This document shows, one piece after another, positions 1 through 64,000 of a DNA stretch of 64,000 nt. A program made the position numbers and the translations under genes. The DNA is from an uncultured Chloroflexia bacterium (lineage in GTDB: Bacteria; Chloroflexota; Limnocylindria; Limnocylindrales; CSP1-4), in the NCBI GenBank assembly GCA_963764515.1, contig CAVXSS010000001.1, positions 194,677 through 258,676 on the forward strand, written 5' to 3'. The notes beneath the pieces are model-generated. The model saw nothing but the letters and a program-made list of their open reading frames with translations, searched no databases and was not told the origin of the DNA. Each line of letters opens with the position of its first letter. Within the stretch, counting starts at the first letter, position 1.

Positions 1-65
1 TCAGCGGCGACCTCGGCCTCGGCACGGCCCAGCTGCTCGTCCGTCATCCGGTGTTCGTCCGCCAT
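1..65 (-). CDS. Partial CDS of unknown function. It starts with ATG at 65 (MADEHRMTDEQLGRAEAEVAA...) and runs off the window edge.
   Basis: The ATG lies 14 nt downstream of the M16 peptidase stop on the same strand. Only 21 codons are visible, with no stop before position 1. Confidence 0.2.
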   Translation of the reverse strand, partial: MADEHRMTDEQLGRAEAEVAA

Positions 66-78
66 CGTCGCGCCTCGG

Positions 79-1347
79 TCAGCCCGGCAGCCGGAGCCGC
101 GACTCGAGCCCGCGGAGACTGCGGGCCGGCGCGACCGCGGCCAGCCTGAGCGCGTCGTCGTGGAAGAGTCGACCGGCCAGCGCCTGGACCTCCTCCGCGC
201 CCACGGCTGTCACCGCGTCGAGTGCCTCGTCCAGGGTGAGGACCCGGTCGTGTAACGCTTCCTGCCCGCCGATCCACGAAGCGACGTGGCGCGTGTCGTC
301 CATGCGCAGCTCCATGCCGCCCGAAAGGTAACGCTTGGCCTTCTCCAGCTCTTCCGGGGGAACCGGCTCGTCGCGCAGCCGCGCGAGCTCGGCGAGGATC
401 GCCTTGAGCGCGGCGCGGATGCCCGCCGGATCCACGCCGGCCGAGATCTCCAAGGCTCCGGCATCGGCGTAGTCGACGAGACCGGACGAGACGTCGTAGG
501 CGAGACCGCGTTCCTCCCGCACCGACAGGAAGAGCCGGCTGCTCATCCCGTCCCCGAGCACGGCGTTGAGCACGGCCAGCGCCCAGCTGTCCGGATGGTC
601 ACGGTGCAGGGCAGGGAGACCGAGCACGAGCTGGGCCTGCGCGGTGTCCCGCTTGCCCACGGCGATCCTCGGGCCGGCCGGGAGCACCGGCGCCGGCGCG
701 AACCCGTGTATCGCGCCGTTGCCGGTGCCGAACGCCGCTCCGACGAGACCGACCGCGTCCGCGTGCGCCAGGTCACCGGCGACCGCCACCACGGTATTGG
801 CGGGCCGGTATGCCGACCGCCAGAAGGAGCGGATCGTCTTGACGCGGAGTGCCCGGATGCCCTCCTCGTCACCGCAGATCTCACGGCCCAGCGGGCCATC
901 GCCGAAGAGGGCCGTCTGGAACAGGATGTGGCAGTACTCCGACGGATCGTCGAGATAGGACCGGATCTCCTCGACGATGATCGTCCGCTCGTTCTCGATC
1001 TCGCGCTTCGCGAGCGTCGGGCGCACGATCAATTCCCCGAGGACGTCCACCGCTCGGGCGGCCTCCCGCCGCGGGACTCGGACCCAGTAGACCGTCGACT
1101 CGCGATCGGTGGCGGCGTTGAACGAGCCGCCGACACCCTCGATCGCCTCACTGATGGCCCGCGTCGTCGGGTAGCCCGACGTCCCCTTGAACGTCAGGTG
1201 CTCCATGAAATGCGCGACCCCGGCCTCATCGTCGGTCTCGAACCGCGAGCCGGCCAGGACGTACGCGGCGATGGAAACCGAGCGCGCACCGGGCATCCGG
1301 GCGCTGATGACGCGCGGCCCTAACGCCAGCGCCGTCCGTTCGAACAT
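79..1347 (-). CDS. M16 family zinc peptidase (pitrilysin/insulinase-like)
   Basis: 422-aa ORF. The N-terminus carries the inverted zinc-binding motif HFMEHLTFKGT (HxxEH) typical of M16 peptidases, and length and architecture fit. Confidence 0.85.
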   Translation of the reverse strand: MFERTALALGPRVISARMPGARSVSIAAYVLAGSRFETDDEAGVAHFMEHLTFKGTSGYPTTRAISEAIEGVGGSFNAATDRESTVYWVRVPRREAARAVDVLGELIVRPTLAKREIENERTIIVEEIRSYLDDPSEYCHILFQTALFGDGPLGREICGDEEGIRALRVKTIRSFWRSAYRPANTVVAVAGDLAHADAVGLVGAAFGTGNGAIHGFAPAPVLPAGPRIAVGKRDTAQAQLVLGLPALHRDHPDSWALAVLNAVLGDGMSSRLFLSVREERGLAYDVSSGLVDYADAGALEISAGVDPAGIRAALKAILAELARLRDEPVPPEELEKAKRYLSGGMELRMDDTRHVASWIGGQEALHDRVLTLDEALDAVTAVGAEEVQALAGRLFHDDALRLAAVAPARSLRGLESRLRLPG

Positions 1348-1422
1348 CGCCGCGATGGTACAGGAACGGCGACGGCGCCCCGGCTCGGAGGTCGGGGCGC
1401 CCCTCGTGCCCGGGGGGAGAGG

Positions 1423-2763
1423 CTAGTTCGGCAGGACCGCCGGCAGCCACTCCTGCGCGAAGAACACCAGGAATGCAACGCTGACCAGCCACATCAGCAG
1501 ATGGACCTCGCCGATCTTGCCCTTGACGACCTTGATCAGCACCCAGCTGATGAAGCCGGCGCCGATCCCGACCGTGATGTCGTAGGTCAGCGGCATGAGG
1601 ATCATCGTCAGCAGAGCCGGGAGACCCTCCTCGAAATCGCCGACCGGGATGTCCTTGACGAGCGTGAACATGAGGTAGCCGACGAGGACGAGGGCCGGCG
1701 CGGTCGCGACCCCGGGCACGATGCCCGCGATCGGCGTGAGGACGATCGCCAGGAGGAACAGGACGCCCGTCACGACGGAGGTGAATCCCGTCCGCCCTCC
1801 CTCGGCGACGCCGGCGGCGCTCTCGATATATGTCGTGTTGGATGAGGTCCCGGCCAGGCCACCGACGGCGGCCGCGACGGAGTCGACCAGCAGCACTCGA
1901 CTCACCCCTGGGACCGAGCCGTCCTCGTTCGCGAGACCGGCTTCGGCGGCGACCGCGGTCACGGTCCCCATCGTGTCGAAGAAGTCGGTGAGCAGGATCG
2001 CGAAGATCGTCAGGATCGCGATCAACGGCCCGAGCGTCCAGACGTTCCCGAGATCGAACTTGCCGAGCGTCGAGAAGTCCGGGGTCGCGGTGAAATCCGT
2101 CGGGATCGTCGCCACGCCCGCGATGAGCGCGATGATCGTGGTCAGGAAGATGCTGATCAGCAGAGCGGCAGGGATCCGCAGTGCATACAGGGAGATCGTG
2201 ATGAGGAGGCCAGCGATGAACACGAATTGCGAAGGCGTCGTCGGGTAGGCGACCGCGACGAGCGTGCCGCTGCCTCCCTTGATCAGCCCGCCATTGGCAA
2301 ACCCGATGAACAGGATGAAGAGGCCGATGCCGACACCGATCGCTCGCTTCAGCGACAAGGGGACGGCATTCATGATCGCCTCGCGCATACCGGCGAGCAC
2401 CAGCAGCGTGACGACGACGCCTTCGATGACGATGACGCCCATGGCACCGGCCGGCGTGAGCCCCTTCGCGATCAGGGTGAAGGCCACGATGCCATTGATG
2501 CCGAGCCCTGCCGCCAGGGCGAACGGGTAGTTCCCGACGACGCCCATCGCGATGGTCATCACCCCGGCCACCAGGGCGGTCGCGGCGGCGAGCGCCGGGA
2601 AGGTGAAGGCGGGATCGGCGTCCTTGAAGCCGGCCGTCAGGATCGACGGGTTCACGAAGATGATGTAGGCCATGACCATGAACGTGGTCAGACCCGCCTT
2701 TGCCTCCGTGCCCAAGTTCGTGCTGCGCTCGGAGAACTTGAAATACGACGCGATCGCGTCCAC
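1423..2763 (-). CDS. NCS2 family purine permease (AzgA/PbuG-like guanine/hypoxanthine permease)
   Basis: Multi-TM protein with the conserved N-terminal block SYFKFSERSTNLGTEAKAGLTTFMVMAYIIFVNPSIL of the AzgA family. The GTG start at 2763 was chosen because a GGAGGGA RBS sits 6 nt upstream. The longer ORF start at 2952 adds a non-protein-like Arg/Ser-rich extension. Confidence 0.85.
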   Translation of the reverse strand: MDAIASYFKFSERSTNLGTEAKAGLTTFMVMAYIIFVNPSILTAGFKDADPAFTFPALAAATALVAGVMTIAMGVVGNYPFALAAGLGINGIVAFTLIAKGLTPAGAMGVIVIEGVVVTLLVLAGMREAIMNAVPLSLKRAIGVGIGLFILFIGFANGGLIKGGSGTLVAVAYPTTPSQFVFIAGLLITISLYALRIPAALLISIFLTTIIALIAGVATIPTDFTATPDFSTLGKFDLGNVWTLGPLIAILTIFAILLTDFFDTMGTVTAVAAEAGLANEDGSVPGVSRVLLVDSVAAAVGGLAGTSSNTTYIESAAGVAEGGRTGFTSVVTGVLFLLAIVLTPIAGIVPGVATAPALVLVGYLMFTLVKDIPVGDFEEGLPALLTMILMPLTYDITVGIGAGFISWVLIKVVKGKIGEVHLLMWLVSVAFLVFFAQEWLPAVLPN

Positions 2764-2899
2764 GCGTGCAACTCCCTCCTGGAGCGGTCGCGCCGAGTCC
2801 TGGGCTGGCTCGGACCGCGCCGCCGCCCGAACGAGCGGCCGTCCCGCGACGCCGCCTTCCCAACCCCCTGGTCGGACCGGTCCGACCCCTCCGGATCCG

Positions 2900-3274
2900 C
2901 TACTCGTCCTCGTGGGCGTCGAGGCTGAGCAGCTCCATCTGGACGTAGTCACGCATCTCGAACGTGAGCTGGGTCGGCGCGAACGGGGACGTGTCGTCGC
3001 TGCCCGGGCCCACCGGCGCGAACTCCACGATCACCCGCTCGTCGCCCTGGACGAGCGCGTAGACCAGTAACTGGTCGGGCCGCGTCTCGAACTCGAGGTG
3101 CTCGAACGAGTCGATGTTCAGCGTGATCGCGAGGGGCGTGAAGTACGTCGAGGTGTCGTCGGCGTCGACGACGATCCGTTCGACCCAGCCCGTCCCGTGC
3201 GAGACGACCTCGCGGCCGCGCATGTACCGGTAGCTGACGGTCTGCTTCAGCAGCGGACGGAGGAGGTGGAGCAT
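2900..3274 (-). CDS. Hypothetical acidic protein (~124 aa), transcribed divergently from coaX
   Basis: Only the C-terminal 124 codons of the 339-aa ORF look protein-like (MLHLLRPLLKQTVSYRYMRGREVV...LSLDAHEDE). The ATG at 3274 was chosen for that reason. I do not recognise a family. Confidence 0.4.
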   Translation of the reverse strand: MLHLLRPLLKQTVSYRYMRGREVVSHGTGWVERIVVDADDTSTYFTPLAITLNIDSFEHLEFETRPDQLLVYALVQGDERVIVEFAPVGPGSDDTSPFAPTQLTFEMRDYVQMELLSLDAHEDE

Positions 3275-3587
3275 GTCCGTCCGACTCGTCACGACACCCT
3301 GGTTCACGAAGAACTTGGCGGCCGCCGGGGTCGTCACTGGTCGTCTCCAAGGCACGGAGGATGGACGAGTGCGCCGATGGTACCGCACGGCGATGGTGCC
3401 GATACATGTCGGGACGCGAGGGATCAGCTCACCGTGATGCGACCGTAGGCGATGCCGTCCCCCGCCAGGCATGCGGTCTCCCAGCCGATCGACGGCGCCG
3501 CTGAAACGGCGATGAGTTGGCAGCGACGAGGGCATGCCGCGGGCGATCGGGCGGGGCCACCCGGATGGGCCGCGTATCATCGGCCCC

Positions 3588-4400
3588 ATGCTCCTCGCCC
3601 TCGACATCGGCAACACGAACGTCACGCTCGGGCTGTTCCGGGCGGGCGCGCTCGTCACGACCCGCCGCGCGGCGACCAACCCGCGCGCGAGCGCCGATGA
3701 GTTCGAGGCGCTGCTCGGTGCGCTCCTGCGCCTCGACGACGCGTCGCTCGCCGACGTCTCCGCGATGGTCGCCGCGTCCGTGGTCCCGAGCGTGACCGCC
3801 GCGATCGAGTCGGTCGCCGCGCGCCGCGAGCGACCGCTCCTGCTCGCGACCGCGGGGACGGTGCCGCTGGCCGTGCGCGTCGACCGCCCCGACGAGGTCG
3901 GGGCCGACCGCCTGGTCAATGCGCTGGCGGCGGGACGGATCTACGGCACGCCCGCGGTCGTCGTCGACTTCGGCACCGCGACGACACTCGACTGCGTCGC
4001 CGCCGACGGCGCATACGTGGGGGGCGCGATCGCCCCGGGCCTCGAACTCGGCCTCGAGGCGCTCGCGTCCCGGACCGCCAAGCTGCCGCGAATCGAGTTG
4101 CGAGCGCCGCACCGGGCGATCGGGCGCGACACGGTGTCGGCCATGCAGTCGGGCACGGTGTTCGGATACCAGGCCCTCGCGAGCGGCCTGCTCGCGCGCG
4201 TGCGGGCCGAACTCGCCGAGATGGGCGGCGTGGCGCCCGCGGACGTTCGGGCGATCCTGACCGGCGGGCTGTCCGGCGCACCCTGGGCGCAGGCGCTCCC
4301 GGGCGTCGATGCGATCGACCCCGACCTGACGCTCAAGGGCCTCGCGATCCTCCACGCCGAGGTCGTCGCCGGCCAGCGCCTGGAGCTCGGCCTGCCGTGA
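3588..4400 (+). CDS. coaX: Type III pantothenate kinase
   Basis: MLLALDIGNTNVTLGLF N-terminus (the DIGNT phosphate-binding motif of the Bvg accessory factor/CoaX family) and a ~270-aa length. The stop overlaps the coaBC start in a GTGA arrangement. Confidence 0.9.
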   Translation: MLLALDIGNTNVTLGLFRAGALVTTRRAATNPRASADEFEALLGALLRLDDASLADVSAMVAASVVPSVTAAIESVAARRERPLLLATAGTVPLAVRVDRPDEVGADRLVNALAAGRIYGTPAVVVDFGTATTLDCVAADGAYVGGAIAPGLELGLEALASRTAKLPRIELRAPHRAIGRDTVSAMQSGTVFGYQALASGLLARVRAELAEMGGVAPADVRAILTGGLSGAPWAQALPGVDAIDPDLTLKGLAILHAEVVAGQRLELGLP

Positions 4401-5779
4401 CCGGACGGCTCGATGGACGGCTCATCGCCCTCGGGGTGACCGGTTCGATCGCCGCCTACAAGGCCGTCGAGTTGCTGCGCCTCCTGACGGCCGAGGGTGC
4501 CGACGTCGCGGTGATGCTCTCGTCCGCGGCGACCCGGTTCGTCGGGCCGCTCTCGTTCGCCGCCCTCTCCCGTCATCCGGTCGAGACCGAGGTGCTGGAC
4601 CTCCTGCCCGACGGGCGGATCGGCCACATCGTCCTCGCCGATTCGGCCGATGTCATCGTCGTCGCCCCGGCGACCGCCCACTGGCTGGCCGCGATGGCCA
4701 CCGGCCTGGCCGCCGACGTCATCACCGCGACCTGTCTCGCCACGTCGGCACCGATCGTCGTCGCGCCGGCGATGGACGGCGACATGTGGACGCACCCGGC
4801 CACGAGGACGAACACCGCGCGGCTGCGCGACGACTTCGGCTATCGCATCGTCGAGCCCGGGGCCGGGCCGCTGGCATCGGGCCAGTCGGGCGTCGGGCGC
4901 TTGGCCGACCTCGAGGCGATCGTCGACGCGGTCGTCGAGGCCGTTGCGGACCTGCCGGTCCGCGCCCCGGACGGGGCCGCGCGCCCGCCGCTGGTCGGGC
5001 CGGGGCGAGACGCGGACCTCACGGGCCGCCATCTGGTCGTGACGGCCGGCGGCACCCGCGAGCCGATCGATCCGGTTCGCTTCATCGGCAACCGCTCGAC
5101 CGGGAAGATGGGTGTCGCGGTCGTCCGGGCGGCCCTCGACCGGGGGGCGCGGGTGACGCTCCTCGCCGCGAACCTCGAAGTGCCCGTCCCCGAGGATGCC
5201 GAGCTTGCCGTGGTCCGGGCCGAATCCACGGCCGACCTGCGGGCCGCTCTTCTTCGGGCGACGACGAGCGATGGCGAGCGAGCCGGCTTCGATGCTCTGA
5301 TCATGGCCGCGGCCGTCGCGGACTTCCGCCCCAGCGGGGCCGCGGACCGCAAACTGGAGCGTGGCGGACCGCTCAGCCTGGAGCTCGAGCCGACGCCCGA
5401 CCTGCTCGCCGAGATCGGACGGATCAGCCATGGGCTGGACGCCGACGACGCGCCGACCCGGCGGCCACTCCAGCCGCCTCCCTTCCTCGTGGCGTTCGCC
5501 GCCGAGACCGGGTCCCTGGACCGGGCCGCGGACAAGCTCCGCCGAAAGGGCGCCGACCTCCTCGTCGCGAACGACGTCGCGGAGGCGGGCTCCGGGTTCG
5601 GGACCGACACCAACCGGGTCGCGATCCTCGCCGCCGACGGCACGCGCGACGACCTGCCGCTGCTCACCAAACGGGAGGTCGCCGACGCCATCCTCGATCG
5701 TGTCGCTCGCGCGCTGGACGAGCGCGATGCCGCCGCGCAGACTGGAAGAAGCACCGAACCCGCTCGGGAGCCAGCATGA
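4397..5779 (+). CDS. coaBC: Bifunctional phosphopantothenoylcysteine decarboxylase / phosphopantothenate-cysteine ligase (Dfp)
   Basis: N-terminal flavoprotein block LIALGVTGSIAAYKAVELLRLL and a C-terminal CoaB domain (LVVTAGGTREPIDPVRFIGNRSTGKMG). 460 aa. The stop overlaps the panB start (ATGA). Confidence 0.9.
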   Translation: MTGRLDGRLIALGVTGSIAAYKAVELLRLLTAEGADVAVMLSSAATRFVGPLSFAALSRHPVETEVLDLLPDGRIGHIVLADSADVIVVAPATAHWLAAMATGLAADVITATCLATSAPIVVAPAMDGDMWTHPATRTNTARLRDDFGYRIVEPGAGPLASGQSGVGRLADLEAIVDAVVEAVADLPVRAPDGAARPPLVGPGRDADLTGRHLVVTAGGTREPIDPVRFIGNRSTGKMGVAVVRAALDRGARVTLLAANLEVPVPEDAELAVVRAESTADLRAALLRATTSDGERAGFDALIMAAAVADFRPSGAADRKLERGGPLSLELEPTPDLLAEIGRISHGLDADDAPTRRPLQPPPFLVAFAAETGSLDRAADKLRRKGADLLVANDVAEAGSGFGTDTNRVAILAADGTRDDLPLLTKREVADAILDRVARALDERDAAAQTGRSTEPAREPA

Positions 5780-6690
5780 GCGTCACCAACGACACCCCGA
5801 AACGCCTCAACGTCGTCGACATCGCCAAGCGATACGCCGATGGCGAACGGCTGCCGATGCTCACGGCCTACGACTTCCCGACCGCGAAGCTGCTCGACGA
5901 GGCCGGCATCCCGCTCCTGCTCGTTGGCGACTCGCTCGGCCAGGTCGTGCTTGGCTACGAGACGACCGTCCGCGTCACGATGGCCGAGATGCTCCACCAC
6001 ACGAAGGCCGTCGTTCGCGGTTCGCAGCGAGCCATGGTCATCGCGGACATGCCGTTCCTCTCCTATTCGACGGCCGACGAGGCCCTCGAGAACGCCGGGG
6101 TCTTCCTGCGCGATGCGGGTGCCCAGGCGGTCAAGGTGGAAGGCGGCGTCCGCACTGCTCGGATCATCGAGACGCTCGTCCGCGCCGGGATCCCGGTGAT
6201 GGGCCACATCGGGCTGACGCCCCAGTCCATCAACACCATCGGCAAGCACCGCGTCCAGGGCAAGGATCGCAACCAGGCTCGCGCCCTGCTGGCGGACGCG
6301 CAGGCCGTCCAGGAAGCGGGTGCCTTCTCGATGGTCGTGGAGCTCGTGCCCGAACAGCTCGCCGCGGCGATCACCGAGCGCCTGCGGGTGCCGACGATCG
6401 GCATCGGGGCCGGCCCCGGGTGTAGCGGCCAGGTCCAGGTCATCACCGATCTGATCGGCCTCGGCGATTTCTTCCCCCGCCATGCCCGTCCGTATGCCCA
6501 TGTCAGGGAGGCTATCCTCGAGGCCGCACGGTCATACGCGGCCGATGTCGCCGCCGGGACGTTCCCAGGTGCTGCGGAGACCGTCCGGATGGACGAGACC
6601 GTGCTCGACGAGGTCCTCGGTCGCGGCTCCTCGGATCAACCGGCGGGATCGATGCCGGTCGGCGGGATCCCGCTCGACCGCGATCTCTGA
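5776..6690 (+). CDS. panB: 3-methyl-2-oxobutanoate hydroxymethyltransferase (ketopantoate hydroxymethyltransferase)
   Basis: 304-aa C-terminal part of the 634-aa track ORF. Motifs LTAYDFPTAKLLDEAGIPLLLVGDSLGQVVLGYETT and MGHIGLTPQS are present. The ATG at 5776 overlaps the coaBC stop. Confidence 0.9.
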   Translation: MSVTNDTPKRLNVVDIAKRYADGERLPMLTAYDFPTAKLLDEAGIPLLLVGDSLGQVVLGYETTVRVTMAEMLHHTKAVVRGSQRAMVIADMPFLSYSTADEALENAGVFLRDAGAQAVKVEGGVRTARIIETLVRAGIPVMGHIGLTPQSINTIGKHRVQGKDRNQARALLADAQAVQEAGAFSMVVELVPEQLAAAITERLRVPTIGIGAGPGCSGQVQVITDLIGLGDFFPRHARPYAHVREAILEAARSYAADVAAGTFPGAAETVRMDETVLDEVLGRGSSDQPAGSMPVGGIPLDRDL

Positions 6691-6740
6691 GCGCCGACGC
6701 GCCGCCCACGCCCGCGCCAGGGCTGTTGGGTGAGCGGCAC

Positions 6741-7592
6741 GTGACCCGGGTGCTGCGGACGCGCTCAGAGTTGCGCGACGCGCTCGCCTCGGCCCCCCGG
6801 CCGGTCGGTCTCGTCCCGACCATGGGCTGGCTCCACGACGGCCACCGGGCGCTCATGCAGCGGGCTCGCAGCGCGGACGCGACCACGGTCGTGTCGATCT
6901 TCATCAACCCGCGCCAGTTCAACGAGCCGGTCGACTACGAGCGGTACCCGCGCAACGAGGCACGGGACCTCGCGATCTGCGAGGCCGAGGGCGTCGATCT
7001 CGTCTGGGTGCCGCCCGTCGATGAGGTCTACCCGCCGGGCTCCGATACGGCCGTCCACGTCGGGGCGATCGCCGGACCCCTCGAGGGCGCGGCGCGACCC
7101 GGTCACTTCGACGGTGTCGCCACCGTGGTCGCGATCCTGTTCGGCGTGGTCGGGGCCGAGCATGCGTACTTCGGGCAGAAGGATGCGCAACAGGTGATGG
7201 TCATCCGCCAGATGGCGCGCGACCTCGCCATCCCGACCGATGTCATCGCCTGTCCCACGGTCCGCGAACCCGACGGGCTCGCCCTCTCGTCGCGCAACGT
7301 CCACCTGACGCCCGAGCAGCGACTCGCGGCAGCCGTCCTGCGCCGGGCCCTGCGGGCGGCTCGGGCGGCGTTCGAGGCCGGCGAGCGTTCTGGCGACGCG
7401 CTCCGAACGACGATGCGCCGGGTCCTTGCGGCCGAGCCGCTGGCCGAGGTGGAGTACGTCTCGGTCGCCGGCGCGACGACGCTCGAGGAGCTCGAGGATG
7501 TCGCCGGCCCGGCCCTGGCATCGCTCGCAGTCCGCTTCGGCACCACCCGGCTCATCGACAACGAGCCGTTGCTGCCCGAGGGATCGGTCTAG
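6741..7592 (+). CDS. panC: Pantoate--beta-alanine ligase (pantothenate synthetase)
   Basis: PTMGWLHDGHRALM (HIGH-like) and FINPRQFNEPVDYERYPR blocks. The start is either TTG at 6726 or GTG at 6741. Confidence 0.9.
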   Translation: MTRVLRTRSELRDALASAPRPVGLVPTMGWLHDGHRALMQRARSADATTVVSIFINPRQFNEPVDYERYPRNEARDLAICEAEGVDLVWVPPVDEVYPPGSDTAVHVGAIAGPLEGAARPGHFDGVATVVAILFGVVGAEHAYFGQKDAQQVMVIRQMARDLAIPTDVIACPTVREPDGLALSSRNVHLTPEQRLAAAVLRRALRAARAAFEAGERSGDALRTTMRRVLAAEPLAEVEYVSVAGATTLEELEDVAGPALASLAVRFGTTRLIDNEPLLPEGSV

Positions 7593-7755
7593 GCCTGTCT
7601 ACCCCGACGGCGACGCGAGCCCGCGGAGCGGCAGCGGCACCATGACCGCCGCGCAACTGTCGTCGCCTATCGGGCACGCCTGTCCGCCCAACGTAACCGT
7701 CCGACCACCGCCAGGGTGGCCGCCGTCAAGCCGATCAGCAGGCGCCGGTGATGCA

Positions 7756-8856
7756 CTAGGCCCTGGCCTCCGTGGCGACGCCGAGGATCCGGTCGATGAA
7801 CAGGTACTCCCATACGAGCGCCTTGATCTCCTCGATCTTGCCGAGGTCCGCGGGGTGGGTCTTGACCAGCAGGTCGTGGACCTCCGACGCCACCGCGTAC
7901 GTGTCCTCGGGCACGAGCGTCGCGAACACATCGGCCCGGCGGATCGATTCGATCACCCGGTCGCTGGGGCGGTAGCCGCCGGAGAGAACGAGGCCGATCG
8001 CGGCTTCCCTCCGATCCCCGTCCCGATGCGCCCCGACGATGGCGGCGATGACGTCCTCCCGGTCGCCGGGCACGATGATCAGGCTGCGCGGCACGATGTG
8101 TTCGAGCATGTGCTCCGGCTCCATCGCACCGATCGCGACGCCGCCGATCACCTGATCGAGGTCGGGGCCCGGATGAAGCGTCTCTCCGTGGACCCCCTCG
8201 AGGACCATGGCCAGGGTCGGGTTGGAGAGGATCGGCCGGTACGGGAGCACGCCGAGCAGCGGGATGCCCTGACGCGCGAGGCCCAGATCGAGGGTCCGGG
8301 CCAGTCCGGGCTTCGCGTCGAGGTCGACCTTGTTCACGATCGCCCCGGCCACGTGGACTCCCTGGCGTTCGAAGAGCGCGGCGTTGAGGACGATCTCGTC
8401 GATCGGACGGCCGACGCCCCCCTCGGACACGATGACCGCCGGCGCACCGATCATCGCGGCGACCGCGGCATTGGACAGCCCGACGACGGCCCCGACACCG
8501 GCGTGACCCGTCCCCTCGATGAGCAGGATGTCCCGGTCGGCGGCGAACGCGGCGTGGGCCGTCCTGATCCGGTCACCCAGGTCCTCCACGACCCGGCCCT
8601 CGATGTAGGCCTGGGTGAAGCCGCGCGGGATGTGGACCGGGCTCATCTGCCCGAGCGGCTCCGCGAGCTGGAACACGCTCTTCATGAGGACCGCGTCCTC
8701 GTCCGCCGGAACGCCATCCTCGATGATGGTTCGCTGGCCGACCGGCTTGATGAACCCCGTCGAGAGGCCGCGCCGGTGGAAGCCGTCGAGGACGCCAAGG
8801 CTGACCGTGGTCTTGCCACGGTTCTGACCGGTCGCGGCGAGGTACACCTGGCGCAT
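7756..8856 (-). CDS. P-loop (AAA_26/CobQ-like) + DRTGG domain protein, resembling the N-terminal domains of long phosphotransacetylases but lacking the PTA_PTB catalytic domain
   Basis: N-terminus VYLAATGQNRGKTTVSLGVLDGFHRRGLSTGFIKPVGQ (P-loop), and a C-terminal DRTGG-like block IIVPGDREDVIAAIVGAHRDGD...GLVLSGG. 366 aa. Confidence 0.65.
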   Translation of the reverse strand: MRQVYLAATGQNRGKTTVSLGVLDGFHRRGLSTGFIKPVGQRTIIEDGVPADEDAVLMKSVFQLAEPLGQMSPVHIPRGFTQAYIEGRVVEDLGDRIRTAHAAFAADRDILLIEGTGHAGVGAVVGLSNAAVAAMIGAPAVIVSEGGVGRPIDEIVLNAALFERQGVHVAGAIVNKVDLDAKPGLARTLDLGLARQGIPLLGVLPYRPILSNPTLAMVLEGVHGETLHPGPDLDQVIGGVAIGAMEPEHMLEHIVPRSLIIVPGDREDVIAAIVGAHRDGDRREAAIGLVLSGGYRPSDRVIESIRRADVFATLVPEDTYAVASEVHDLLVKTHPADLGKIEEIKALVWEYLFIDRILGVATEARA

Positions 8857-8868
8857 CGGGCGCCCGGG

Positions 8869-9474
8869 TCAGGGGTGCGAGGCGGTCTTGCGCTCGATGA
8901 GCGCGAGGGCATCGCGTAGCCGCGACATCGTCTCGGCGTCGACGGCGTCAGGCTCCAGATAAGGCCCGAGCCGCTCCATGATGTCGGCTACGAGTCCCAG
9001 GAAGACGCTGGCGTCCGCGACAAAGAACTGCGGCTCGTTGTTGTAGCGCACGAGGGTCAGCCGACCCTGCAGGACGCGCCGCTCCTCGACGTGCGCGATC
9101 TGCGTCGCGAAGTTGTGGCCCTGGATGCCGTCGGGGTTGTTCAGGAAGTTGAGGGCGTTGTCGATGGCCAGCCCGAACCGGGCACGCCAGGCCACCAGAC
9201 GCTCGTGCACCTCGGACGGGATGCGCACCTCGGCGACCTCGTCGAAGACCTCCGGTGGGACCGTCAGGAGGCCCACGAGGGTGGTTCCGGCACGCGGCCC
9301 GAGCATCACCTGGAGGCTGCGCTCCAGGGTGAAGACCTCCGAGTCGAAGCGAGGGCTCGTGATGACGTCGGTCAACAGGTCCTCGACGTTGTCGAGGATG
9401 CCCGGCTCCGCCACCGCACTGCCCAGATGGAGGATCTCCTCCTTGAACAGGAACTTTTCCTCGTGGTCGTACAT
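8869..9474 (-). CDS. Hypothetical protein (~200 aa), probably co-transcribed downstream of the DRTGG protein (12-nt gap)
   Basis: Protein-like composition from MYDHEEKFLFKEEILHLGS. The start could instead be at 9516. No family recognised. Confidence 0.45.
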   Translation of the reverse strand: MYDHEEKFLFKEEILHLGSAVAEPGILDNVEDLLTDVITSPRFDSEVFTLERSLQVMLGPRAGTTLVGLLTVPPEVFDEVAEVRIPSEVHERLVAWRARFGLAIDNALNFLNNPDGIQGHNFATQIAHVEERRVLQGRLTLVRYNNEPQFFVADASVFLGLVADIMERLGPYLEPDAVDAETMSRLRDALALIERKTASHP

Positions 9475-9574
9475 GGCCGGAATGCTAGCACCGGGCCGGT
9501 GCGAGTCCGGGGGCAAGCAGCGCGCCGTTCAGGCGAGGATCTGCTCGTTCGAGCCCCGGCCGGCGAAACGCGAA

Positions 9575-9601
9575 GCCCCGACCGGTCGAACCGGTCGGGG
9601 C
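9575..9601 (-). terminator. Putative intrinsic terminator hairpin downstream of gdh
   Basis: Perfect 11-bp inverted repeat GCCCCGACCGG-tcgaa-CCGGTCGGGGC, 27 nt after the gdh stop. On the minus strand it is followed by TTCGCGTTTCG, which is only weakly U-rich. Confidence 0.5.
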
Positions 9602-9627
9602 TTCGGGCTGCTCAGGATGCAAGCGAC

Positions 9628-10893
9628 TTACGGGTACAGCCCACGCATCTCCATCGCGTCGGCGACGCGGTTCACCGCCAACAGGTAGGCGGCGGTCCGC
9701 ATGTCACACGACTCGCGCTTGGCGATGTCGAGCGTCTCGCCGAAGGCCTTGACCATGATGCCCTTGAGCTTTTCGTTGACGACCGCCTCGCTCCAGTGGT
9801 CGCGGTTGAGGTCCTGCACCCACTCGAAGTAACTGACGGTCACGCCCCCGGCGTTGCACAGGATGTCGGGGATCATGAACACCCCGCGATCGAACAACTC
9901 GATGTCGGCGTCCGGCGTCGTCGGGCCGTTGGCGGCCTCGGCGATCAGTCGAGCCTTGACCTTGCCGGCGTTCCGACTCGTGATCTGGTTCTCGAGGGCG
10001 GCCGGGATGAGGATGTCGCAGTCGACCTCGAGGAGGTCGGCGTTCGTGATGTCCGTCGAGCCGGGGAAGCCCTGGACCGTGCCGTGCTCCTGCTTCCAGG
10101 CGACGACCTTGGCGATGTCGAGGCCGCCAGGAGCCCGGATGCCGCCGCTGGAGTCGGACACGGCGACGACCGTCGCGCCCGCCTCGGTGACGAGCCGTGC
10201 CGCGATGGAGCCCGCGTTGCCGAAGCCCTGGACCGCGACCCGGGACGTGCTGAGATCCATGCCCAGGTGGCGGGCGGCCTCGACGATCGTGTAGACGCAG
10301 CCGCGAGCGGTCGCCTCATTGCGACCTTCCGAGCCGCCGAGGCTGATGGGCTTGCCGGTGACGACACCCGGGACCGTGTAGCCCTGGTGCATCGAATAGG
10401 TGTCCATGATCCAGGCCATGACCTGGGCGTTGGTGTTGACGTCGGGAGCCGGGATGTCCCGCTCCGGGCCGATCAGGACCTCGATCTCGGTCGTGAAGCG
10501 GCGGGTCAGACCCTCGAGCTCCTTCTGGCTCAGCTTCTTGGGGTCGACGATGACGCCGCCTTTGCCGCCGCCATAGGGGATGCCCACGACCGCGCACTTC
10601 CAGGTCATCCACATCGCGAGGGCCTTGACCTCGTCGAGGCTCACGTTCTGGTGGTATCGAAGGCCACCCTTGGCGGGACCGCGACCCAGGTTGTGCTGGA
10701 CGCGATAGCCGGTGAAGACGTGGACCGAACCATCGTCCATGTGGACAGGGAAATGGCAGGTGAATTCGCGTCGTGGCTCGCGCAGGACCTGGCGCAGGCC
10801 ATCGTCCAGGTTCAGGCGTTCGGCCGCCAGGTCGAACTGTCGCTGGGCGACCTCCCAGGGATTGATCGCGGCTGCGACTTGCTCAGTCGTCAT
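9628..10893 (-). CDS. gdhA: Glutamate dehydrogenase (Glu/Leu/Phe/Val dehydrogenase family, hexameric ~420-aa type)
   Basis: The protein runs from MTTEQVAAAINPWE through to the C-terminus. The GGLRYHQNVSLDEVKALAMWMTWKCAVVGIPYGGGKGG block is the catalytic Lys region of GDH, and GFGNAGS is the dinucleotide fold. ATG at 10893. Confidence 0.9.
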   Translation of the reverse strand: MTTEQVAAAINPWEVAQRQFDLAAERLNLDDGLRQVLREPRREFTCHFPVHMDDGSVHVFTGYRVQHNLGRGPAKGGLRYHQNVSLDEVKALAMWMTWKCAVVGIPYGGGKGGVIVDPKKLSQKELEGLTRRFTTEIEVLIGPERDIPAPDVNTNAQVMAWIMDTYSMHQGYTVPGVVTGKPISLGGSEGRNEATARGCVYTIVEAARHLGMDLSTSRVAVQGFGNAGSIAARLVTEAGATVVAVSDSSGGIRAPGGLDIAKVVAWKQEHGTVQGFPGSTDITNADLLEVDCDILIPAALENQITSRNAGKVKARLIAEAANGPTTPDADIELFDRGVFMIPDILCNAGGVTVSYFEWVQDLNRDHWSEAVVNEKLKGIMVKAFGETLDIAKRESCDMRTAAYLLAVNRVADAMEMRGLYP

Positions 10894-11097
10894 GGATGGA
10901 AGAACCTCGTTGCCGGGCGGACTCTGACGCCGCCACGTCGATGTGGGTCGTCTCCCGGACGACCCCACGGGGCTCGTCGGCCGCGGCGACAGGACCACTC
11001 GGGTGCCATGTCGGCGCGACGACGCGCGACTCAATGCCCCCCAAGTGTAGCCCGACCCCGGGGTTTTGCGCCTCCCCGATGGTACCGGTCGGCAAGG

Positions 11098-11127
11098 TTG
11101 TCGCAACCCTCGTGCAACCTGTGCTGC
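11098..11127. promoter_or_regulatory. Direct repeat GCAAC-n6-GCAAC ~210 bp upstream of gdh, a possible GlnR-type box
   Basis: Sequence gttgtcGCAACcctcgtGCAACctgtg. It resembles the actinobacterial GlnR half-site GnAAC-n6-GnAAC. It lies in an unusually long (300 bp) gdh upstream region. Confidence 0.25.
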
Positions 11128-11192
11128 CGGAAATACCGCTGGGCGGCCTGCCCGCCGATCCTGGCAGTCGGGTCGGCCGCGGTTCGTGCGCG

Positions 11193-12083
11193 TCAGGCCC
11201 GATACAGCACGGCCGCCCCGACGCAGCCCGGGCCGAGGTGCGGCCCGACCGACGCCCCGACGAGGTTGATCGATACGTCCGCCGGATCGAGGTCACCCGA
11301 TGCCCTTGCGAGGACCTCGTCGCGAAAGCCCTCGACATCCGGCGTGACCGTGTGGAGGATCGCGAGACGCTCGATCGGGCGCTGGCAGATGAGCTCGATC
11401 ACGCGGTCGCGGGCCTTCGCACGCGTCCGCACCCGATCCGCCGTCTCGACGACGCCGTGCTCGACCGCGATGATCGGCTTCAGTGACAGCAGCGTCCCGA
11501 TGGCCGCCTGCGCGCCGGAGATGCGGCCACCCTTCTTGAGGTACTCGAGGGTCTCGAGCGCCACGTACATCCGCATGTCCGGTGCGCGACCTTCGAGGGT
11601 CTCGGCGATCTCCGCCGCGGGCCGGTCGTCGGCCGCCATCTCCACGCCCATCCGTGCCAGGATCCCCTCGGCCATCGATGCGCCAAACGAATCGACGACG
11701 TGGATCTCGCGGTCAGGCAGCATGTCCCGAGCGATCTGGGCGCTCTTGATGGTGCCGGACAGGCTCCCCGCCACATGGATCGAGACGATCGCCTCGGCAC
11801 CCGCGGTGAAGGCCGCCTCGTAGGCCTCCTTGAACTCGCCCGGTGACGAGGCCGCCGTTGTTGGGAACGGCGCATCGGGCGCGACCATCCGCTCCCAGAA
11901 CGCCTCGGCCGACAGTTCGGAGCCGGCCTTGAATGTCTCCTGACCGAAGTTGACCAGCAGCGGGATGATGGTGATGCCCTCGGCCTCCGCGTCGGCCGGG
12001 TCCAGGTCCGAGGCCGAATCGGTGAAGATGGCGACGCGGCTCAAGCATTCCTCCTCGCTGCGGGCCCCGAACGTTGCGGGCAT
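11193..12083 (-). CDS. DegV family fatty-acid-binding protein
   Basis: VAIFTDSASDL start and a ~290-aa DegV/EDD fold (GTIKSAQIA, YLKKGGRISGA). The start is ambiguous. The ATG at 12083 and a TTG at 12044 with a GAGGAGGAA RBS are both possible. Confidence 0.8.
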   Translation of the reverse strand: MPATFGARSEEECLSRVAIFTDSASDLDPADAEAEGITIIPLLVNFGQETFKAGSELSAEAFWERMVAPDAPFPTTAASSPGEFKEAYEAAFTAGAEAIVSIHVAGSLSGTIKSAQIARDMLPDREIHVVDSFGASMAEGILARMGVEMAADDRPAAEIAETLEGRAPDMRMYVALETLEYLKKGGRISGAQAAIGTLLSLKPIIAVEHGVVETADRVRTRAKARDRVIELICQRPIERLAILHTVTPDVEGFRDEVLARASGDLDPADVSINLVGASVGPHLGPGCVGAAVLYRA

Positions 12084-12149
12084 GATACGAGCCGGGGTCC
12101 AGCCCGGTGCCGGTGTCGCTCGGGTCGGCGAGCCGCTACGCTTCGGGCG

Positions 12150-13454
12150 ATGGACCGCTCCCTCCGGGCCGTGCTGGCCGGCACCTTCACGCTCCGGTTC
12201 AGCACCGGCCTGACGGGCGCGATGCTGGCGGCGTACCTCGCGAAGCTCCCCGACCACGGCGGGCCGGTCGTGGCTGCGACCACGCTTGCCGCGCTGCACG
12301 TCACGTTCTACACGGCCGAGCTGGTCCTCTCGCCCGTGTTCGGGTTGCTCTCCGACCGGCTGGGACACCATCGCGTGATGCTCTTCGGCCCGGCCTTCGG
12401 AGCGGCCGCGGTGGTCCTGACCGGCCTCACGACGAATCTCGTCCTCCTGGGTGGCACGCGCCTGCTCGAGGGTGCCTCGACTGCCGCGAGCATCCCATCC
12501 ATCCTCGGTTACATCGCCGCGATCACGGCCGGCAGCGAGATCCTGCGAGGCAAGGCCGCCGCGCGCTTCGAAGGGGCGACCCTGGCCGGGATCGGCATCG
12601 GCTTCGTGGTCGCGCCGCTGCTGTTCGCGGCCCTCGGGCCGGTCGCATTCTTCCTGAACGCGGCGTTCTACGGCGTCTCGTTCCTCATCTATCGCTTCGG
12701 CGTCGTCGACCACGACGCCGAGGAACGGGCCTCGCGACCGGGCGCCGGGACCGGCCCGCGCGTCGACTGGCGCCGGTACGGCGTGCTCCTGCGAAGCTCG
12801 CATGTCTGGCTCCTCGCCCCCACGTGGATCGCGGTCAACGCCGCGATCGGCCTGTGGTTCAGCCAGTCCATCTTCCAGTTCTCGAAAGCGGACCCGCGCT
12901 TCCCGGACCAGTTCCTGCTGCACGGTTTCAGCCCCGTCCAGATCTCCTTGTCGGCCGTGGTCATCGGGTTGCTGTTCGGGGCTGGACTCATCTACTGGGG
13001 CAATCGATTCAAGAACATGCGCCGGACGACGATCATCCTCTACGGCATCCTGGGTGGCGCGGTGCTGGTCGTCGGCGGGGTGGCCATCAACCACGGTGCC
13101 GACCTGCCCATCGTCGTGCCGCTGGCCGGGCTCATCGCCGCGGGCCTCGGCCTGTTCGTCCTTGCCGGCGCGACACCGGCGGCGCTCGGGCTCCTGGCCG
13201 ACATCTCGGAGCGGTTCCCGGCCGATCGTGGGGCGATCATGGGCCTCTACAGCGTCTTCCTCGCGATCGGTCAGATCCTTGGCGCGCTCGTCGGCGGGCT
13301 GGCCGCCGACTGGCGCGGGATCGACGGGCTGCTCGTTGGCACGTTGTCGATGCTGCTGATCGCGCTGCTTCCGCTCGCCCTGTTGCGACGCCAGGAGCGC
13401 TACGTCGGTGGCCCGGGCACCGTGGCGTCGTTCGGCGACGCGCCCCAGACATGA
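12150..13454 (+). CDS. MFS transporter
   Basis: 434-aa protein with ~12 TM segments, and a GLLSDRLGHHRVMLFGP loop typical of MFS motif A. The stop overlaps the ggt start (ATGA). Confidence 0.8.
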   Translation: MDRSLRAVLAGTFTLRFSTGLTGAMLAAYLAKLPDHGGPVVAATTLAALHVTFYTAELVLSPVFGLLSDRLGHHRVMLFGPAFGAAAVVLTGLTTNLVLLGGTRLLEGASTAASIPSILGYIAAITAGSEILRGKAAARFEGATLAGIGIGFVVAPLLFAALGPVAFFLNAAFYGVSFLIYRFGVVDHDAEERASRPGAGTGPRVDWRRYGVLLRSSHVWLLAPTWIAVNAAIGLWFSQSIFQFSKADPRFPDQFLLHGFSPVQISLSAVVIGLLFGAGLIYWGNRFKNMRRTTIILYGILGGAVLVVGGVAINHGADLPIVVPLAGLIAAGLGLFVLAGATPAALGLLADISERFPADRGAIMGLYSVFLAIGQILGALVGGLAADWRGIDGLLVGTLSMLLIALLPLALLRRQERYVGGPGTVASFGDAPQT

Positions 13455-15121
13455 CCGGCGAACGGCCATGGGCGCCGGTCCCGCTCGTCCGGGGCGTCCG
13501 CGGCGCGGTGGTCGCCCCGCACCATCTCGCGACCGAAGCCGGGCTCTCGGTCCTGCGGGCCGGCGGCTCGGCGGTCGATGCGGCCATCGCCACCAATGCG
13601 GCGCTCGCTGTCGTCGTGCCCAGCAGCTGCGGGATCGGAGGCGACGCCTTCTGGTTGACCTGGGACGCTGGCGCCGGCCGCCAGGAGGCCATCAACGGAT
13701 CCGGGCGCGCCGGCTCGCACGCCGACGCCGGCTGGCTCCGCGCGACCGGGCTGACCCAGCTGCCGCGGCGGGGTCCGCTCACGATCACGGTCCCGGGCGC
13801 GGTCCGGTCGTGGGGGGACGCCCACGCGGGAGCCGGCCGACTGTCGCGTGACGCGATCCTGGCCCCGGCCATCGAGCTGGCACGGAACGGGTTCCCGGCG
13901 TGGGACGGGTTCATCGAAGGCGTGGAACGCACTGCCGTGCTGGTCGCGAGCGACCTTGGCCCCGACGCCGGCTTCTTCGAGGTCTTCCGGCCGGATGGCC
14001 GGCCATGGCATCCCGGTGAGCGTGTCCGCCTGCCGGCCCTGGCCGCGACCCTCGAGACGCTCGCCCGGGACGGTTTCGACGCCTTCTACGAGGGCGACCT
14101 TGGCGAGCGCCAGGCCCGGGCGCTGGCCGATGTCGGCGCACTCGTCACCGCTGCCGACCTTCGCTCCCACACATCGACCCGCGCGGACCCGATCGAGGTC
14201 GACTACCGCGGCGTCCGGGTCACGACCCATCCCCCGAACAGCTCGGGGGTGGTCGCGCTGGAGCTGCTGTCGATCCTGTCGAGATTCGAGGCGCCGGGGC
14301 GCGAAGCCTTCGGACCCACGGGAGTCACGGACCCCGCCTGGATCCACCTCGGCATCGAGGCGGCGAAGCTCGCGATGACCGATCGGGACGCCTGTCTCAC
14401 CGACCCGGCCTTCGAGACCGTGCCCGTCGACCACCTCCTCGACCCCGCGTATGCCGCGGAGCTTGCGGCACGGATCGACCCGCGACGGGCCGCCCGGCCG
14501 GCCGCCTCGACCAATCCGCGCGGTGGCGGCACGATCTACCTCGCCGTCGTGGACGGGGACGGCAACGCGGTCAGCCTCATCGAGTCGAACTACATGGGTT
14601 TTGGTTCGGGGGTCGTGGACCCGGCGACCGGCATCCACTACCAGAACCGGGGGAGCTACTTCAGCCTGGACGAGCATCACCCGAACCGCCTCGCGCCGGG
14701 CAAGCGGACCCTCCACACGTTGCTCCCCGGGATGCTGTTCCGTGACGGTCAGCCCGGTCCGTGGGTCGTCGCGGGGTCGATGGGCGGCGACGCCCAGCCG
14801 CAGATCCACGCGCAGCTGGTATCCGCCCTGGTCGACGGTGGGGTCGACGTCGCGACCGCCGTCGCGGCCCCGCGCTGGTACGTCGAACCGTCCGACCACT
14901 TCGCGCCGCCCGTCGACGTTCGACTCGAGCCACGACATGCCCCGGGCGTCGCCGAGGCGCTCGAGGCGATGGGTCATCCGCTGCTCCCCACCGAACCGTT
15001 CGATGGCGCCCTCGGGCACGAGCATGCCATCGAATGTGTCGCCGGCGGACCGGGCGCGTCGGGGGGCTCCCTGGCGGCGGCCACCGACCCCCGGAGCGCG
15101 GGTCTGCCGGCCGTCTGGTAG
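13451..15121 (+). CDS. ggt: Gamma-glutamyltranspeptidase
   Basis: 556-aa part of the 1004-aa track ORF. It carries GGT blocks including the autoprocessing Thr region TIYLAVVDGDGNAVSLIESNYMGFGSG and GSMGGD. Confidence 0.9.
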   Translation: MTGERPWAPVPLVRGVRGAVVAPHHLATEAGLSVLRAGGSAVDAAIATNAALAVVVPSSCGIGGDAFWLTWDAGAGRQEAINGSGRAGSHADAGWLRATGLTQLPRRGPLTITVPGAVRSWGDAHAGAGRLSRDAILAPAIELARNGFPAWDGFIEGVERTAVLVASDLGPDAGFFEVFRPDGRPWHPGERVRLPALAATLETLARDGFDAFYEGDLGERQARALADVGALVTAADLRSHTSTRADPIEVDYRGVRVTTHPPNSSGVVALELLSILSRFEAPGREAFGPTGVTDPAWIHLGIEAAKLAMTDRDACLTDPAFETVPVDHLLDPAYAAELAARIDPRRAARPAASTNPRGGGTIYLAVVDGDGNAVSLIESNYMGFGSGVVDPATGIHYQNRGSYFSLDEHHPNRLAPGKRTLHTLLPGMLFRDGQPGPWVVAGSMGGDAQPQIHAQLVSALVDGGVDVATAVAAPRWYVEPSDHFAPPVDVRLEPRHAPGVAEALEAMGHPLLPTEPFDGALGHEHAIECVAGGPGASGGSLAAATDPRSAGLPAVW

Positions 15122-15254
15122 CGCGGGTCTCCGTCCCGGCCACGGCCGGATTCGGCGGCTCGGCGCGTATACTCGGGCCCGCCGGTGGCAGGCTGCGCTC
15201 ACACGAAGCCGCCACCGGCGACGAACGACCGGAGCGCGCCGTCGGGAGGGGCAC

Positions 15255-15527
15255 GTGACCTCGAACATCAGCCAGAACTACCCCTACACGAGCGAATCCG
15301 AGGACGAGCGCGCCTCGCACATCGCCTCGCTCGTGGCGGCGCGGTCCGGGCTGGCCGACACCCTCGCCGCGGAGACGACGCCGCTCGGTGACGATCCGCG
15401 CTGGTGGGTCTGGAAGTGCCCGACGCCAGGCTGCGCGGGTCTGCTCCACACGGCCGGGTACGCCCTAGAGAAGCACGCCGTCTACGTCGTGTGCGACGGG
15501 ACCTGCGCCAAGACCTTCCTGCGCTGA
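15255..15527 (+). CDS. Small (90-aa) putative zinc-ribbon protein
   Basis: GGGAGGGG RBS 3 nt before the GTG at 15255. Two Cys pairs, CPTPGC...CDGTC, suggest a zinc ribbon. Its 3' end overlaps the likely azlC start. Confidence 0.4.
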   Translation: MTSNISQNYPYTSESEDERASHIASLVAARSGLADTLAAETTPLGDDPRWWVWKCPTPGCAGLLHTAGYALEKHAVYVVCDGTCAKTFLR

Positions 15528-16393
15528 ACGACCGCGGCGCAAGCGACCCCACGACCGGCGCGGCGTCCCAGCGCGAGAGCCGGCGGCGGCTGATCACCGA
15601 GGGCATCGGGATCGCCGTCTCGGCGGCCGGGTTCGGCTTCGTCTACGGCCTGTCCGCCCGCCAGGCGGGCTTCTCGCCGATCGAGGCCATCGCGATGAGC
15701 GTGATCGTCTTCGCGGGCGCGGCCCAGTTCGCGGCCGTCGGCTACGTGGCGAGCGGCGTGGCATGGCCCGCCATCGCGCTCCTGACCGGGCTCCTCAACG
15801 CCAGGCACCTCCTGTATTCGGCGGCGCTCCGTCCGTGGCTGCGGGACGTGCCGTTCCCGCGCCGGGCACTCATGGCCCACCTGCTCACCGACGAGGCGTT
15901 CGCGCTCACGATCGGTCACTTCCGGCGCATCGACCGGAGCGACGAGTGGGGGTTCTGGGTCGCCGCGATCGGGACGACGTTCATCCCGTGGAATCTGGCG
16001 ACGATCGCCGGAGTCTTCCTCGGCGGACAGATCCCGGACCCCGCACGGTTCGGCATCGACATCATCTTCCCGGCCGCGATGGTGGGGCTCGCCGTCGGCC
16101 TGATCTCCGGACGGCGGGAGCTCGTCGCGGCGGTCGTCGGGGCCGGGATCGCCGTCGTCGTCGCGCTGGTCTCGAGCCCGTCGATCGGGATCGTCTCGGG
16201 TGGGATCGTCGGGCCGGCCATCGGCCTGCTCGTCCCCGCGGGGGCGGCGCATGAGACGGCGCCGATCGGGACGACCGCCTCGGCCGAACGCTACGCGGTG
16301 CCGCGCGCCCATCTCGAACCCGACACCGCCGATGACACGTCCGCAGGGACGCCCGGGACCGACGCGACCGACGGGAACGAGGCCGCCCGATGA
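15491..16393 (+). CDS. azlC: AzlC family branched-chain amino acid permease
   Basis: AzlC-like TM protein (SVIVFAGAAQFAAVGYVASG, LTDEAF). The start is uncertain between GTG at 15404, 15416 or 15491. The stop overlaps azlD (ATGA). Confidence 0.75.
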   Translation: MRRDLRQDLPALNDRGASDPTTGAASQRESRRRLITEGIGIAVSAAGFGFVYGLSARQAGFSPIEAIAMSVIVFAGAAQFAAVGYVASGVAWPAIALLTGLLNARHLLYSAALRPWLRDVPFPRRALMAHLLTDEAFALTIGHFRRIDRSDEWGFWVAAIGTTFIPWNLATIAGVFLGGQIPDPARFGIDIIFPAAMVGLAVGLISGRRELVAAVVGAGIAVVVALVSSPSIGIVSGGIVGPAIGLLVPAGAAHETAPIGTTASAERYAVPRAHLEPDTADDTSAGTPGTDATDGNEAAR

Positions 16394-16731
16394 GCACGAG
16401 CCTGATCGTCCTTGCCCTCGTGATGCTGGCGGTGACCTATCCGTCACGTGCACTCGGCCTGCTCACGCCCGGGCTCGATCGCTTGCCGCGCTGGGCGTTC
16501 GACTACCTCCAGCTCGTAGGGCCGGCGGTGCTCGCTGCGCTGGCGGCGGTCAACGTGATGGTCGCCAAGGACGCCGACGGGCTCCCTTCGTTCCATGTTG
16601 GCGTCGAGTGGGTCGCGGTCCTCGCCTGCATGGCGGTCGTGGCCTGGCGACGCAACCTGTTCCTCGGCCTGATCGTCGCGGTGGCCATCGTCGTGGTCGC
16701 GCGGGCGGCCGGGATCGCCGCCCTGCCCTGA
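16390..16731 (+). CDS. azlD: AzlD family branched-chain amino acid transport protein
   Basis: 113-aa four-TM protein immediately after azlC, coupled by an ATGA overlap. Confidence 0.75.
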   Translation: MSTSLIVLALVMLAVTYPSRALGLLTPGLDRLPRWAFDYLQLVGPAVLAALAAVNVMVAKDADGLPSFHVGVEWVAVLACMAVVAWRRNLFLGLIVAVAIVVVARAAGIAALP

Positions 16732-16811
16732 CGGGCCAAGAACAGGCCCAAGCCATCGCAGGTCGCCTCGACGCCCGCGATCGGGAGCGGCAGGCGAGGC
16801 GCGCGCGAACC

Positions 16812-17201
16812 CTAGCCCTTGCGGGCCTCGGCCTCGATCTCGATGAGCAAGCTCGGCTCGATGAGGGCGCGCACCTCGACCATCGTGGCGGCGGGTCGCG
16901 TCTCGTCGAAGAACTCGCGATGGACCGCGATGACCTCGCCCGAGCGGGCGATATCGGTCACGAACATCCGGGTCCTGACGACATCGCCGAGACGGAACCC
17001 GGCCGCCTCGAGCGCCGTGGCGATGATCGCAAGGCTGGCACGCGCCTGGCCGGCGATATCCCCCGGGTGCTGCGACCGGCCATCCGGCCCGGCATCGGTC
17101 GTCCCGGCGACCCAGCACGAATCGCCGACCACGACGGCTCGGCTGTAGCCGCCGAGCGTCTCCCACGGCCCTCCCGAGGAGATCCGGCGGCGACCGGTCA
17201 T
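16812..17201 (-). CDS. ridA: RidA/YjgF family reactive-intermediate deaminase
   Basis: 129-aa C-terminal part of the track ORF, with characteristic RTRMFVTDIA and EVRALIEPSLLIEIEAEA blocks. Lies 7 nt downstream of the M20 gene. Confidence 0.8.
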   Translation of the reverse strand: MTGRRRISSGGPWETLGGYSRAVVVGDSCWVAGTTDAGPDGRSQHPGDIAGQARASLAIIATALEAAGFRLGDVVRTRMFVTDIARSGEVIAVHREFFDETRPAATMVEVRALIEPSLLIEIEAEARKG

Positions 17202-17208
17202 GCCGGCC

Positions 17209-18444
17209 CTACCCCGCGTCGGGCGGTGTGTCGCGCCAGGCGACGATGGCCGGGTCGCGACCGATGGCGAGCAGCAGCCCGGCCAGCAGCGATGTCCGCG
17301 GCACGATCGACTCGATCTCGAGGTACTCAGCCGGCGCGTGGTCGCTGCCGCCGATCGGTCCGAGGCCGTCCAGGCTCGGCACGCCCATGCCGGCCGTGGT
17401 GTTCGCGTCGGACGCACCGCCGGTCGCTGCATCGGCGATCGAGAAGCCAAGGCCCTCGGCGACCGCCTTCGCATGCGCGACGAGACGGGCGCTGCGGGCG
17501 AGCTTCTCCATCGGCCACCAGCGCGCCATCGGTTCGAACTCGACGCTGGTGTCCGGCACCACGGTGGTCTCGGCGATGCGGTGGATCTCGGCCTCCGCGG
17601 CCTCCAGCTCGGCGCGGGTCACGCCACGGACGTCCACCTCGAGCGAGCAGCGCTCCGCGACGACGTTCGGTCGCGTGCCGCCGGCGATGACCCCGACGTT
17701 GACCGTGACGCCCGGCCACCGTCCGTTGAGGCCATGCAGGTCGCCGACGATCCGGGCCGCCTCCAGGATGGCGCTCCGACCCTTCTCCGGCTCCACGCCG
17801 GCATGGGCCGCACGCCCGGTGACGGTGATGCGCAGGTCCAGGATGCCCTTGCGCGACGAGACGATGTCGCCGTTCGCGCGGGCGCATTCGAGCACGAGCG
17901 TCGCATCCATGTCTCTGGCGAGCGCGCGGATGTGGGGGGCCGACGTCGGCGAGCCGATCTCCTCGTCGGGGTTCGCCACGAAGACGAGCCGCTCGAAGGG
18001 CAGTCCCCCAAGCTGACCCATCAGGGCCTTGAGCGCATACAGCCCAGCCAGCAGGCCACCCTTCATGTCGGTCACGCCGGGTCCTCGGGCGAGCCCGTCG
18101 GCGATGGCGAACGGCCGGTCGGCGACGGTCCCCGGATCGAACACCGTATCGAGGTGGCCGATCAGCAGGATCCGCGGCGCGCCAGCACGACCGTCGAAGG
18201 TCGCCACCACCGTGTCGCCGAGGCGGCCGGCCGGATCCGGCCGGCGTTCGACAGTCGCGCCGAGACCGACCAGGAACTCGGCCGTCCAGCTCCCGACCTC
18301 GTTGACGCCATCGGGGGTGTAGCTGCCGCAATCGATATTGACGAGGCGCTCGAGGTCGCGCAGGAAGCTCGGGAAATCGGCGGTCACCGCGTCGCGCAGG
18401 GCGTCGAGCTCGGGAGTCTTCGGAACCGCGGTCATGGCATCCAC
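17209..18444 (-). CDS. M20 family metallopeptidase (dipeptidase/deacylase-like)
   Basis: HLDTVF (metal-binding His), GVTDMKGG and NPDEEIGS blocks (Asp/Glu metal ligands). 411 aa. Confidence 0.85.
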   Translation of the reverse strand: MDAMTAVPKTPELDALRDAVTADFPSFLRDLERLVNIDCGSYTPDGVNEVGSWTAEFLVGLGATVERRPDPAGRLGDTVVATFDGRAGAPRILLIGHLDTVFDPGTVADRPFAIADGLARGPGVTDMKGGLLAGLYALKALMGQLGGLPFERLVFVANPDEEIGSPTSAPHIRALARDMDATLVLECARANGDIVSSRKGILDLRITVTGRAAHAGVEPEKGRSAILEAARIVGDLHGLNGRWPGVTVNVGVIAGGTRPNVVAERCSLEVDVRGVTRAELEAAEAEIHRIAETTVVPDTSVEFEPMARWWPMEKLARSARLVAHAKAVAEGLGFSIADAATGGASDANTTAGMGVPSLDGLGPIGGSDHAPAEYLEIESIVPRTSLLAGLLLAIGRDPAIVAWRDTPPDAG

Positions 18445-18531
18445 GCCCCGGAGTCTAGCCTCGCCGGATCGGTCCTACCGGCTGAGGAGGCGGGTCTCAC
18501 GGCGATCGCCGCTTGCTATCCTGCCGGGACC

Positions 18532-20292
18532 GTGCGACTGATCGAAACCCGCCTCCTCGAGGGACCCAACGTCTACCGGCTAGAACCGGTGGTGAAGCTC
18601 GAAGTCGCGGTCGGCCGACGGCGCACGTGGTACGGGCAACGGGATCCGGCTCGCCACGCGCTCGTCCACCTCGGCGCTCCCGTCCTGTCGCGGGACTGGC
18701 CGGACGGCGTCGCCGCCCTCGTCGCATGGATCCGCCGCTTGCGGGCCGACCACGGCGAGGGACGCCGCGGTCTGGCAGTCCATCGGTCATCCGATCCGGG
18801 ACACTGGATCATCACCTTCCCGTGGGTCGGCGCGGAACGGGCCCAGACCATCACAGACGCCGCACAGGCACTCGCTGGGCGGGACGTGTCCCCGTCGCGG
18901 ACCGCGCGACTCACGGGGAACCAGGAACGCCTGCTGGCCCGTTGGTCGGAGCGGATCCGAGAGGCCCGGACGTCTCCACCCTCGTGGATCCGTGACGTGG
19001 ACCGACGCGTGCCGGTGGTCTCGATCTCCGGCACGAACGGCAAGAGCACCGTGACCCGGCTCATCACCCACATCCTGATCGGAGCCGGACGGCACGTCGG
19101 GACGACGACCTCCGACGGCGTGCTCGTCGACGAGCGCCTCATCGAGCCCGGCGACTGGACGGGGCCTGGCGGCGCCCACCAGATCCTCGCCCGGCGCGAC
19201 ATCGACGTCGCGGTCCTGGAGACGGCCCGTGGCGGCATCGTCCTGCGCGGCGTCGGCTACGAGTCGAACGAGGTGAGCATCCTGACGAACGTGACGTCGG
19301 ACCACCTGGACCTGCAGGGCATCCACACCCTCCCCGAGCTGGCCGAGGTGAAGGCCACGATCGCGCGCATCACGACGCCCGACGGGTGGGTCGTGCTCAA
19401 CGCCGACGACGCGTATGTCGCTGCAGTCGCTCGACGGGTGCGCGGGCGGGTGGCGTTCTTCTCGACCGAGGACGGGTCGGCCGTCGTGCGCCGACACCGC
19501 GCCGCCGGAGGGCGGGCCTACCTGCTCCGACGAGGCTGGCTGGTCGAGGCCGACGGCGACCGAGAGATACCGGTCGTCGAGATCGGTCAGGTACCCATCA
19601 CGATCGGCGGACTGGCGCGCTACAACATCGCCAATGCCCTCGCGGCGGCCGGCGGGGCGCGTGGCCTGGGAGTCTCGATCGAGGGGGTCCGCGACGGTCT
19701 CATCGACTTCCGGCCATCGGCCGAACGATCGCCAGGGCGGCTCAACCTGTACCGGCTGGGCGCCCGGGTCATCATCGTGGACTTCGCCCACAACGAGGCG
19801 GGCGTCGCGGCCATCATGGACGTGGCCGAGGGCATCGCGGCAGGCGCCGCGGGCCGCGCGGCCCCGATCACCGCCATCATCGGCACCGCGGGCGATCGAC
19901 CCGACGACACGCTCCGCGGGATCGGCCGGATCGCCGCCGAACGGGCGCAGCGGGTCGTCATCAAGCAGACCCTCAAATACCTGCGAGGCCGGACGCCCGA
20001 GTCGGTGGTCGGAGAACTGCTCGCCGGTGTCAGTGCCGGTGGCGGACGCGTGGCCGACGTCCCGGTCTACGACTCGGAGACCGCGGCACTGCGGGCCGAG
20101 CTCAACAGCGCGGCGGGGCGCGGTCCGGAAGGTCGCCGGTCCGACGCCCCCAGGGTCATCGTCCTGATGTGCCACGAGGATCGCAGCGGCGTGTACGAGC
20201 TCCTCGCGACCGCTGGGGCACGCCCCGTCGACGTCTCCTCGGAGCTGACCGAGCTCGTGCCCAGGCTCCAGGACCGCCCGCGCCCCGCCTGA
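18532..20292 (+). CDS. Cyanophycin-synthetase-like protein with the CphA N-domain fused directly to a Mur-ligase (M) domain, with no ATP-grasp domain
   Basis: The N-terminus VRLIETRLLEGPNVYRLEPVVKLEV matches the CphA N-domain; compare the bona fide CphA here, LRIIEARVLRGPNYWAREPVIRLLV. The Mur-ligase P-loop VVSISGTNGKSTVT sits at residue ~165, so there is no room for the ~270-aa ATP-grasp domain. The C-terminus is a Mur-ligase fold (LNADDAYV, DFAHNEAG). GTG start at 18532. Confidence 0.75.
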   Translation: MRLIETRLLEGPNVYRLEPVVKLEVAVGRRRTWYGQRDPARHALVHLGAPVLSRDWPDGVAALVAWIRRLRADHGEGRRGLAVHRSSDPGHWIITFPWVGAERAQTITDAAQALAGRDVSPSRTARLTGNQERLLARWSERIREARTSPPSWIRDVDRRVPVVSISGTNGKSTVTRLITHILIGAGRHVGTTTSDGVLVDERLIEPGDWTGPGGAHQILARRDIDVAVLETARGGIVLRGVGYESNEVSILTNVTSDHLDLQGIHTLPELAEVKATIARITTPDGWVVLNADDAYVAAVARRVRGRVAFFSTEDGSAVVRRHRAAGGRAYLLRRGWLVEADGDREIPVVEIGQVPITIGGLARYNIANALAAAGGARGLGVSIEGVRDGLIDFRPSAERSPGRLNLYRLGARVIIVDFAHNEAGVAAIMDVAEGIAAGAAGRAAPITAIIGTAGDRPDDTLRGIGRIAAERAQRVVIKQTLKYLRGRTPESVVGELLAGVSAGGGRVADVPVYDSETAALRAELNSAAGRGPEGRRSDAPRVIVLMCHEDRSGVYELLATAGARPVDVSSELTELVPRLQDRPRPA

Positions 20293-20359
20293 CGAGGCCA
20301 CAGCTGTTCCTGGCTCCCACGGCAAGCTGAAAGGCGGGACCGATGGGCCGTGCAGGACC

Positions 20360-21079
20360 CTAGGCCGGTCGGGGCCACCAGGCGCGGACATCGAGGCGAG
20401 CCGCGAAGCGCAGGTGCGGCGGCTCGTCGGGGAGCGTGAGGCCGTGGCTTTCGGCCATCGTATCGCGCCCGATGCGCGCGGCGGCCGGCTGGAGTGGCCA
20501 CGGCTTGTGTCGGATCTCCGTCCGCAGCAGGCGGCCCTCCTCGTCGAGCGCGAACAGCCGTTGTCGATCGGTGAGGAACGCCTCGAGTGAGCCCGGTGCG
20601 GCGGGCTCGACCGGCCCGGTGGCCCGGTACCGGGCCTCGAAGCGGGCCGGCGGACCGCGTCGGTCGATCCGGATCGATCGATAATCCACGACCTCGCGCA
20701 CCCGCCCGACCGACATCGACGCCTCGAAGTACGGCAGGTGGAACGACGCCCGCGCTCCCTCGACGGCGGCGCGGCTGCCCGCGTCCAGGCTGAGGAACCA
20801 GACGCCGGCGCGACCCTCGTGCCGGACGTACGTCCGGACGTTCAGCTCCGGGAAGGCACCGGCGATCGGTGGCGCCGGCAGGCCCCGCGGCGCGACGTCC
20901 TCCATCCGGAACGGCACGACGCCGAGGTAGGCGCGACCGTCGAAGAGGTCCAGCTCGAGACCAGCGGGGACCAGTGCCCGCAGGACATCCGATTCGACCG
21001 GCCAATGCGCGAACAGCAGGTCCACCCACCGCATGCGCATCACCCACGGGCGGGGCCCGAGATCCGGCCGACCCGTCAT
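20360..21079 (-). CDS. DUF2071 family protein
   Basis: WVDLLFAHWPV and LNVRTYVRHEGRAGVWFLSLD blocks, typical of the YqjF/DUF2071 family. Confidence 0.6.
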   Translation of the reverse strand: MTGRPDLGPRPWVMRMRWVDLLFAHWPVESDVLRALVPAGLELDLFDGRAYLGVVPFRMEDVAPRGLPAPPIAGAFPELNVRTYVRHEGRAGVWFLSLDAGSRAAVEGARASFHLPYFEASMSVGRVREVVDYRSIRIDRRGPPARFEARYRATGPVEPAAPGSLEAFLTDRQRLFALDEEGRLLRTEIRHKPWPLQPAAARIGRDTMAESHGLTLPDEPPHLRFAARLDVRAWWPRPA

Positions 21080-21223
21080 GCCGCGAACACCGACGGCACC
21101 AGCCCGCACCCGAACGCGCTACTCATCGGTAGCACGATACACCGACCGGTCGTCGACCGCTTCGCCGGACGCCGCCGGGCGGCCGCCCCGAGGATGCTCT
21201 CCCCGCGCCAGGGTTCGTGCGCG

Positions 21224-24124
21224 TCAGCCCTCGGGGGCCTCGAGCTCGCCTGGATCCGCGAAGGCGGTCCCGCCGCGGGACGTCCCGGCGGCGGCCAGGG
21301 CCTCCCGGTAGACGCCGATCGCATCGTCCACGCAGCAGACGACGAGGTCGCCCGGGATCGCCCGCCGCAGGGCGGCACGCACGGCGGACATCTCGTCGAG
21401 CACTCTCTCGGCGCGCGTGGTTCGTGAGCCCTCCTCGCCCTTCGTCTGACGCACGCCCTCGAGGACGTTCGCGGCGGTCTCGCCGGCGGCCCGGCCGCGG
21501 AGATTCTTGTCCTCGCGGACGATGATCTCGTCGAACGCGGTCGCGGCGACCGCCCCGTAGGCCTTCTGGTCCTCGTCCCGGCGATCGCCCGGGATCCCCA
21601 GGACGCCGATGGCCCGGCCGCTCCGTGTTCCGGAGCCGGACGTCCGGAGGCGCCCCGCTTTGGAGACCGACTCGGTCATCATGCGCTCGACGAAGTCGGC
21701 GAGTTGGCGCATGCCGTCGACGTTGTGGCAGTAGTCGATGACGACCCGAATGCCGCCGACGTCGAGCAGGTTGAGTCGGCCCGGAGCCTGGAAGAATGAG
21801 GTCGTGAAGGTCCGCAGGCCCTGGCGGATGTCGTGGAGATGCGCCCCGGCGGCCCATGCCGCGGCGGCCGCGGCCAGGGCGTTCGCGACGTTCATCCGGG
21901 CCCGGCCGCCGAACGTCGCCGGGATCAGGTGCGTATACAGCACGGGCATCGTGCGCGGCCCGAGCCGAAGGACGATGAGTTCGCCCTCCGCCGAGGGCTC
22001 GAGGCAGAACGCCGCACCGCCGCGTCCGGCGTGCCCGTCGACGCGATCGAATCCGTCCTCGCCCTTCGTCGTCGACATGCTGAACAGGACCACCCTGCCA
22101 GCGCAGTGGCGGCCCATCCGGTAGACGTGGCTGTCGTCGGCGTTGAGGACTGCGGTCCCCGACCGCGGCACGGCCTCGACGACGACACCCTTGACGTTGG
22201 CGAGCTGTCCGATGGTGGCGATGCCGCCGAGCCCCAGATGGTCGCCGGTCACGTTGGTCACCACGGCCACGTCGTTGCGGTCGTAGCCGAGGCCCTCGCG
22301 CAGGATGCCGCCGCGCGCGACCTCGAAGACGGCCGTGTCCACGGTCGGGTTCTGGAGGACGATCTGGGCCGACTTCGGGCCCGACATGTCGCCCTTCTTG
22401 ACGAGCCGGTTGTCGACGACGATGCCGTCGGTCGAGGTCATCCCGACCCGCCGACCCATCAACTTGAGGATGTGCGAGATCATCCGGACCGTCGTCGTCT
22501 TCCCGTTCGTGCCGGTCACCGCGACGATCGGGATCCGGGCCGACGAGCCGGGCGGAAAGAGCGAATCGATCACCGGGCGAGCGACGTACTGCGGCTCGCC
22601 CTCGGTCGGGTTGGTGTGCATCCGGAAGCCGGGCGCGGCGTTGACCTCGACGATCGCGCCGCCGGTCTCGCGCACGGGCGTGGCGATGTCGGGGCAGATG
22701 AAGTCGATGCCGGCCACGTCGAGGCCGACGATCCGGGCCGCCGTCTCGGCGATCTCGACGTTGTCGGGGTGCGCCTCGATGGTCCGGTCGATCGACGTCC
22801 CGCCCGTCGACATGTTGCCGGTCAGGGCGAGCTTGATCCACGTTCCTGCGGGCGGGACGGCGTCGAGCTCGAAGCCCTGCGACCGGACGAGCGCCTCGGC
22901 CGCCGCGTCGACCTTGATCCGCGTGAGGACCCTCTCGTGGCCGATCCCACGCCGAGGATCCGCGTTCGCGAAATCGACGAGCTGTCGCACCGAGTGCTCG
23001 CCGTCCCCGGTGACCGACGCGGGGACGCGCTCCGCGATGGCGGCCATCGTGCCCGCGATGACCAGGCAGCGGTAGTCGTTGCCGACCACGTAGGTCTCGA
23101 CGACCAGGTCGCCGGAACGGCTCTCGGCCATAGCGCCGTGGTAGGCGGCGCGCACGGCCTCCTCCGAACGAAGGTCCAGGTGGACGCCCCGGCCGTGGTT
23201 GCCATCGAGCGGCTTCACCACGCACGGGAAGCCAAGGCGCAACGCGGCTGCGACCGTCTCGTCCTCGGTCGAGACGACCGCGGAGCGCGGCACCGGCAGG
23301 CCGGCCGAGTCGAGGAGGCGGTTGGTCAGGCTCTTGTCCGAGGCGATGTCCACGCCGATCGCCGAGGTCCGCGACGTCATCGTCGCGCGGATCCGCTGCT
23401 GGTGGACGCCATGTCCGAACTGGACCAGGGAATGGGGGTCGAGGCGGATGAACGGGATGTCGCGGCTGATGGCCTCGTCGATCAGCGCCTGCGTGGACGG
23501 CCCGAACGCCTGGCGTTCAGCGAGCCGGATGAGCCGCTCGAGCTCGGGCGCGAAGTCGAAGAAGACCGCGGGGTCGTCCGGCGCCACGAGGTGGTTGATC
23601 AGGCCCACGGCCATCTTCCCCGCCTCGAGGCCGACCTGCTCCTCGCGGTACTCGAAGATGCAGTTGTACTGGCCGGTCGGGCCGGCCGATCGGGTCTTCC
23701 CGTGGCGGACGTCGGTGCCGGCGAGGTTCTGGAATTCCAGGGCGACGTGTTCGGCGATGTGGCCGGCCCAGGTCCCGTCCCGAAGCCGGCTGACGAAGCC
23801 GCCCCGACGGCCCAGCGAGCAGGCGTGGTCCTCGAGCGTCGGGAGGAGCGCGATCAAGGCGTCATTGAAGCCGGGGAGCTTGTTCGATGGGTACTGCTCG
23901 AGGACGCCAAGGTCCACCAGCAGGCGGATGACCGGCTCGCGCGCCCAATAGTTCGGCCCCCGCAGCACCCGGGCTTCGATGATCCGAAGCGTCGGAGCCG
24001 GGGCCCCCGCGACGACGGGCACGCGGGCCTTGGCCGCGCGAGAGCCGCCGCGCTTGGGGCGGGACGCGGATGCGGTCTGGGCCACGGATACCTCCTCGGT
24101 CGCCGGCTTCGGGTGACGGTGCAT
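21224..24124 (-). CDS. cphA: Cyanophycin synthetase
   Basis: Full three-domain architecture. N-domain: RIIEARVLRGPNYW. ATP-grasp: HGRGVHLDLRSEE, GNDYRCLVIAG. Mur ligase: IVAVTGTNGKTTTVRMISHIL, LNADDSHV, DYCHNVDG. The start is either ATG at 24124 or a GTG at 24085, which has a GGAGG RBS. Confidence 0.9.
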   Translation of the reverse strand: MHRHPKPATEEVSVAQTASASRPKRGGSRAAKARVPVVAGAPAPTLRIIEARVLRGPNYWAREPVIRLLVDLGVLEQYPSNKLPGFNDALIALLPTLEDHACSLGRRGGFVSRLRDGTWAGHIAEHVALEFQNLAGTDVRHGKTRSAGPTGQYNCIFEYREEQVGLEAGKMAVGLINHLVAPDDPAVFFDFAPELERLIRLAERQAFGPSTQALIDEAISRDIPFIRLDPHSLVQFGHGVHQQRIRATMTSRTSAIGVDIASDKSLTNRLLDSAGLPVPRSAVVSTEDETVAAALRLGFPCVVKPLDGNHGRGVHLDLRSEEAVRAAYHGAMAESRSGDLVVETYVVGNDYRCLVIAGTMAAIAERVPASVTGDGEHSVRQLVDFANADPRRGIGHERVLTRIKVDAAAEALVRSQGFELDAVPPAGTWIKLALTGNMSTGGTSIDRTIEAHPDNVEIAETAARIVGLDVAGIDFICPDIATPVRETGGAIVEVNAAPGFRMHTNPTEGEPQYVARPVIDSLFPPGSSARIPIVAVTGTNGKTTTVRMISHILKLMGRRVGMTSTDGIVVDNRLVKKGDMSGPKSAQIVLQNPTVDTAVFEVARGGILREGLGYDRNDVAVVTNVTGDHLGLGGIATIGQLANVKGVVVEAVPRSGTAVLNADDSHVYRMGRHCAGRVVLFSMSTTKGEDGFDRVDGHAGRGGAAFCLEPSAEGELIVLRLGPRTMPVLYTHLIPATFGGRARMNVANALAAAAAAWAAGAHLHDIRQGLRTFTTSFFQAPGRLNLLDVGGIRVVIDYCHNVDGMRQLADFVERMMTESVSKAGRLRTSGSGTRSGRAIGVLGIPGDRRDEDQKAYGAVAATAFDEIIVREDKNLRGRAAGETAANVLEGVRQTKGEEGSRTTRAERVLDEMSAVRAALRRAIPGDLVVCCVDDAIGVYREALAAAGTSRGGTAFADPGELEAPEG

Positions 24125-24140
24125 GGCCGCCGGGGCGCGA

Positions 24141-24986
24141 CTAGCTCGACGCGGCCTCGGCGCCGGGCAGGGCATGGAGCGTCGGTGCCGTCAGACGTTC
24201 TCGATGGCGCAGGTCGAAGCGATAGCCTGATGGCAGCGAATGGAGCACGACGCCGCTGATCATCAACGGCCGATGGCCGCGGACCTCCCAGGCATCGGTC
24301 TCGGATTGCGAGCCGTCGACCACGGTGATCGAACCACGCCCGATGACCTCGAGGATGCCATCGGGCCCGACCACGCCGGCGGTGTCCTCGTCGACGCCAA
24401 GACCCAGCAGGGAGGGGTTCTGGGCGATCAGGCTGAGCAGCCTGCCCAGCCGGTTCCGCTGCTGGAAATGCTGATCGATGATGACGCCCGGCAGGACGCC
24501 GAGGCCCGCCGAGATCTGGGCCATGCGGTGTTTGGGGGTGGCCCCGGACGCACCGAACGCGATCATGTGGCTCGACATCGCCGATGCGCCCGCGGACGTG
24601 CCGGCGACCACGGCCCCGTGCCGGAAGCGCTCCAGGATCGCGTCGGCCAGGCGCGTGCCGCCGATGGTCGATGAGAGGCGCAGCTGGTTGCCACCGGTCA
24701 GGAAGATGCCGGTCGCTTCGCGGATCGCGAGGGTCGAGACCTCGTCGTTGGCCTGGCTACGCGTGACCGCGTGGAGCGCGATGACCCGGGTGACGCCCAG
24801 GTCGCCGAAGACCTGCTTGTACCGCTCCCCCGCCTCGAGCCCCAGCGAGGACGCGGTGGAGATCACCGCGATCGTGGCGTCCACCCCGCCGGCGAGCGCG
24901 ACGAAGCGACTGAGGATGACCCGGTCCCGGACCTTGTCCTCCGCGCCGCCGATGATGATCACGGTTCCTTCGGTCACGAGCCCCAC
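24141..24986 (-). CDS. cphB: Cyanophycinase (peptidase S51)
   Basis: VIIIGGAEDK N-terminus and GTSAGASAMSSHMI (catalytic Ser in GxSAG), ~280 aa. Lies immediately upstream of cphA on the same strand, the classic cphBA operon. Confidence 0.85.
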   Translation of the reverse strand: MGLVTEGTVIIIGGAEDKVRDRVILSRFVALAGGVDATIAVISTASSLGLEAGERYKQVFGDLGVTRVIALHAVTRSQANDEVSTLAIREATGIFLTGGNQLRLSSTIGGTRLADAILERFRHGAVVAGTSAGASAMSSHMIAFGASGATPKHRMAQISAGLGVLPGVIIDQHFQQRNRLGRLLSLIAQNPSLLGLGVDEDTAGVVGPDGILEVIGRGSITVVDGSQSETDAWEVRGHRPLMISGVVLHSLPSGYRFDLRHRERLTAPTLHALPGAEAASS

Positions 24987-25086
24987 GGACTTCGGTGCTG
25001 GTTGGCGGTGAGGATACCGCCTCGAACCGGGCCGCCGCCGGAGCGAACCCGAGGCCGCGACGGCGGCGTGCGAGAATCGGTCCGCC

Positions 25087-26016
25087 ATGGCCGACCCGAA
25101 CGAGCCACCCACCCTGCATCCGATCCCCGGATCGGCACGCGGGCGCGGACGGATCGTGGCGGACCTCGCGGACCTGATCGATCGTCCGACCCGCCGCCGT
25201 GCGGGAGTCTTCCGGCGCGCACTGCGGCGCGAAGTCTCGCGATTGCGTGACCCGCGGCGGATCGCCGCGATCCTGCTCCTGAGCCTGACGTTCGCGCTCC
25301 TGGTCTCGGGGCTGCTGGCACGCGGCGAGTCTGGTGGGGCGGACGCCCGGGCGTACTGGGCCGGAGTCCGGATCTGGCTCAACGGCGGCGATCCGTATCA
25401 CCCGACCGGACCATTCCTGCCCTACGTCTACGCCCCCTGGATGCTGCCGATGTTCGCGCCGTGGGCCGTGCTGCCGTGGGACGTCGCCTGGTTCGTCTGG
25501 CGGGGGGGCACGATCCTGCTCCTGCTCTGGACGATCCACTGGGCGTACCGTCGCCGACCGCTCACGACGGCGGTCATCATCGCGATGCTGGGATTCCCGT
25601 TGGGCGCCAACCTCGATACGGGCAACATCAACCTGCTGCTGACGCTCATGCTGTGGGGTGCCCAGTTCTCGGGCCCCCGACTTGGGGGCCTCCTGTGGGC
25701 CCTCGCGACCTGGATGAAGTGGCTGCCGGCGATCCATTGGTTCATCCTCGGGCCGCGCACGCGTCTGTGGGGGTTCGTCTGGCTGGCGGTCTCGATCGTG
25801 CTCAGCGTCGTCACGCTTCCGCTCACGATCATCCAGCTCAAGGTCCTGTTCGGGTTCGGGGCAAGACCGATCCGACTGGACTACCTCGTCTTCCTGTGGG
25901 CCTTCGTCCCCTGGCTGTACCGGCGGCCCGACCAGTTCGATTTCCTTCGTCCGGCCACCTTGCGCTCGTGGGCGGCGACCCTGCGCGGCAGGATCAGCCG
26001 GCCGCTTCCGGGCTGA
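25087..26016 (+). CDS. Polytopic membrane protein, possibly DUF2029/GT87-like glycosyltransferase
   Basis: 309 aa, ~8 TM segments and aromatic-rich (PYVYAPWMLPMFAPW). The family assignment is tentative. Confidence 0.45.
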   Translation: MADPNEPPTLHPIPGSARGRGRIVADLADLIDRPTRRRAGVFRRALRREVSRLRDPRRIAAILLLSLTFALLVSGLLARGESGGADARAYWAGVRIWLNGGDPYHPTGPFLPYVYAPWMLPMFAPWAVLPWDVAWFVWRGGTILLLLWTIHWAYRRRPLTTAVIIAMLGFPLGANLDTGNINLLLTLMLWGAQFSGPRLGGLLWALATWMKWLPAIHWFILGPRTRLWGFVWLAVSIVLSVVTLPLTIIQLKVLFGFGARPIRLDYLVFLWAFVPWLYRRPDQFDFLRPATLRSWAATLRGRISRPLPG

Positions 26017-27340
26017 TGGCCAGAGGGGGCACATCGGCGTCGTCGCGGCGTCCTTCACGGACGGGCACGAGCAGCGCCGCTCCGATGGCGAACCAGACGG
26101 GTGCCAGCAGGAACGCGAGACGCGGCCCCATCTCGGGTGACCCGGCGGCGGCCAGGCGGTCGATCAGGATCCCGCCGATGAACGCCGCGGTCACGCCGTT
26201 CGTCGCGGTCGCGACGTTGGAGATGCCCATGTACCGGCCCGACGACGCCTTCGGGATGATGTCGGTCATGAGCGCCCAGTCGACCGAGAGGAACGTGCCG
26301 GCGCCCACCCCCACGATGATCGCGCCCGGCAGGAACGTGGTCGGCGAGGGCGCCAGGGCGCAAACGAGCATCCCGATGGCGCCCGTGGCGCACGCGGCGT
26401 AGATCAGACGCTTGCGCCCGAGCCGGTCGGACAGCCGCGCCGCCGGGATCGTGGAGATCGCGGTGAACAGCGCGACCAGGAGCGTGGCGGTGTTGATCCA
26501 GAGCGCCCGTTCATCCGGGTTGGTGATCTCCTGCGACCGTTCCAGGTAGGGCACGGCGAGATTGAACAGGAACGCGGTCCCGCCGAGCACGAAGAACCTC
26601 GACCCCACCAGGAACAGGAAGCTGCGTTCGCGGAGGATGTCCGTGCCCCAGGCCTCGGTCGCGACCGACCACCAGCTGCGTGACCCTCGGTCCCTCGCAC
26701 GACGGCCCTCGTCGAGTCGGATGAAGAGCGAGAGCATCGTCGCGAGCTCGATCACACCGAGCAGGATCGTGGGGATCGTGAAGTCGCCGATGACCAGACC
26801 GATGGTCGCGACCGCCACCCCGGTGACGACGCCGAGGACCTGGAACAGCCCGACGAGCGCGCTCGCGAGACCTACCTGCGACGTCGGCACGAGATCGGGC
26901 ACGAAGCCCTGGAACGGACCCTGGGCCATGTTCGAGGAGAACTGGAGCAGGATGATGAAGGCGGCCACCGCGAGGATCGTGTTCGAGGTGGCGAGGCCGA
27001 TCAGGAAGACGACGTCCAGGAGCGTCCCGACGAGGATGTACGGCTTGCGCCGCCCGAAACGGCTGACGGTGTAGTCGCTGATCGATCCGACCGTCGGCTG
27101 GACGAGGACGGCGATCGCGACGCCCGCCACCTGGACCACGCCGAGGGTCGTGTACTGGACGCTGGGATCGGGCACCAGGTCCTTGATCCGCTCCTGGAGG
27201 ATGATCGTGATGCCGTTGAAGACGGCGACCAGCCCCAGCCAGTAGACCGACAGGCGCAGGAGATGGCCGATCGGCAAGAGCGCCGTCGGACGCGCGTTCG
27301 CCGGGTCGCCGAGGCCGCCTGGGCTGTCCACTCGTCCCAC
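25994..27340 (-). CDS. MFS transporter
   Basis: 448 aa with 12-14 TM segments, and a LSDRLGRKRLIY motif-A-like loop. Confidence 0.75.
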   Translation of the reverse strand: MGRVDSPGGLGDPANARPTALLPIGHLLRLSVYWLGLVAVFNGITIILQERIKDLVPDPSVQYTTLGVVQVAGVAIAVLVQPTVGSISDYTVSRFGRRKPYILVGTLLDVVFLIGLATSNTILAVAAFIILLQFSSNMAQGPFQGFVPDLVPTSQVGLASALVGLFQVLGVVTGVAVATIGLVIGDFTIPTILLGVIELATMLSLFIRLDEGRRARDRGSRSWWSVATEAWGTDILRERSFLFLVGSRFFVLGGTAFLFNLAVPYLERSQEITNPDERALWINTATLLVALFTAISTIPAARLSDRLGRKRLIYAACATGAIGMLVCALAPSPTTFLPGAIIVGVGAGTFLSVDWALMTDIIPKASSGRYMGISNVATATNGVTAAFIGGILIDRLAAAGSPEMGPRLAFLLAPVWFAIGAALLVPVREGRRDDADVPPLAISPEAAG

Positions 27341-27373
27341 CCTCGTCCGCGGTGCTGGATCGTCCCGCGCATC

Positions 27374-28090
27374 CTACCCTTCGGTGATGGCGGCTCCACC
27401 GGTATCGAGCGTGACGGTCGTGTGCAGCGGGACCAGCCGTCGCTCGGATGCGCCCTGGGCCACGAACCGGAAGAGCGAGCGATCGAGCGAGTAGATCCCG
27501 GTCGAGACCACGCCGATGCGACCGAGCCGGAACGAGAAGACCGGGTTCTCACCATTGCCCGCGTAGTGGTACGGCGCACCGTCGCGACGGAGCACGGCCA
27601 GGTTGGCCTGGCCGCCGAAGCGGTCGTGCAGCGCGCCGAGCAACTGGGTCACCGATCCGTTGGGCTGCCAGGCGTCCTCGAGCCAGCGCGCCCCGACCTC
27701 GGTGTCGGCGCGGCCGTGGATCCGGCCCTCGCCGCGGTACATCGCCCGAAGTCGCCGGTAGTCGAGCAGGTCGCCGTTGTGGCTGAACGCATACCGGCCG
27801 GCGGGATCCTCGAACGGCTGCGCATCGGGGAGGGTCAGCGTGGACAGCCTCGACGGCCGGCGCAGATGGACCAGCACCGCGGTCGTGAGGTTGGCTCCGA
27901 CGTCACCGCGGGCGGGATCGTCGCGGAAGGTCCTGATGTCGCGGTATGTGCCCAGCGACCCGTCCGGCGCGAGCCACGCCGCGCCCCAGCCGAACCCGGC
28001 GATCCCGAAACGCTCCAGGCGCTCGGCGAATGGCCACAGTTCGTCGAGCCGGAACGGCTCCGCGGCACGAGCGATGAAGTGCTCACACAT
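27374..28090 (-). CDS. Class II (Ntn-type) glutamine amidotransferase domain protein (YafJ-like)
   Basis: Starts MCEHFIARAAEPF, with Cys2 as the Ntn nucleophile after Met removal. ~238 aa. Confidence 0.7.
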   Translation of the reverse strand: MCEHFIARAAEPFRLDELWPFAERLERFGIAGFGWGAAWLAPDGSLGTYRDIRTFRDDPARGDVGANLTTAVLVHLRRPSRLSTLTLPDAQPFEDPAGRYAFSHNGDLLDYRRLRAMYRGEGRIHGRADTEVGARWLEDAWQPNGSVTQLLGALHDRFGGQANLAVLRRDGAPYHYAGNGENPVFSFRLGRIGVVSTGIYSLDRSLFRFVAQGASERRLVPLHTTVTLDTGGAAITEG

Positions 28091-28152
28091 GGGTCCCGAT
28101 GCTAGCGTGTCTCGTGCCGACGGGGGATGCACGCCTGGTCCAGGGTCGGCCG

Positions 28153-28180
28153 TGAACGTTCCCTCCTCCTGGATCGTCGA
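28153..28180 (+). promoter_or_regulatory. Putative ECF-type promoter upstream of the sigma factor gene
   Basis: tGAACgttccctcctcctggatCGTCga has a GAAC(-35)-N17-CGTC(-10) layout. It ends ~35 nt upstream of the sigma GTG, which fits ECF autoregulation. Confidence 0.35.
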
Positions 28181-28215
28181 ATGAGGTGAGCGCCGTCCCG
28201 CCCAGGAGTGAGCCC

Positions 28216-28764
28216 GTGCTGATCAGTGAGGCCATCGAACGGTCCGACGAGGATCGAGCCGATGCCTTCACGCGCCTCCTGGATCGAGGCCTCGATTCGC
28301 ACTATCGGCTGGCGTCGGTGATCCTGGGCGATCCGATCGAGGCCGAGGACGCGGTCCACGATGCCGCGGTCGTGGCCTGGCGCGGATTCGGGGCGCTGCG
28401 CGACCGCGATCGGTTCGAGGCCTGGTTCGGGCGGATCCTCGTGAACGGCTGCCGAGACCGGCTGCGGCGCCGCCGGAGACGCCCGATCGTCGCCTGGATC
28501 CCGATGCTCGGCGACCTCGACACCGGGCCCAAGGTCCTCGATGAGACCGAGGCGGTCGCGACCCGCGACGAACTTGGACGGGCGTTCGCAACACTCGAGC
28601 CGGACCACGTCGTCGTCATCGCCCTGCGGTTCTATGCCGACCTCTCCGTTCGGGAGATCGCGAACCGCCTGGGCATCCCCGAGGGCACGGTCAAGTCCCG
28701 GCTGCACCACGGACTCAAGCACCTCAAGGCTGCGGTCGAGGAGAACCAGGAGACGATCCGATGA
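28216..28764 (+). CDS. ECF-subfamily sigma-70 factor
   Basis: Sigma region 2 (DAVHDAAVVAWRGFGAL) and region 4 (DLSVREIANRLGIPEGTVKSRLHHG). The GTG at 28216 has an AGGAG RBS 8 nt upstream. The track start is 28186. Confidence 0.85.
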   Translation: MLISEAIERSDEDRADAFTRLLDRGLDSHYRLASVILGDPIEAEDAVHDAAVVAWRGFGALRDRDRFEAWFGRILVNGCRDRLRRRRRRPIVAWIPMLGDLDTGPKVLDETEAVATRDELGRAFATLEPDHVVVIALRFYADLSVREIANRLGIPEGTVKSRLHHGLKHLKAAVEENQETIR

Positions 28765-29744
28765 CCGACGACCCCTTCGAATCCGCGCTCCGAGCCTGGC
28801 TGGCGGACCGGGCGCCTGCGGGTGCCAGCCCGTCGCTGAGCGCACGTATCGCGGCCGTGCCGACCGACGCCCCGTCCTCCCTGAGGTCGGCGATCGGACG
28901 CCCTGCCCGGCTCGTGGCGTCGATGGGGGTTGTCGCCTCGTTCATCGTGGCGCTCGCGTGGCTTGCCATGCGCGTGGCCCTCGTCCGGCCTGGGGGCGGC
29001 TCCGTCGGCGCGACGCCGTCATTCCCGCCGCTGGACCCGACCGCCGTCGGGGTGGGCGTCGTCGCGGCGCCCGGCATCCAATGGCTGGCGGTCATCGCCA
29101 TCCTCGCCGTCCTGATCGGCCTCGCCGTCAGCATCCTGCGCGAGCGACGACGATGGGCCCGGGGCATCCTCGGGGCCACCTTCGTGCTGGTGAGCGCGGC
29201 CTTCTCGATGATCTCGAACTCGACCTGGATCGGGTTCGGTCCCAACGGATCGTGGGGGGCCGGTCTCGGCTTCGACCACTGGGGGACGGCGACGGAGAGC
29301 GTTGCCGGCATCGATGACGCCGTCTTCCACGTGCGGCCCGGGGAGCCGTTCACGTTTGCCTTCACGGTGACGAATCATGCCCCCGTTCCGCTTACGATCG
29401 AGGGCCTCGTTCCGAATCCGCCGAACTCAGGTTTCCAGCTGACGGGTCTGGGCCTCCAGCGCCCGGTCCAAGGGCTCGAACCCGACCAATGGCCGGTCTC
29501 CGGGCTTCCTGCGGACAGCGTCCCGTTCACTCCGATCCGGATCGAGCCGAATGCCTTCCGCCTGATCGTCGTGACCGGCAAGGCGGGACCCTGCGCGGGT
29601 GGCTGGGAGGATGCCGCCAATGCGACCTCTATGTCGACCGACGTCGTGACGCTCGCCTACTCGGCATTCGGCCTCGAGCGGACCGAGCAGGTGCAGCTCC
29701 CATCGTCGGTCGAGATCCCGATCGTCATGGGCTGTACCGGGTAG
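28761..29744 (+). CDS. Putative membrane anti-sigma factor
   Basis: ATGA overlap with the sigma gene. It has a short cytoplasmic N-terminus, TM segments and an extracytoplasmic domain. Confidence 0.6.
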   Translation: MTDDPFESALRAWLADRAPAGASPSLSARIAAVPTDAPSSLRSAIGRPARLVASMGVVASFIVALAWLAMRVALVRPGGGSVGATPSFPPLDPTAVGVGVVAAPGIQWLAVIAILAVLIGLAVSILRERRRWARGILGATFVLVSAAFSMISNSTWIGFGPNGSWGAGLGFDHWGTATESVAGIDDAVFHVRPGEPFTFAFTVTNHAPVPLTIEGLVPNPPNSGFQLTGLGLQRPVQGLEPDQWPVSGLPADSVPFTPIRIEPNAFRLIVVTGKAGPCAGGWEDAANATSMSTDVVTLAYSAFGLERTEQVQLPSSVEIPIVMGCTG

Positions 29745-29942
29745 TCAGCGGCGGATCGTCGCCTCGTAGTCGGGGAAGTAGTGCCCGATCACCGGCAGGT
29801 CGAAGGTCCGCAGGATCAATTCCTTCGTCTCGTGAGCGAGCAGGAACCGGAATGAGCGCTCGATGAGCTCGTGCGGATCCGTGGCGCCGGGCGCGAGGCG
29901 CTCGAGATCCTCGTCGGACAACGCCACCCGGTGACTCGACAT
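29745..29942 (-). CDS. Small hypothetical protein (65 aa) downstream of nei
   Basis: Protein-like sequence MSSHRVALSDEDLERLAPGATDPHELIERSFRFLLAHETKEL. The longer track ORF to 30125 would overlap nei by 100 nt, so it was trimmed. Confidence 0.35.
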   Translation of the reverse strand: MSSHRVALSDEDLERLAPGATDPHELIERSFRFLLAHETKELILRTFDLPVIGHYFPDYEATIRR

Positions 29943-30022
29943 GGAGCCGTCGGCGTCGGTCAGTGTCACGCCGCAGGTCCACCCGCCCGACTCGGCCCTG
30001 GCGCAGCTGGCGTCGATGTTGG

Positions 30023-30847
30023 TCACCGGGTCGGTCCCCCCTGGCACTGTGGGCACCAATAGGTGGTGCGTGGCAGGTCTGATCCCTGGCGAGTCGACGC
30101 GATGGGCGTGCCGCAGCGGCGGCACGGGCGACCGCCTCGACCGTAGACGTACAGCGGACCGGGGGCGGCGCGATCCCCGGTCGTCGTGACCCGCTCCGCG
30201 CCCCGCCCCGGCGCGGCGTTCGCCAGCAGCAGTCGTCGCACGGTCGCGATCAATCGATCGATCGTCGCGTCGTCGAGCTCGGCGACGGTCGCGAACGGCG
30301 ACACGCGCTCGATCCAGAGAACCTCGTTCTTGTACACGTTGCCGATGCCAGCCTGCGCTCGCTGGTCGAGCAGTGCAAGGGCGATCTCCGTGCCAGCCCG
30401 CGACGGATCGCGCAGGCGTTGGTGGGCTGTCGCCGCATCGAACGACGGATCGAGGAGGTCGGGGCCGAGGCGCCCGAGCGAGGGATGGACCCGCTCAGCC
30501 CGAGTCTCGAAGAGCTCGACGACGGGCGCATCGAAGCAGACCGCGACCGCGCCCGGCACCTCGAGGACGAGCCGCGCGCGGGACGCCGGTCGCTTCCAGG
30601 GTTCACCCGGCCGGTACCGGTGCCACGACCCGTTCATCCGCAGATGCGTGCGGAGCTCCAGGCCGCCGTCGAACCGGATGATGAGGTTCTTGCCGACCGA
30701 GTCGACGGCATCGATCGTGCGTCCGACGAGGCGGTACGCCTGCGGGACGGCACCTGGACCGCTGGCGCGCGCCGCGGTGACGGCCCGCCCGACGAGGTGC
30801 GGCCGAAGACCCGCGGCGGTCCGGAACAGCGTGTCGCCTTCAGGCAC
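30023..30847 (-). CDS. nei: Fpg/Nei family DNA glycosylase (endonuclease VIII-like)
   Basis: MPEGDTLF N-terminus (catalytic Pro2/Glu3) and a C-terminal zinc finger CRRCGTPI...CPQCQ. Confidence 0.9.
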   Translation of the reverse strand: MPEGDTLFRTAAGLRPHLVGRAVTAARASGPGAVPQAYRLVGRTIDAVDSVGKNLIIRFDGGLELRTHLRMNGSWHRYRPGEPWKRPASRARLVLEVPGAVAVCFDAPVVELFETRAERVHPSLGRLGPDLLDPSFDAATAHQRLRDPSRAGTEIALALLDQRAQAGIGNVYKNEVLWIERVSPFATVAELDDATIDRLIATVRRLLLANAAPGRGAERVTTTGDRAAPGPLYVYGRGGRPCRRCGTPIASTRQGSDLPRTTYWCPQCQGGPTR

Positions 30848-30897
30848 TCAGATCGTCCGTGGGTGGATCGGCTGGGCTCGCACGGCGCATCGACTGC

Positions 30898-33800
30898 TCA
30901 CCGGGTGCCCCGCAGGACCAGGCCGCGGTATCCGGGCACGAAGCCTGCGACCTGCAGCGTCGACCGGAAGCTCGATTCGCCGACCGGCAGGCCATCGACC
31001 TTCTTGATGACCAGTTCCCGAAGGCGCCCGTCGGCGAGCAGTCCTTCGAGCGCCCGGGCCGCGAGAGCGCCGAGCTCGGGATCGTCGGCCGCCGGTAGGG
31101 TCTGGAGGGTCGAACCGCCGCGTTCCACGTAGAGGACCGCAACCCCATCGACGGTGACGACATACGCCCCGGCAGCACGTTGCAGCGGCCGGCGGTCCGC
31201 GACGCCACGGCGTGGCCAGGCCAGGGCCGCCCCGTACGGTTGGGCCGGGTCCGCGGCGGCGAGCAGCTGGACGGCTGGTGCCCCGCCGCCACCCGCTGCC
31301 TCGCGGGTGGCCCGCAGCCGATCGAGCGCCCCGGACAGCGCGAACTGTGCCGCACCGAGCCCATCGACGAAGTAGCCGCGCCGGATCCGGCCGGCGTCCT
31401 CTAGAGCACGCAGGATCGGATAGACGGCGCTGAACCCGCCGTCGAGTCCTTCGGACGCGACCGCCTCGCGGGTCAGCACCCCATGGCGCTCGAGCATGGC
31501 CAGGGCCTGGGCATGCAGACGCTCGGTGGCGCTGATCGTCGCGGGTGGCTCGACCAGGGACCAGCGGCCCGCCGCCTCGGGCGGGCCTAGGGCCGTCAGC
31601 CGTCCGGGCCGCGGCCGGCGTGTCCCGCCACTCCCGGTCCGCTTCCAGCGGAGCGCCCGAAGCGGCGCGAACGTGTCGTTGGTGACCTCGCCAGCCCAGA
31701 CCAGGTCCCACAGCGCGTCGAGGACCTCCCGGTCCGGCCCACCGCCCGATGCCGCGTGCAGCTCGCGATAGAACGACGCCCCGCGGCGCGTCAGGTGCTC
31801 GCGCAGGGCCTCATGACGCGCTGCGGACGGTCGTTCGACTCCCTCCACCGGGCCGAAGGGGCGCAGCGCGTCGCGCCCCGGCCGGAGGAGCGCGACCCGG
31901 CCGTCGTCGCGTCCGAGGCTCCCCCGCCCCACCCAGGCCACCTCGCCGAGCGAGCCGAGCTCGTCGAGCAGTCGCGGCTGGTACCCGGGGATCCGTGCCG
32001 GCAGCACGTCGCGTTCGAGGACCGACGCTGGGATCGGCAGGCCGGCCAGCTGGTCGACGACCTCGGCCAGCCGCTCGAGGGCGGCCGTGCCACGGAACGG
32101 GGTCGGGGCACTCCCCGCCGGCGCGATGCCGTGCCAGTCGGGCAGGAAGCGGCCCAGCGCGGCCGGATCGACCGGTTCGACCTCGCGACGCAGGCGCGCC
32201 AGCGACCGACGTCGAAGCAGCCGAAGGACGTCGGGGTCGCACCATTCCCGTTCCGCGCCACCGGGCCGGAATTCGCCGCGGAGCACCGTGCCCGCGGCCA
32301 GCAACCGCTCCAGGGCATCCTCGACGACCCCGACCGGCAGCCCCCACCGACGGGCCGGCTCGGGCGTCAGGAACGGCCCGTGCGAGCGGGCCCAGCGCGC
32401 CAGCAGCCCGTCGAGTGCGCCACCGACGGGCGCGAGGAACGCCTCCGGCACGCCGACGGGCGCGGATGCGCCCACGCCGTCCCGGTAGCGCGCCACGTCT
32501 TCGATGGCGATCCAGCGCTCCTCCCCGGCGATCCGGGTTCGCACGGCCCGTCGGCCCGAGGTGAGTTCCTCGAGCCAGGGATCGGCGACGCCGGCACCGC
32601 CCTCCGTCCGGGCGGCGAGCTCGTCGGGACTCAGGTCGCCCAGACGTCGCAGGAGGTCGTGGACGGCGTCGGGGCTCGTGGCGCGTCGGTCGTCGGTGAG
32701 CGCCTGGAGGGACAGCTCGAGGTCGGCGAGGGCATCTGGATCGAGCAGCTCGCGGAGCTCCTCCTGGCCGAGCAGCTCGCGGAGGAGGTCCCGATCGAGT
32801 GTGAGCGCTCCGGCCCGTCGTTCCGCCAGCGGGGTGTCGCCGTCATACATGTAGGCGGCGACGTAGTCGAACAGGAGGCTGCTCGCGAACGGACTCGCCC
32901 GGAGCGTCTCGACGCTGTGGACCGCGATCTCCCGCCGCGCGACGCCGCCGAGGACCTCGCGCAGGGCCGGCAGGTCGAAGACGTCGCTCAGGCACTCCCG
33001 ATAGGTCTCGACGAGGATCGGAAAACTGCCGTACCGGGACGCGACCGCAAGCAGGTCCGCTGCACGCTGGCGCTGCTGCCAGAGCGGTGTCCGCGTCCCC
33101 GGGCGGCGGCGGGGCAGCAGCAGGGCTCGCGCCGCGTTCTCGCGGAACCGGCTGGCGAACAGCGACGAGGACGCCACCTGCCCGACGACCAGGTCTTCCA
33201 GCTCGTCGGACTCCGGGAAGAGCAACGCTTCGATGCCATCGAGCGGCGCATCGCCCTCGGGCAGGCGGATCGCGATCCCATCGTCCGACCAGATCGTCTG
33301 GACGTCGAGGCCCAGCCGCTCGGCCAGCCGGCTCTCGATGGCCATCGACCACGGGGCGTGGACTCTGCCGCCGAATGGCGTCAGCAGGGTCAGCCGCCAG
33401 TCGCCCAGCTCGTCGCGGAATCGTTCGAGGACGATCCGCTTGTCGGTGGGCAGGGCGCCGGTCGCCTCGCGCTCGTCCTCGAGGTAGGCGAGGAGGTTCT
33501 CGGCGGCGCGCTCATCGAGGTCGTGCTCCTCGCGCAGCCGGCCGGCGGCCGCCCGTCGACCGCGATCGCCGTTCGCGAGGTCGGCTTCGAGCTCGCCGAC
33601 GAACGCGCCCATCGCGCGCCCGAGCTCGATCGGGCGACCGACGGCGTCGCCCTTCCAGAACGGCAGCTTGCCGGGGACGCCCGGTGCCGGGGTGACCGTG
33701 ACCCGGTCGTGGGTGATCTCGTCGACGCGCCAGCTGCTGGCGCCCAGGACGACGACGTCGCCGTGCATCCCCGCCCGCAGCTCGTAGACCATCTCCTCGT

Positions 33801-35454
33801 CGAGCTCGCCGACGCGCCGGCCGGGCGTGCCGGCTTCGCCGACCATGAACACGCCGTACAGGCCGCGATCGGGGATCGTGCCGCCGCTCGTGACGGCCAC
33901 GACGCGCGCATCGCGGCGTCCCTCGACGACGTCGGTCACGCGGTCCCAGACGACCCGCGGCTTGAGCTCCGCGAACTCGTCCGAGGGATAGGCGCCCGCC
34001 AGCATCCCGAGCACGCCCTCGAGCAGGTCCCGCGTGAGCGTCTCGTAGGGTGACGCTCGGGTGACCGTGTCCAGCAGGTCCGAGACCGTCCAGCGGTCCA
34101 TCACGGTCATGGCCACGAGTTGCTGGGCGAGGACATCGAGCGGATTGCGCGGGATCGTCGTCGCCTCGATGGCGCCGTCGTGCATCCGCTTGGTGACGAC
34201 CGCGACCTCCAGGAGGTCGCCTCGGTACTTCGGGAAGATGACGCCCTTGCTCGGGGCGCCCACCTGGTGGCCGGCCCGGCCGATCCGCTGCAGGCCGCGC
34301 GCGACGCTGGTCGGCGATTCGACCTGGATCACGAGGTCGACCGCGCCCATGTCGATGCCGAGCTCGAGGCTGGACGTGGCGACGAGGGCTGGGAGGCGAC
34401 CGGCCTTGAGGTCTTCCTCGATGGTCAGGCGCTGCTCACGCGCGATGCTCCCGTGGTGCGCCTTGACGAGGTCCTCGCCGGCCAGCTCGTTGAGCCGCTG
34501 GGCGAGCCGCTCGGAGAGCCGGCGGCTGTTGGTGAAGACGATCGTGCTCTTGTGCTCGCGGATGAGCTCGAGGATCCGCGGGTGGATGGCCGGCCAGATG
34601 CTGGTCCGCAGGTCCGGGCTGGTGGCCGGACCGCCTGGCTGCTCCTCGAGCGGCAGGATCTCGCCGATCGCCGCCATGTCATCGACGGGCACGACGACCT
34701 GGAGATCGAGGGGCTTGCGGGCGCCAGCATCGACGATCTCGACCTCGCGGCCCGGCCCGACGCCGCCAAGGAACCGGGCGATCGCATCGAGTGGCCGTTG
34801 CGTGGCGGACAGGCCGATGCGCTGGAGGGGCGCGGCGTCGGGCGAGCGGAGTCGCTCGAGACGTTCCAGGCTCAGCGCGAGGTGGGCGCCACGTTTCGTG
34901 CCCGCGATCGCGTGGACCTCGTCGACGATCACGTGCTCGACGCCGCGGAGGACCTCGCGTGCCTGGCTCGTGAGCATCAGGTAGAGCGATTCGGGGGTCG
35001 TGATGAGGATGTCGGGCGGGCGCCGAGCGATCTCGCGACGGTCCTCGCTGGGCGTGTCGCCCGTGCGGCTGGCGACCGTGATCGTGGGCATCGGCTGGCC
35101 GAGGCGCTGCGCCGCGTGCCCGATGCCGGTGAGCGGGGCTCGCAGGTTGCGCTCGACGTCGTAGGTCAACGCCTTCAGCGGCGAGACGTACAGGACGCGA
35201 ACCGTGCCGGGCTGGGCCCGCGTCCGTTCGGGCGTCGGGTGGGTCGCGAGCCGGTCGAGGGCCCACAGGAACGCCGCGAGCGTCTTGCCCGAACCGGTCG
35301 GCGCGTGGATCAGCGTGTTGCGACCCGCCGCGATGGCCGCCCAACCGCGTGCCTGCGCATCAGTGGGAGCCTCGAAGCTCGCCTCGAACCACTCGCGAAC
35401 GGGTCGCGAGAACGGGGCTAGTGGATCGGCTCGGACGGGGACGGTCGCGGTCAC
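30898..35454 (-). CDS. lhr: Lhr large ATP-dependent helicase
   Basis: 1518 aa. SF2 motifs LIHAPTGSGKT, DEVH, a HELICc domain, and the long Lhr C-terminal extension. It lies immediately upstream of nei, as in mycobacterial lhr-nei operons. Confidence 0.9.
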   Translation of the reverse strand: MTATVPVRADPLAPFSRPVREWFEASFEAPTDAQARGWAAIAAGRNTLIHAPTGSGKTLAAFLWALDRLATHPTPERTRAQPGTVRVLYVSPLKALTYDVERNLRAPLTGIGHAAQRLGQPMPTITVASRTGDTPSEDRREIARRPPDILITTPESLYLMLTSQAREVLRGVEHVIVDEVHAIAGTKRGAHLALSLERLERLRSPDAAPLQRIGLSATQRPLDAIARFLGGVGPGREVEIVDAGARKPLDLQVVVPVDDMAAIGEILPLEEQPGGPATSPDLRTSIWPAIHPRILELIREHKSTIVFTNSRRLSERLAQRLNELAGEDLVKAHHGSIAREQRLTIEEDLKAGRLPALVATSSLELGIDMGAVDLVIQVESPTSVARGLQRIGRAGHQVGAPSKGVIFPKYRGDLLEVAVVTKRMHDGAIEATTIPRNPLDVLAQQLVAMTVMDRWTVSDLLDTVTRASPYETLTRDLLEGVLGMLAGAYPSDEFAELKPRVVWDRVTDVVEGRRDARVVAVTSGGTIPDRGLYGVFMVGEAGTPGRRVGELDEEMVYELRAGMHGDVVVLGASSWRVDEITHDRVTVTPAPGVPGKLPFWKGDAVGRPIELGRAMGAFVGELEADLANGDRGRRAAAGRLREEHDLDERAAENLLAYLEDEREATGALPTDKRIVLERFRDELGDWRLTLLTPFGGRVHAPWSMAIESRLAERLGLDVQTIWSDDGIAIRLPEGDAPLDGIEALLFPESDELEDLVVGQVASSSLFASRFRENAARALLLPRRRPGTRTPLWQQRQRAADLLAVASRYGSFPILVETYRECLSDVFDLPALREVLGGVARREIAVHSVETLRASPFASSLLFDYVAAYMYDGDTPLAERRAGALTLDRDLLRELLGQEELRELLDPDALADLELSLQALTDDRRATSPDAVHDLLRRLGDLSPDELAARTEGGAGVADPWLEELTSGRRAVRTRIAGEERWIAIEDVARYRDGVGASAPVGVPEAFLAPVGGALDGLLARWARSHGPFLTPEPARRWGLPVGVVEDALERLLAAGTVLRGEFRPGGAEREWCDPDVLRLLRRRSLARLRREVEPVDPAALGRFLPDWHGIAPAGSAPTPFRGTAALERLAEVVDQLAGLPIPASVLERDVLPARIPGYQPRLLDELGSLGEVAWVGRGSLGRDDGRVALLRPGRDALRPFGPVEGVERPSAARHEALREHLTRRGASFYRELHAASGGGPDREVLDALWDLVWAGEVTNDTFAPLRALRWKRTGSGGTRRPRPGRLTALGPPEAAGRWSLVEPPATISATERLHAQALAMLERHGVLTREAVASEGLDGGFSAVYPILRALEDAGRIRRGYFVDGLGAAQFALSGALDRLRATREAAGGGGAPAVQLLAAADPAQPYGAALAWPRRGVADRRPLQRAAGAYVVTVDGVAVLYVERGGSTLQTLPAADDPELGALAARALEGLLADGRLRELVIKKVDGLPVGESSFRSTLQVAGFVPGYRGLVLRGTR

Positions 35455-35755
35455 GGGACCGCGAGTATAGGCGGGTCCATCGATCTAGACCAGATGTTCT
35501 GTATCGGGCGGTTCGGTCCAGCCGTTCCGGCCCAGGACCGGCCCTGGCAGACCGGGGTCACGCCCGCGGCCGGTCAGCCAACATGCCGCGAATCGCTTCG
35601 CCATCGATGGTCTTTGCGGCATGGGCCGAATGGCCCTCGATAGGGGCCCTTGGACCCGTTCGTCCGGGACCGCGGTCGGGGTGGAATGGCAACAGCCACG
35701 CGAAGGGGGTCAACGAGGCGCCGAGGGGCGCTCAGGAAGGGAGTGAAGGGACACG

Positions 35756-36520
35756 ATGGAACGTCGGAACCTAGCATTGGGGCTTGGCGCGATCGCCACG
35801 CTCCTGCTCTTCTACGCGGCCAATCCGTGGGTCACCCCGCCGGATGGCGCGATCACGGTGATCGTGAACGTCGGGTTCTGGGTCGCGGCGATCGCGCTGG
35901 CGGTCGTGTTGTTCGAGGATCGCCGGGCGCTCGCGGCCGAGTCGGTCGAGATCGACGGGCCGCCCTTCGCGCGGTTCCTGTTCAGCAACTCGCGGGCCGG
36001 CCTGTTCTGGCTGCCGATCCGGCTGTTCGTCGGCTTCGCCTGGGTCGAGGCCGGCTACCACAAGCTGACCGGCGGCGGCTGGGTCACCGACGGGGGCTCG
36101 GCCCTGGCCGGCTACTGGGCGGGTGCGGTCAAGGTCCCCGATCCGGCGGCCGGTCGACCGCCGATCACCTACGAGTGGTATCGCGACTTCATCAACTTCC
36201 TGCTGACCGGCCACCACGAGACCTGGTTCGCCTGGCTCATCACGTTCGGCGAGCTGGCGGTCGGGCTCGGCCTGCTGCTCGGCGCGCTGACCGGCCTGGC
36301 GGCCTTCTTCGGGGCGCTGATGAACATGTCGTTCCTGCTGGCGGGCTCGGGCTCGTCCAACCCGGTCATGTTCTCCCTGGCCATCGGGCTCATCCTGGCC
36401 TGGAAGGTCGCCGGCTACTACGGCCTCGACCGCTACCTGCTGCCGATGCTCGGGACCCCATGGCGACCCGGCGCGCTGACAGGTCGCGCCACCAACCCAC
36501 AAGGGGCCCCGGCCGGCTGA
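35756..36520 (+). CDS. DoxX family membrane protein
   Basis: FLFSNSRAGLFWLPIRLFVGFAWVEAGYHKL, typical of DoxX. A GGGAGTGAAGGGA RBS precedes the start. Confidence 0.7.
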   Translation: MERRNLALGLGAIATLLLFYAANPWVTPPDGAITVIVNVGFWVAAIALAVVLFEDRRALAAESVEIDGPPFARFLFSNSRAGLFWLPIRLFVGFAWVEAGYHKLTGGGWVTDGGSALAGYWAGAVKVPDPAAGRPPITYEWYRDFINFLLTGHHETWFAWLITFGELAVGLGLLLGALTGLAAFFGALMNMSFLLAGSGSSNPVMFSLAIGLILAWKVAGYYGLDRYLLPMLGTPWRPGALTGRATNPQGAPAG

Positions 36521-36630
36521 CCACCACCGTGGGCCCGGATGGGCCCCCCTTGCCCATCCTTCACCGCCTCCGGTCCTTCCCCCGGAGGCGGTGCCTTGTC
36601 CGGGTCGTTCGCCCGGCTCGACTCGCCTGA

Positions 36631-38304
36631 TCAGCGAGTCCCACGAAGTGCCAGGGGGTCGGCCGCACGGAGATGGCCGTCGGCCGGGGAGACCGTGAAC
36701 CCGGCGCGCTCGAGCACCCGCCTCGCGATGGCGGCGCGGGTCGTCCGGTCGAGGGGTTCCAGCGGGTCGCGCTCGGCCACGGTGATCTCCGCGACGTCGG
36801 CCGGGCTGCCGGCCAGGAGTGCACCGGCCAGACCGGAGTGCCGCCGGTCCGGCGCAACGCCGAGCGCCAGGAGGTCGCGGCGCCCGCCTGCGGCCGTCGG
36901 GGCCGCGACGGCCAGGCCGACCACCAGGCTGCCGACGACCGCGGCCGTGACGTGCGCTCCATCCTGGATGGCCGCGAGCAGCAGCGCGTGCCCCACGTCG
37001 GCATCCGCCGGCGAGACGACGCGGGGAGCGAGTCTGAGCCGCGCCCACGTCCCCGCATCGACGGCCGGGACGATCGACGGTGCGCCGACGCCCGGGCCCG
37101 GCGCCGGCATGGTCGTCGCCGGCGCCACGTCCGGATCCCACCATCCACGGCCGCGCGCCTCGCGGAGGAGCCGGGGCACGACCATCATCCTGACCAGCGC
37201 GGTCGTGATCCGCGAGCGCGCTTCGCCCGCCTCCTGGGCGCCATCGACCTCGACCCCGGCGTTCGGGACATCGGTGAAGGCCCCGGGTAGCGGCGCCTGC
37301 CCATAGCGCGCCCCCTCGCCGTTCCAGCGCTCGCGCCAATCCGCCGGCGTCGCTTCCGGCACCTCGCGGTGGGCGCCCGCGAGCCAGACCAGGCTCCACA
37401 TGCGCGGCACGACCCGGTAGGCGTCGTATCCGCCGCCGCCAGTCGCGAGCCACCGGCCGGACGCGTGGCGATGCGCGATCGCGTCGACCAACCTGGCCGC
37501 CTTGCCCATCGCGGTCGTCGTGACCCGCAGGTGCGCCAGCGGATCCCACGCGTGCGAATCGGCGCCGTGCTGGCTGACGATGACGTCCGGTCCGAACGTG
37601 GCGGCCAGCTCGGGGAGGAGGATTCCCACGGCCTCAAGCCAGGCACCCTCGCCGGTCATCGGTTCCATCGGGACGTTGACCGCGGTGCCGGCCGCGGTCC
37701 CCTCCCCGAGCTCATCGACGAAGCCACTCCCCGGAAACAGGTGACGGCCGGTCTCGTGGATCGAGAACGTCAGCACCCCTGGGTCATCCCAGAACATCGC
37801 CTGGACGCCGTCGCCGTGGTGGACGTCGAGGTCCACATACAGGACGCGCAACCCGTCGCGTCGGGCCCGGGCGATGGCCAGCGCCGGGTCGTCGTAGATG
37901 CAGAAACCCGAAGCGTGGTCCGGCATCGCGTGATGGAGGCCACCACCTGGATGGAACGCATGGGCGTCGTCGCCATGCAGGATCGCCTCCATCGCGCGGA
38001 TGGATCCGCCGGCCACCGCCGCTGCGGCGTCGTGCATGCCCCCGAACGGCGGGTTGTCGCCGAGCTCGCCGATGCCCGCCAGCGGACCTCCGTACGGCGC
38101 CTCGGAGAAGCGGCGCACGACCTCGATGTAGCGAGCGTCGTGACACCATCGCAGCTCATCGTCGGGCGCGGGCTCGGGCGCGAGGCCCGGCTCCGCCCCG
38201 ACCGCCCGCAGGAGGTCGATCGAGGGCGCGAACCGTCGCGGCGTGAGCGGATGGTCCGGCCCGAAGTCGTAGGTCGTCGAACGCGGGCCGAAGACGAGCA
38301 GCAT
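36631..38304 (-). CDS. Histone deacetylase-family protein (AcuC/acetoin-utilization-like) with a ~150-aa C-terminal GNAT-like extension
   Basis: HDAC core: HHGDGVQ, DLDVHHGDG, HPGGGLHHAMPDHASGFC. The C-terminal extension (PDRRHSGLAGALLA ... RRVLERAGFTVSP) resembles a GNAT acetyl-CoA-binding region. The ATG at 38304 (MLLVFGPRSTTYDFGPDHP) was chosen over the track start at 38325. Confidence 0.75.
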   Translation of the reverse strand: MLLVFGPRSTTYDFGPDHPLTPRRFAPSIDLLRAVGAEPGLAPEPAPDDELRWCHDARYIEVVRRFSEAPYGGPLAGIGELGDNPPFGGMHDAAAAVAGGSIRAMEAILHGDDAHAFHPGGGLHHAMPDHASGFCIYDDPALAIARARRDGLRVLYVDLDVHHGDGVQAMFWDDPGVLTFSIHETGRHLFPGSGFVDELGEGTAAGTAVNVPMEPMTGEGAWLEAVGILLPELAATFGPDVIVSQHGADSHAWDPLAHLRVTTTAMGKAARLVDAIAHRHASGRWLATGGGGYDAYRVVPRMWSLVWLAGAHREVPEATPADWRERWNGEGARYGQAPLPGAFTDVPNAGVEVDGAQEAGEARSRITTALVRMMVVPRLLREARGRGWWDPDVAPATTMPAPGPGVGAPSIVPAVDAGTWARLRLAPRVVSPADADVGHALLLAAIQDGAHVTAAVVGSLVVGLAVAAPTAAGGRRDLLALGVAPDRRHSGLAGALLAGSPADVAEITVAERDPLEPLDRTTRAAIARRVLERAGFTVSPADGHLRAADPLALRGTR

Positions 38305-38323
38305 GCGTGGCACGATACCGGTC

Positions 38324-38740
38324 ATGGACCGGGTCTACACCACGCCGCTCCTCGACAAGCTCGGGATCCGGCCTGGCATGCGGGTCGCCCTCGTCGACAT
38401 CGACGACGAATCGGTCCGTTCGCTGCTGGCCGAGCGGACGGCCGACCTCACGGAGGGCTGGCCCAAGCCCGACACCGACATCGTCCTGCTGGGCGCCGAA
38501 TCGATGGCGCAACTGGCGTCACTCCCCGAGCTGGCCGCCCTGATCCGGCCGAACGGCGCGATCTGGGTCGTCTCCCGAAAGGGCAAGGCCGCGACCCTCC
38601 GTGACGTCGAGGTCATCGCGGCGGCCAAGGCGTCGGGTCTCGTTGACAACAAGGTCGCCTCGTTCTCGCCCACGCACACGTCCCTGCGCCTCGTGATCCC
38701 GGTGGCGCTTCGCGGAGTACCATCCACGCATGGGTCCTGA
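38324..38740 (+). CDS. DUF3052 family protein
   Basis: MDRVYTTPLLDKLGIRPGMRVALVD matches the DUF3052 N-terminus. Confidence 0.6.
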   Translation: MDRVYTTPLLDKLGIRPGMRVALVDIDDESVRSLLAERTADLTEGWPKPDTDIVLLGAESMAQLASLPELAALIRPNGAIWVVSRKGKAATLRDVEVIAAAKASGLVDNKVASFSPTHTSLRLVIPVALRGVPSTHGS

Positions 38741-38945
38741 CCTCCTGATCGTCCTCCTCGTCATCCTCGTGCTCGCCGTCATGTGGCGCGGCCCCAAGAC
38801 CCTCCCGAAGCTCGGCGAGGCGCTCGGACGAGGCGTCAAGGAAGCGAAGAGCGAGGCGACGAAGGCCCAGGCCGAGATCAAGGCACGGGTCGATGGCGAG
38901 CCGGTCCCGCCGGCCGGGGGCACCCCGCCCGACCGACCGGCCTGA
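38730..38945 (+). CDS. tatA: Twin-arginine translocase subunit TatA/E
   Basis: 71 aa, with an N-terminal TM helix followed by the amphipathic GPKTLPKLGEALGRGVKEAK. It has the classic TatA layout. Confidence 0.8.
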   Translation: MGPDLLIVLLVILVLAVMWRGPKTLPKLGEALGRGVKEAKSEATKAQAEIKARVDGEPVPPAGGTPPDRPA

Positions 38946-38978
38946 CCGCAGCGGCTCCACACCAGACCCGGTGAGCGC

Positions 38979-39581
38979 GTGATCCCCGACGAGATCGCCG
39001 CCCTCACCGTCCGTCCCGGACCGGGCTCGCATCGAACGATGCTCACGATCGATGGCCGACCGATCGAGACCCTCGCGGATCTTCCGCCCATGAGGAACAA
39101 GCTCCTCTTCGTCGGCCTGAACCCGTCGCCGGTCAGCGTCACGGCGGGCCACTACCACCAGGGCCGGCTCGGGCGCACGTTCTGGCGCCGGCTGATGCTG
39201 GCCCGCATCCTGCCGCCCGGCACGCCGATCGAGGCCGCCGACGACGTCCTGGCTGCGGCCGGTCACGGCATCACGGACCTGCTCAAGCGCCCGACAGCTC
39301 GCGACGAGGCCACCGATGCGGACCTGACGACCGGCGTCGGACCGCTCTGGCGGAAGATCGCCATCTGGCGGCCGGCCGCGGTGGTGTACATCTACAAGCG
39401 CGCGGCGGCGATCTCGGCCGGTCGCCCTCTCACGGAGCACTGGGGACAGCTGCCCGGCGTGGCCATGGCCGGCAGGCCGTGCTTCCTCATGCCCGGCCCG
39501 TATGCGCCGACAAAGGAGGTCGACGAAGGGCTCAACTTCCTGCGCAACCTCTCGGCGGCACTGCCGATGGACGAGAGCTAG
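38979..39581 (+). CDS. mug: G/U mismatch-specific DNA glycosylase (UDG family 2, Mug/TDG-like)
   Basis: LLFVGLNPSPVS ... GHGITDLLKRPT blocks parallel the Mug GINPGL ... motifs. 200 aa. Confidence 0.6.
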   Translation: MIPDEIAALTVRPGPGSHRTMLTIDGRPIETLADLPPMRNKLLFVGLNPSPVSVTAGHYHQGRLGRTFWRRLMLARILPPGTPIEAADDVLAAAGHGITDLLKRPTARDEATDADLTTGVGPLWRKIAIWRPAAVVYIYKRAAAISAGRPLTEHWGQLPGVAMAGRPCFLMPGPYAPTKEVDEGLNFLRNLSAALPMDES

Positions 39582-40555
39582 CTGCCGGCGCGCTCCGGGA
39601 AAGCCTCGCCGGACGGAAGGCGGCGCGCGAAGGCGGCCAGCAACACGAGGGAGCCGACCGCCGCGAGGATCGACGTCGCGAGCCCGATCCACGTGAGGAT
39701 CGAGACGTCCGCGCTTGGTGTGACCATGAGATAGGCCAAGTTCGATACGGACGAGCTGATCGTTGACGCCGCGACGATCGACCATGCCCCAGTCGTCGCG
39801 AGCCGCCAGGCGCCGGCGGGTCGCTCGCCGGCAGCCGCGCCGGCAGAGACGACGATCGCGAGATAGCCGACCGATGCGAGCGTCAGCCAGCTCGCGGCGA
39901 GCAGGACCGCGTTGTACCAGAGGTTGACGTCCGGCTGCTCGGAGCCGTAGCGGGCCAGCGCGAGCAGCCCGACCGCGACCGTCCAGGCCACCAGCAACAC
40001 GAGCACGACGACGGTCGCCCGACCACGGCGCGGCGAACCTCCGCGGTCGGAGCGGAGGCGTGCGACTCGGAGGCCCCGGGCCACCCAGATGAACCCCGTG
40101 GCCAGCAGGGCCGCCACGAGCAGGCTGTACGCCGTCATGGCGGCGCCGGACGGATCGTCGAAGAGCCCACGGATCCACATCCCGGCCGTCTGCATCGTTT
40201 GGCCGGCCGCCAGGAGCCCGACGCCAATGGCGACCGAGCGCAGGGTCGACCAGGCCGACGGTCGGCAGGCGAAGACGGCTGCCCCGAACAGCACGTTGGC
40301 GACAGGCGGGACGAGGCCGGAGATCGTTGCAACGATGGTCCGAACGAAGATGCCGCTGTCGAGCGCAGGATCGGGCGGGTAGACGAGGCGACGGTCGGCC
40401 GCGAGGGCGACGCCGTTGGCGACAGCCAGGATGACAAACGCCCACGAGACCGCAGGCAGCCTCCCTGGGAGGCTGGTCAGCCGGTCCGGCAGGTGCGGGC
40501 CGCGAGCTTCCGCCCACGGCGTGCCGTCGATCGTTCGGCCGACGGGCTCGTTCAT
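39578..40555 (-). CDS. Hypothetical polytopic membrane protein
   Basis: Only the 325-aa C-terminal part of the 713-aa track ORF is protein-like, with ~8 TM segments. ATG at 40555. Confidence 0.5.
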   Translation of the reverse strand: MNEPVGRTIDGTPWAEARGPHLPDRLTSLPGRLPAVSWAFVILAVANGVALAADRRLVYPPDPALDSGIFVRTIVATISGLVPPVANVLFGAAVFACRPSAWSTLRSVAIGVGLLAAGQTMQTAGMWIRGLFDDPSGAAMTAYSLLVAALLATGFIWVARGLRVARLRSDRGGSPRRGRATVVVLVLLVAWTVAVGLLALARYGSEQPDVNLWYNAVLLAASWLTLASVGYLAIVVSAGAAAGERPAGAWRLATTGAWSIVAASTISSSVSNLAYLMVTPSADVSILTWIGLATSILAAVGSLVLLAAFARRLPSGEAFPERAGS

Positions 40556-40678
40556 CGCCGCATCCTGGGCCACCGTCGACGGGACGTCAACGACACCCGC
40601 GAGGTCGATCGCCCGTATCACTGTGATATCATTTCGATCGCGCGGATTCAGATCGCGCAGAAGGAGTATCGGCCACCC

Positions 40679-41581
40679 ATGAACAAGGAGCGCCAAGCCC
40701 GCACCCTCCCCGGCATCCCCACCTTCCTCGTCCTCCTGGCCGCGCTGATCGCGCTGGTCGTCGCGGCGATCTGGTACGTCGCGGCGGTCCTGGTGCCGGC
40801 GGGCAATTCCGTCGACTTCCTCACCATCGCGCCATTGCTGCTGATCGTCCTGGCGATCACCGCGGTCTGCATCGGGTTCGGTGGCCTCACCGCGGTGAAC
40901 CCGAACGAGGCCCGCGCGCTGGTGCTGTTCGGCCACTACGGCGGCACCATCCACACCCAGGGCCTCCAGTGGGTGAACCCGTTCACGATGCGCCGCAGGA
41001 TCTCCGTCCGCGTGCGCAACTTCGAGACCTCCAAGCTCAAGGTGAACGACCACGACGGCAACCCGATCGAGATCGCCGCGGTCGTCGTCTGGAAGGTGAC
41101 CGACACCGCCGAGGCGCTGTTCGAGGTCGACGACTACGAGAACTTCGTCCACGTGCAGGCCGAGTCGGCACTGCGGAACCTCGCCACGACGCACCCGTAC
41201 GACGCCCACCAGGAGGGCGATGTCGCCCTGCGCTCGAACCCGGCCGAGATCGCGGACCAGCTCCGGACCGAGATCCAGGATCGGCTCCAGAAGGCCGGCG
41301 TCGAGGTCATCGAGGCGCGCATCAGCCACCTCGCCTATGCACCTGAGATCGCCAACGCGATGCTCCGCAGGCAGCAGGCCAACGCGGTCATCGCCGCACG
41401 CACGCGGATCGTCGAGGGCGCGGTCGGGATGGTCGAGATGGCACTGGATCAGCTGTCCGCCAAGAACGTCGTGAACCTCGACGAGGAGCGCAAGGCACAG
41501 ATGGTCAGCAACCTGCTCGTCGTCCTGTGCTCGGAGCACGAGACGCAGCCGGTCGTCAACACCGGGACGCTGTACGCGTAG
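40679..41581 (+). CDS. SPFH/Band-7 (stomatin/prohibitin-like) domain protein
   Basis: N-terminal TM anchor followed by an SPFH domain ([22 protein letters not shown]). An AAGGAG RBS lies upstream of the ATG. Confidence 0.8.
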
Positions 41582-41627
41582 CGCCGGACCGACCGCAGGC
41601 CGGCCCGTCGAGCCAGGTCCCACGACC

Positions 41628-41813
41628 ATGACCGAGCGGAAGCCGTTCCTCCTCCGCCTCGACCCCGAGACGTTCGCGGCCCTCCAGCGGTGGGCCGCGG
41701 ACGACCTCCGCTCGGTCAACGGGCAGGTCGAGTTCCTCCTCCGGCGGGCACTCCGCGATGCCGGCCGCGTGCGCGAGCCGAAGGACCGCCCGACGAGGGA
41801 CCCCGCTCCGTAG
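41628..41813 (+). CDS. Arc/MetJ-type ribbon-helix-helix DNA-binding protein
   Basis: [37 protein letters not shown] follows the RHH pattern of Arc-family proteins. Confidence 0.5.
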
Positions 41814-41833
41814 CCGTCGGTTGCGCGCCTCCC

Positions 41834-42544
41834 TCAGCCCTGCCGATCCCAAAGCCACTCACGGAGGCTCAGCCCGCTGTCGTGGACGGTCGCGGCGGCC
41901 TCGCGGCCGATGTACCGAACGTGCCACGGCTCCGCCTTGTAGCACGTGACCTGCGGGCTCCAAGCGGGCGGATAGCTCACGACGAAGCCGTACCGCCAAC
42001 CCTGGTCCGCGAGCCAGTGATCCCCACCATCGATGTCGAGCGCGGTCCCGAGCTGATGCTCGGAATGGCCCGGCCGGGCCGCCGAGGTCAGCGCGTAGTC
42101 GCTCCCGTACGCCCGTTCGAGGCTGCCGAACGTCGCGACCTGCGCATCGAAGCTGCGATAGGCCGACCTGACCACCAGCGTGACACGATCCGCGCGAGCG
42201 GCACGATCCATCGCCCGCAGGTCGTCCACGACCACCCGGCGCACCGTCCCGCGTCCGGCGATGCCGGCCGTGCCGACCGAGACGAGGTCCGTCGGCGCAT
42301 CGGCCTCGGCCAGCGTGAACGCCGGGTCGAGGAACGTGCGGCGCCAGTCCCCGGCTCCTCGATGCGGCGTCAGGATCTCGGCGCGGCCGCACGCCGGCAG
42401 CGGCCCGTCGAGCCGGGGCCCGGACCGGCTCAAGACGCCGCCCGGCCCGGCCAGCATCCAGGCCCCGGCCGCGATCGCCAGCAACAGGGCGATGGCGACC
42501 AGCGGTCGGCGGCGAAGGACTGGTGTCCCCCCAGTCGAGTCCAT
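41834..42544 (-). CDS. D-alanyl-D-alanine carboxypeptidase, VanY/M15B family
   Basis: SAYRSF...GHSEHQLGTALDI...WHVRY zinc-binding blocks typical of VanY, with a signal/TM N-terminus. Confidence 0.75.
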   Translation of the reverse strand: MDSTGGTPVLRRRPLVAIALLLAIAAGAWMLAGPGGVLSRSGPRLDGPLPACGRAEILTPHRGAGDWRRTFLDPAFTLAEADAPTDLVSVGTAGIAGRGTVRRVVVDDLRAMDRAARADRVTLVVRSAYRSFDAQVATFGSLERAYGSDYALTSAARPGHSEHQLGTALDIDGGDHWLADQGWRYGFVVSYPPAWSPQVTCYKAEPWHVRYIGREAAATVHDSGLSLREWLWDRQG

Positions 42545-42551
42545 GCGACGC

Positions 42552-44855
42552 CTACTCGATCCTGACCGCGTCCGGGCGGGTCAGGCGCTCGAGGGGCGGC
42601 AGCATCAGCGCGACGACGGCCATCGCTCCCGCGAGGCTGACCGCCAGCGTCAGGGCCAGGGCCCCGTTCGGCCACGGGACTGTCTCGGCGCCGGCCAGAC
42701 GAAGGACTAGTTGCGCGACCACGATGCCCAACCCGGCGCTGACGACGGCGACCGCGGCCAACGGCGCGCCGGCCTGCAGCAGCACCAGGGCCCGGAGACG
42801 GGATACCGGCATCCCGGCACTCCGCAGGAGCGCGAATTGCCGGCGACGCTCGAGGACCCCGGTGGTGACCGCGACGGCCAGGCTGCAGCCCGCCAGGACG
42901 AGCGAACCGATCAGCCCCAGCGCGACGACGCGCCCGAACTCCTGGTAGACGTGCGAGGTCTCGCGGTCCTCTGCGGCGAGACGAACGAACGCCGTCGGGA
43001 CGGTCGCCATGACCGCCGTCCGAACCTGCTCGCCCGTCGCCGCGGAGCCATCCGTGTCCACGTAGAACGTGGTCGGTGACGGCGCCCGACCGCTCGCCGC
43101 CATGGCGCCCGGCTCGATGATGACCTGGGGGAGCCGGGCTCGGGCAGCGCGGGCCACGATGTCGGTGGTGACCGTGCTGAGGCCGGGTTCGAACGTCGCG
43201 ATATCGGACGCGCTGACCGCGACGGGGATCGGCAGTCGCTCGCCACGGTCCGGGATGAGGTCATAGGACCCGGCGGCGAGCGAGGTCGATCCATCGAGCA
43301 CGTGGATCGGGGCGGTGCCGCACTGTCCGGACGGCAGGTCGAACTGGCGCATCAGGTCCGCGCACGAGACGACCCATGTGGTCACCGGCTGGCCATCCAC
43401 GAAGAGCTCGCCCCAGGCGATCGGCAGGACGCCGCGGACGCCCGGGACCGCCCCGATCTCCGATGGGACTTGCGCGAACGGCGGACCCTCGTTCAGCGGC
43501 ATCTCGATGTAGACCTGGTTCGGTCGCAGCACCCCGGCGCGATCGAAGCTCTGGTCGTCCGCGTAGCTTACGAACGTGTAGAACGCGCTTGCGACGAAGA
43601 CGGCCATGATCACGCCGGTGATGGCGCCGAACGACCCGCGCGGATCGTCGGTCAGCCGTCGAGACGCCAGCAGCGTCGACGCTCCGAATGGAAGTCGATG
43701 CAGGACCCGTCCCACGAGCACCGTCAACCACGGTCCGGCGAGGACGATCCCGACGATGACGCCGCCGAAGCCAGCGCCGATGAGCGCGAGACTCTTGATG
43801 TCGCTCGAGGCCTCACGGCCGAGGATGGCCATCGCGCCGACGAAGCCGGCCATCGAGACGGCGAGTGGCAGCGCCCGGAGCATGCTGGGCGATGGCGGCG
43901 TCTGCCGCCGCTGGACGCCGAGCGGGGTGACGATGACCCGTCGGAGGGCCAGCATCGCCGCCGCCGCGCCGACGACCGGGATGGCCAGCAGCATGAGCAC
44001 CGCCGGGACGATCGGTGGCGCGATCGAATTGGGGAACCATGTCGCATCGTCGAGCGGGATCATCGCGACCAGGGGACGAGCGAGGAGGAAGAGCGCGATC
44101 CCGGCGAAGGCCCCGATCGTGGTGATGAACACCGCCTCGACGAGGGCGAGCCGGCTCACCTGGACCGAGGTTGCACCGATGAGCCGGAGCGCCGCAAGGC
44201 GCTGCTCGCGCCGAGCGGCCGAGAGCCGCGTGGCGGTCGAGACGAAGACTGCGACCGGCACAAGGGCGCCGACGATCGCGAGGGCGATCATCAGGACCGC
44301 GATCGGCGGGATGTCGCGGTCCGGTAGTCGCGAAGCGAAGGCCTTGACGGGCGAGGCCCCGAGCGCCGTGATGTCGGCCGGGGTCATGCCGATGACCGCG
44401 ACAAGCTCCTGCGGCGAACGCAACCCGGCATCCCCGATCGTGCCGACGACGGTCCCGACGCGGTCGCCCAACTGGTCGGCCGGGACCGCGGCGATCCGTG
44501 CCGCCAGCGCCGGGGAGACCACCGCCTGACCCGGGCCGGGCCAGCGATCGACGCCGGGCGGCAGTGGCGCGTCGCCGACGAGCGCCGCCACCATCACCCG
44601 AACCAGGGGCTGGCCCTGGTACGAATCGAGGGCCGTCGTCATCAGGAGGGCCGCGTCGTCGGTGGTGTGACTGTCCGAGATCACGATGCTGGACCGCCAG
44701 GCACTGCGTTCCGCTCGATCCTGGACGGCGGGCAGGAACGAGAGCGCGAACAGCAGGATCGCCGTCCCGATCGCGACGGCGAGTGCCGTGAGCGCAAGCC
44801 CGACGATGGCGCCACGACCGCCGGCCAGTGCCAGGCGCAGACCGAGGCGTGTCAT
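42552..44855 (-). CDS. ABC transporter permease, MacB/FtsX-like with duplicated FtsX domains
   Basis: 767 aa with two four-TM FtsX modules separated by a large extracytoplasmic domain. ATGA overlap with the ATPase gene. Confidence 0.8.
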   Translation of the reverse strand: MTRLGLRLALAGGRGAIVGLALTALAVAIGTAILLFALSFLPAVQDRAERSAWRSSIVISDSHTTDDAALLMTTALDSYQGQPLVRVMVAALVGDAPLPPGVDRWPGPGQAVVSPALAARIAAVPADQLGDRVGTVVGTIGDAGLRSPQELVAVIGMTPADITALGASPVKAFASRLPDRDIPPIAVLMIALAIVGALVPVAVFVSTATRLSAARREQRLAALRLIGATSVQVSRLALVEAVFITTIGAFAGIALFLLARPLVAMIPLDDATWFPNSIAPPIVPAVLMLLAIPVVGAAAAMLALRRVIVTPLGVQRRQTPPSPSMLRALPLAVSMAGFVGAMAILGREASSDIKSLALIGAGFGGVIVGIVLAGPWLTVLVGRVLHRLPFGASTLLASRRLTDDPRGSFGAITGVIMAVFVASAFYTFVSYADDQSFDRAGVLRPNQVYIEMPLNEGPPFAQVPSEIGAVPGVRGVLPIAWGELFVDGQPVTTWVVSCADLMRQFDLPSGQCGTAPIHVLDGSTSLAAGSYDLIPDRGERLPIPVAVSASDIATFEPGLSTVTTDIVARAARARLPQVIIEPGAMAASGRAPSPTTFYVDTDGSAATGEQVRTAVMATVPTAFVRLAAEDRETSHVYQEFGRVVALGLIGSLVLAGCSLAVAVTTGVLERRRQFALLRSAGMPVSRLRALVLLQAGAPLAAVAVVSAGLGIVVAQLVLRLAGAETVPWPNGALALTLAVSLAGAMAVVALMLPPLERLTRPDAVRIE

Positions 44856-45571
44856 CCGAGGTCCGACCCGCTCACGCGTCCGTCACGGACGATGACCTCC
44901 CGGTGCGCGTAGGCCGCCACGCGAGCTTCATGCGTGACGAGGACAACGGCCGCACCGCCCGCGACCGCCGCGCTCGTCAGGAGCTCCATGACGCGCTCTC
45001 CGGCCAGGCTGTCGAGCGAGCCGGTCGGCTCGTCGGCGAAGACGACCGCCGGTTCGATGACCAGGGCACGGGCGACCGCGACACGCTGGGCCTGGCCGCC
45101 CGACATCTCGCCGGCGCGCCGGCGCTCGAGGCCGTCGAGCCCGAGTCGAGGGAACCACTCGGCGGCGATCTGCTCGGCGTCCGCGCGACCGACGCCGTTG
45201 AGGAGCAACGGCAGCGAGACGTTCTCGATCGCCTCGAGCTCGGGGACCAGCTGACCGAACTGGAACACGAAGCCGAACGACGTCCGACGCAGCCGACTGC
45301 GTTCGGCGTCCCCCATCGTCGCGACGGCCCGGCCCTGGAACTCGACCACGCCGCGATCAGGGAGGGCGATGCCCGCGAGGCAGTGGAGCAGCGTCGACTT
45401 GCCCGAGCCGCTCGGACCCATGATCGCGACGATCTCTCCGGGCAAGAGTTCGAAGTCGAGGCCGCGCAGGGCCTCGGTCGGTCCGAAACGCTTGTGGAGG
45501 TCCGTGCCCAACAGCAGCGCCGCATCAGGCCGCGACCGGGGTTCGAGGATCGAGATCGGCGAGGCGATCAT
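44852..45571 (-). CDS. ABC transporter ATP-binding protein
   Basis: Walker A GPSGSGKST, signature LSGGQAQRVAVARAL, Walker B VVFADEPTGSLD. Confidence 0.9.
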   Translation of the reverse strand: MIASPISILEPRSRPDAALLLGTDLHKRFGPTEALRGLDFELLPGEIVAIMGPSGSGKSTLLHCLAGIALPDRGVVEFQGRAVATMGDAERSRLRRTSFGFVFQFGQLVPELEAIENVSLPLLLNGVGRADAEQIAAEWFPRLGLDGLERRRAGEMSGGQAQRVAVARALVIEPAVVFADEPTGSLDSLAGERVMELLTSAAVAGGAAVVLVTHEARVAAYAHREVIVRDGRVSGSDLG

Positions 45572-46107
45572 GGGACCTCCGGCGATTCGAGCAGGGTGTG
45601 TCGGAGCTCGTCGATTCGGGCGGCCGTCAGGTCCAGCCAGCGCAGGTCGGCCTCGAGATGGAAGAGGGCGTAGTCGGCGAGGAGCGCGAGCGGCATCGTC
45701 GCGTTGCGGCGGATCCTCGTGAGTTCGCGCATCCGCTCCAGGTGCGCGTGCCGCTCGGCGTCCACGAGCGGCTCCACGGGCCGGCCGGAGAGGATCGCGA
45801 GCACGACCTTCGTGAACAGGGACGCCTGGAGGTGCGGCTCGGCGTCGAGGGGGGCTTCCAGCCAGCGCTCGAGTTCACGGGTCCCCTCGTCCGTGATCGC
45901 GTAGCGGCGGCGGTCCGGCCCCTCGGCGCGTTCGATGGCCTCGAGCCGGACACGACCCCGTTGCTCCAACCGACCGAGCGTCGAGTACACCTGCGCGAAC
46001 GCGACCGGATGGTCCGGCGCGAAGTACCGGTCGAACAGCCGTTTCAGGTCGTAACCGTGCCGCGGCTGTTGTTCCAGGAGGCCCAGCAGGGCGTAGGGGA
46101 CGCTCAT
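45568..46107 (-). CDS. PadR family transcriptional regulator
   Basis: MSVPYALLGLLEQQPRHGYDL...VYSTLGRLEQRG winged-helix blocks. It is the first gene of the padR-ABC operon. Confidence 0.85.
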   Translation of the reverse strand: MSVPYALLGLLEQQPRHGYDLKRLFDRYFAPDHPVAFAQVYSTLGRLEQRGRVRLEAIERAEGPDRRRYAITDEGTRELERWLEAPLDAEPHLQASLFTKVVLAILSGRPVEPLVDAERHAHLERMRELTRIRRNATMPLALLADYALFHLEADLRWLDLTAARIDELRHTLLESPEVP

Positions 46108-46110
46108 CGG

Positions 46111-46139
46111 CGTCACTATAAACTCGGTTTATAGTGACG
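46111..46139. promoter_or_regulatory. Perfect 13-bp inverted repeat, a candidate PadR operator (alternatively a terminator hairpin of the upstream gene)
   Basis: CGTCACTATAAAC-tcg-GTTTATAGTGACG. It sits 4 nt upstream of the padR ATG and immediately after the NUDIX-MBL stop. The AT-rich core is unusual in this GC-rich DNA. Confidence 0.55.
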
Positions 46140-47411
46140 TCAAGTGCCGGCCGGATGACCCCCGAACCGCATCGAATCGGGCGCGAACGAATCGAGGCGT
46201 GACCTCGAGGCCGCCCACGCGGCCTCGTCTCCGGGGCCGGGCATGGCGTGCGCCCCACGCCGTCCGTCGAGGTCACCGCTCAGCACGATCTGGCCATCGC
46301 CGATCACGAACGCCAGGTGGTCCGGCCGCGGTCCGGGTGTCGCCAGGACACGGAGCGGGACGTCGCCCGGGTCGACGACCTCGCCGTCGGCCAGCTCGCG
46401 GACGGCGTACGGCAGCCGTCGTCCCCCACCAGGACCGACGACCACCTCGATCGCGAGTTGCTCGGCGACGGCCTCGGCGCCGGCCGCGTGGTCCGGGTCG
46501 ACGTGGGTCAGCGCGATCACCCGGATCGTGCCGCCGCGCTCCGCTGCCACCTCGATCGCCCGCTCCGCGCCGGGTCCCGTCGGGTCCCCCGGGTCGACCA
46601 ACACGAACGAACGGCGGCCGACGAGATAGGCGTTGACCGGCTGGCCCGCGACGCCGCCACCGGCCGGCATGACGATGCGGACCACGTCCTGGGCCACCTC
46701 GTCGACCTCGACCTGACCGAGGGTGCCGGCCGCCAACCGCGAGCGAACGTCCCCGAACTCGCGAACATGCTCGAGCTGCTGGAGTGTCGTGCTCGTCGGC
46801 AGCCAGAGAGCCAAACCGCCGGCCGCCATGGCGTCGAGAGCATCGGTCGGACGCAGCCACGCGTGTTCGACCACCTCCTCGCCCTCGATCGTGGCCCTGG
46901 CCCCGTCCGGCAGCTCGGCCGCGAAGAAGCGGGCGTCGAACCGGCGCGGAAAGGTCGGAGGAGTGACCCAGCGGGACAACGGCACGAGCCAGTCCGTCCG
47001 GAGCGTGAGGTCGAGCTGCGCGGCGAGCGCCTGGAACCCGATCTCGCCACCGACCAGGGCCGCACGTGCCGCCCCCAGCGCGCCCGGCGACAAGCCCGGG
47101 CCGACATCGGCGAGCAACACACCTGCTTCCTCGAACGACTCGCGGATCGCGGCGATGAACGCGGCGATCGCCTGGGCCGGTGGCAGGTCGCCGCCCATGG
47201 CGGCCGCCGCATCCTGAGGTGACGCGACGGACCGCGCGACCAGGCTCGGGTGGGCATCGGTCGGGTCGACCCGGCCGCCCGGGAAGACGTGGACATCCGG
47301 AGCGAATGCCATCGACGCCGGCCGGCGACCCAGCAGGACTTCGTGGCCGGCCCTTCCGGAGCGCATCAGGACGACGGTCGCCGCCGGCCGGGCCTCGACC
47401 GGGTCAGCCAC
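46140..47411 (-). CDS. NUDIX hydrolase fused to an MBL-fold metallo-hydrolase domain
   Basis: N-terminal Nudix box (GGRVDP...REsFEEaGV). C-terminal beta-lactamase fold ([12 protein letters not shown], cf. HxHxDH). The GTG at 47411 gives an 8-nt overlap with the upstream stop. The ATG at 47441 is the alternative. Confidence 0.7.
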
Positions 47412-49458
47412 CGGCAGCCACGAGCTGCGTACGGAACCCATCGACGTCAGTGACCGGCAAGCGGCAGACGAAGCCCCGGCAGACGTAGGCGGTCGGGCGC
47501 CCATCGATCGCCAGGCGCTCGGCCAGCAACGGCACGACGCTCGCGGCGGGATCCGCGCTGACGGCCACGACCCGGTGCGGGCGGAACCCGGTCTCGACGA
47601 CCGCGAGGAGCACCTGCGTCGCCGGATCGGCGAGATCGCCGACGATCGCCACCTCGACCGCCGGCGACAGTGCGAGGTCCATCGCCGAGAGCCACTGCGC
47701 GAAGCCGGTCGGATAGCGCCCGACGAACCCGACGACGGTCCGGAGTGCGCGCTCGGCCGCATCGCGGTAGCGCCCCTCCCCGGTCCATGCCGCCAGGCGG
47801 AGCAGGACCAGGGTCGCGACCGCGTTCCCGGAGGGCACCGCGTTGTCCTGGAGGTCCTTTGGCCGCACCACGAGGCGCTCGTGGTCGTCGGCGGTGTCGA
47901 AGAACCCGCCGGCGGGGTCCGCGAACCGCGCGAGCACGCGGTCCATCAGCGCCCTGGCGGTCGTGAACCATCGTTCGTCGAAGGTCGCCTCATAGAGCGC
48001 GAGCAGGCCGTCCGCCAGGTGCGTGTGATCCTCGAGCACACCCTGACCCGTGGCCCGGCCATCCTTCCAGGAACGTGCCAGTGTGCCGTCGGCGGCCAGC
48101 AGCCCGCCCGTGATCGACTCGGCGGCTCGCGCCGCCGCCGCCCGATACCGCTCCGAGGCGTCCGGATCGTCCCGGCGCAGCAGACGCGCGGCGTCGGCGA
48201 AGGCCGCGATCGCGAGGCCGTTCCAGGCCGCGAGCGCCTTGTCATCGCGGGCCGGCTGCGACCGCTCCGATCGGCGCGCCAGGAGGCGGGCGCGCGAGCC
48301 CGCAAGGCTCGCCTCCAGTCGAGCGTCATCTCGCGGCGGCGGCGTGTGCATGTCCGGCCAGACACGCGAGAGGATCGTGCGGCCCTCCCAGTTGCCCTCG
48401 TCGGTCGCGCCGTAGGCGGCGAGGAAGGGCTCGGCATCGTCGCCGAGGACCTCCCGGATCTCGGTCGCGGTCCAGACGAACGTCAGTCCCTCGATGCCTT
48501 CGGTGTCGGCGTCCTGGCTCGCCGCGAAGGCGCCGTCGGCGGTCGTGAGCTCGCGGATCATGTAGTCGAGCGTGCCCATCGCCACGTCCCGATACCGGGT
48601 TTCGCCGGTCTGCGCCCAGGCGTGGAGGTAGACCCTCGCGAGCTGGGCGTTGTCGTAGAGCATCTGCTCGAAGTGGGGCACGAGCCAGACCGGGTCCGTC
48701 GAGTAGCGGTGGAAGCCGCCACCCAACTGGTCGTGGATGCCGCCGTCGGCCATCTTGTCGAGCGTGAACCGGACGACGGCATCGAACCGGGCGTCGCCGC
48801 CGGCAAGCCGGCGGAGCAGGTATTCGATGGTCATCGGTTGGGGGAACTTGGGCGCCCCGCCCCAGCTGCCGTTGCGCGCGTCGAACGACCCTAGGAGCCC
48901 GCTCGCAGCGGCCTCGAACAGCGCCGGCGTCGGGTCGTCCGTGCCCGCCTCGATGCGTTGCTGGGCCACGAGCGCGGCCACCAGCCGGGTCCCGGCCCCC
49001 TCCACCTCGGCGCGCTGGTCGAGCCAGGTGCGGTCGACGCCCTCGAGGACCTGGCGGAAGGACGGCATCCCGTGGCGCGGTTCGTCGGGGAAGTACGTGC
49101 CGCCGTAGAAGGGCTTGCCGTCGGGGGTCAGGAAGACCGACATCGGCCAGCCCCCACCGCCGGTCATCGCCTGGACCGCGCCCATGTACAGCTGGTCAAG
49201 GTCGGGGCGCTCCTCGCGATCGACCTTGATCGAGATGAAATGGTCGTTGAGGTAGCGGGCGGTCGGCTCGTGCTCGAACGATTCACGCTCCATGACGTGG
49301 CACCAGTGGCACGCTGCGTAGCCGATCGAGAGGAAGATCGGACGGTCGAGCAGTTTCGCGCGCGCGAGGGCGTCGGGGCCCCACGGGAACCAGTCGACGG
49401 GATTGTTGGCGTGCTGGAGCAGGTATGGGCTCGTCTCGCCGGCAAGGCGGTTGGGCAT
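47404..49458 (-). CDS. Thioredoxin-domain protein of the YyaL/DUF255 family (N-terminal thioredoxin fold + six-hairpin glycosidase-like domain)
   Basis: [46 protein letters not shown] matches the DUF255 CxxC block. ~684 aa. Confidence 0.8.
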
Positions 49459-49635
49459 GGGTGGATGGTACGTGGCAGGCCCCGTCACCATCGTCTGGTG
49501 ACTGGCCGCCACACAAGGCGCCGGTTTTGGTGCCGGGCGGCACCAGGACCTGGCGAATAACGGCCAGATGAAGGGTCGCGCGTATGGTGTTGGCGACCGA
49601 CCAGGCATACGCTGGCCGCCCGCCAGGAATAGGGG

Positions 49636-51444
49636 GTGTCCTCGGTGGTGAGGAGACTCGGCTCGGTCGTTTCGGCGCTGCTCCTCGCCGGCGTCCTCGC
49701 GTCGGCAGGCGTGGTCGCGCCGGTCGCCGCCGCCTCAGCGGTCCCCAAGGTCGTGTTCGTCGTCGGGCCGGCCGGCGCGGCCACGGATCACTACCGGGGA
49801 GAGGCGCGTGCGGCAGCGGCCGTCGCGCGGCGGTACACGCCCGACGTCACCGAGATCTACTCCCCGAATGCCACGTGGCCCGCGGTCAAGGCCGCGCTCC
49901 AGGGAGCATCGCTGGTCATCTACATGGGTCACGGCAACGGCTGGCCCAGCCCGTACCGCGACGCGCTCTATCGACCGTCCCAGGACGGCTTCGGGCTCAA
50001 CCCCAGGGCCGGCGGGGACGACGCCACGCATCAGTACTTCGGGGAGAGCCGGATCGCCGCCTCGATCAACCTCGCGACGAACGCCGTCGTCCTGCTCCAT
50101 CACCTGTGCTACGCCAGTGGCAACTCGGAGCCGGGCCTCCCGGAGGGCACGCTCGACCAGGCGAAGCAGCGGGTCGACAACTTCGCGGCCGGGTTCATCG
50201 CCGCCGGGGCATCGGCCGTCATCGCCGAGGCCGACGACGACCCGTCCGGCTACGTGAGATCCATCCTGGGCGGTGGACGATCCATCGATGCGATCTGGCG
50301 CTCCGCACCGACGGCCAACGACCACACCTTGGCGTTCACGAGCCAGCGCAGCCCCGGCTACGTCGCCCAGCTGGACCCGACGCACCCGACGTCGGGCTTC
50401 CGGCGCTCGATCGTGCTGCGCGAGGGCCTGGCGTCCGCCGATGTCCTCGCGGGTGCGCGCGGGTCGGCGAATCGCGGTTCGGCGACAGGCGGATCGCCCC
50501 CGATCGTGCCGGGGCCGCCGAACCTGCTCGCGACGGGGATCGGGCTCAGCACGCCGACCATCCACGGTTCGACGACGGCCACCGGCACGGCCACGCTCCT
50601 GATCCCCTTCAGGATCGCCGATCGGAACCAGCTGCCCGCGTCCATCGAGGCCAGCGTGCGCTGGGATCCGCTCGACGTGACGCTCGCCCCGACCGACCCG
50701 GCGACCGAGACTCCCGCCCAATCCGTCGCGCCCGTCGAATCCCCGACGCCGAGTGCCTCGCCCTCCGCCGAGCCATCCGCGACCCCGATTCCGACGCCCG
50801 AACCGCTCCAGCCGCCGCGACCGCCGATCGAGCTCGCGCTCGTGACGCCGGAACAGCTCGGCGACGTCGTCGCCCCGACCGAGCTGCATCTCGGCTCGAA
50901 GTACCTGTCGGTGCGGCTCGCCCTGCCCGCAGCGGCCGGCCGCTACCGCCTGACGATCACCCTGCATGACGGAGAGGGCGTCGCGTACGACCCGGCGACG
51001 CAGGCCGCCCTCCCGAGCCTCATCGTCCGCGTCACGGGCGATCCGGACGGTGCGATCCTCGTCGCCCCGACCGCGACCTTGACCGCGGGGAGCGACGTCG
51101 AGCTCCCGATCCGCGTCGTCAACCTGGGCACGTCCGCCTGGGGGCATGGCCCGACGCTCAGCAACCCCGGCCCGGACGGTCGCGCCGGCGAGGTCTCCGC
51201 GACCCTCGTCGGGCGCTGGCTGTCGCTCGGTGACGATTCATCCACGCTCATCCCCGCGAACGCCGAGATCGGCTTGCCGGCCGGCATGAAGCCGAACGTG
51301 CCCGTCGACCGCGGGCTCGAACTGAGGCTCCCGGCCAGCCCCGGCGAGTACCTCCTTGTCCTCGACGTCGTCACGCCCGAGGACGGCTCGCTGACCGCGG
51401 CCGGCGTCGAGCCCACGATCGTCAGGATGACCGTCGTCCCGTAG
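49636..51444 (+). CDS. Secreted caspase-fold (clan CD-like) putative cysteine peptidase with a Pro/Thr-rich linker and a C-terminal beta-rich domain
   Basis: Signal peptide ([30 protein letters not shown]). His/Cys dyad context [10 protein letters not shown] ... [13 protein letters not shown], each after a hydrophobic beta-strand. A PT-rich linker ([22 protein letters not shown]) follows. Confidence 0.5.
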
Positions 51445-51470
51445 CTCTGGCGGCCACCCGGCCTGGGCAC

Positions 51471-51788
51471 GTGACCTTTGGGCGGGTGGCGAGTGACTTC
51501 GTGAAGATCGACATCGGGCTCATCCGGGGCATCAACGCCGACGTGTCACGCCAGGCACTCGTGGTCGGGCTGCTCCATTTTGCCCGCGCATCGAACTGGC
51601 ATGTCATCGCCGAGGGGATCGAGACGGCCGCCGAGCTGGCGACGTTGAGGGCTCTTGACGTGCGGTTCGGCCAGGGATTCCTGCTTGGGAAGCCGGGAGA
51701 CGCCGCCACCTGGAGCGCGACCGCCACCGGGGTGTCTTCGGTCAGTTCGAGCCCGCGACGACCGCCGCGCCCTACCATGGCTGCGTGA
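51471..51788 (+). pseudogene. EAL-domain C-terminal remnant (~80 codons of a c-di-GMP phosphodiesterase domain)
   Basis: DFVKIDIGLIRG...VIAEGIETAAELATLRALDVRFGQGFLLGKP are the last conserved EAL blocks. No upstream part of the domain appears in any frame. The stop overlaps the DUF72 GTG (GTGA). Confidence 0.5.
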
Positions 51789-52822
51789 GCGACGCCGTCC
51801 ACGACCCCGGCCCCGATCGCAGCGCGGCGCGCGTCGCGGATCTGCCGCCCGATGTCGCCGCGGAGCCCATCCACCTCGGGCCCGGCCCCGCCGATACCGG
51901 CATCGTCCGGATCGGGACCGCGTCCTGGACCGACCCGACGATGACCGCGGCCGGCGTCTTCTATCCCGAGGGCGCCGACTCCGCCGAGGAGCGCCTCGGC
52001 TATTACGCCAGTCGGTTCCCGCTCGTCGAGGTCGACGCGACCTACTACGCGCTCCCCGCCCGGCGGACGGCCGAGCTATGGGTCGAACGCACCCCGCCCG
52101 ACTTCACCTTCGACGTCAAGGCACACGCCCTGATGACCGGCCAGCCGACCGAGACGAAACGCCTGCCGAAGGACCTCCGGGCCGCTCTCCCCGACGACAT
52201 CGCCGCGAAGCCGCGCATCTACGCCAAGGACCTGCCCGATGCGCTGCGCGACGACGTCTGGGCCTGGTTCGCCGACGGCCTCGAGCCGCTCAAGGAGGCG
52301 GGCCAGCTCGGCTCGATCCTGCTCCAGTACCCGCGCTGGTTCTTCACCTCATCGGAGAACCGCGCCCAGATCGAGGAAGCCATCGGTCGCCTGCGGGACG
52401 CGGGGATGACCGGCGCGGTCGAGTTCCGGAGCGCGTCGTGGTTCAACGAGAAGAACATCGAGCGGACGCTCAAGTTCCTCGGCGATCGGGGGATCCCGAT
52501 GGTCATCGTCGATGGCCCGCAGGGCTTCAAGTCGAGCGTGCCCGCGGTCGTCGCCGCCACCTCACCGGAGCTCGCGATCGTGCGTTTCCACGGCCGCCGG
52601 ACGGAGACCTGGGAGGCGAAGGGCATCCAGACCGTCGAGCGGTTCCGCTACCTGTACGACCGCGACGAGCTCAAGGAATGGGCGCCGCGCGTCCAGGAGA
52701 CCGCGGGCCAGGCGAAGGACACGCACGTCCTCTTCAACAACTGCTACGCGAACTACGGCGCGACCAACGCGCTCGAACTGGCGCAGCTCCTGCTCGACCT
52801 TGAGGCCGCCGACTCGTCGTAG
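51785..52822 (+). CDS. DUF72 family protein
   Basis: IRIGTASWTDP ... YALPA ... FRSASWFNEKN, typical DUF72 blocks. 345 aa. Confidence 0.75.
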   Translation: MSDAVHDPGPDRSAARVADLPPDVAAEPIHLGPGPADTGIVRIGTASWTDPTMTAAGVFYPEGADSAEERLGYYASRFPLVEVDATYYALPARRTAELWVERTPPDFTFDVKAHALMTGQPTETKRLPKDLRAALPDDIAAKPRIYAKDLPDALRDDVWAWFADGLEPLKEAGQLGSILLQYPRWFFTSSENRAQIEEAIGRLRDAGMTGAVEFRSASWFNEKNIERTLKFLGDRGIPMVIVDGPQGFKSSVPAVVAATSPELAIVRFHGRRTETWEAKGIQTVERFRYLYDRDELKEWAPRVQETAGQAKDTHVLFNNCYANYGATNALELAQLLLDLEAADSS

Positions 52823-52828
52823 CGACGA

Positions 52829-53362
52829 CTACGTCGAGGCGTCGCGGAGCGCCTCCGCCCGGAGCTTGGCCAGGTACGCCGAGGCACCCTTGTAGTTCGG
52901 CCACGTGACGTCGTGCTCGTACGGCGATGACGCCTCGGAGAGTCGGTGACTGCCAGGTGCAATGGCTCGACCACCAGCAGCAGCCCGCAGTCGCCGGTCG
53001 AAGGTCATGAGGGATCCCTCAACCGCGTCAGCAAGGGCCAGGTACATCGCGTCGTACGAGGTCAAGGAGTGCCGCTCGGCAAAGTCGATCGCCGACAGCA
53101 GCAACGCTCGATCCAACTCGACCGTTTCGAGCTCCATCTCGTCGAGGTCGCGCAGCGCCCGAACGACCTCGGAGGTGGGCCAACGATGACGCCGGATCAG
53201 CGAATTCACGACCTCGAGCCAGAAGTGCGACGGGGTGACGATCCGGCGACGCTCGCGAGTCCATCTGTCAACTGCAATCGCGGCGGCAGATCCTTCGGAC
53301 TCATCGCGAACGATCGAGACCGCCACGGAGGCGTCGATGACGATCGCGGGCAACTCATTCAT
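52829..53362 (-). CDS. vapC: PIN-domain toxin of a type II TA pair (VapC-like) with a C-terminal extension
   Basis: AIVIDASVAVSIV (first PIN acidic residue) ... LTSYDAMYLALA. The ATG overlaps the antitoxin stop (ATGAATGA). Confidence 0.75.
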   Translation of the reverse strand: MNELPAIVIDASVAVSIVRDESEGSAAAIAVDRWTRERRRIVTPSHFWLEVVNSLIRRHRWPTSEVVRALRDLDEMELETVELDRALLLSAIDFAERHSLTSYDAMYLALADAVEGSLMTFDRRLRAAAGGRAIAPGSHRLSEASSPYEHDVTWPNYKGASAYLAKLRAEALRDAST

Positions 53363-53696
53363 GGTCGAGCGGGGGGAGTCCACGAGCCGCACGATCGATT
53401 TGTTCGTCTCGCCGTTCGTATTCGCGATGTCGCCATTCGACCTCGGTCAGGCCATCGTCCGGGGGCGGGTACTTCTCGGCCATCTCCTTGCCGAGTGCGA
53501 CGAGCCGATCGAGGGCGGCCAACCGGCGTCGAAGGCGCTCATCCTGATCGGGATCCAACCGCCGGCCATCCTCCACAGACACCAGGTACGCCAGGGGGCG
53601 ATGGTCGCGCTCGATCAGGATCCGCTCGCCCGCCGACGCGGCGTCGAGGATCTCGCCGAGGCGCTTGCGCATGTCCATCGCCGTCACGGTTCTCAT
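53355..53696 (-). CDS. vapB: Phd/YefM-type antitoxin
   Basis: MRKRLGEILDAASAGERILIERDHRPLAYLV matches the Phd/YefM N-terminal fold. It lies immediately upstream of the PIN gene. Confidence 0.75.
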   Translation of the reverse strand: MRTVTAMDMRKRLGEILDAASAGERILIERDHRPLAYLVSVEDGRRLDPDQDERLRRRLAALDRLVALGKEMAEKYPPPDDGLTEVEWRHREYERRDEQIDRAARGLPPLDHE

Positions 53697-53963
53697 GATT
53701 GATCATGATAATCGTATATCATGGTCGGTCGAGGCGCCACGGCGCCCGGCCAGCCGGGCGGGCGTGCTTCCCAGACAGCACGGGGCGTCCCAAGGGCCTG
53801 ATCGACCATGCTGGGTGCCCATTCGGTGTCTGGTGGGCACGCGTGCGCGCCCAACCCGCTCGATGCAACGGTTCAGTGCCATGGTGCTGTCTGCCAGGCA
53901 CGCGCACGATCCCGGCCCAAATCCATGACGTCGCGCAGATATCGCTGTCGTAGGCTATCGCCT

Positions 53964-54578
53964 ATGAGTGCGAACGCCGTGGCTGGCTTCCTGCCGAGCA
54001 CCTGGGGGCTGCATTTCGCGAACAACTATCCGTCGGGGCCCACCGTCAAGCTCGGGCCCCTCGATCCGCGCTGGGTCGGCATCGGCGACGCGAGTTCGGG
54101 CCTGTGCGGGGGGATGAGCTGGTACGTGCGCGACGCGTTCGCGGCGAAGCGCCCGATCCCGCCCGACACGACCGCCCCGGCCAACGGCACGCCGCTGTTC
54201 AAGGCGATCGTCCGGAACCAGGTCCAGTCGCTCTACTGGCTGAGCGTCCCGCTGCGGTTCTACTGGCTATCGGCATTCGTCGGCGGCAAGCCCGGCCGCC
54301 GGGCGGTCGACCATGAGTGGGCCAAGATCACCGGCGCCATCGACGCCCAGAAGCTGCCGATCATCGGGCTCATCCGCAAGTCGTCGTGGAACCCGTTCAA
54401 GCTGACCTCGAACCATCAGGTCCTCGCGTACGCCTACGACGACGATGGCACGACGCGCCACCTGAAGCTCTACGACCCGAACCACCCCGACGACGACACG
54501 GTCGTGATCACCATCGACGCATCCGGCCTCAAGCAATCGACCGGCGAGGACCTGCTCGACCTCTTCAACGCGGGGTAG
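53964..54578 (+). CDS. Hypothetical protein, putative papain-fold cysteine peptidase
   Basis: 204 aa. Candidate triad Cys (GLCGGMSWY), His (SNHQVLAY, ~112 residues later) and Asp (YDPNHPDDD, ~16 residues later). This spacing recalls YopT/AvrPphB (C58)-type enzymes. Confidence 0.35.
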   Translation: MSANAVAGFLPSTWGLHFANNYPSGPTVKLGPLDPRWVGIGDASSGLCGGMSWYVRDAFAAKRPIPPDTTAPANGTPLFKAIVRNQVQSLYWLSVPLRFYWLSAFVGGKPGRRAVDHEWAKITGAIDAQKLPIIGLIRKSSWNPFKLTSNHQVLAYAYDDDGTTRHLKLYDPNHPDDDTVVITIDASGLKQSTGEDLLDLFNAG

Positions 54579-54949
54579 GAGGAGACAAGGGACTGGGGTC
54601 CAACGAGCGCGCCTGCTTGGAGCAACCGTCGGAATTGGGCGGTGATAGCGGAGACTTGATCGGGGCTCGGCCAAGCCGCCCGTCCGGTTGGCAGCAGCAG
54701 AGGTCGTCCCGCGAACACGGGTGGTTGATCGACACCGATGCGGTGACGGCCGCAGCCTCCCTGAAGTGCTTGCTCGATACGTTCACGACGAAGTCCGACA
54801 ATCAATGATGCGGATGGGTGCGACGCCCGCCGACAAGCGATCGACGCAGATCGAGTTCACGAATTGACTGCTCCGCTTCATGAGCAGCGCCAAGACAAGC
54901 GGGCCAGCGTTTGATGACGCCATCGACATCTCGGGTACCTTTCGAGCCT

Positions 54950-57700
54950 GGGTGACCTGACAACCGGAGATCGTCCTCCCATCGAAGGGACACGCTAGTC
55001 GGAGACCCTGCGGTCAAGGGCACAACGACTTCCAGATTGGAACGGTCGGTCGTGAGATCGAGAGTGCCGATCGGATCGATCTCTTGTGTGCGTTCGTACG
55101 GTTCGCAGGGCTTCGGCTGATCCGACCGCAGGTACAAGATTTCCTCCTCCGTGCTGACCAAATCCGGCCAACGCAGCGACCGGCCTAAGGAGCGCCGAGC
55201 CCTCGACGACCCTCAGGCCATGGAACCAAGGTCAGGACCCGTAAGACTCGCAAACACGACTGTACGCGGAGGCCTGGCTCTTTCATCGCGATTCCGGCTA
55301 CCACACCGCATATGTCGGGTCATCGAACCTCACCCATTCGGCCCTGCTAGACGGCCTCGAATGGAACATTCGCAACGGCCATCGACGACGCGTCGCGTCA
55401 TCGCATCCGCGACTTCGAGCAGTACTGGAATGAACCGGAATTCGAGTCATACGACCCTCGTGTCGACGGAGAGCGCCTGGAGCAGGCCCTCAACCAGCAG
55501 AAGGGCATGACGCTCGCACCCGAGGCGTTCAACATCTCAATCGAGTTTGGGCCCAAGCCGTTTCAGCAAGAAATGCTCGAGGCGCTCGCGGCCGAGCGAC
55601 AGCGTGGCCACATGCGAAACCTCGTTGTCGCGCCAACTGGAACCGGGAAGACCTGGGTATCCGCCTTCGACTACAAGCGCCTGCGGAGCGAGGGATTGGA
55701 CCGCCTGCTCTTCGTGGCTCACAGAGACGAGATCCTGCAGCAGAGCCAACAGGTCTTCAGGTATGTCCTCGACGACATGTCATTCGGCGAACGTCACGTG
55801 GGAGTCGAACGACCGGCAATCGGCGATCATGTCTTCGCTTCGATTCAGTCGTCATCGACCTCATACGCCCGAGGTCGGTACGACCTCGTAGTCATCGATG
55901 AGTTCATCACGCCGAGTTGACCAGACGTGCCCGAATCTCCAGGATCTGTCGACCACAGGTCTTGCTAACTAGGCGACCCCGGATACGCGCCGGATGACAG
56001 CACATTCGTTGACGGTTCGACAACCGGATCGCTTGCGACATGCGACTGTGGCAGGCGCTGGATCAGGGCCTGCTCTCGCCGTTCCACTATTTCGGCGTTC
56101 ACGACGGTACCGATCTACGCGGCGTTGCTTTCGAGCGTGGGCGGTACGCCCCCGGCGAGCTCGAGGGCATCTCACCGGAGACCAGTCCGCGCTCGTCGAA
56201 GTCTCGATTCCGCCCAGGAATGGGTGCTGGACGGAACGAAGATTCGGGAACTCGGGTTGTGCGCCGGGGTCGCGCACGCCCAATTCATGGCCGACCAATT
56301 CAACCAAGCGGGCTTGCCTGCAGTCGCGCTGCATGGTGGTTCGCCTCGTGACGTCCGCGTCAATGCCGTTAGGCAGCTTCGAAGAGGCGAACTGCGAGCC
56401 ATCTTCACGGTCGACATCTTCAACGAAGGTATCGACATCCCGGAGGTCGATACGATCCTCCTACTCCGACCCACGGAGAGCGCGACCATATTTCTTCAGC
56501 AGCTAGGCCGGGGTCTGCGCTGGGCCGAAGGCAAGACCGTGCTGACGGTCCTCGACTTCATCGGTCAGTCCAACGCCAAGTATCGGTTTGATCTCCGGTA
56601 CCGCGCGATCATGGGCGGGACCCGCCAGCAGCTGCGACGAATGATCGAAAGTGGCCTCCCACAGGGGCCGCCCGGTTCCGCGGTGCGATTAGACGTGATC
56701 GCCCAGGAAATCGTCCTCGAGAACGTCCGGAGCAGCCTGCGACTCAGTCGGCGGGAGCTTGTCGACGATCTGCGTGGGATGCCTGCTAACACGACGCTGG
56801 GCGAGTTCCTGGCAGCAAGCGAACACGAACTCAGTGACGTCTACTCGAGCCCAGGCCAGACCTTCATGTCGCTGCGACGGGCTGCCGGGCATGTCCGCGG
56901 ACCCGCCGATCCAATGGAACAGGACGGGTCGAAGGCGTTGGCGCGGATCCTCCATGTGGACGACGAGGAGCGATACGCGCATTGGACGCGATTCCTCAAC
57001 GGTGGTCCGATTGATACGGACATTGCCAGCCGCGAAGGGCGCCTCAACCTGATGCTCTTCGCCGCGTTGGGACATTGGAAACGGCCCGTGACTGATCTCG
57101 CGACCACCTTGGACGCGTTCCGCGAGAATCCGGCCCTCCGGGATGAGCTCGGCCAGCTGTAGAGGTCTGCGGGACCTAACCGCTCGGAGACTCGCCCGGT
57201 CAAGCGCCTCGGGGCCGGTTCCGTTGCACAGCCACGCTACGTATGGCCTTTACGAGTTGATCGCTGGTTACGGCATGATCAGCAAGGAGCGGCTCCGAGC
57301 GAATCGTGAGGGATTGGCCTGGGTCCCGGAACAGCAGACTGACCTGTTCTTCGTGACCCTGAACAAGTCGGATGACGACTACTCGCCAACGACCAGGTAT
57401 CAGGACTATCCGATCTCCCCAACTTGATCCAGTCGAGGCGGACACGGCGTCGTCGCCCACTGGTCGGCGCTACATCAATCATGTCGCACTTGGGTCGAAG
57501 ATCGTCCTCTGCGTTCGCGAGAACCGGAAAGATGGGCGTGGTGAGTCGGCGCCCTACGTCTGTCTCGGACCCGCCAGATTGGTTCGACACGAGTCGGAGA
57601 AGCCGATTAGATCGTTTGGGAACTCGAACGGCCAATGCCAATCGAGATGTTCCAGTCAGCGAAGGTGGCCGCCGGCTGAGCTCGGCAAGTGTACCAGGCC
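54950..57700 (+). pseudogene. Decayed gene for a PLD-like nuclease / SF2 helicase / DUF3427 protein, broken by multiple frameshifts and stops
   Basis: Pieces lie in three frames. PLD/HKD fragment: IDLLCAFVRFAGLR ... AWLFHRDSGYHTAYVGSSNLTHSALLDGLEWNIRN. Helicase motif I: NLVVAPTGTGKTW, then DEF at 55900. Motifs V-VI: TVDIFNEGIDIPEVDTILLLRPTESATIFLQQLGRGLR. DUF3427-like tail: YSPTTRYQDYPISPT / RRYINHVALGSKIVLCVRE...PYVCLGPARLVRHE. Confidence 0.65.
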
Positions 57701-57951
57701 AAGTCGAGGTTCGGGTAGCGAGCGGCGAGTTCGTCGAGGGTGAACGAGGCAACGCCGAGGCGGGCTTCGGTTCCGTCCAGATCGGTGATGACGGCGTCCA
57801 CCAACAGCTCGGCATCCCCAGGTCGAAGTTCTATGTTTTCGAGGACGAGCTTCACGATCTGCGGCAGGGTCTGGGCGACCTCGTCGCGGAGTTCCCGGCC
57901 GTACGCTCGAATGACGATGTTCAGTGCCCAGCGACGACTGGCTGATCCCAT
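57607..57951 (-). CDS. Hypothetical protein (114 aa)
   Basis: Protein-like ORF (LPQIVKLVLENIELRPGDAELLVDAVITDLDGTEARL) at the right edge of the lower-GC island. No family recognised. Confidence 0.3.
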   Translation of the reverse strand: MGSASRRWALNIVIRAYGRELRDEVAQTLPQIVKLVLENIELRPGDAELLVDAVITDLDGTEARLGVASFTLDELAARYPNLDLAWYTCRAQPAATFADWNISIGIGRSSSQTI

Positions 57952-58025
57952 GCCGTGACACTACCGGGATCGCTGGAGATCGTCGATCGGGCAAATCGCA
58001 CCAGAGTGCCCGTCCCCGAGCCTGC

Positions 58026-59270
58026 TCAGAACATCGTCGAGTTCCAGGGGGCCAACGCCGTCGTGAACAACGCGTCGGCGGCGGCTAACCCTCCCGGGTG
58101 ACACTCCCGCACTCGGCCCGCGGCGGCAAGCTGGGCAAAGCTGAACGCCCCGAGGTACACCGCCGCCAGGTCGCGGATGTCCATCGAGAGGTCCGGCGCG
58201 GCGCGGGCGCCGGTGACCTTGGCCGGGCTGTCGGCCTCCTTGACCGTCAGCCGCCACGTGCCGGCGTTCCAGGGGCAGAAGTCGTCGGTCACCTCGAAGA
58301 CCGGGCTGCCGGGGCCACGGTATGACCGGCCCTCGAGGGCGGCCGGCAACTCGATGATCCGCAGCCACATCGCGTCGCTCACGGTCGCGGCGAGGCGGCG
58401 CGGCTCGGTGATCATGAGTTGCAAGGGGTGGGGCGTCGGGCCGCGCCAGGTCCGGACGATGCCGACGAGGTCGATGCTGAAGACCCACTGCCAGAGCGCC
58501 TGCTCCGACGCGGCGTCGACGCCGATCAGCTCAAAGACCGTCACGATGCTCTTCGGTCCGCGGCTGTCCCAGTCCGCGTTGATCCGGTAGATGACGTACG
58601 CCCGCGCCTCGCCATCGACCTCCAGCAGCGCCCGCACCTTGGGCCCGTTGCCGCGGCGCATCCAGTCGGCGTCGTGGACGAGCTGGTAGCGCCACTTCGC
58701 GTCGGTGCGCGTCAGCGATCCGGCGATCGTCGTGCGGCGCGCCTCGAAGATCGGCGGGAATCGATCGGCCGCTTCGTCGCGATCGACGATCCGGACCCGC
58801 CCCTTCGACTCCACCGGTCGCGCGAACACGATCTTGTCCGTCGGCGCCTCGATCTCGGTCTGGAGGGTCGCGGGCCCGTACCCGAACCGCTGGTAGATCG
58901 CTGCCTCGGACGCCCACAGGATCGCGACCGGCTCACCGCGCTCGCGCGCCTGCTCGAAGAGGCGGGTCATCATCAGGCGCAGGATGCCGCGACGGCGATG
59001 CGTGGGCATGACCCCGACCTGGGTGATCCCGGCCGCCCCGACCTCGCCGCCCGGTGTCGTCATCCGGAACGTGAAGGCACCCGCCATGCCGACGGGCGCG
59101 TCGCCGTCGAAGGCGCCGAACAGCCGATCGAGCTCGGTGACCTGGCGCTCGTTCTCGATCTCCGGCGCCGTGTACTCCTCGCCGAAGGCGATCGCGAGCG
59201 GCGCGAGGAAGGTCGGCAGGTTCTCTTCGGTCGGGGTCCGAAGGGTGATCCCGGTGAGGTCGTCTGGCAC
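58026..59270 (-). CDS. eis: Eis-like GNAT family N-acetyltransferase (GNAT + SCP2-like C-terminal domain)
   Basis: GVMPTHRRRGILRLMMTRLFE parallels the Eis acetyl-CoA-binding PTHRRRG block. ~415 aa. The GTG at 59270 has an AGGA 10 nt upstream. The track ORF starts at 59354. Confidence 0.7.
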   Translation of the reverse strand: MPDDLTGITLRTPTEENLPTFLAPLAIAFGEEYTAPEIENERQVTELDRLFGAFDGDAPVGMAGAFTFRMTTPGGEVGAAGITQVGVMPTHRRRGILRLMMTRLFEQARERGEPVAILWASEAAIYQRFGYGPATLQTEIEAPTDKIVFARPVESKGRVRIVDRDEAADRFPPIFEARRTTIAGSLTRTDAKWRYQLVHDADWMRRGNGPKVRALLEVDGEARAYVIYRINADWDSRGPKSIVTVFELIGVDAASEQALWQWVFSIDLVGIVRTWRGPTPHPLQLMITEPRRLAATVSDAMWLRIIELPAALEGRSYRGPGSPVFEVTDDFCPWNAGTWRLTVKEADSPAKVTGARAAPDLSMDIRDLAAVYLGAFSFAQLAAAGRVRECHPGGLAAADALFTTALAPWNSTMF

Positions 59271-59465
59271 GTGCGCATCCTGCCACGCCGATGAGCCGGT
59301 GGTAAGGGGCGTCTGCTTGACTGCGTTCGTGGCTCGCGCAGCTGTCAGTTGCACGTTCGGGATGAACGCCTCGTGGACCGTTTCCCAGACTGCAGATCCT
59401 GCAGGATTCGGCTTGGGTTCACGCTCGTTCGTTCGGGATGTGCATCTGGGAGAGGCGGGTCCCGG

Positions 59466-59538
59466 ATCGGGGAGCTGGCTGAGCCCCGGGGAGCTGGCTC
59501 AGATCGGGGAGCTGGCTCAGACGGGTGGGAGCTCCTGC
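59466..59538. repeat. Tandem ~18-19-bp repeat (3 full copies + 1 degenerate copy)
   Basis: CGGGGAGCTGGCTGAGCC / CCGGGGAGCTGGCTCAGAT / CGGGGAGCTGGCTCAGACG / GGTGGGAGCTCCTGCAGG. It overlaps the last codons and stop of ligD and extends into the eis upstream region. Confidence 0.6.
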
Positions 59539-62270
59539 AGGTCGGTCTGGGCCGCAGCGAACAGGTCGCCGCCCTCCGCCACGCGATCGAGGATGGTCCG
59601 GATCGTCCAGCGGTCCGGGCGAAGGTCAGCGTCGTCCAGCTCGTCCCAGGCGATCGGGGCGGACACCGGCGCGCCTGCGGCCGGTCGCACGGCATACGGC
59701 GCGACGAGCGTCTTGATGCTCGCGTTCTGCGTGTAGTCGAGGCGGGCGCGGCCCTTGCGGGCCTCCTTGGCCCACTCCCAGGAGACGAGTTCGGGCACCG
59801 TCGAGCCGACGGCGCGACTGACCCGCTCGACCCAAGCGCTCGTCTCATCGAACCCGTACTTCGGCTCGATCGGGATCCAGACCTGGATGCCGCGCTTGCC
59901 GGTCGTCTTGGGATAGCCACGGACGCCGAGGTGCCCCAGGGCCGTCCGGTAGAGGCGGGCCAGCACGAGCGTCTCGTCCCAGGTGGTCCGCTCCCCGGGG
60001 TCGATGTCGATGTACGCGAACGTGGGTCGCCAGGGGTCCGGGAGGCGGCCGGTCCAGGCATGGATCTCGAAGCTCGCCTGGTTCCCGAGCCAGGCGAGGG
60101 CCGCGGCCCGGTCCGCAAGAAGGTGGTCGTTGGCGTCGCGGCCACTGCGGCCGTCGACACCGGTCTCGTGCCAGCGGGTAAGCCACTTCGGGGCGGTCCC
60201 GGGGATGTCCTTCTGCCAGAAGCCGGGCGCGCCCGCGCCGTTGGGGAATCGCTGGAGGTTGAGCGGCCGGCCGTCGAGGTGGCGCAGCATCGCCGGGGCG
60301 ATCCGCGCGAAATAGCCGATGAGCTCCCGCTTGGTGATCGGGCCGCCGCCGTCCGGCTCACGCGCCTCGAACAGCGGCTTGTCGAGGTTGGTCAGCTTCA
60401 GCTCGTCGCCACCGGCCTTCCAGACCCCTTCCTTGCCGAGCGCCGCGAGGGCCGTGAGCTCGCCATCGGTGACGCGCCAGGACGCCGGGGCGTCGGCGGG
60501 GTCGGCGCCCGGGTCGGCGCCGGTTGTGGCCGTCGATCGCCCGGCCGATGTCGATGCCTTGGCCATGCGCGAATCCTGCCTCGGTTCTGTCGTTTCGGGC
60601 GCCGCGGCCTCGGCGGCACGGACCGCGGTGGTCGTGGCGACCGCGGTCTCGCGCACGACGGCGGTCGGGTCGCGGTCGGGCTCGATCCCCTTGAACGCGG
60701 ACTGGCGAACCATGTTGTCGCGGGACCAGCCGCCCAACTCGGCCCGGATGACCAGCTCCGGCCGGACCCAGGTGATGTTCGCGAGGTCGCCGCCCCAGCG
60801 GCCGCGGTAGTCCTTGGGCGGCGCCGGATCGAACGGCGGCTCGTCGGTCGCGAGCGGTCGCATCCGCGCCAGCAGGTCCTTGCGGATGGCGCCCGTGAAT
60901 CCCGAGCCGACCTTGCCGCTGAAGCGCAGCTTGCCGTCCTCGTAGACCCCGACCGCGAGCGCCCCGAGGTCGCGCGCATTCCCCTCCCCCGGCGTCCAGC
61001 CACCGACCACGAGCTCCTGCTCGGGGCGGATCTTGAGCTTCAGCCAGGCGTTGGTCCGCCGCCCCGGCTCGTACCGCGACCGGCGGAGCTTGGCGATGAC
61101 GCCTTCGACCTGGTTCGCCTTGGCGGCCTCGTAGAAGGCGAGGCCTTCACCCTCGATGTGCGTCGCGAACCGGACCCGCGGGTGCTCCTTGAGCACGCTC
61201 CGAAGCAGGCGCTTGCGATCCTCGAGTGGCACGTCGAGCAGGGACCGACCGTCGAGGTACAGCAGGTCGAAGACCTGGTAGACGAGCCCCGAGGCCGTCT
61301 TCGCCCCGAGCTTGGTCTGGAGCAGCGAGAAGTCGGGCCGGCCGTCCTCGTCGAGCGCGACGACCTCGCCATCGACGATCGCCTGGCGCGCCTCGATCCA
61401 CGACGGCGGGGTCAGGAGCCTCGGGAAGTAGGTCTCGGCGTCGTTGAGGTTGCGCGTCCAGATGCGGACCTTGCCATCGGCGACGACCGCCTGGACGCGA
61501 TAGCCGTCCCACTTGATCTCGTAGAGCCAGTCGGGGTCGCTGAAGGGCTTCGAGGCCAGGGTCGCGAGCATCGGTTCGATGTGCGCTGGCATCGGGGCCG
61601 CGACGGCGCCGGCGAGGTCGATCTCCGCGCTGGCCGCCGGCGCCTGGCCGTTCCAGAGGGCATCTCGGTCGGCCTTGACGTCGTCGTTGGTGCGGCCGGT
61701 CTTGACGCTCTGCGGGTGGTCCTCCGCGTCCCAACCGGTCTGCGCGGCCTCGTCGCGCTTGTGGATGAGCAGCCACTGGTCGCCCTCGTCGTCCTCGAAC
61801 GCCTTGGTCGGCGCGGTGCCGGGACGGCGACTGGTCCGGACGATCGTGAAGCGGCCTTTCAGCTTCTGGCCGTTGAGCACGAACTTGAGCTCGCCGTTGG
61901 GGATGGCGGTCGTCGCGTCGGTGGTCGGGGCCTCCGCCTCCCACGTTCCCCAGTCCCAGACGATGACGTCGCCCGCGCCGTACTGCCTGGCCGGGATGAC
62001 GCCCTCGAAATCGAAGTACTCGATGGGGTGGTCCTCGACGTGGACCGCCATCCGCCGGACGGCCGGGTCAAGGGTGGGTCCCTTCGGGACGGCCCAGCTC
62101 GCGAGCACGCCGCCGACCTCGAGGCGGAAGTCGTAGTGGAGGCGGGTGGCACGATGCCGCTGGACCACGAAGCGGCCACGGCTCCGGCCGATCTCGGCGT
62201 TCGGCGCTCCCGGGGCCGGCTCCGGGGTCTTGGTGAAGTCGCGCTTACGGAGGTATTCCTCGAGGGGCAT
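59517..62270 (-). CDS. ligD: Multidomain ATP-dependent DNA ligase D (phosphoesterase - ligase - polymerase/primase order)
   Basis: PE domain (FVVQRHRATRLHYDFRLE), ligase (YEIKWDGYRVQ, KxDG adenylation motif) and a C-terminal LigD-Pol domain (KRGIQVWIPIEP). ATG at 62270. The track ORF has a 104-aa non-protein-like extension. Confidence 0.9.
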   Translation of the reverse strand: MPLEEYLRKRDFTKTPEPAPGAPNAEIGRSRGRFVVQRHRATRLHYDFRLEVGGVLASWAVPKGPTLDPAVRRMAVHVEDHPIEYFDFEGVIPARQYGAGDVIVWDWGTWEAEAPTTDATTAIPNGELKFVLNGQKLKGRFTIVRTSRRPGTAPTKAFEDDEGDQWLLIHKRDEAAQTGWDAEDHPQSVKTGRTNDDVKADRDALWNGQAPAASAEIDLAGAVAAPMPAHIEPMLATLASKPFSDPDWLYEIKWDGYRVQAVVADGKVRIWTRNLNDAETYFPRLLTPPSWIEARQAIVDGEVVALDEDGRPDFSLLQTKLGAKTASGLVYQVFDLLYLDGRSLLDVPLEDRKRLLRSVLKEHPRVRFATHIEGEGLAFYEAAKANQVEGVIAKLRRSRYEPGRRTNAWLKLKIRPEQELVVGGWTPGEGNARDLGALAVGVYEDGKLRFSGKVGSGFTGAIRKDLLARMRPLATDEPPFDPAPPKDYRGRWGGDLANITWVRPELVIRAELGGWSRDNMVRQSAFKGIEPDRDPTAVVRETAVATTTAVRAAEAAAPETTEPRQDSRMAKASTSAGRSTATTGADPGADPADAPASWRVTDGELTALAALGKEGVWKAGGDELKLTNLDKPLFEAREPDGGGPITKRELIGYFARIAPAMLRHLDGRPLNLQRFPNGAGAPGFWQKDIPGTAPKWLTRWHETGVDGRSGRDANDHLLADRAAALAWLGNQASFEIHAWTGRLPDPWRPTFAYIDIDPGERTTWDETLVLARLYRTALGHLGVRGYPKTTGKRGIQVWIPIEPKYGFDETSAWVERVSRAVGSTVPELVSWEWAKEARKGRARLDYTQNASIKTLVAPYAVRPAAGAPVSAPIAWDELDDADLRPDRWTIRTILDRVAEGGDLFAAAQTDLQELPPV

Positions 62271-62520
62271 GGCGTGGAGTGTGCCCGAAGACGGGACCGC
62301 CGGTGCGAGACCCGGCTCTTGCTCTGGGTGCAAGTAACAGCGGCCGTGAGCCCTCAATGGGCCACGTTCTGCTCCATGAGGTCTGGGTGAGCCCTCGTGC
62401 GAGTGACCAGCGGCGGCAACTCCTGCGTCGGGGACACGAATCCGGGCGGTTCGGGGTCCGGAGTGGGCTCGGGCAGCTGGTACTTGCTGTGCAGGCAAGG
62501 CGTCAGGGCGAGACAGGCCG

Positions 62521-64000
62521 TCAGGCCGGGTGGTCGCCTTCCCTGGTCGGTTTCGGCTGGAGGTGCTGCCAGAGACCGGCACTGACCAAGAGCAGCAACC
62601 CGAGCGCGATCAGCGATACGACACGGTACGCGACGTCGAGCGCGGACAGGTCGAATAGGAACACCTTGGCCGTGGCGAGCGCCAGCAGCCCCAGCCCTGC
62701 CTGGCGAAGGCTCGCGTATCGGAGCCGCAATCCGGCCACGAACCCGATGACGCCGAGGACCGCCCAGAGGACGCTGAGCGCCACCTGGCCCCACGTTCGC
62801 AGCTCGTTGAGCGAGACGGTGCCGCCGACCTGGCTCGCGACGGCGTCGACCAGGCCAACCGACAGCAGGTAGACGAGCGTCACCCCGGCCGCCAGCCATG
62901 TCCATCGAGCCCACGGCAAGTCCTTCGCGGACCACGCGATGGCCGCCAGTCCGAGGCCGATCCCCCCAAGCGCCGCGGCCGACTGGAGGGCGACTAGCGG
63001 TGCGACGCCGTCTTCACCGACGACGAGGCGTGTCGGCGGCGCGACGAGGGCGATCGCCACCGCCACGGCGCCTGCGATGAAGACCAGATTCGAGGCGAGG
63101 AATGTCAGCCGTCCCTCGCCATCGACACGTGTCAGAAGCGTCAGCCCGGCACCGATCGCCACCCACAGGATCGTGACCAGCCAGGGGTCGACTTCGAACG
63201 CGATCGCGTACGCCATCACGACGGCGGCCGCGATGACCGAAGCCCGGCGCACGAGGGCGTCACCGTGGAGGAGGCCGGCAAGAACAACAGCCACGGCCAG
63301 GGTGATCGCCGCGATGCCCGCCGGGTCGGCGAACGGGATCCCGGTCGGTGCCGACGCGAACGGCCTGCCGTACACCCCCTCGACGAGGACACCGGCCGCG
63401 AGCGCACCGACGAGTAGCGAGGCGACGAACAGCAGCTCATCGACCCACGGTCGCCAGGGTCCGATCTCCTTGAACTCGATCGGGATCAGACCGTCGACCT
63501 GCCACGGGATCTCGGCCGACGGGAGCCTCGGGAGGAGCCGCCGGACGCCGACCCCGACGACCATCAGGAGCGAGAGGGCCACGACGAGCTGGGGATCGTC
63601 CAACCTCGTCGCGGCACAGATGGCCGCGATGACGACGCCGAACGCCGAGAGCGCGGATCGAAGGCTCCGGTCGCGGACGAACCAGACCCCGGCGGCGACC
63701 CCGAGCAGGAAGAACCCGAGTGCCGCACCCGGCCCGTCGACGAACGGCAGCCCCTCGACCTGGATGCGCGCGGGCAGGTAGAGGTCGATGAGCGCCGCGC
63801 CCGCGAGCCCGTAGAGCACCGCCGATGCCAGCGCGCTGTAGGGGTGACCGCGGCGCGCCGCGAGCCAGGCCAGAGCGGCGCCCTCGGCGGTCCACGCAAC
63901 GGGCACCAGCGGGGCACCCAGCTGCGCCGGAGCCGCCATCGTCAGGGCCGCGATCCCGGTCCCGATCGTGAGCAGGCCGAAGAGGTTGCGCTCGCCGTCG
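62521..64000 (-). CDS. DUF2339-like large polytopic membrane protein, partial (continues past the window end)
   Basis: Continuous TM-rich reading frame with no stop up to position 64000. Confidence 0.5.
   Translation of the reverse strand, partial: DGERNLFGLLTIGTGIAALTMAAPAQLGAPLVPVAWTAEGAALAWLAARRGHPYSALASAVLYGLAGAALIDLYLPARIQVEGLPFVDGPGAALGFFLLGVAAGVWFVRDRSLRSALSAFGVVIAAICAATRLDDPQLVVALSLLMVVGVGVRRLLPRLPSAEIPWQVDGLIPIEFKEIGPWRPWVDELLFVASLLVGALAAGVLVEGVYGRPFASAPTGIPFADPAGIAAITLAVAVVLAGLLHGDALVRRASVIAAAVVMAYAIAFEVDPWLVTILWVAIGAGLTLLTRVDGEGRLTFLASNLVFIAGAVAVAIALVAPPTRLVVGEDGVAPLVALQSAAALGGIGLGLAAIAWSAKDLPWARWTWLAAGVTLVYLLSVGLVDAVASQVGGTVSLNELRTWGQVALSVLWAVLGVIGFVAGLRLRYASLRQAGLGLLALATAKVFLFDLSALDVAYRVVSLIALGLLLLVSAGLWQHLQPKPTREGDHPA

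Follow-up and report, generated by a model that had tools for sequence, protein, structure and literature searches.

A probable composite locus with two variable slots and a recently shared SauUSI-family restriction cassette in a soil Limnocylindria genome

In Escherichia coli, the 'immigration control region' is a defence hotspot with fixed flanks and exchangeable cargo. The site that we call slot B likewise has varied restriction and abortive-infection cargo between conserved genes, with no integrase, but its flanks are different, with a papain-like candidate on one side and orf86, Eis and LigD on the other. SauUSI from Staphylococcus aureus is a type IV modification-dependent enzyme that combines a PLD nuclease (HxK...N...E), an SF2 ATPase and a C-terminal DUF3427 domain in one polypeptide, and intact alleles of the cassette described here have the same organization. 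They differ in their Chloroflexota (Limnocylindria) host, where the specificity is a prediction and the copy that we studied is unreadable; moreover, some alleles, such as that of L006, have an extra variable N-terminal part of ~80-130 aa, which in L088 forms a separate 77-aa ORF. The H119A and K121A mutants of SauUSI are inactive (PMC3141236).

We analysed a 64-kb stretch of DNA (the window) and compared it with soil Limnocylindria (Chloroflexota) relatives by tblastn of the window proteins on 80 loci, supplemented with the ENA contigs L082-L084. Judged from sequence, the region is a composite in which the DUF72 gene, the gene of a 204-aa Cys/His/Asp protein, orf86, Eis and LigD frame two separately variable slots. 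We are fairly confident of the reading as a whole, namely two variable slots, one of them a hotspot that received a SauUSI-family cassette recently and whose damage leans towards an artefact. The features are the following:

51785..52822, + strand: DUF72 gene (Pfam DUF72, E 9e-57), conserved left flank, outside any insert
52823-53963: slot A, phd/PIN toxin-antitoxin operon
52829..53362, - strand: vapC, PIN-domain toxin, 177 aa (Pfam PIN, E 1.5e-17)
53355..53696, - strand: phd/yefM-type antitoxin, 113 aa (Pfam PhdYeFM, E 2e-9; NCBIfam phd_fam)
53697..53735, - strand: putative vapBC promoter/operator, sigma-70-like site TCGACC-16-TATCAT
53724..53924, no strand: window-specific insert of ~200 nt between phd and ORF256, bounded by an inverted repeat
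53964..54578, + strand: gene of an uncharacterised family, 204 aa (ORF256), separating slots A and B
54579-57690: slot B, between the 204-aa gene and orf86/Eis
57607..57951, - strand: orf86, 114 aa here, conserved 86-aa family, function not assignable by family, right edge of slot B
58026..59354, - strand: Eis-like GNAT acetyltransferase (Pfam Acetyltransf_9/17 and SCP2_2), native right flank
59517..62582, - strand: LigD, NHEJ ligase (Pfam LigD_N, ligase and Prim-Pol domains), conserved anchor

The cargo of slot B in the window is, by its domain matches, a SauUSI-family type IV restriction gene. In a search of defence HMMs with PADLOC, three fragments of the predicted helicase gene matched mREase_IV PDLC03659 (E 1.9e-30, 5.3e-71 for the largest fragment and 5.4e-13), and the intact ortholog of L006 matched mREase_IV with E 3e-258. 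An uncharacterised defence module, as the original prediction had imagined, was not found in the region; the cargo is of a known kind. The window gene is colinear with the intact alleles of L006 (1048 aa), L086 (907 aa) and L088 (956 aa), which carry the Pfam domains PLDc_2, ResIII, Helicase_C and DUF3427. With phmmer, the L006 ortholog matched PDB 7clg, which we take to be SauUSI, over residues 130-677 (E 4.7e-85), with a second match in DUF3427. By analogy with SauUSI, the product of the intact gene would be one polypeptide that reads 5-methylcytosine through DUF3427, translocates by its SF2 ATPase and cuts modified foreign DNA with its PLD nuclease. In the window the cassette contains:

54579..57690, + strand: SauUSI-family cassette (PLD nuclease, SF2 helicase, DUF3427), main low-GC block
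about 54644-54867, + strand: remnant of the upstream 77-aa ORF
54880-57679, + strand: remnant of the restriction gene
55263..55271, + strand: PLD catalytic HxK motif, reading Y-A-E, inside damaged patch 2
55507..55920, + strand: helicase N-terminal fragment with motif I APTGTGKT (Pfam ResIII, E 1e-19; PADLOC positions 216-344)
56125..57162, + strand: helicase C-terminal fragment and linker (Pfam Helicase_C, E 5.6e-13; PADLOC positions 442-763)
57143..57679, + strand: remnant of DUF3427, the 5mC-reading domain (Pfam DUF3427, E 0.0095; PADLOC positions 780-855)

At the HxK site the window has RLYAEAWLF, where L006 and L087 have RLHAKAWLF. The ORF of the helicase N-terminal fragment terminates inside patch 4, and the C-terminal fragment is the longest surviving ORF of the gene. 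A 312-aa product 100% identical to the latter exists on the public record, encoded by a contig of 1,095,826 bp. Two deletions, of 11 nt at 57438 and of 1 nt at 57608, interrupt the DUF3427 remnant, and the stop codon of the gene is the TGA at 57677-57679.

Across genomes, we observed five different defence cargos in slot B, namely the SauUSI-like gene, a PDC-S41 SLFN-type helicase, an AspBHI-like 5mC-dependent enzyme, a C5-methylase with Vsr, and AIPR. Slot B thus appears to be a hotspot for defence genes within one Limnocylindria clade of soil MAGs, and the idea that defence modules reside at this site was borne out, as were the defence-type cargo and the toxin-antitoxin pair. In more distant relatives this position is empty or taken by a native membrane-protein gene, and only the close clade has the hotspot. 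The distribution suggests that the cargo would be exchanged by homologous recombination via the conserved flanks, the junction evidence being the identity breaks at ~54579 and ~57690. Such an exchange would explain why there is, as originally noted, no tRNA (in the whole window) and no integrase (among the neighbouring genes), and why we found no convincing flanking direct repeats.

When we compared the window copy with L088, we counted 28 indels, 27 of them frameshifting (24 deletions and 4 insertions, ~5.5 substitutions per indel), and the domains were matched in fragments; the gene is indeed multiply frameshifted. The lesions have the Ts:Tv of the lineage baseline and the changes are random, being neutral across codon positions. 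They are gathered in nine patches, inside which we found 153 mismatches and 79 gap columns in 925 columns (75% identity), versus 4 mismatches and 2 gap columns in the 1951 columns outside (99.7% identity). Perfect runs reach 464 nt; under a uniform rate, 400 clean columns have a probability of 1e-15. Polarised changes are 103 derived in the window versus 6 derived in L088. On these alignments the cassette appears to have been shared recently, and the supposed old, decaying acquisition is unsupported, because the cassette shares 99.7% identity with an intact allele of other genomes whose orf86 flank is only ~86% identical (~14% diverged) and because the lesions are clustered and break the molecular clock. 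The apparent death of the gene looks too sudden and too patchy for ordinary decay.

We lean towards the view that the damage is not a real inactivation but reflects a Nanopore-only consensus, full of errors, of a segment that varies between strains and is repeated in the metagenome; the window is presumably from the MFD-LR dataset, as the identical fragment on the 1.1-Mb public contig suggests. The sequences of the relatives were assembled with Flye/Medaka from metagenomes read by Nanopore alone, with R10.4.1 super-accuracy reads and a Flye coverage cut-off of 8 (PMC12313526). L087 and L088 are 3.8-kb contigs that both start at the left boundary of the damaged segment, a behaviour expected of a graph repeat edge. 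In L087, too, lesions of this type form small clusters and, also in favour of a technical origin, the core gene LigD of L006 shows 25-27 frameshifting indels versus relatives. However, patches with 25-60% error would not be expected from such reads at this cut-off, ~50 intact ORFs are present in the rest of the 64-kb window, and the make-up of the lesions (deletion bias, substitutions per indel, Ts:Tv) resembles that of natural pseudogenes.

Real damage, in which clustered mutation ruined a newly acquired type IV restriction gene very quickly in this lineage, has in our opinion somewhat less than an even chance. The gene may have been toxic in a cytosine-methylating host: SauUSI is toxic in Dcm+ E. 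coli (PMC3141236), and C5-methylase/Vsr systems occupy the same slot in relatives, although neither a C5-methylase nor a Vsr gene is present in the window. The spectrum looks natural (deletions 24:4, ~5.5 substitutions per indel, baseline Ts:Tv), only fragments of the gene are annotated in the public record, and the Flye coverage cut-off of 8 speaks against a single-read consensus (PMC12313526). The catalytic HxK reads YxE as well, but these changes lie within a patch and are therefore not independent evidence of selection. Moreover, one lesion would be enough to inactivate the gene, yet there are 28 indels and ~150 substitutions, all within patches totalling ~1 kb, against a difference of 0.3% in the remaining 2 kb, and the 103:6 asymmetry is incompatible with any clock. 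A process that would produce local change of 18-60% is not known to us.

It is very improbable that the gene is a mosaic, that is, an old, uniformly decayed pseudogene resident at the site and partly overwritten by an intact L088-like allele, through gene conversion in vivo or through polishing in silico with another strain's reads, so that the patches are what is left of the old sequence. Blocks of ~100% and ~75% identity do alternate, with natural-looking lesions in the divergent ones. But the patches retain 39 derived states specific to the L088 lineage, of which 30 fall on third codon positions, and they differ from L088 at a rate of 18% whether or not a site varies among functional alleles. 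The window states match neither the L006 nor the L086 allele. In addition, an independent old copy should diverge roughly symmetrically, but the changes of L088 itself are close to zero (6, about the chance expectation).

That vapBC, the peptidase, the helicase gene and the small ORF form a single old and decaying island of ~5 kb, as originally predicted, we can hardly credit. In its favour, GC is depressed over a contiguous stretch flanked by two native genes, and mobility genes are lacking. The GC drop is real (0.60-0.65 versus 0.71 ± 0.02): 1-kb windows outside 52829-58000 have a mean GC of 0.710 (sd 0.020, minimum 0.653), and those from 54.25 to 58.0 kb have 0.600-0.633 (z -3.8 to -5.5), with 0.647 at 53001-54000. 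Codon usage agrees with a foreign-looking composition, GC3 being 0.78 in vapC, 0.75 in phd, 0.72-0.73 in the helicase fragments and 0.76 in orf86, versus 0.883 ± 0.035 in 34 further ORFs of 150 aa or more. However, the dip is not one stretch of ~5 kb, as GC comes back to 0.67-0.69 over 53.5-54.5 kb, where the 204-aa gene sits with a native GC3 of 0.94 (DUF72 0.93, Eis-like 0.92). The cassette has a GC of 0.613 in the window and 0.613-0.617 in intact alleles, so its low GC is intrinsic and not a product of decay. The comparison with relatives also showed that the segment is not one unit. DUF72 orthologs are 69-93% identical in 80 loci. The ORF256 homolog follows DUF72 immediately in 16 loci, vapBC lies between the two in 7 loci and in L082 and L084, and L001 has another ORF there, presumably PhzF-like (L005 probably likewise, from its equal spacing). 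L008 has a Kelch gene plus vapBC; slot A is thus empty or occupied by other genes in relatives, and vapC is found in some of them only. L006 has the restriction cassette without vapBC, and L003, L024 and L007 have vapBC without the cassette; the parts vary independently around a gene that is syntenic in 27 loci. Two further points against an old island are the 99.7% identity of the cassette to an intact allele and the position of orf86, a conserved flank also found beside other cargos. The remnant of a prophage or integrative element is the least probable reading of all: low GC and a toxin-antitoxin pair as possible addiction module would suit it, but PHROGs gave no phage-specific match (generic helicase families and one weak terminase-family match to the helicase domain, E 3e-6), integrase, tRNA and att-like repeat were not found, and relatives replace the cargo between fixed flanks.

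In slot A, the tightly coupled Phd/PIN pair was confirmed by its Pfam matches (E 2e-9 and 1.5e-17) and gene overlap. As in type II VapBC modules, the antitoxin comes first, the genes overlap by 8 nt (ATGAATGA), the toxin has the PIN acidic residues (by inspection, four: D in IVIDAS, E in WLEVV, D in SYDAMY and D in TFDRRL) and a palindrome, ATGATA-N6-TATCAT, covers the -10 element of the putative promoter. This is the sole promoter-like site across 52.7-58.1 kb and likely serves vapBC as promoter/operator. The start of vapC is the ATG at 53362, the mechanical ORF extending to a GTG at 53392. Unlike typical modules, the window VapC has a conserved C-terminal tail of ~48 aa and the alleles are mosaics, in which nucleotide identity with relatives is 45-65% for the toxin core and the C-terminus of the antitoxin, versus 80-93% for the antitoxin N-terminus and the toxin tail. 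Compared with L082, the antitoxin is 87% and the toxin 63% identical. The toxin-antitoxin core thus appears to have been swapped between alleles of the operon. The ~200-nt insert upstream is closed by a 20-nt inverted repeat (53762-53781 / 53884-53903) and has a fold z-score of -2.1; it is absent from L082, L003, L024, L007, L002 and L004, has no second copy in the window or the loci, and gave no match in Rfam.

The orphan papain-like ORF, which had been counted as cargo, appears instead to be a native gene of a widespread family, with its GC3 of 0.94 and 3,164 homologs, all of ~205 aa and none with a Pfam domain. Its true start is at 53964, so that the protein has 204 aa instead of 256. The gene is syntenic between DUF72 and LigD in 27/80 loci (38-87% aa identity), and LigD directly follows its homolog in distant relatives. 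The family has invariant Cys48, His151 and Asp171-Pro-Asn173. In the AF2 model (pLDDT 86.8), Cys lies at a helix N-terminus, His at the start of a strand ~100 residues further, and Asp-Pro-Asn after the next strand, an arrangement shared with papain-like peptidases (cathepsins, staphopain, C39-like/BtrH_N). A papain-like fold is plausible on this model but unproven. Unlike these peptidases, the protein had no significant Pfam, NCBIfam or PDB profile match, and Foldseek gave weak matches only, dominated by cathepsins, with staphopain and a T6SS effector (E at least 0.037); no signal peptide is evident, and the gene is conserved beside DUF72 and LigD, not carried as cargo.

The small ORF at the right edge of slot B, called unknown in the original prediction, belongs to a conserved family and is a flank of the slot. 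Its AF2 model (pLDDT 90.3) has no significant fold match. The 140 homologs of orf86 are nearly all of exactly 86 aa and 66-90% identical. Codon 87 is TAC at 57691-57693 in the window, and homology to relatives begins at 57692; the ORF is extended from 86 to 114 aa because its stop codon was lost. In the contexts examined, orf86 stands on the Eis-proximal side of the slot and adjoins differing cargo.

The original prediction described 52829-58000 as one low-GC island of about 5 kb. GC of 1-kb windows outside this interval is 0.710 ± 0.020, with a minimum of 0.653. The anomaly was confirmed, with GC of 0.647 at 53001-54000 and of 0.600-0.633 (z -3.8 to -5.5) over 54.25-58.0 kb, and GC3 taken gene by gene agrees with this picture. 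The dip is however interrupted: GC is back up to 0.67-0.69 over 53.5-54.5 kb.

GC3 of genes in and around the low-GC region
DUF72 gene: 0.93
vapC: 0.78
phd: 0.75
204-aa ORF: 0.94
helicase fragments: 0.72-0.73
orf86: 0.76
Eis-like gene: 0.92
LigD gene: 0.89
34 other ORFs of at least 150 aa: 0.883 ± 0.035

As had been predicted, there is no integrase among the neighbouring genes and no tRNA in the whole window. Flanking direct or inverted repeats that could be att sites gave short chance-level matches only, and Rfam (E ≤ 1) gave no match over 52-59 kb. Outside the studied region, the lowest GC3 (0.77) is that of a 758-aa ORF at 11193-13469, whose family match (DegV) is limited to the C-terminal 280 aa and whose start may be mis-called.

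With the DUF72 protein as query, we collected 80 loci from soil MAGs that carry the label Chloroflexota or Limnocylindria, the closest DUF72 relative having 93% amino-acid identity, and tallied tblastn matches of the window proteins against them. The segment is neither kept nor lost as one block among these relatives (handles L001 to L088 designate the related soil Limnocylindria loci and contigs). Its parts vary independently, and the integrase, tRNA target and flanking direct repeats of a classical genomic island are missing as well; a single island is not supported. The region is organised as follows:

52823-53963, from the DUF72 gene to the 204-aa ORF: vapBC slot
53964-54578 (+): the 204-aa ORF (ORF256), an uncharacterised Cys/His/Asp family
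54579-57690, from the 204-aa ORF to orf86/Eis: cargo slot
57607-57951 (-): orf86, followed by the Eis-like and LigD genes

The 204-aa ORF had been counted as island cargo, an orphan papain-fold-like ORF. It begins at ATG 53964 (the start of the mechanically called 256-aa ORF is too early) and has homologs with 38-87% identity in 27 loci, directly 3' of DUF72 in 16 of them. In more distant relatives, a convergent LigD comes directly after the homolog or after an intervening native membrane-protein gene. Given this conserved synteny, we consider the ORF to be a native gene and not cargo, and its GC3 is that of a native gene. A compositional "island" called from sequence alone can thus merge independent units and absorb a native gene.

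The protein belongs to a conserved family of about 205 aa with at least 3,164 members and without a Pfam domain. All of the 53 family sequences compared have C48, H151 and P172, and nearly all have D171 and N173. The Cys/His(/Asp-Asn) residues have the order and the structural positions of papain: in the model (pLDDT 86.8), the Cys starts helix 48-60 and the His starts strand 151-160. Foldseek gave weak matches only, mostly to cathepsins (E ≥ 0.037), and "papain-like hydrolase" is a reasonable but putative label.

On the other side of DUF72, a 105-aa ORF (51471-51788) matches only the last third of the EAL domain (positions 166-236 in the 236-position Pfam profile) and sits in a segment of about 320 nt between a 602-aa upstream gene and DUF72, which is absent from contig L082 and for which there is no room in L001-L006. 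This segment is a putative third small window-specific insertion or gene remnant.

The vapBC slot contains vapBC in 7 loci and in the ENA contigs L082 and L084. It is empty (60 nt) in L006 and is filled by a Kelch gene plus vapBC in L008; in L001 it holds an ORF which, from its sequence, we take to be PhzF-like, and in L005 the spacing is the same as in L001. The tightly coupled Phd/PIN pair proposed for the window was borne out: the toxin matches Pfam PIN (E 1.5e-17) with the conserved acidic residues D/E/D/D seen in translation, and the antitoxin gene (Phd/YefM, E 2e-9) lies directly upstream, translationally coupled by an 8-nt overlap, ATGAATGA, at 53355-53362. A promoter-like site with a palindrome, a putative operator, is found at 53705-53732. 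All these features are those of a standard predicted Phd/PIN vapBC. When the window (52829-53696) was compared with L002, L003, L004, L007 and L024, the alleles appeared mosaic, with 80-93% nucleotide identity at the ends (toxin C-terminal tail, antitoxin N-terminus, promoter) and 45-65% in the interacting core (toxin core, antitoxin C-terminus), which suggests that the core is replaced inside a fixed regulatory frame. L082 carries the same allele type as the window (Phd 87% and VapC 63% identical). The intergenic region between phd and the 204-aa ORF also contains an insert of about 200 nt (53724-53924), unique to the window and closed by a 20-nt inverted repeat, without Rfam match and with no second copy in the window or the related loci; it is possibly a MITE-like scar or a structured RNA.

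We then examined the cargo slot of the relatives by Pfam and PADLOC scans, and by the gene tables of further contigs. Variable cargo between the homolog of the 204-aa ORF and orf86/Eis was seen in close relatives:

Cargo of the slot in related loci
C5-methylase, Vsr and MutH-like pieces between them: L001, L002, L003
AspBHI_N-type 5mC-dependent endonuclease: L002, L083
641-aa SLFN-group-3 helicase, PADLOC PDC-S41 (E 4e-121): L005, L008, L024, L082, L084, L085
AIPR and C5-methylase: L007
PLD, ResIII, Helicase_C and DUF3427 gene: L006, L086, L088, window

In L082 the 204-aa ORF is the sole flank seen, in L087 and L088 (SauUSI-like) the left flank consists of the last codons of its homolog only, and in L086 (SauUSI-like) the orf86/Eis flank is present with an A2M-like gene on the opposite side. 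Conserved flanks enclosing differing, mostly defence-related cargo in related genomes are those of a defence hotspot, and the idea that defence modules reside here held. Most foreign cargo has a GC3 of about 0.70-0.74; the AIPR and C5-methylase genes of L007 are an exception (0.89-0.92). Limnocylindria are an abundant yet uncultured class of soil Chloroflexota, and this map gives a slot of the class in which restriction enzymes dependent on 5mC and C5-methylase systems take each other's place. Such a swap between the same flanks is the pattern expected from methylation-based conflict. Among the window ORFs, the helicase fragments match mREase_IV; vapBC, the 204-aa ORF and orf86 have no defence-specific or phage match in PADLOC, NCBIfam and PHROGs beyond a chance-level PDC-M50A match of the 114-aa form of orf86.

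Three ORF fragments of the window cassette match the PADLOC profile mREase_IV (PDLC03659) at profile positions 216-344, 442-763 and 780-855. The intact ortholog of L006 (1048 aa) matches the whole profile (E 3e-258) and matches PDB 7clg, which we take to be SauUSI, with E 4.7e-85 and a second matching segment in DUF3427. These matches place the cassette in a known family. The SauUSI enzyme consists of one chain, depends on ATP and cuts 5mC/5hmC DNA; its activity requires H119, K121, N139 and E150, and in Dcm+ E. coli it has a toxic effect (PMC3141236). This cleavage biochemistry is known for SauUSI only (PMC3141236); by analogy, we infer that an intact cassette would act as a type IV restriction enzyme. 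The cargo is a known enzyme type and does not overturn current understanding.

In the window, the PLD nuclease domain is recognisable but frameshifted, and Y-A-E is read at 55263-55271 at the place of HxK; the intact motif (HAK) is read in L006 and L087, and Pfam PLDc_2 is found in L006, L086 and L088. The SF2 helicase is represented by matches to ResIII (E 1e-19) and to Helicase_C (E 5.6e-13). Its motif I is preserved as APTGTGKT; the stretch of motif II (DEFH) falls in a damaged patch (patch 4) and is followed by a stop. DUF3427 is clear in intact L006 (E 3e-17) and in L088; in the window an 11-nt deletion interrupts it, and its match has E 0.0095 in Pfam, which misses the curated cut-off, and E 5e-13 in PADLOC (positions 780-855). 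A single uninterrupted polypeptide of about 950 aa is prevented by 28 indels relative to L088 and several in-frame stops. Judged from its reading frames, the cassette as recorded cannot encode a SauUSI-type enzyme.

A TGA (window 54865-54882, L088:98-346) closes an upstream ORF of 77 aa, the counterpart of the N-terminus of the L006 protein (1048 aa), and in the sub-lineage of the window, L087 and L088 a 956-aa gene, intact in L088, restarts at an ATG five codons after it. The N-terminal 80-130 aa or so of the SauUSI-like protein seem dispensable or separately encoded. Two ORFs of 78 aa (54565-54801) and 119 aa (54802-55161), antisense within the cassette remnant, were considered spurious; the 119-aa ORF has no family match.

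The window copy is 73% identical to the L006 allele, with 23 frameshifting gaps and 9 stops. A much closer intact allele is that of L088, a 3.8-kb ENA contig; L087 is about 99% identical to it with seven small frameshifts. As predicted, the PLD/helicase/DUF3427 gene is multiply frameshifted, with 24 deletions and 4 insertions relative to L088, 27 of the 28 being frameshifting. The differences are concentrated in nine patches:

Patches of damage in the window cassette
Patch 1: 54910-55068
Patch 2: 55139-55275
Patch 3: 55356-55427
Patch 4: 55828-56035
Patch 5: 56161-56198
Patch 6: 56224-56273
Patch 7: 56634-56688
Patch 8: 57139-57205
Patch 9: 57401-57464
Further upstream patch: about 54619-54705

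Outside the nine patches, window and L088 differ by 4 mismatch and 2 gap columns out of 1951 (99.7% identity), and inside by 153 mismatch and 79 gap columns out of 925 (74.9% identity). Uninterrupted identity extends for up to 464 nt; if the rate were uniform, a clean stretch of 400 columns would have a probability of 1e-15. The neighbouring orf86 is only about 86% identical to that of L088, and homology with L088 stops beyond it. The cassette is therefore far more similar than its flanks, which indicates that it was recently shared between genomes.

We polarised the changes between window and L088 with L006 and L086 as outgroups. The patches contain 103 window-derived against 6 L088-derived changes and retain 39 derived states in common with L088 (30 at third codon positions), and the window change rate is 18% both at sites varying among functional alleles and at non-varying sites. 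From this asymmetry, the shared states and the equal rates, we conclude that the patches are L088-like sequence plus random changes, with no molecular clock. This patchy damage is the one odd feature of the region, whose content is otherwise a toxin-antitoxin pair of a known type, an unknown native gene and, in a defence hotspot, a type IV restriction gene of a known family.

Is the damage technical or real? We lean towards an artefact of Nanopore-only assembly. The relatives come from metagenomes sequenced by Nanopore only (R10.4.1, super-accuracy basecalling) and assembled by Flye --meta with one round of Medaka (PMC12313526). The short contigs L087 and L088 both begin on the left where the damaged segment begins, which is what a segment repeated among genomes would give in the assembly graph; L087 has small lesion clusters of the same kind, and LigD, a core gene, shows 25-27 frameshifting indels between L006 and two relatives. 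A local change of 18-60% beside 0.3% also argues for an artefact, since to our knowledge no biological process gives such a pattern.

Real damage, to which we give somewhat less than even chances, is favoured by the clean remainder of the window with about 50 intact ORFs, by the coverage cut-off of 8 in the assembly, by the natural-looking make-up of the lesions and by the public record, which itself annotates the fragments. In one version of this reading, a newly arrived cassette, 0.3% diverged from an intact allele, would have been wrecked in this lineage by an unrecognised process that fills stretches of 40-220 nt with dense clusters of small deletions and random substitutions, the DNA between being untouched; we find this scenario improbable. 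The process might be tied to the neighbouring NHEJ machinery (LigD) or to damaged environmental DNA that was integrated. No C5-methylase or Vsr that could account for toxicity was found in the window.

Other origins did not survive. Import from a functional homolog does not fit the window-specific changes, spread over codon positions as 58:62:31 against about 56:59:35 expected under neutrality, and the states do not match L006-like or L086-like alleles. Micro-inversions or copies of other window sequence were rejected, as was, by the clock test, an old pseudogene partly overwritten by a newer allele. Gradual decay is ruled out by the clock-free, asymmetric changes: with 99.7% identity to an intact allele outside the patches, the "old, decaying acquisition" of the original prediction is not old whether the damage is technical or real. 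We also withdrew the change from HxK to YxE as a sign of selection for nuclease loss; both changes lie inside the generally damaged patch 2 and have no independent weight. GC does not differ between intact alleles and the window copy and is unchanged in the patches, so that low GC is a property of the cassette and did not arise by AT-biased decay. When a metagenome assembled from Nanopore data alone shows a "dead gene", comparison with near-identical alleles should come before any conclusion of decay.

L087 (1-3758) and L088 (1-3839) come from different samples and are each about 3.8 kb long; the left end of both is in the final codons of the homolog of the 204-aa ORF, and the right end just past orf86. 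They resemble an assembly-graph repeat edge, which would place the cassette in more than one genomic context in those soils. As a core-gene control for patchy errors, LigD of L006 (16202-19013) showed mostly single-base indels relative to L005 and L084, and the neighbouring genes are intact. Many indel positions coincide in both comparisons, which suggests that L006 is the outlier, either by local assembly error or as a decaying NHEJ ligase. This bears on how far frameshifts in the dataset can be trusted.

The second conserved unknown of the region borders the hotspot. The orf86 family comprises 140 proteins, nearly all of exactly 86 aa; the window copy has lost its stop codon and reads on to 114 aa. 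Whichever cargo is present, orf86 borders the slot on the side of Eis in the contexts that we examined, and we therefore regard it as a flank and not as cargo. Its model (pLDDT 90) has one long helix and a three-stranded sheet, and a fold search gave no significant match. In L002 (14902-15769), the first 70 or so codons of orf86 occur twice in tandem, and one of the copies continues in frame into a fragment of an AspBHI_N-type (5mC-reading) endonuclease. Recombination at the edge of the hotspot may have left this arrangement as a scar.

The gap between Eis and LigD is another small variable slot of the neighbourhood, without an RHH/PIN pair in the window; an RHH antitoxin and PIN toxin pair is found there in L083 (3945-4608) and L002 (17201-17902), and an ORF with the same N-terminal sequence in L024 (16926-17273). 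Finally, in L008 a 249-aa ORF without family match (14811-15560) lies directly 3' of the PDC-S41 helicase gene, with an equivalent gene in relatives, and is possibly the second component of a candidate defence system.
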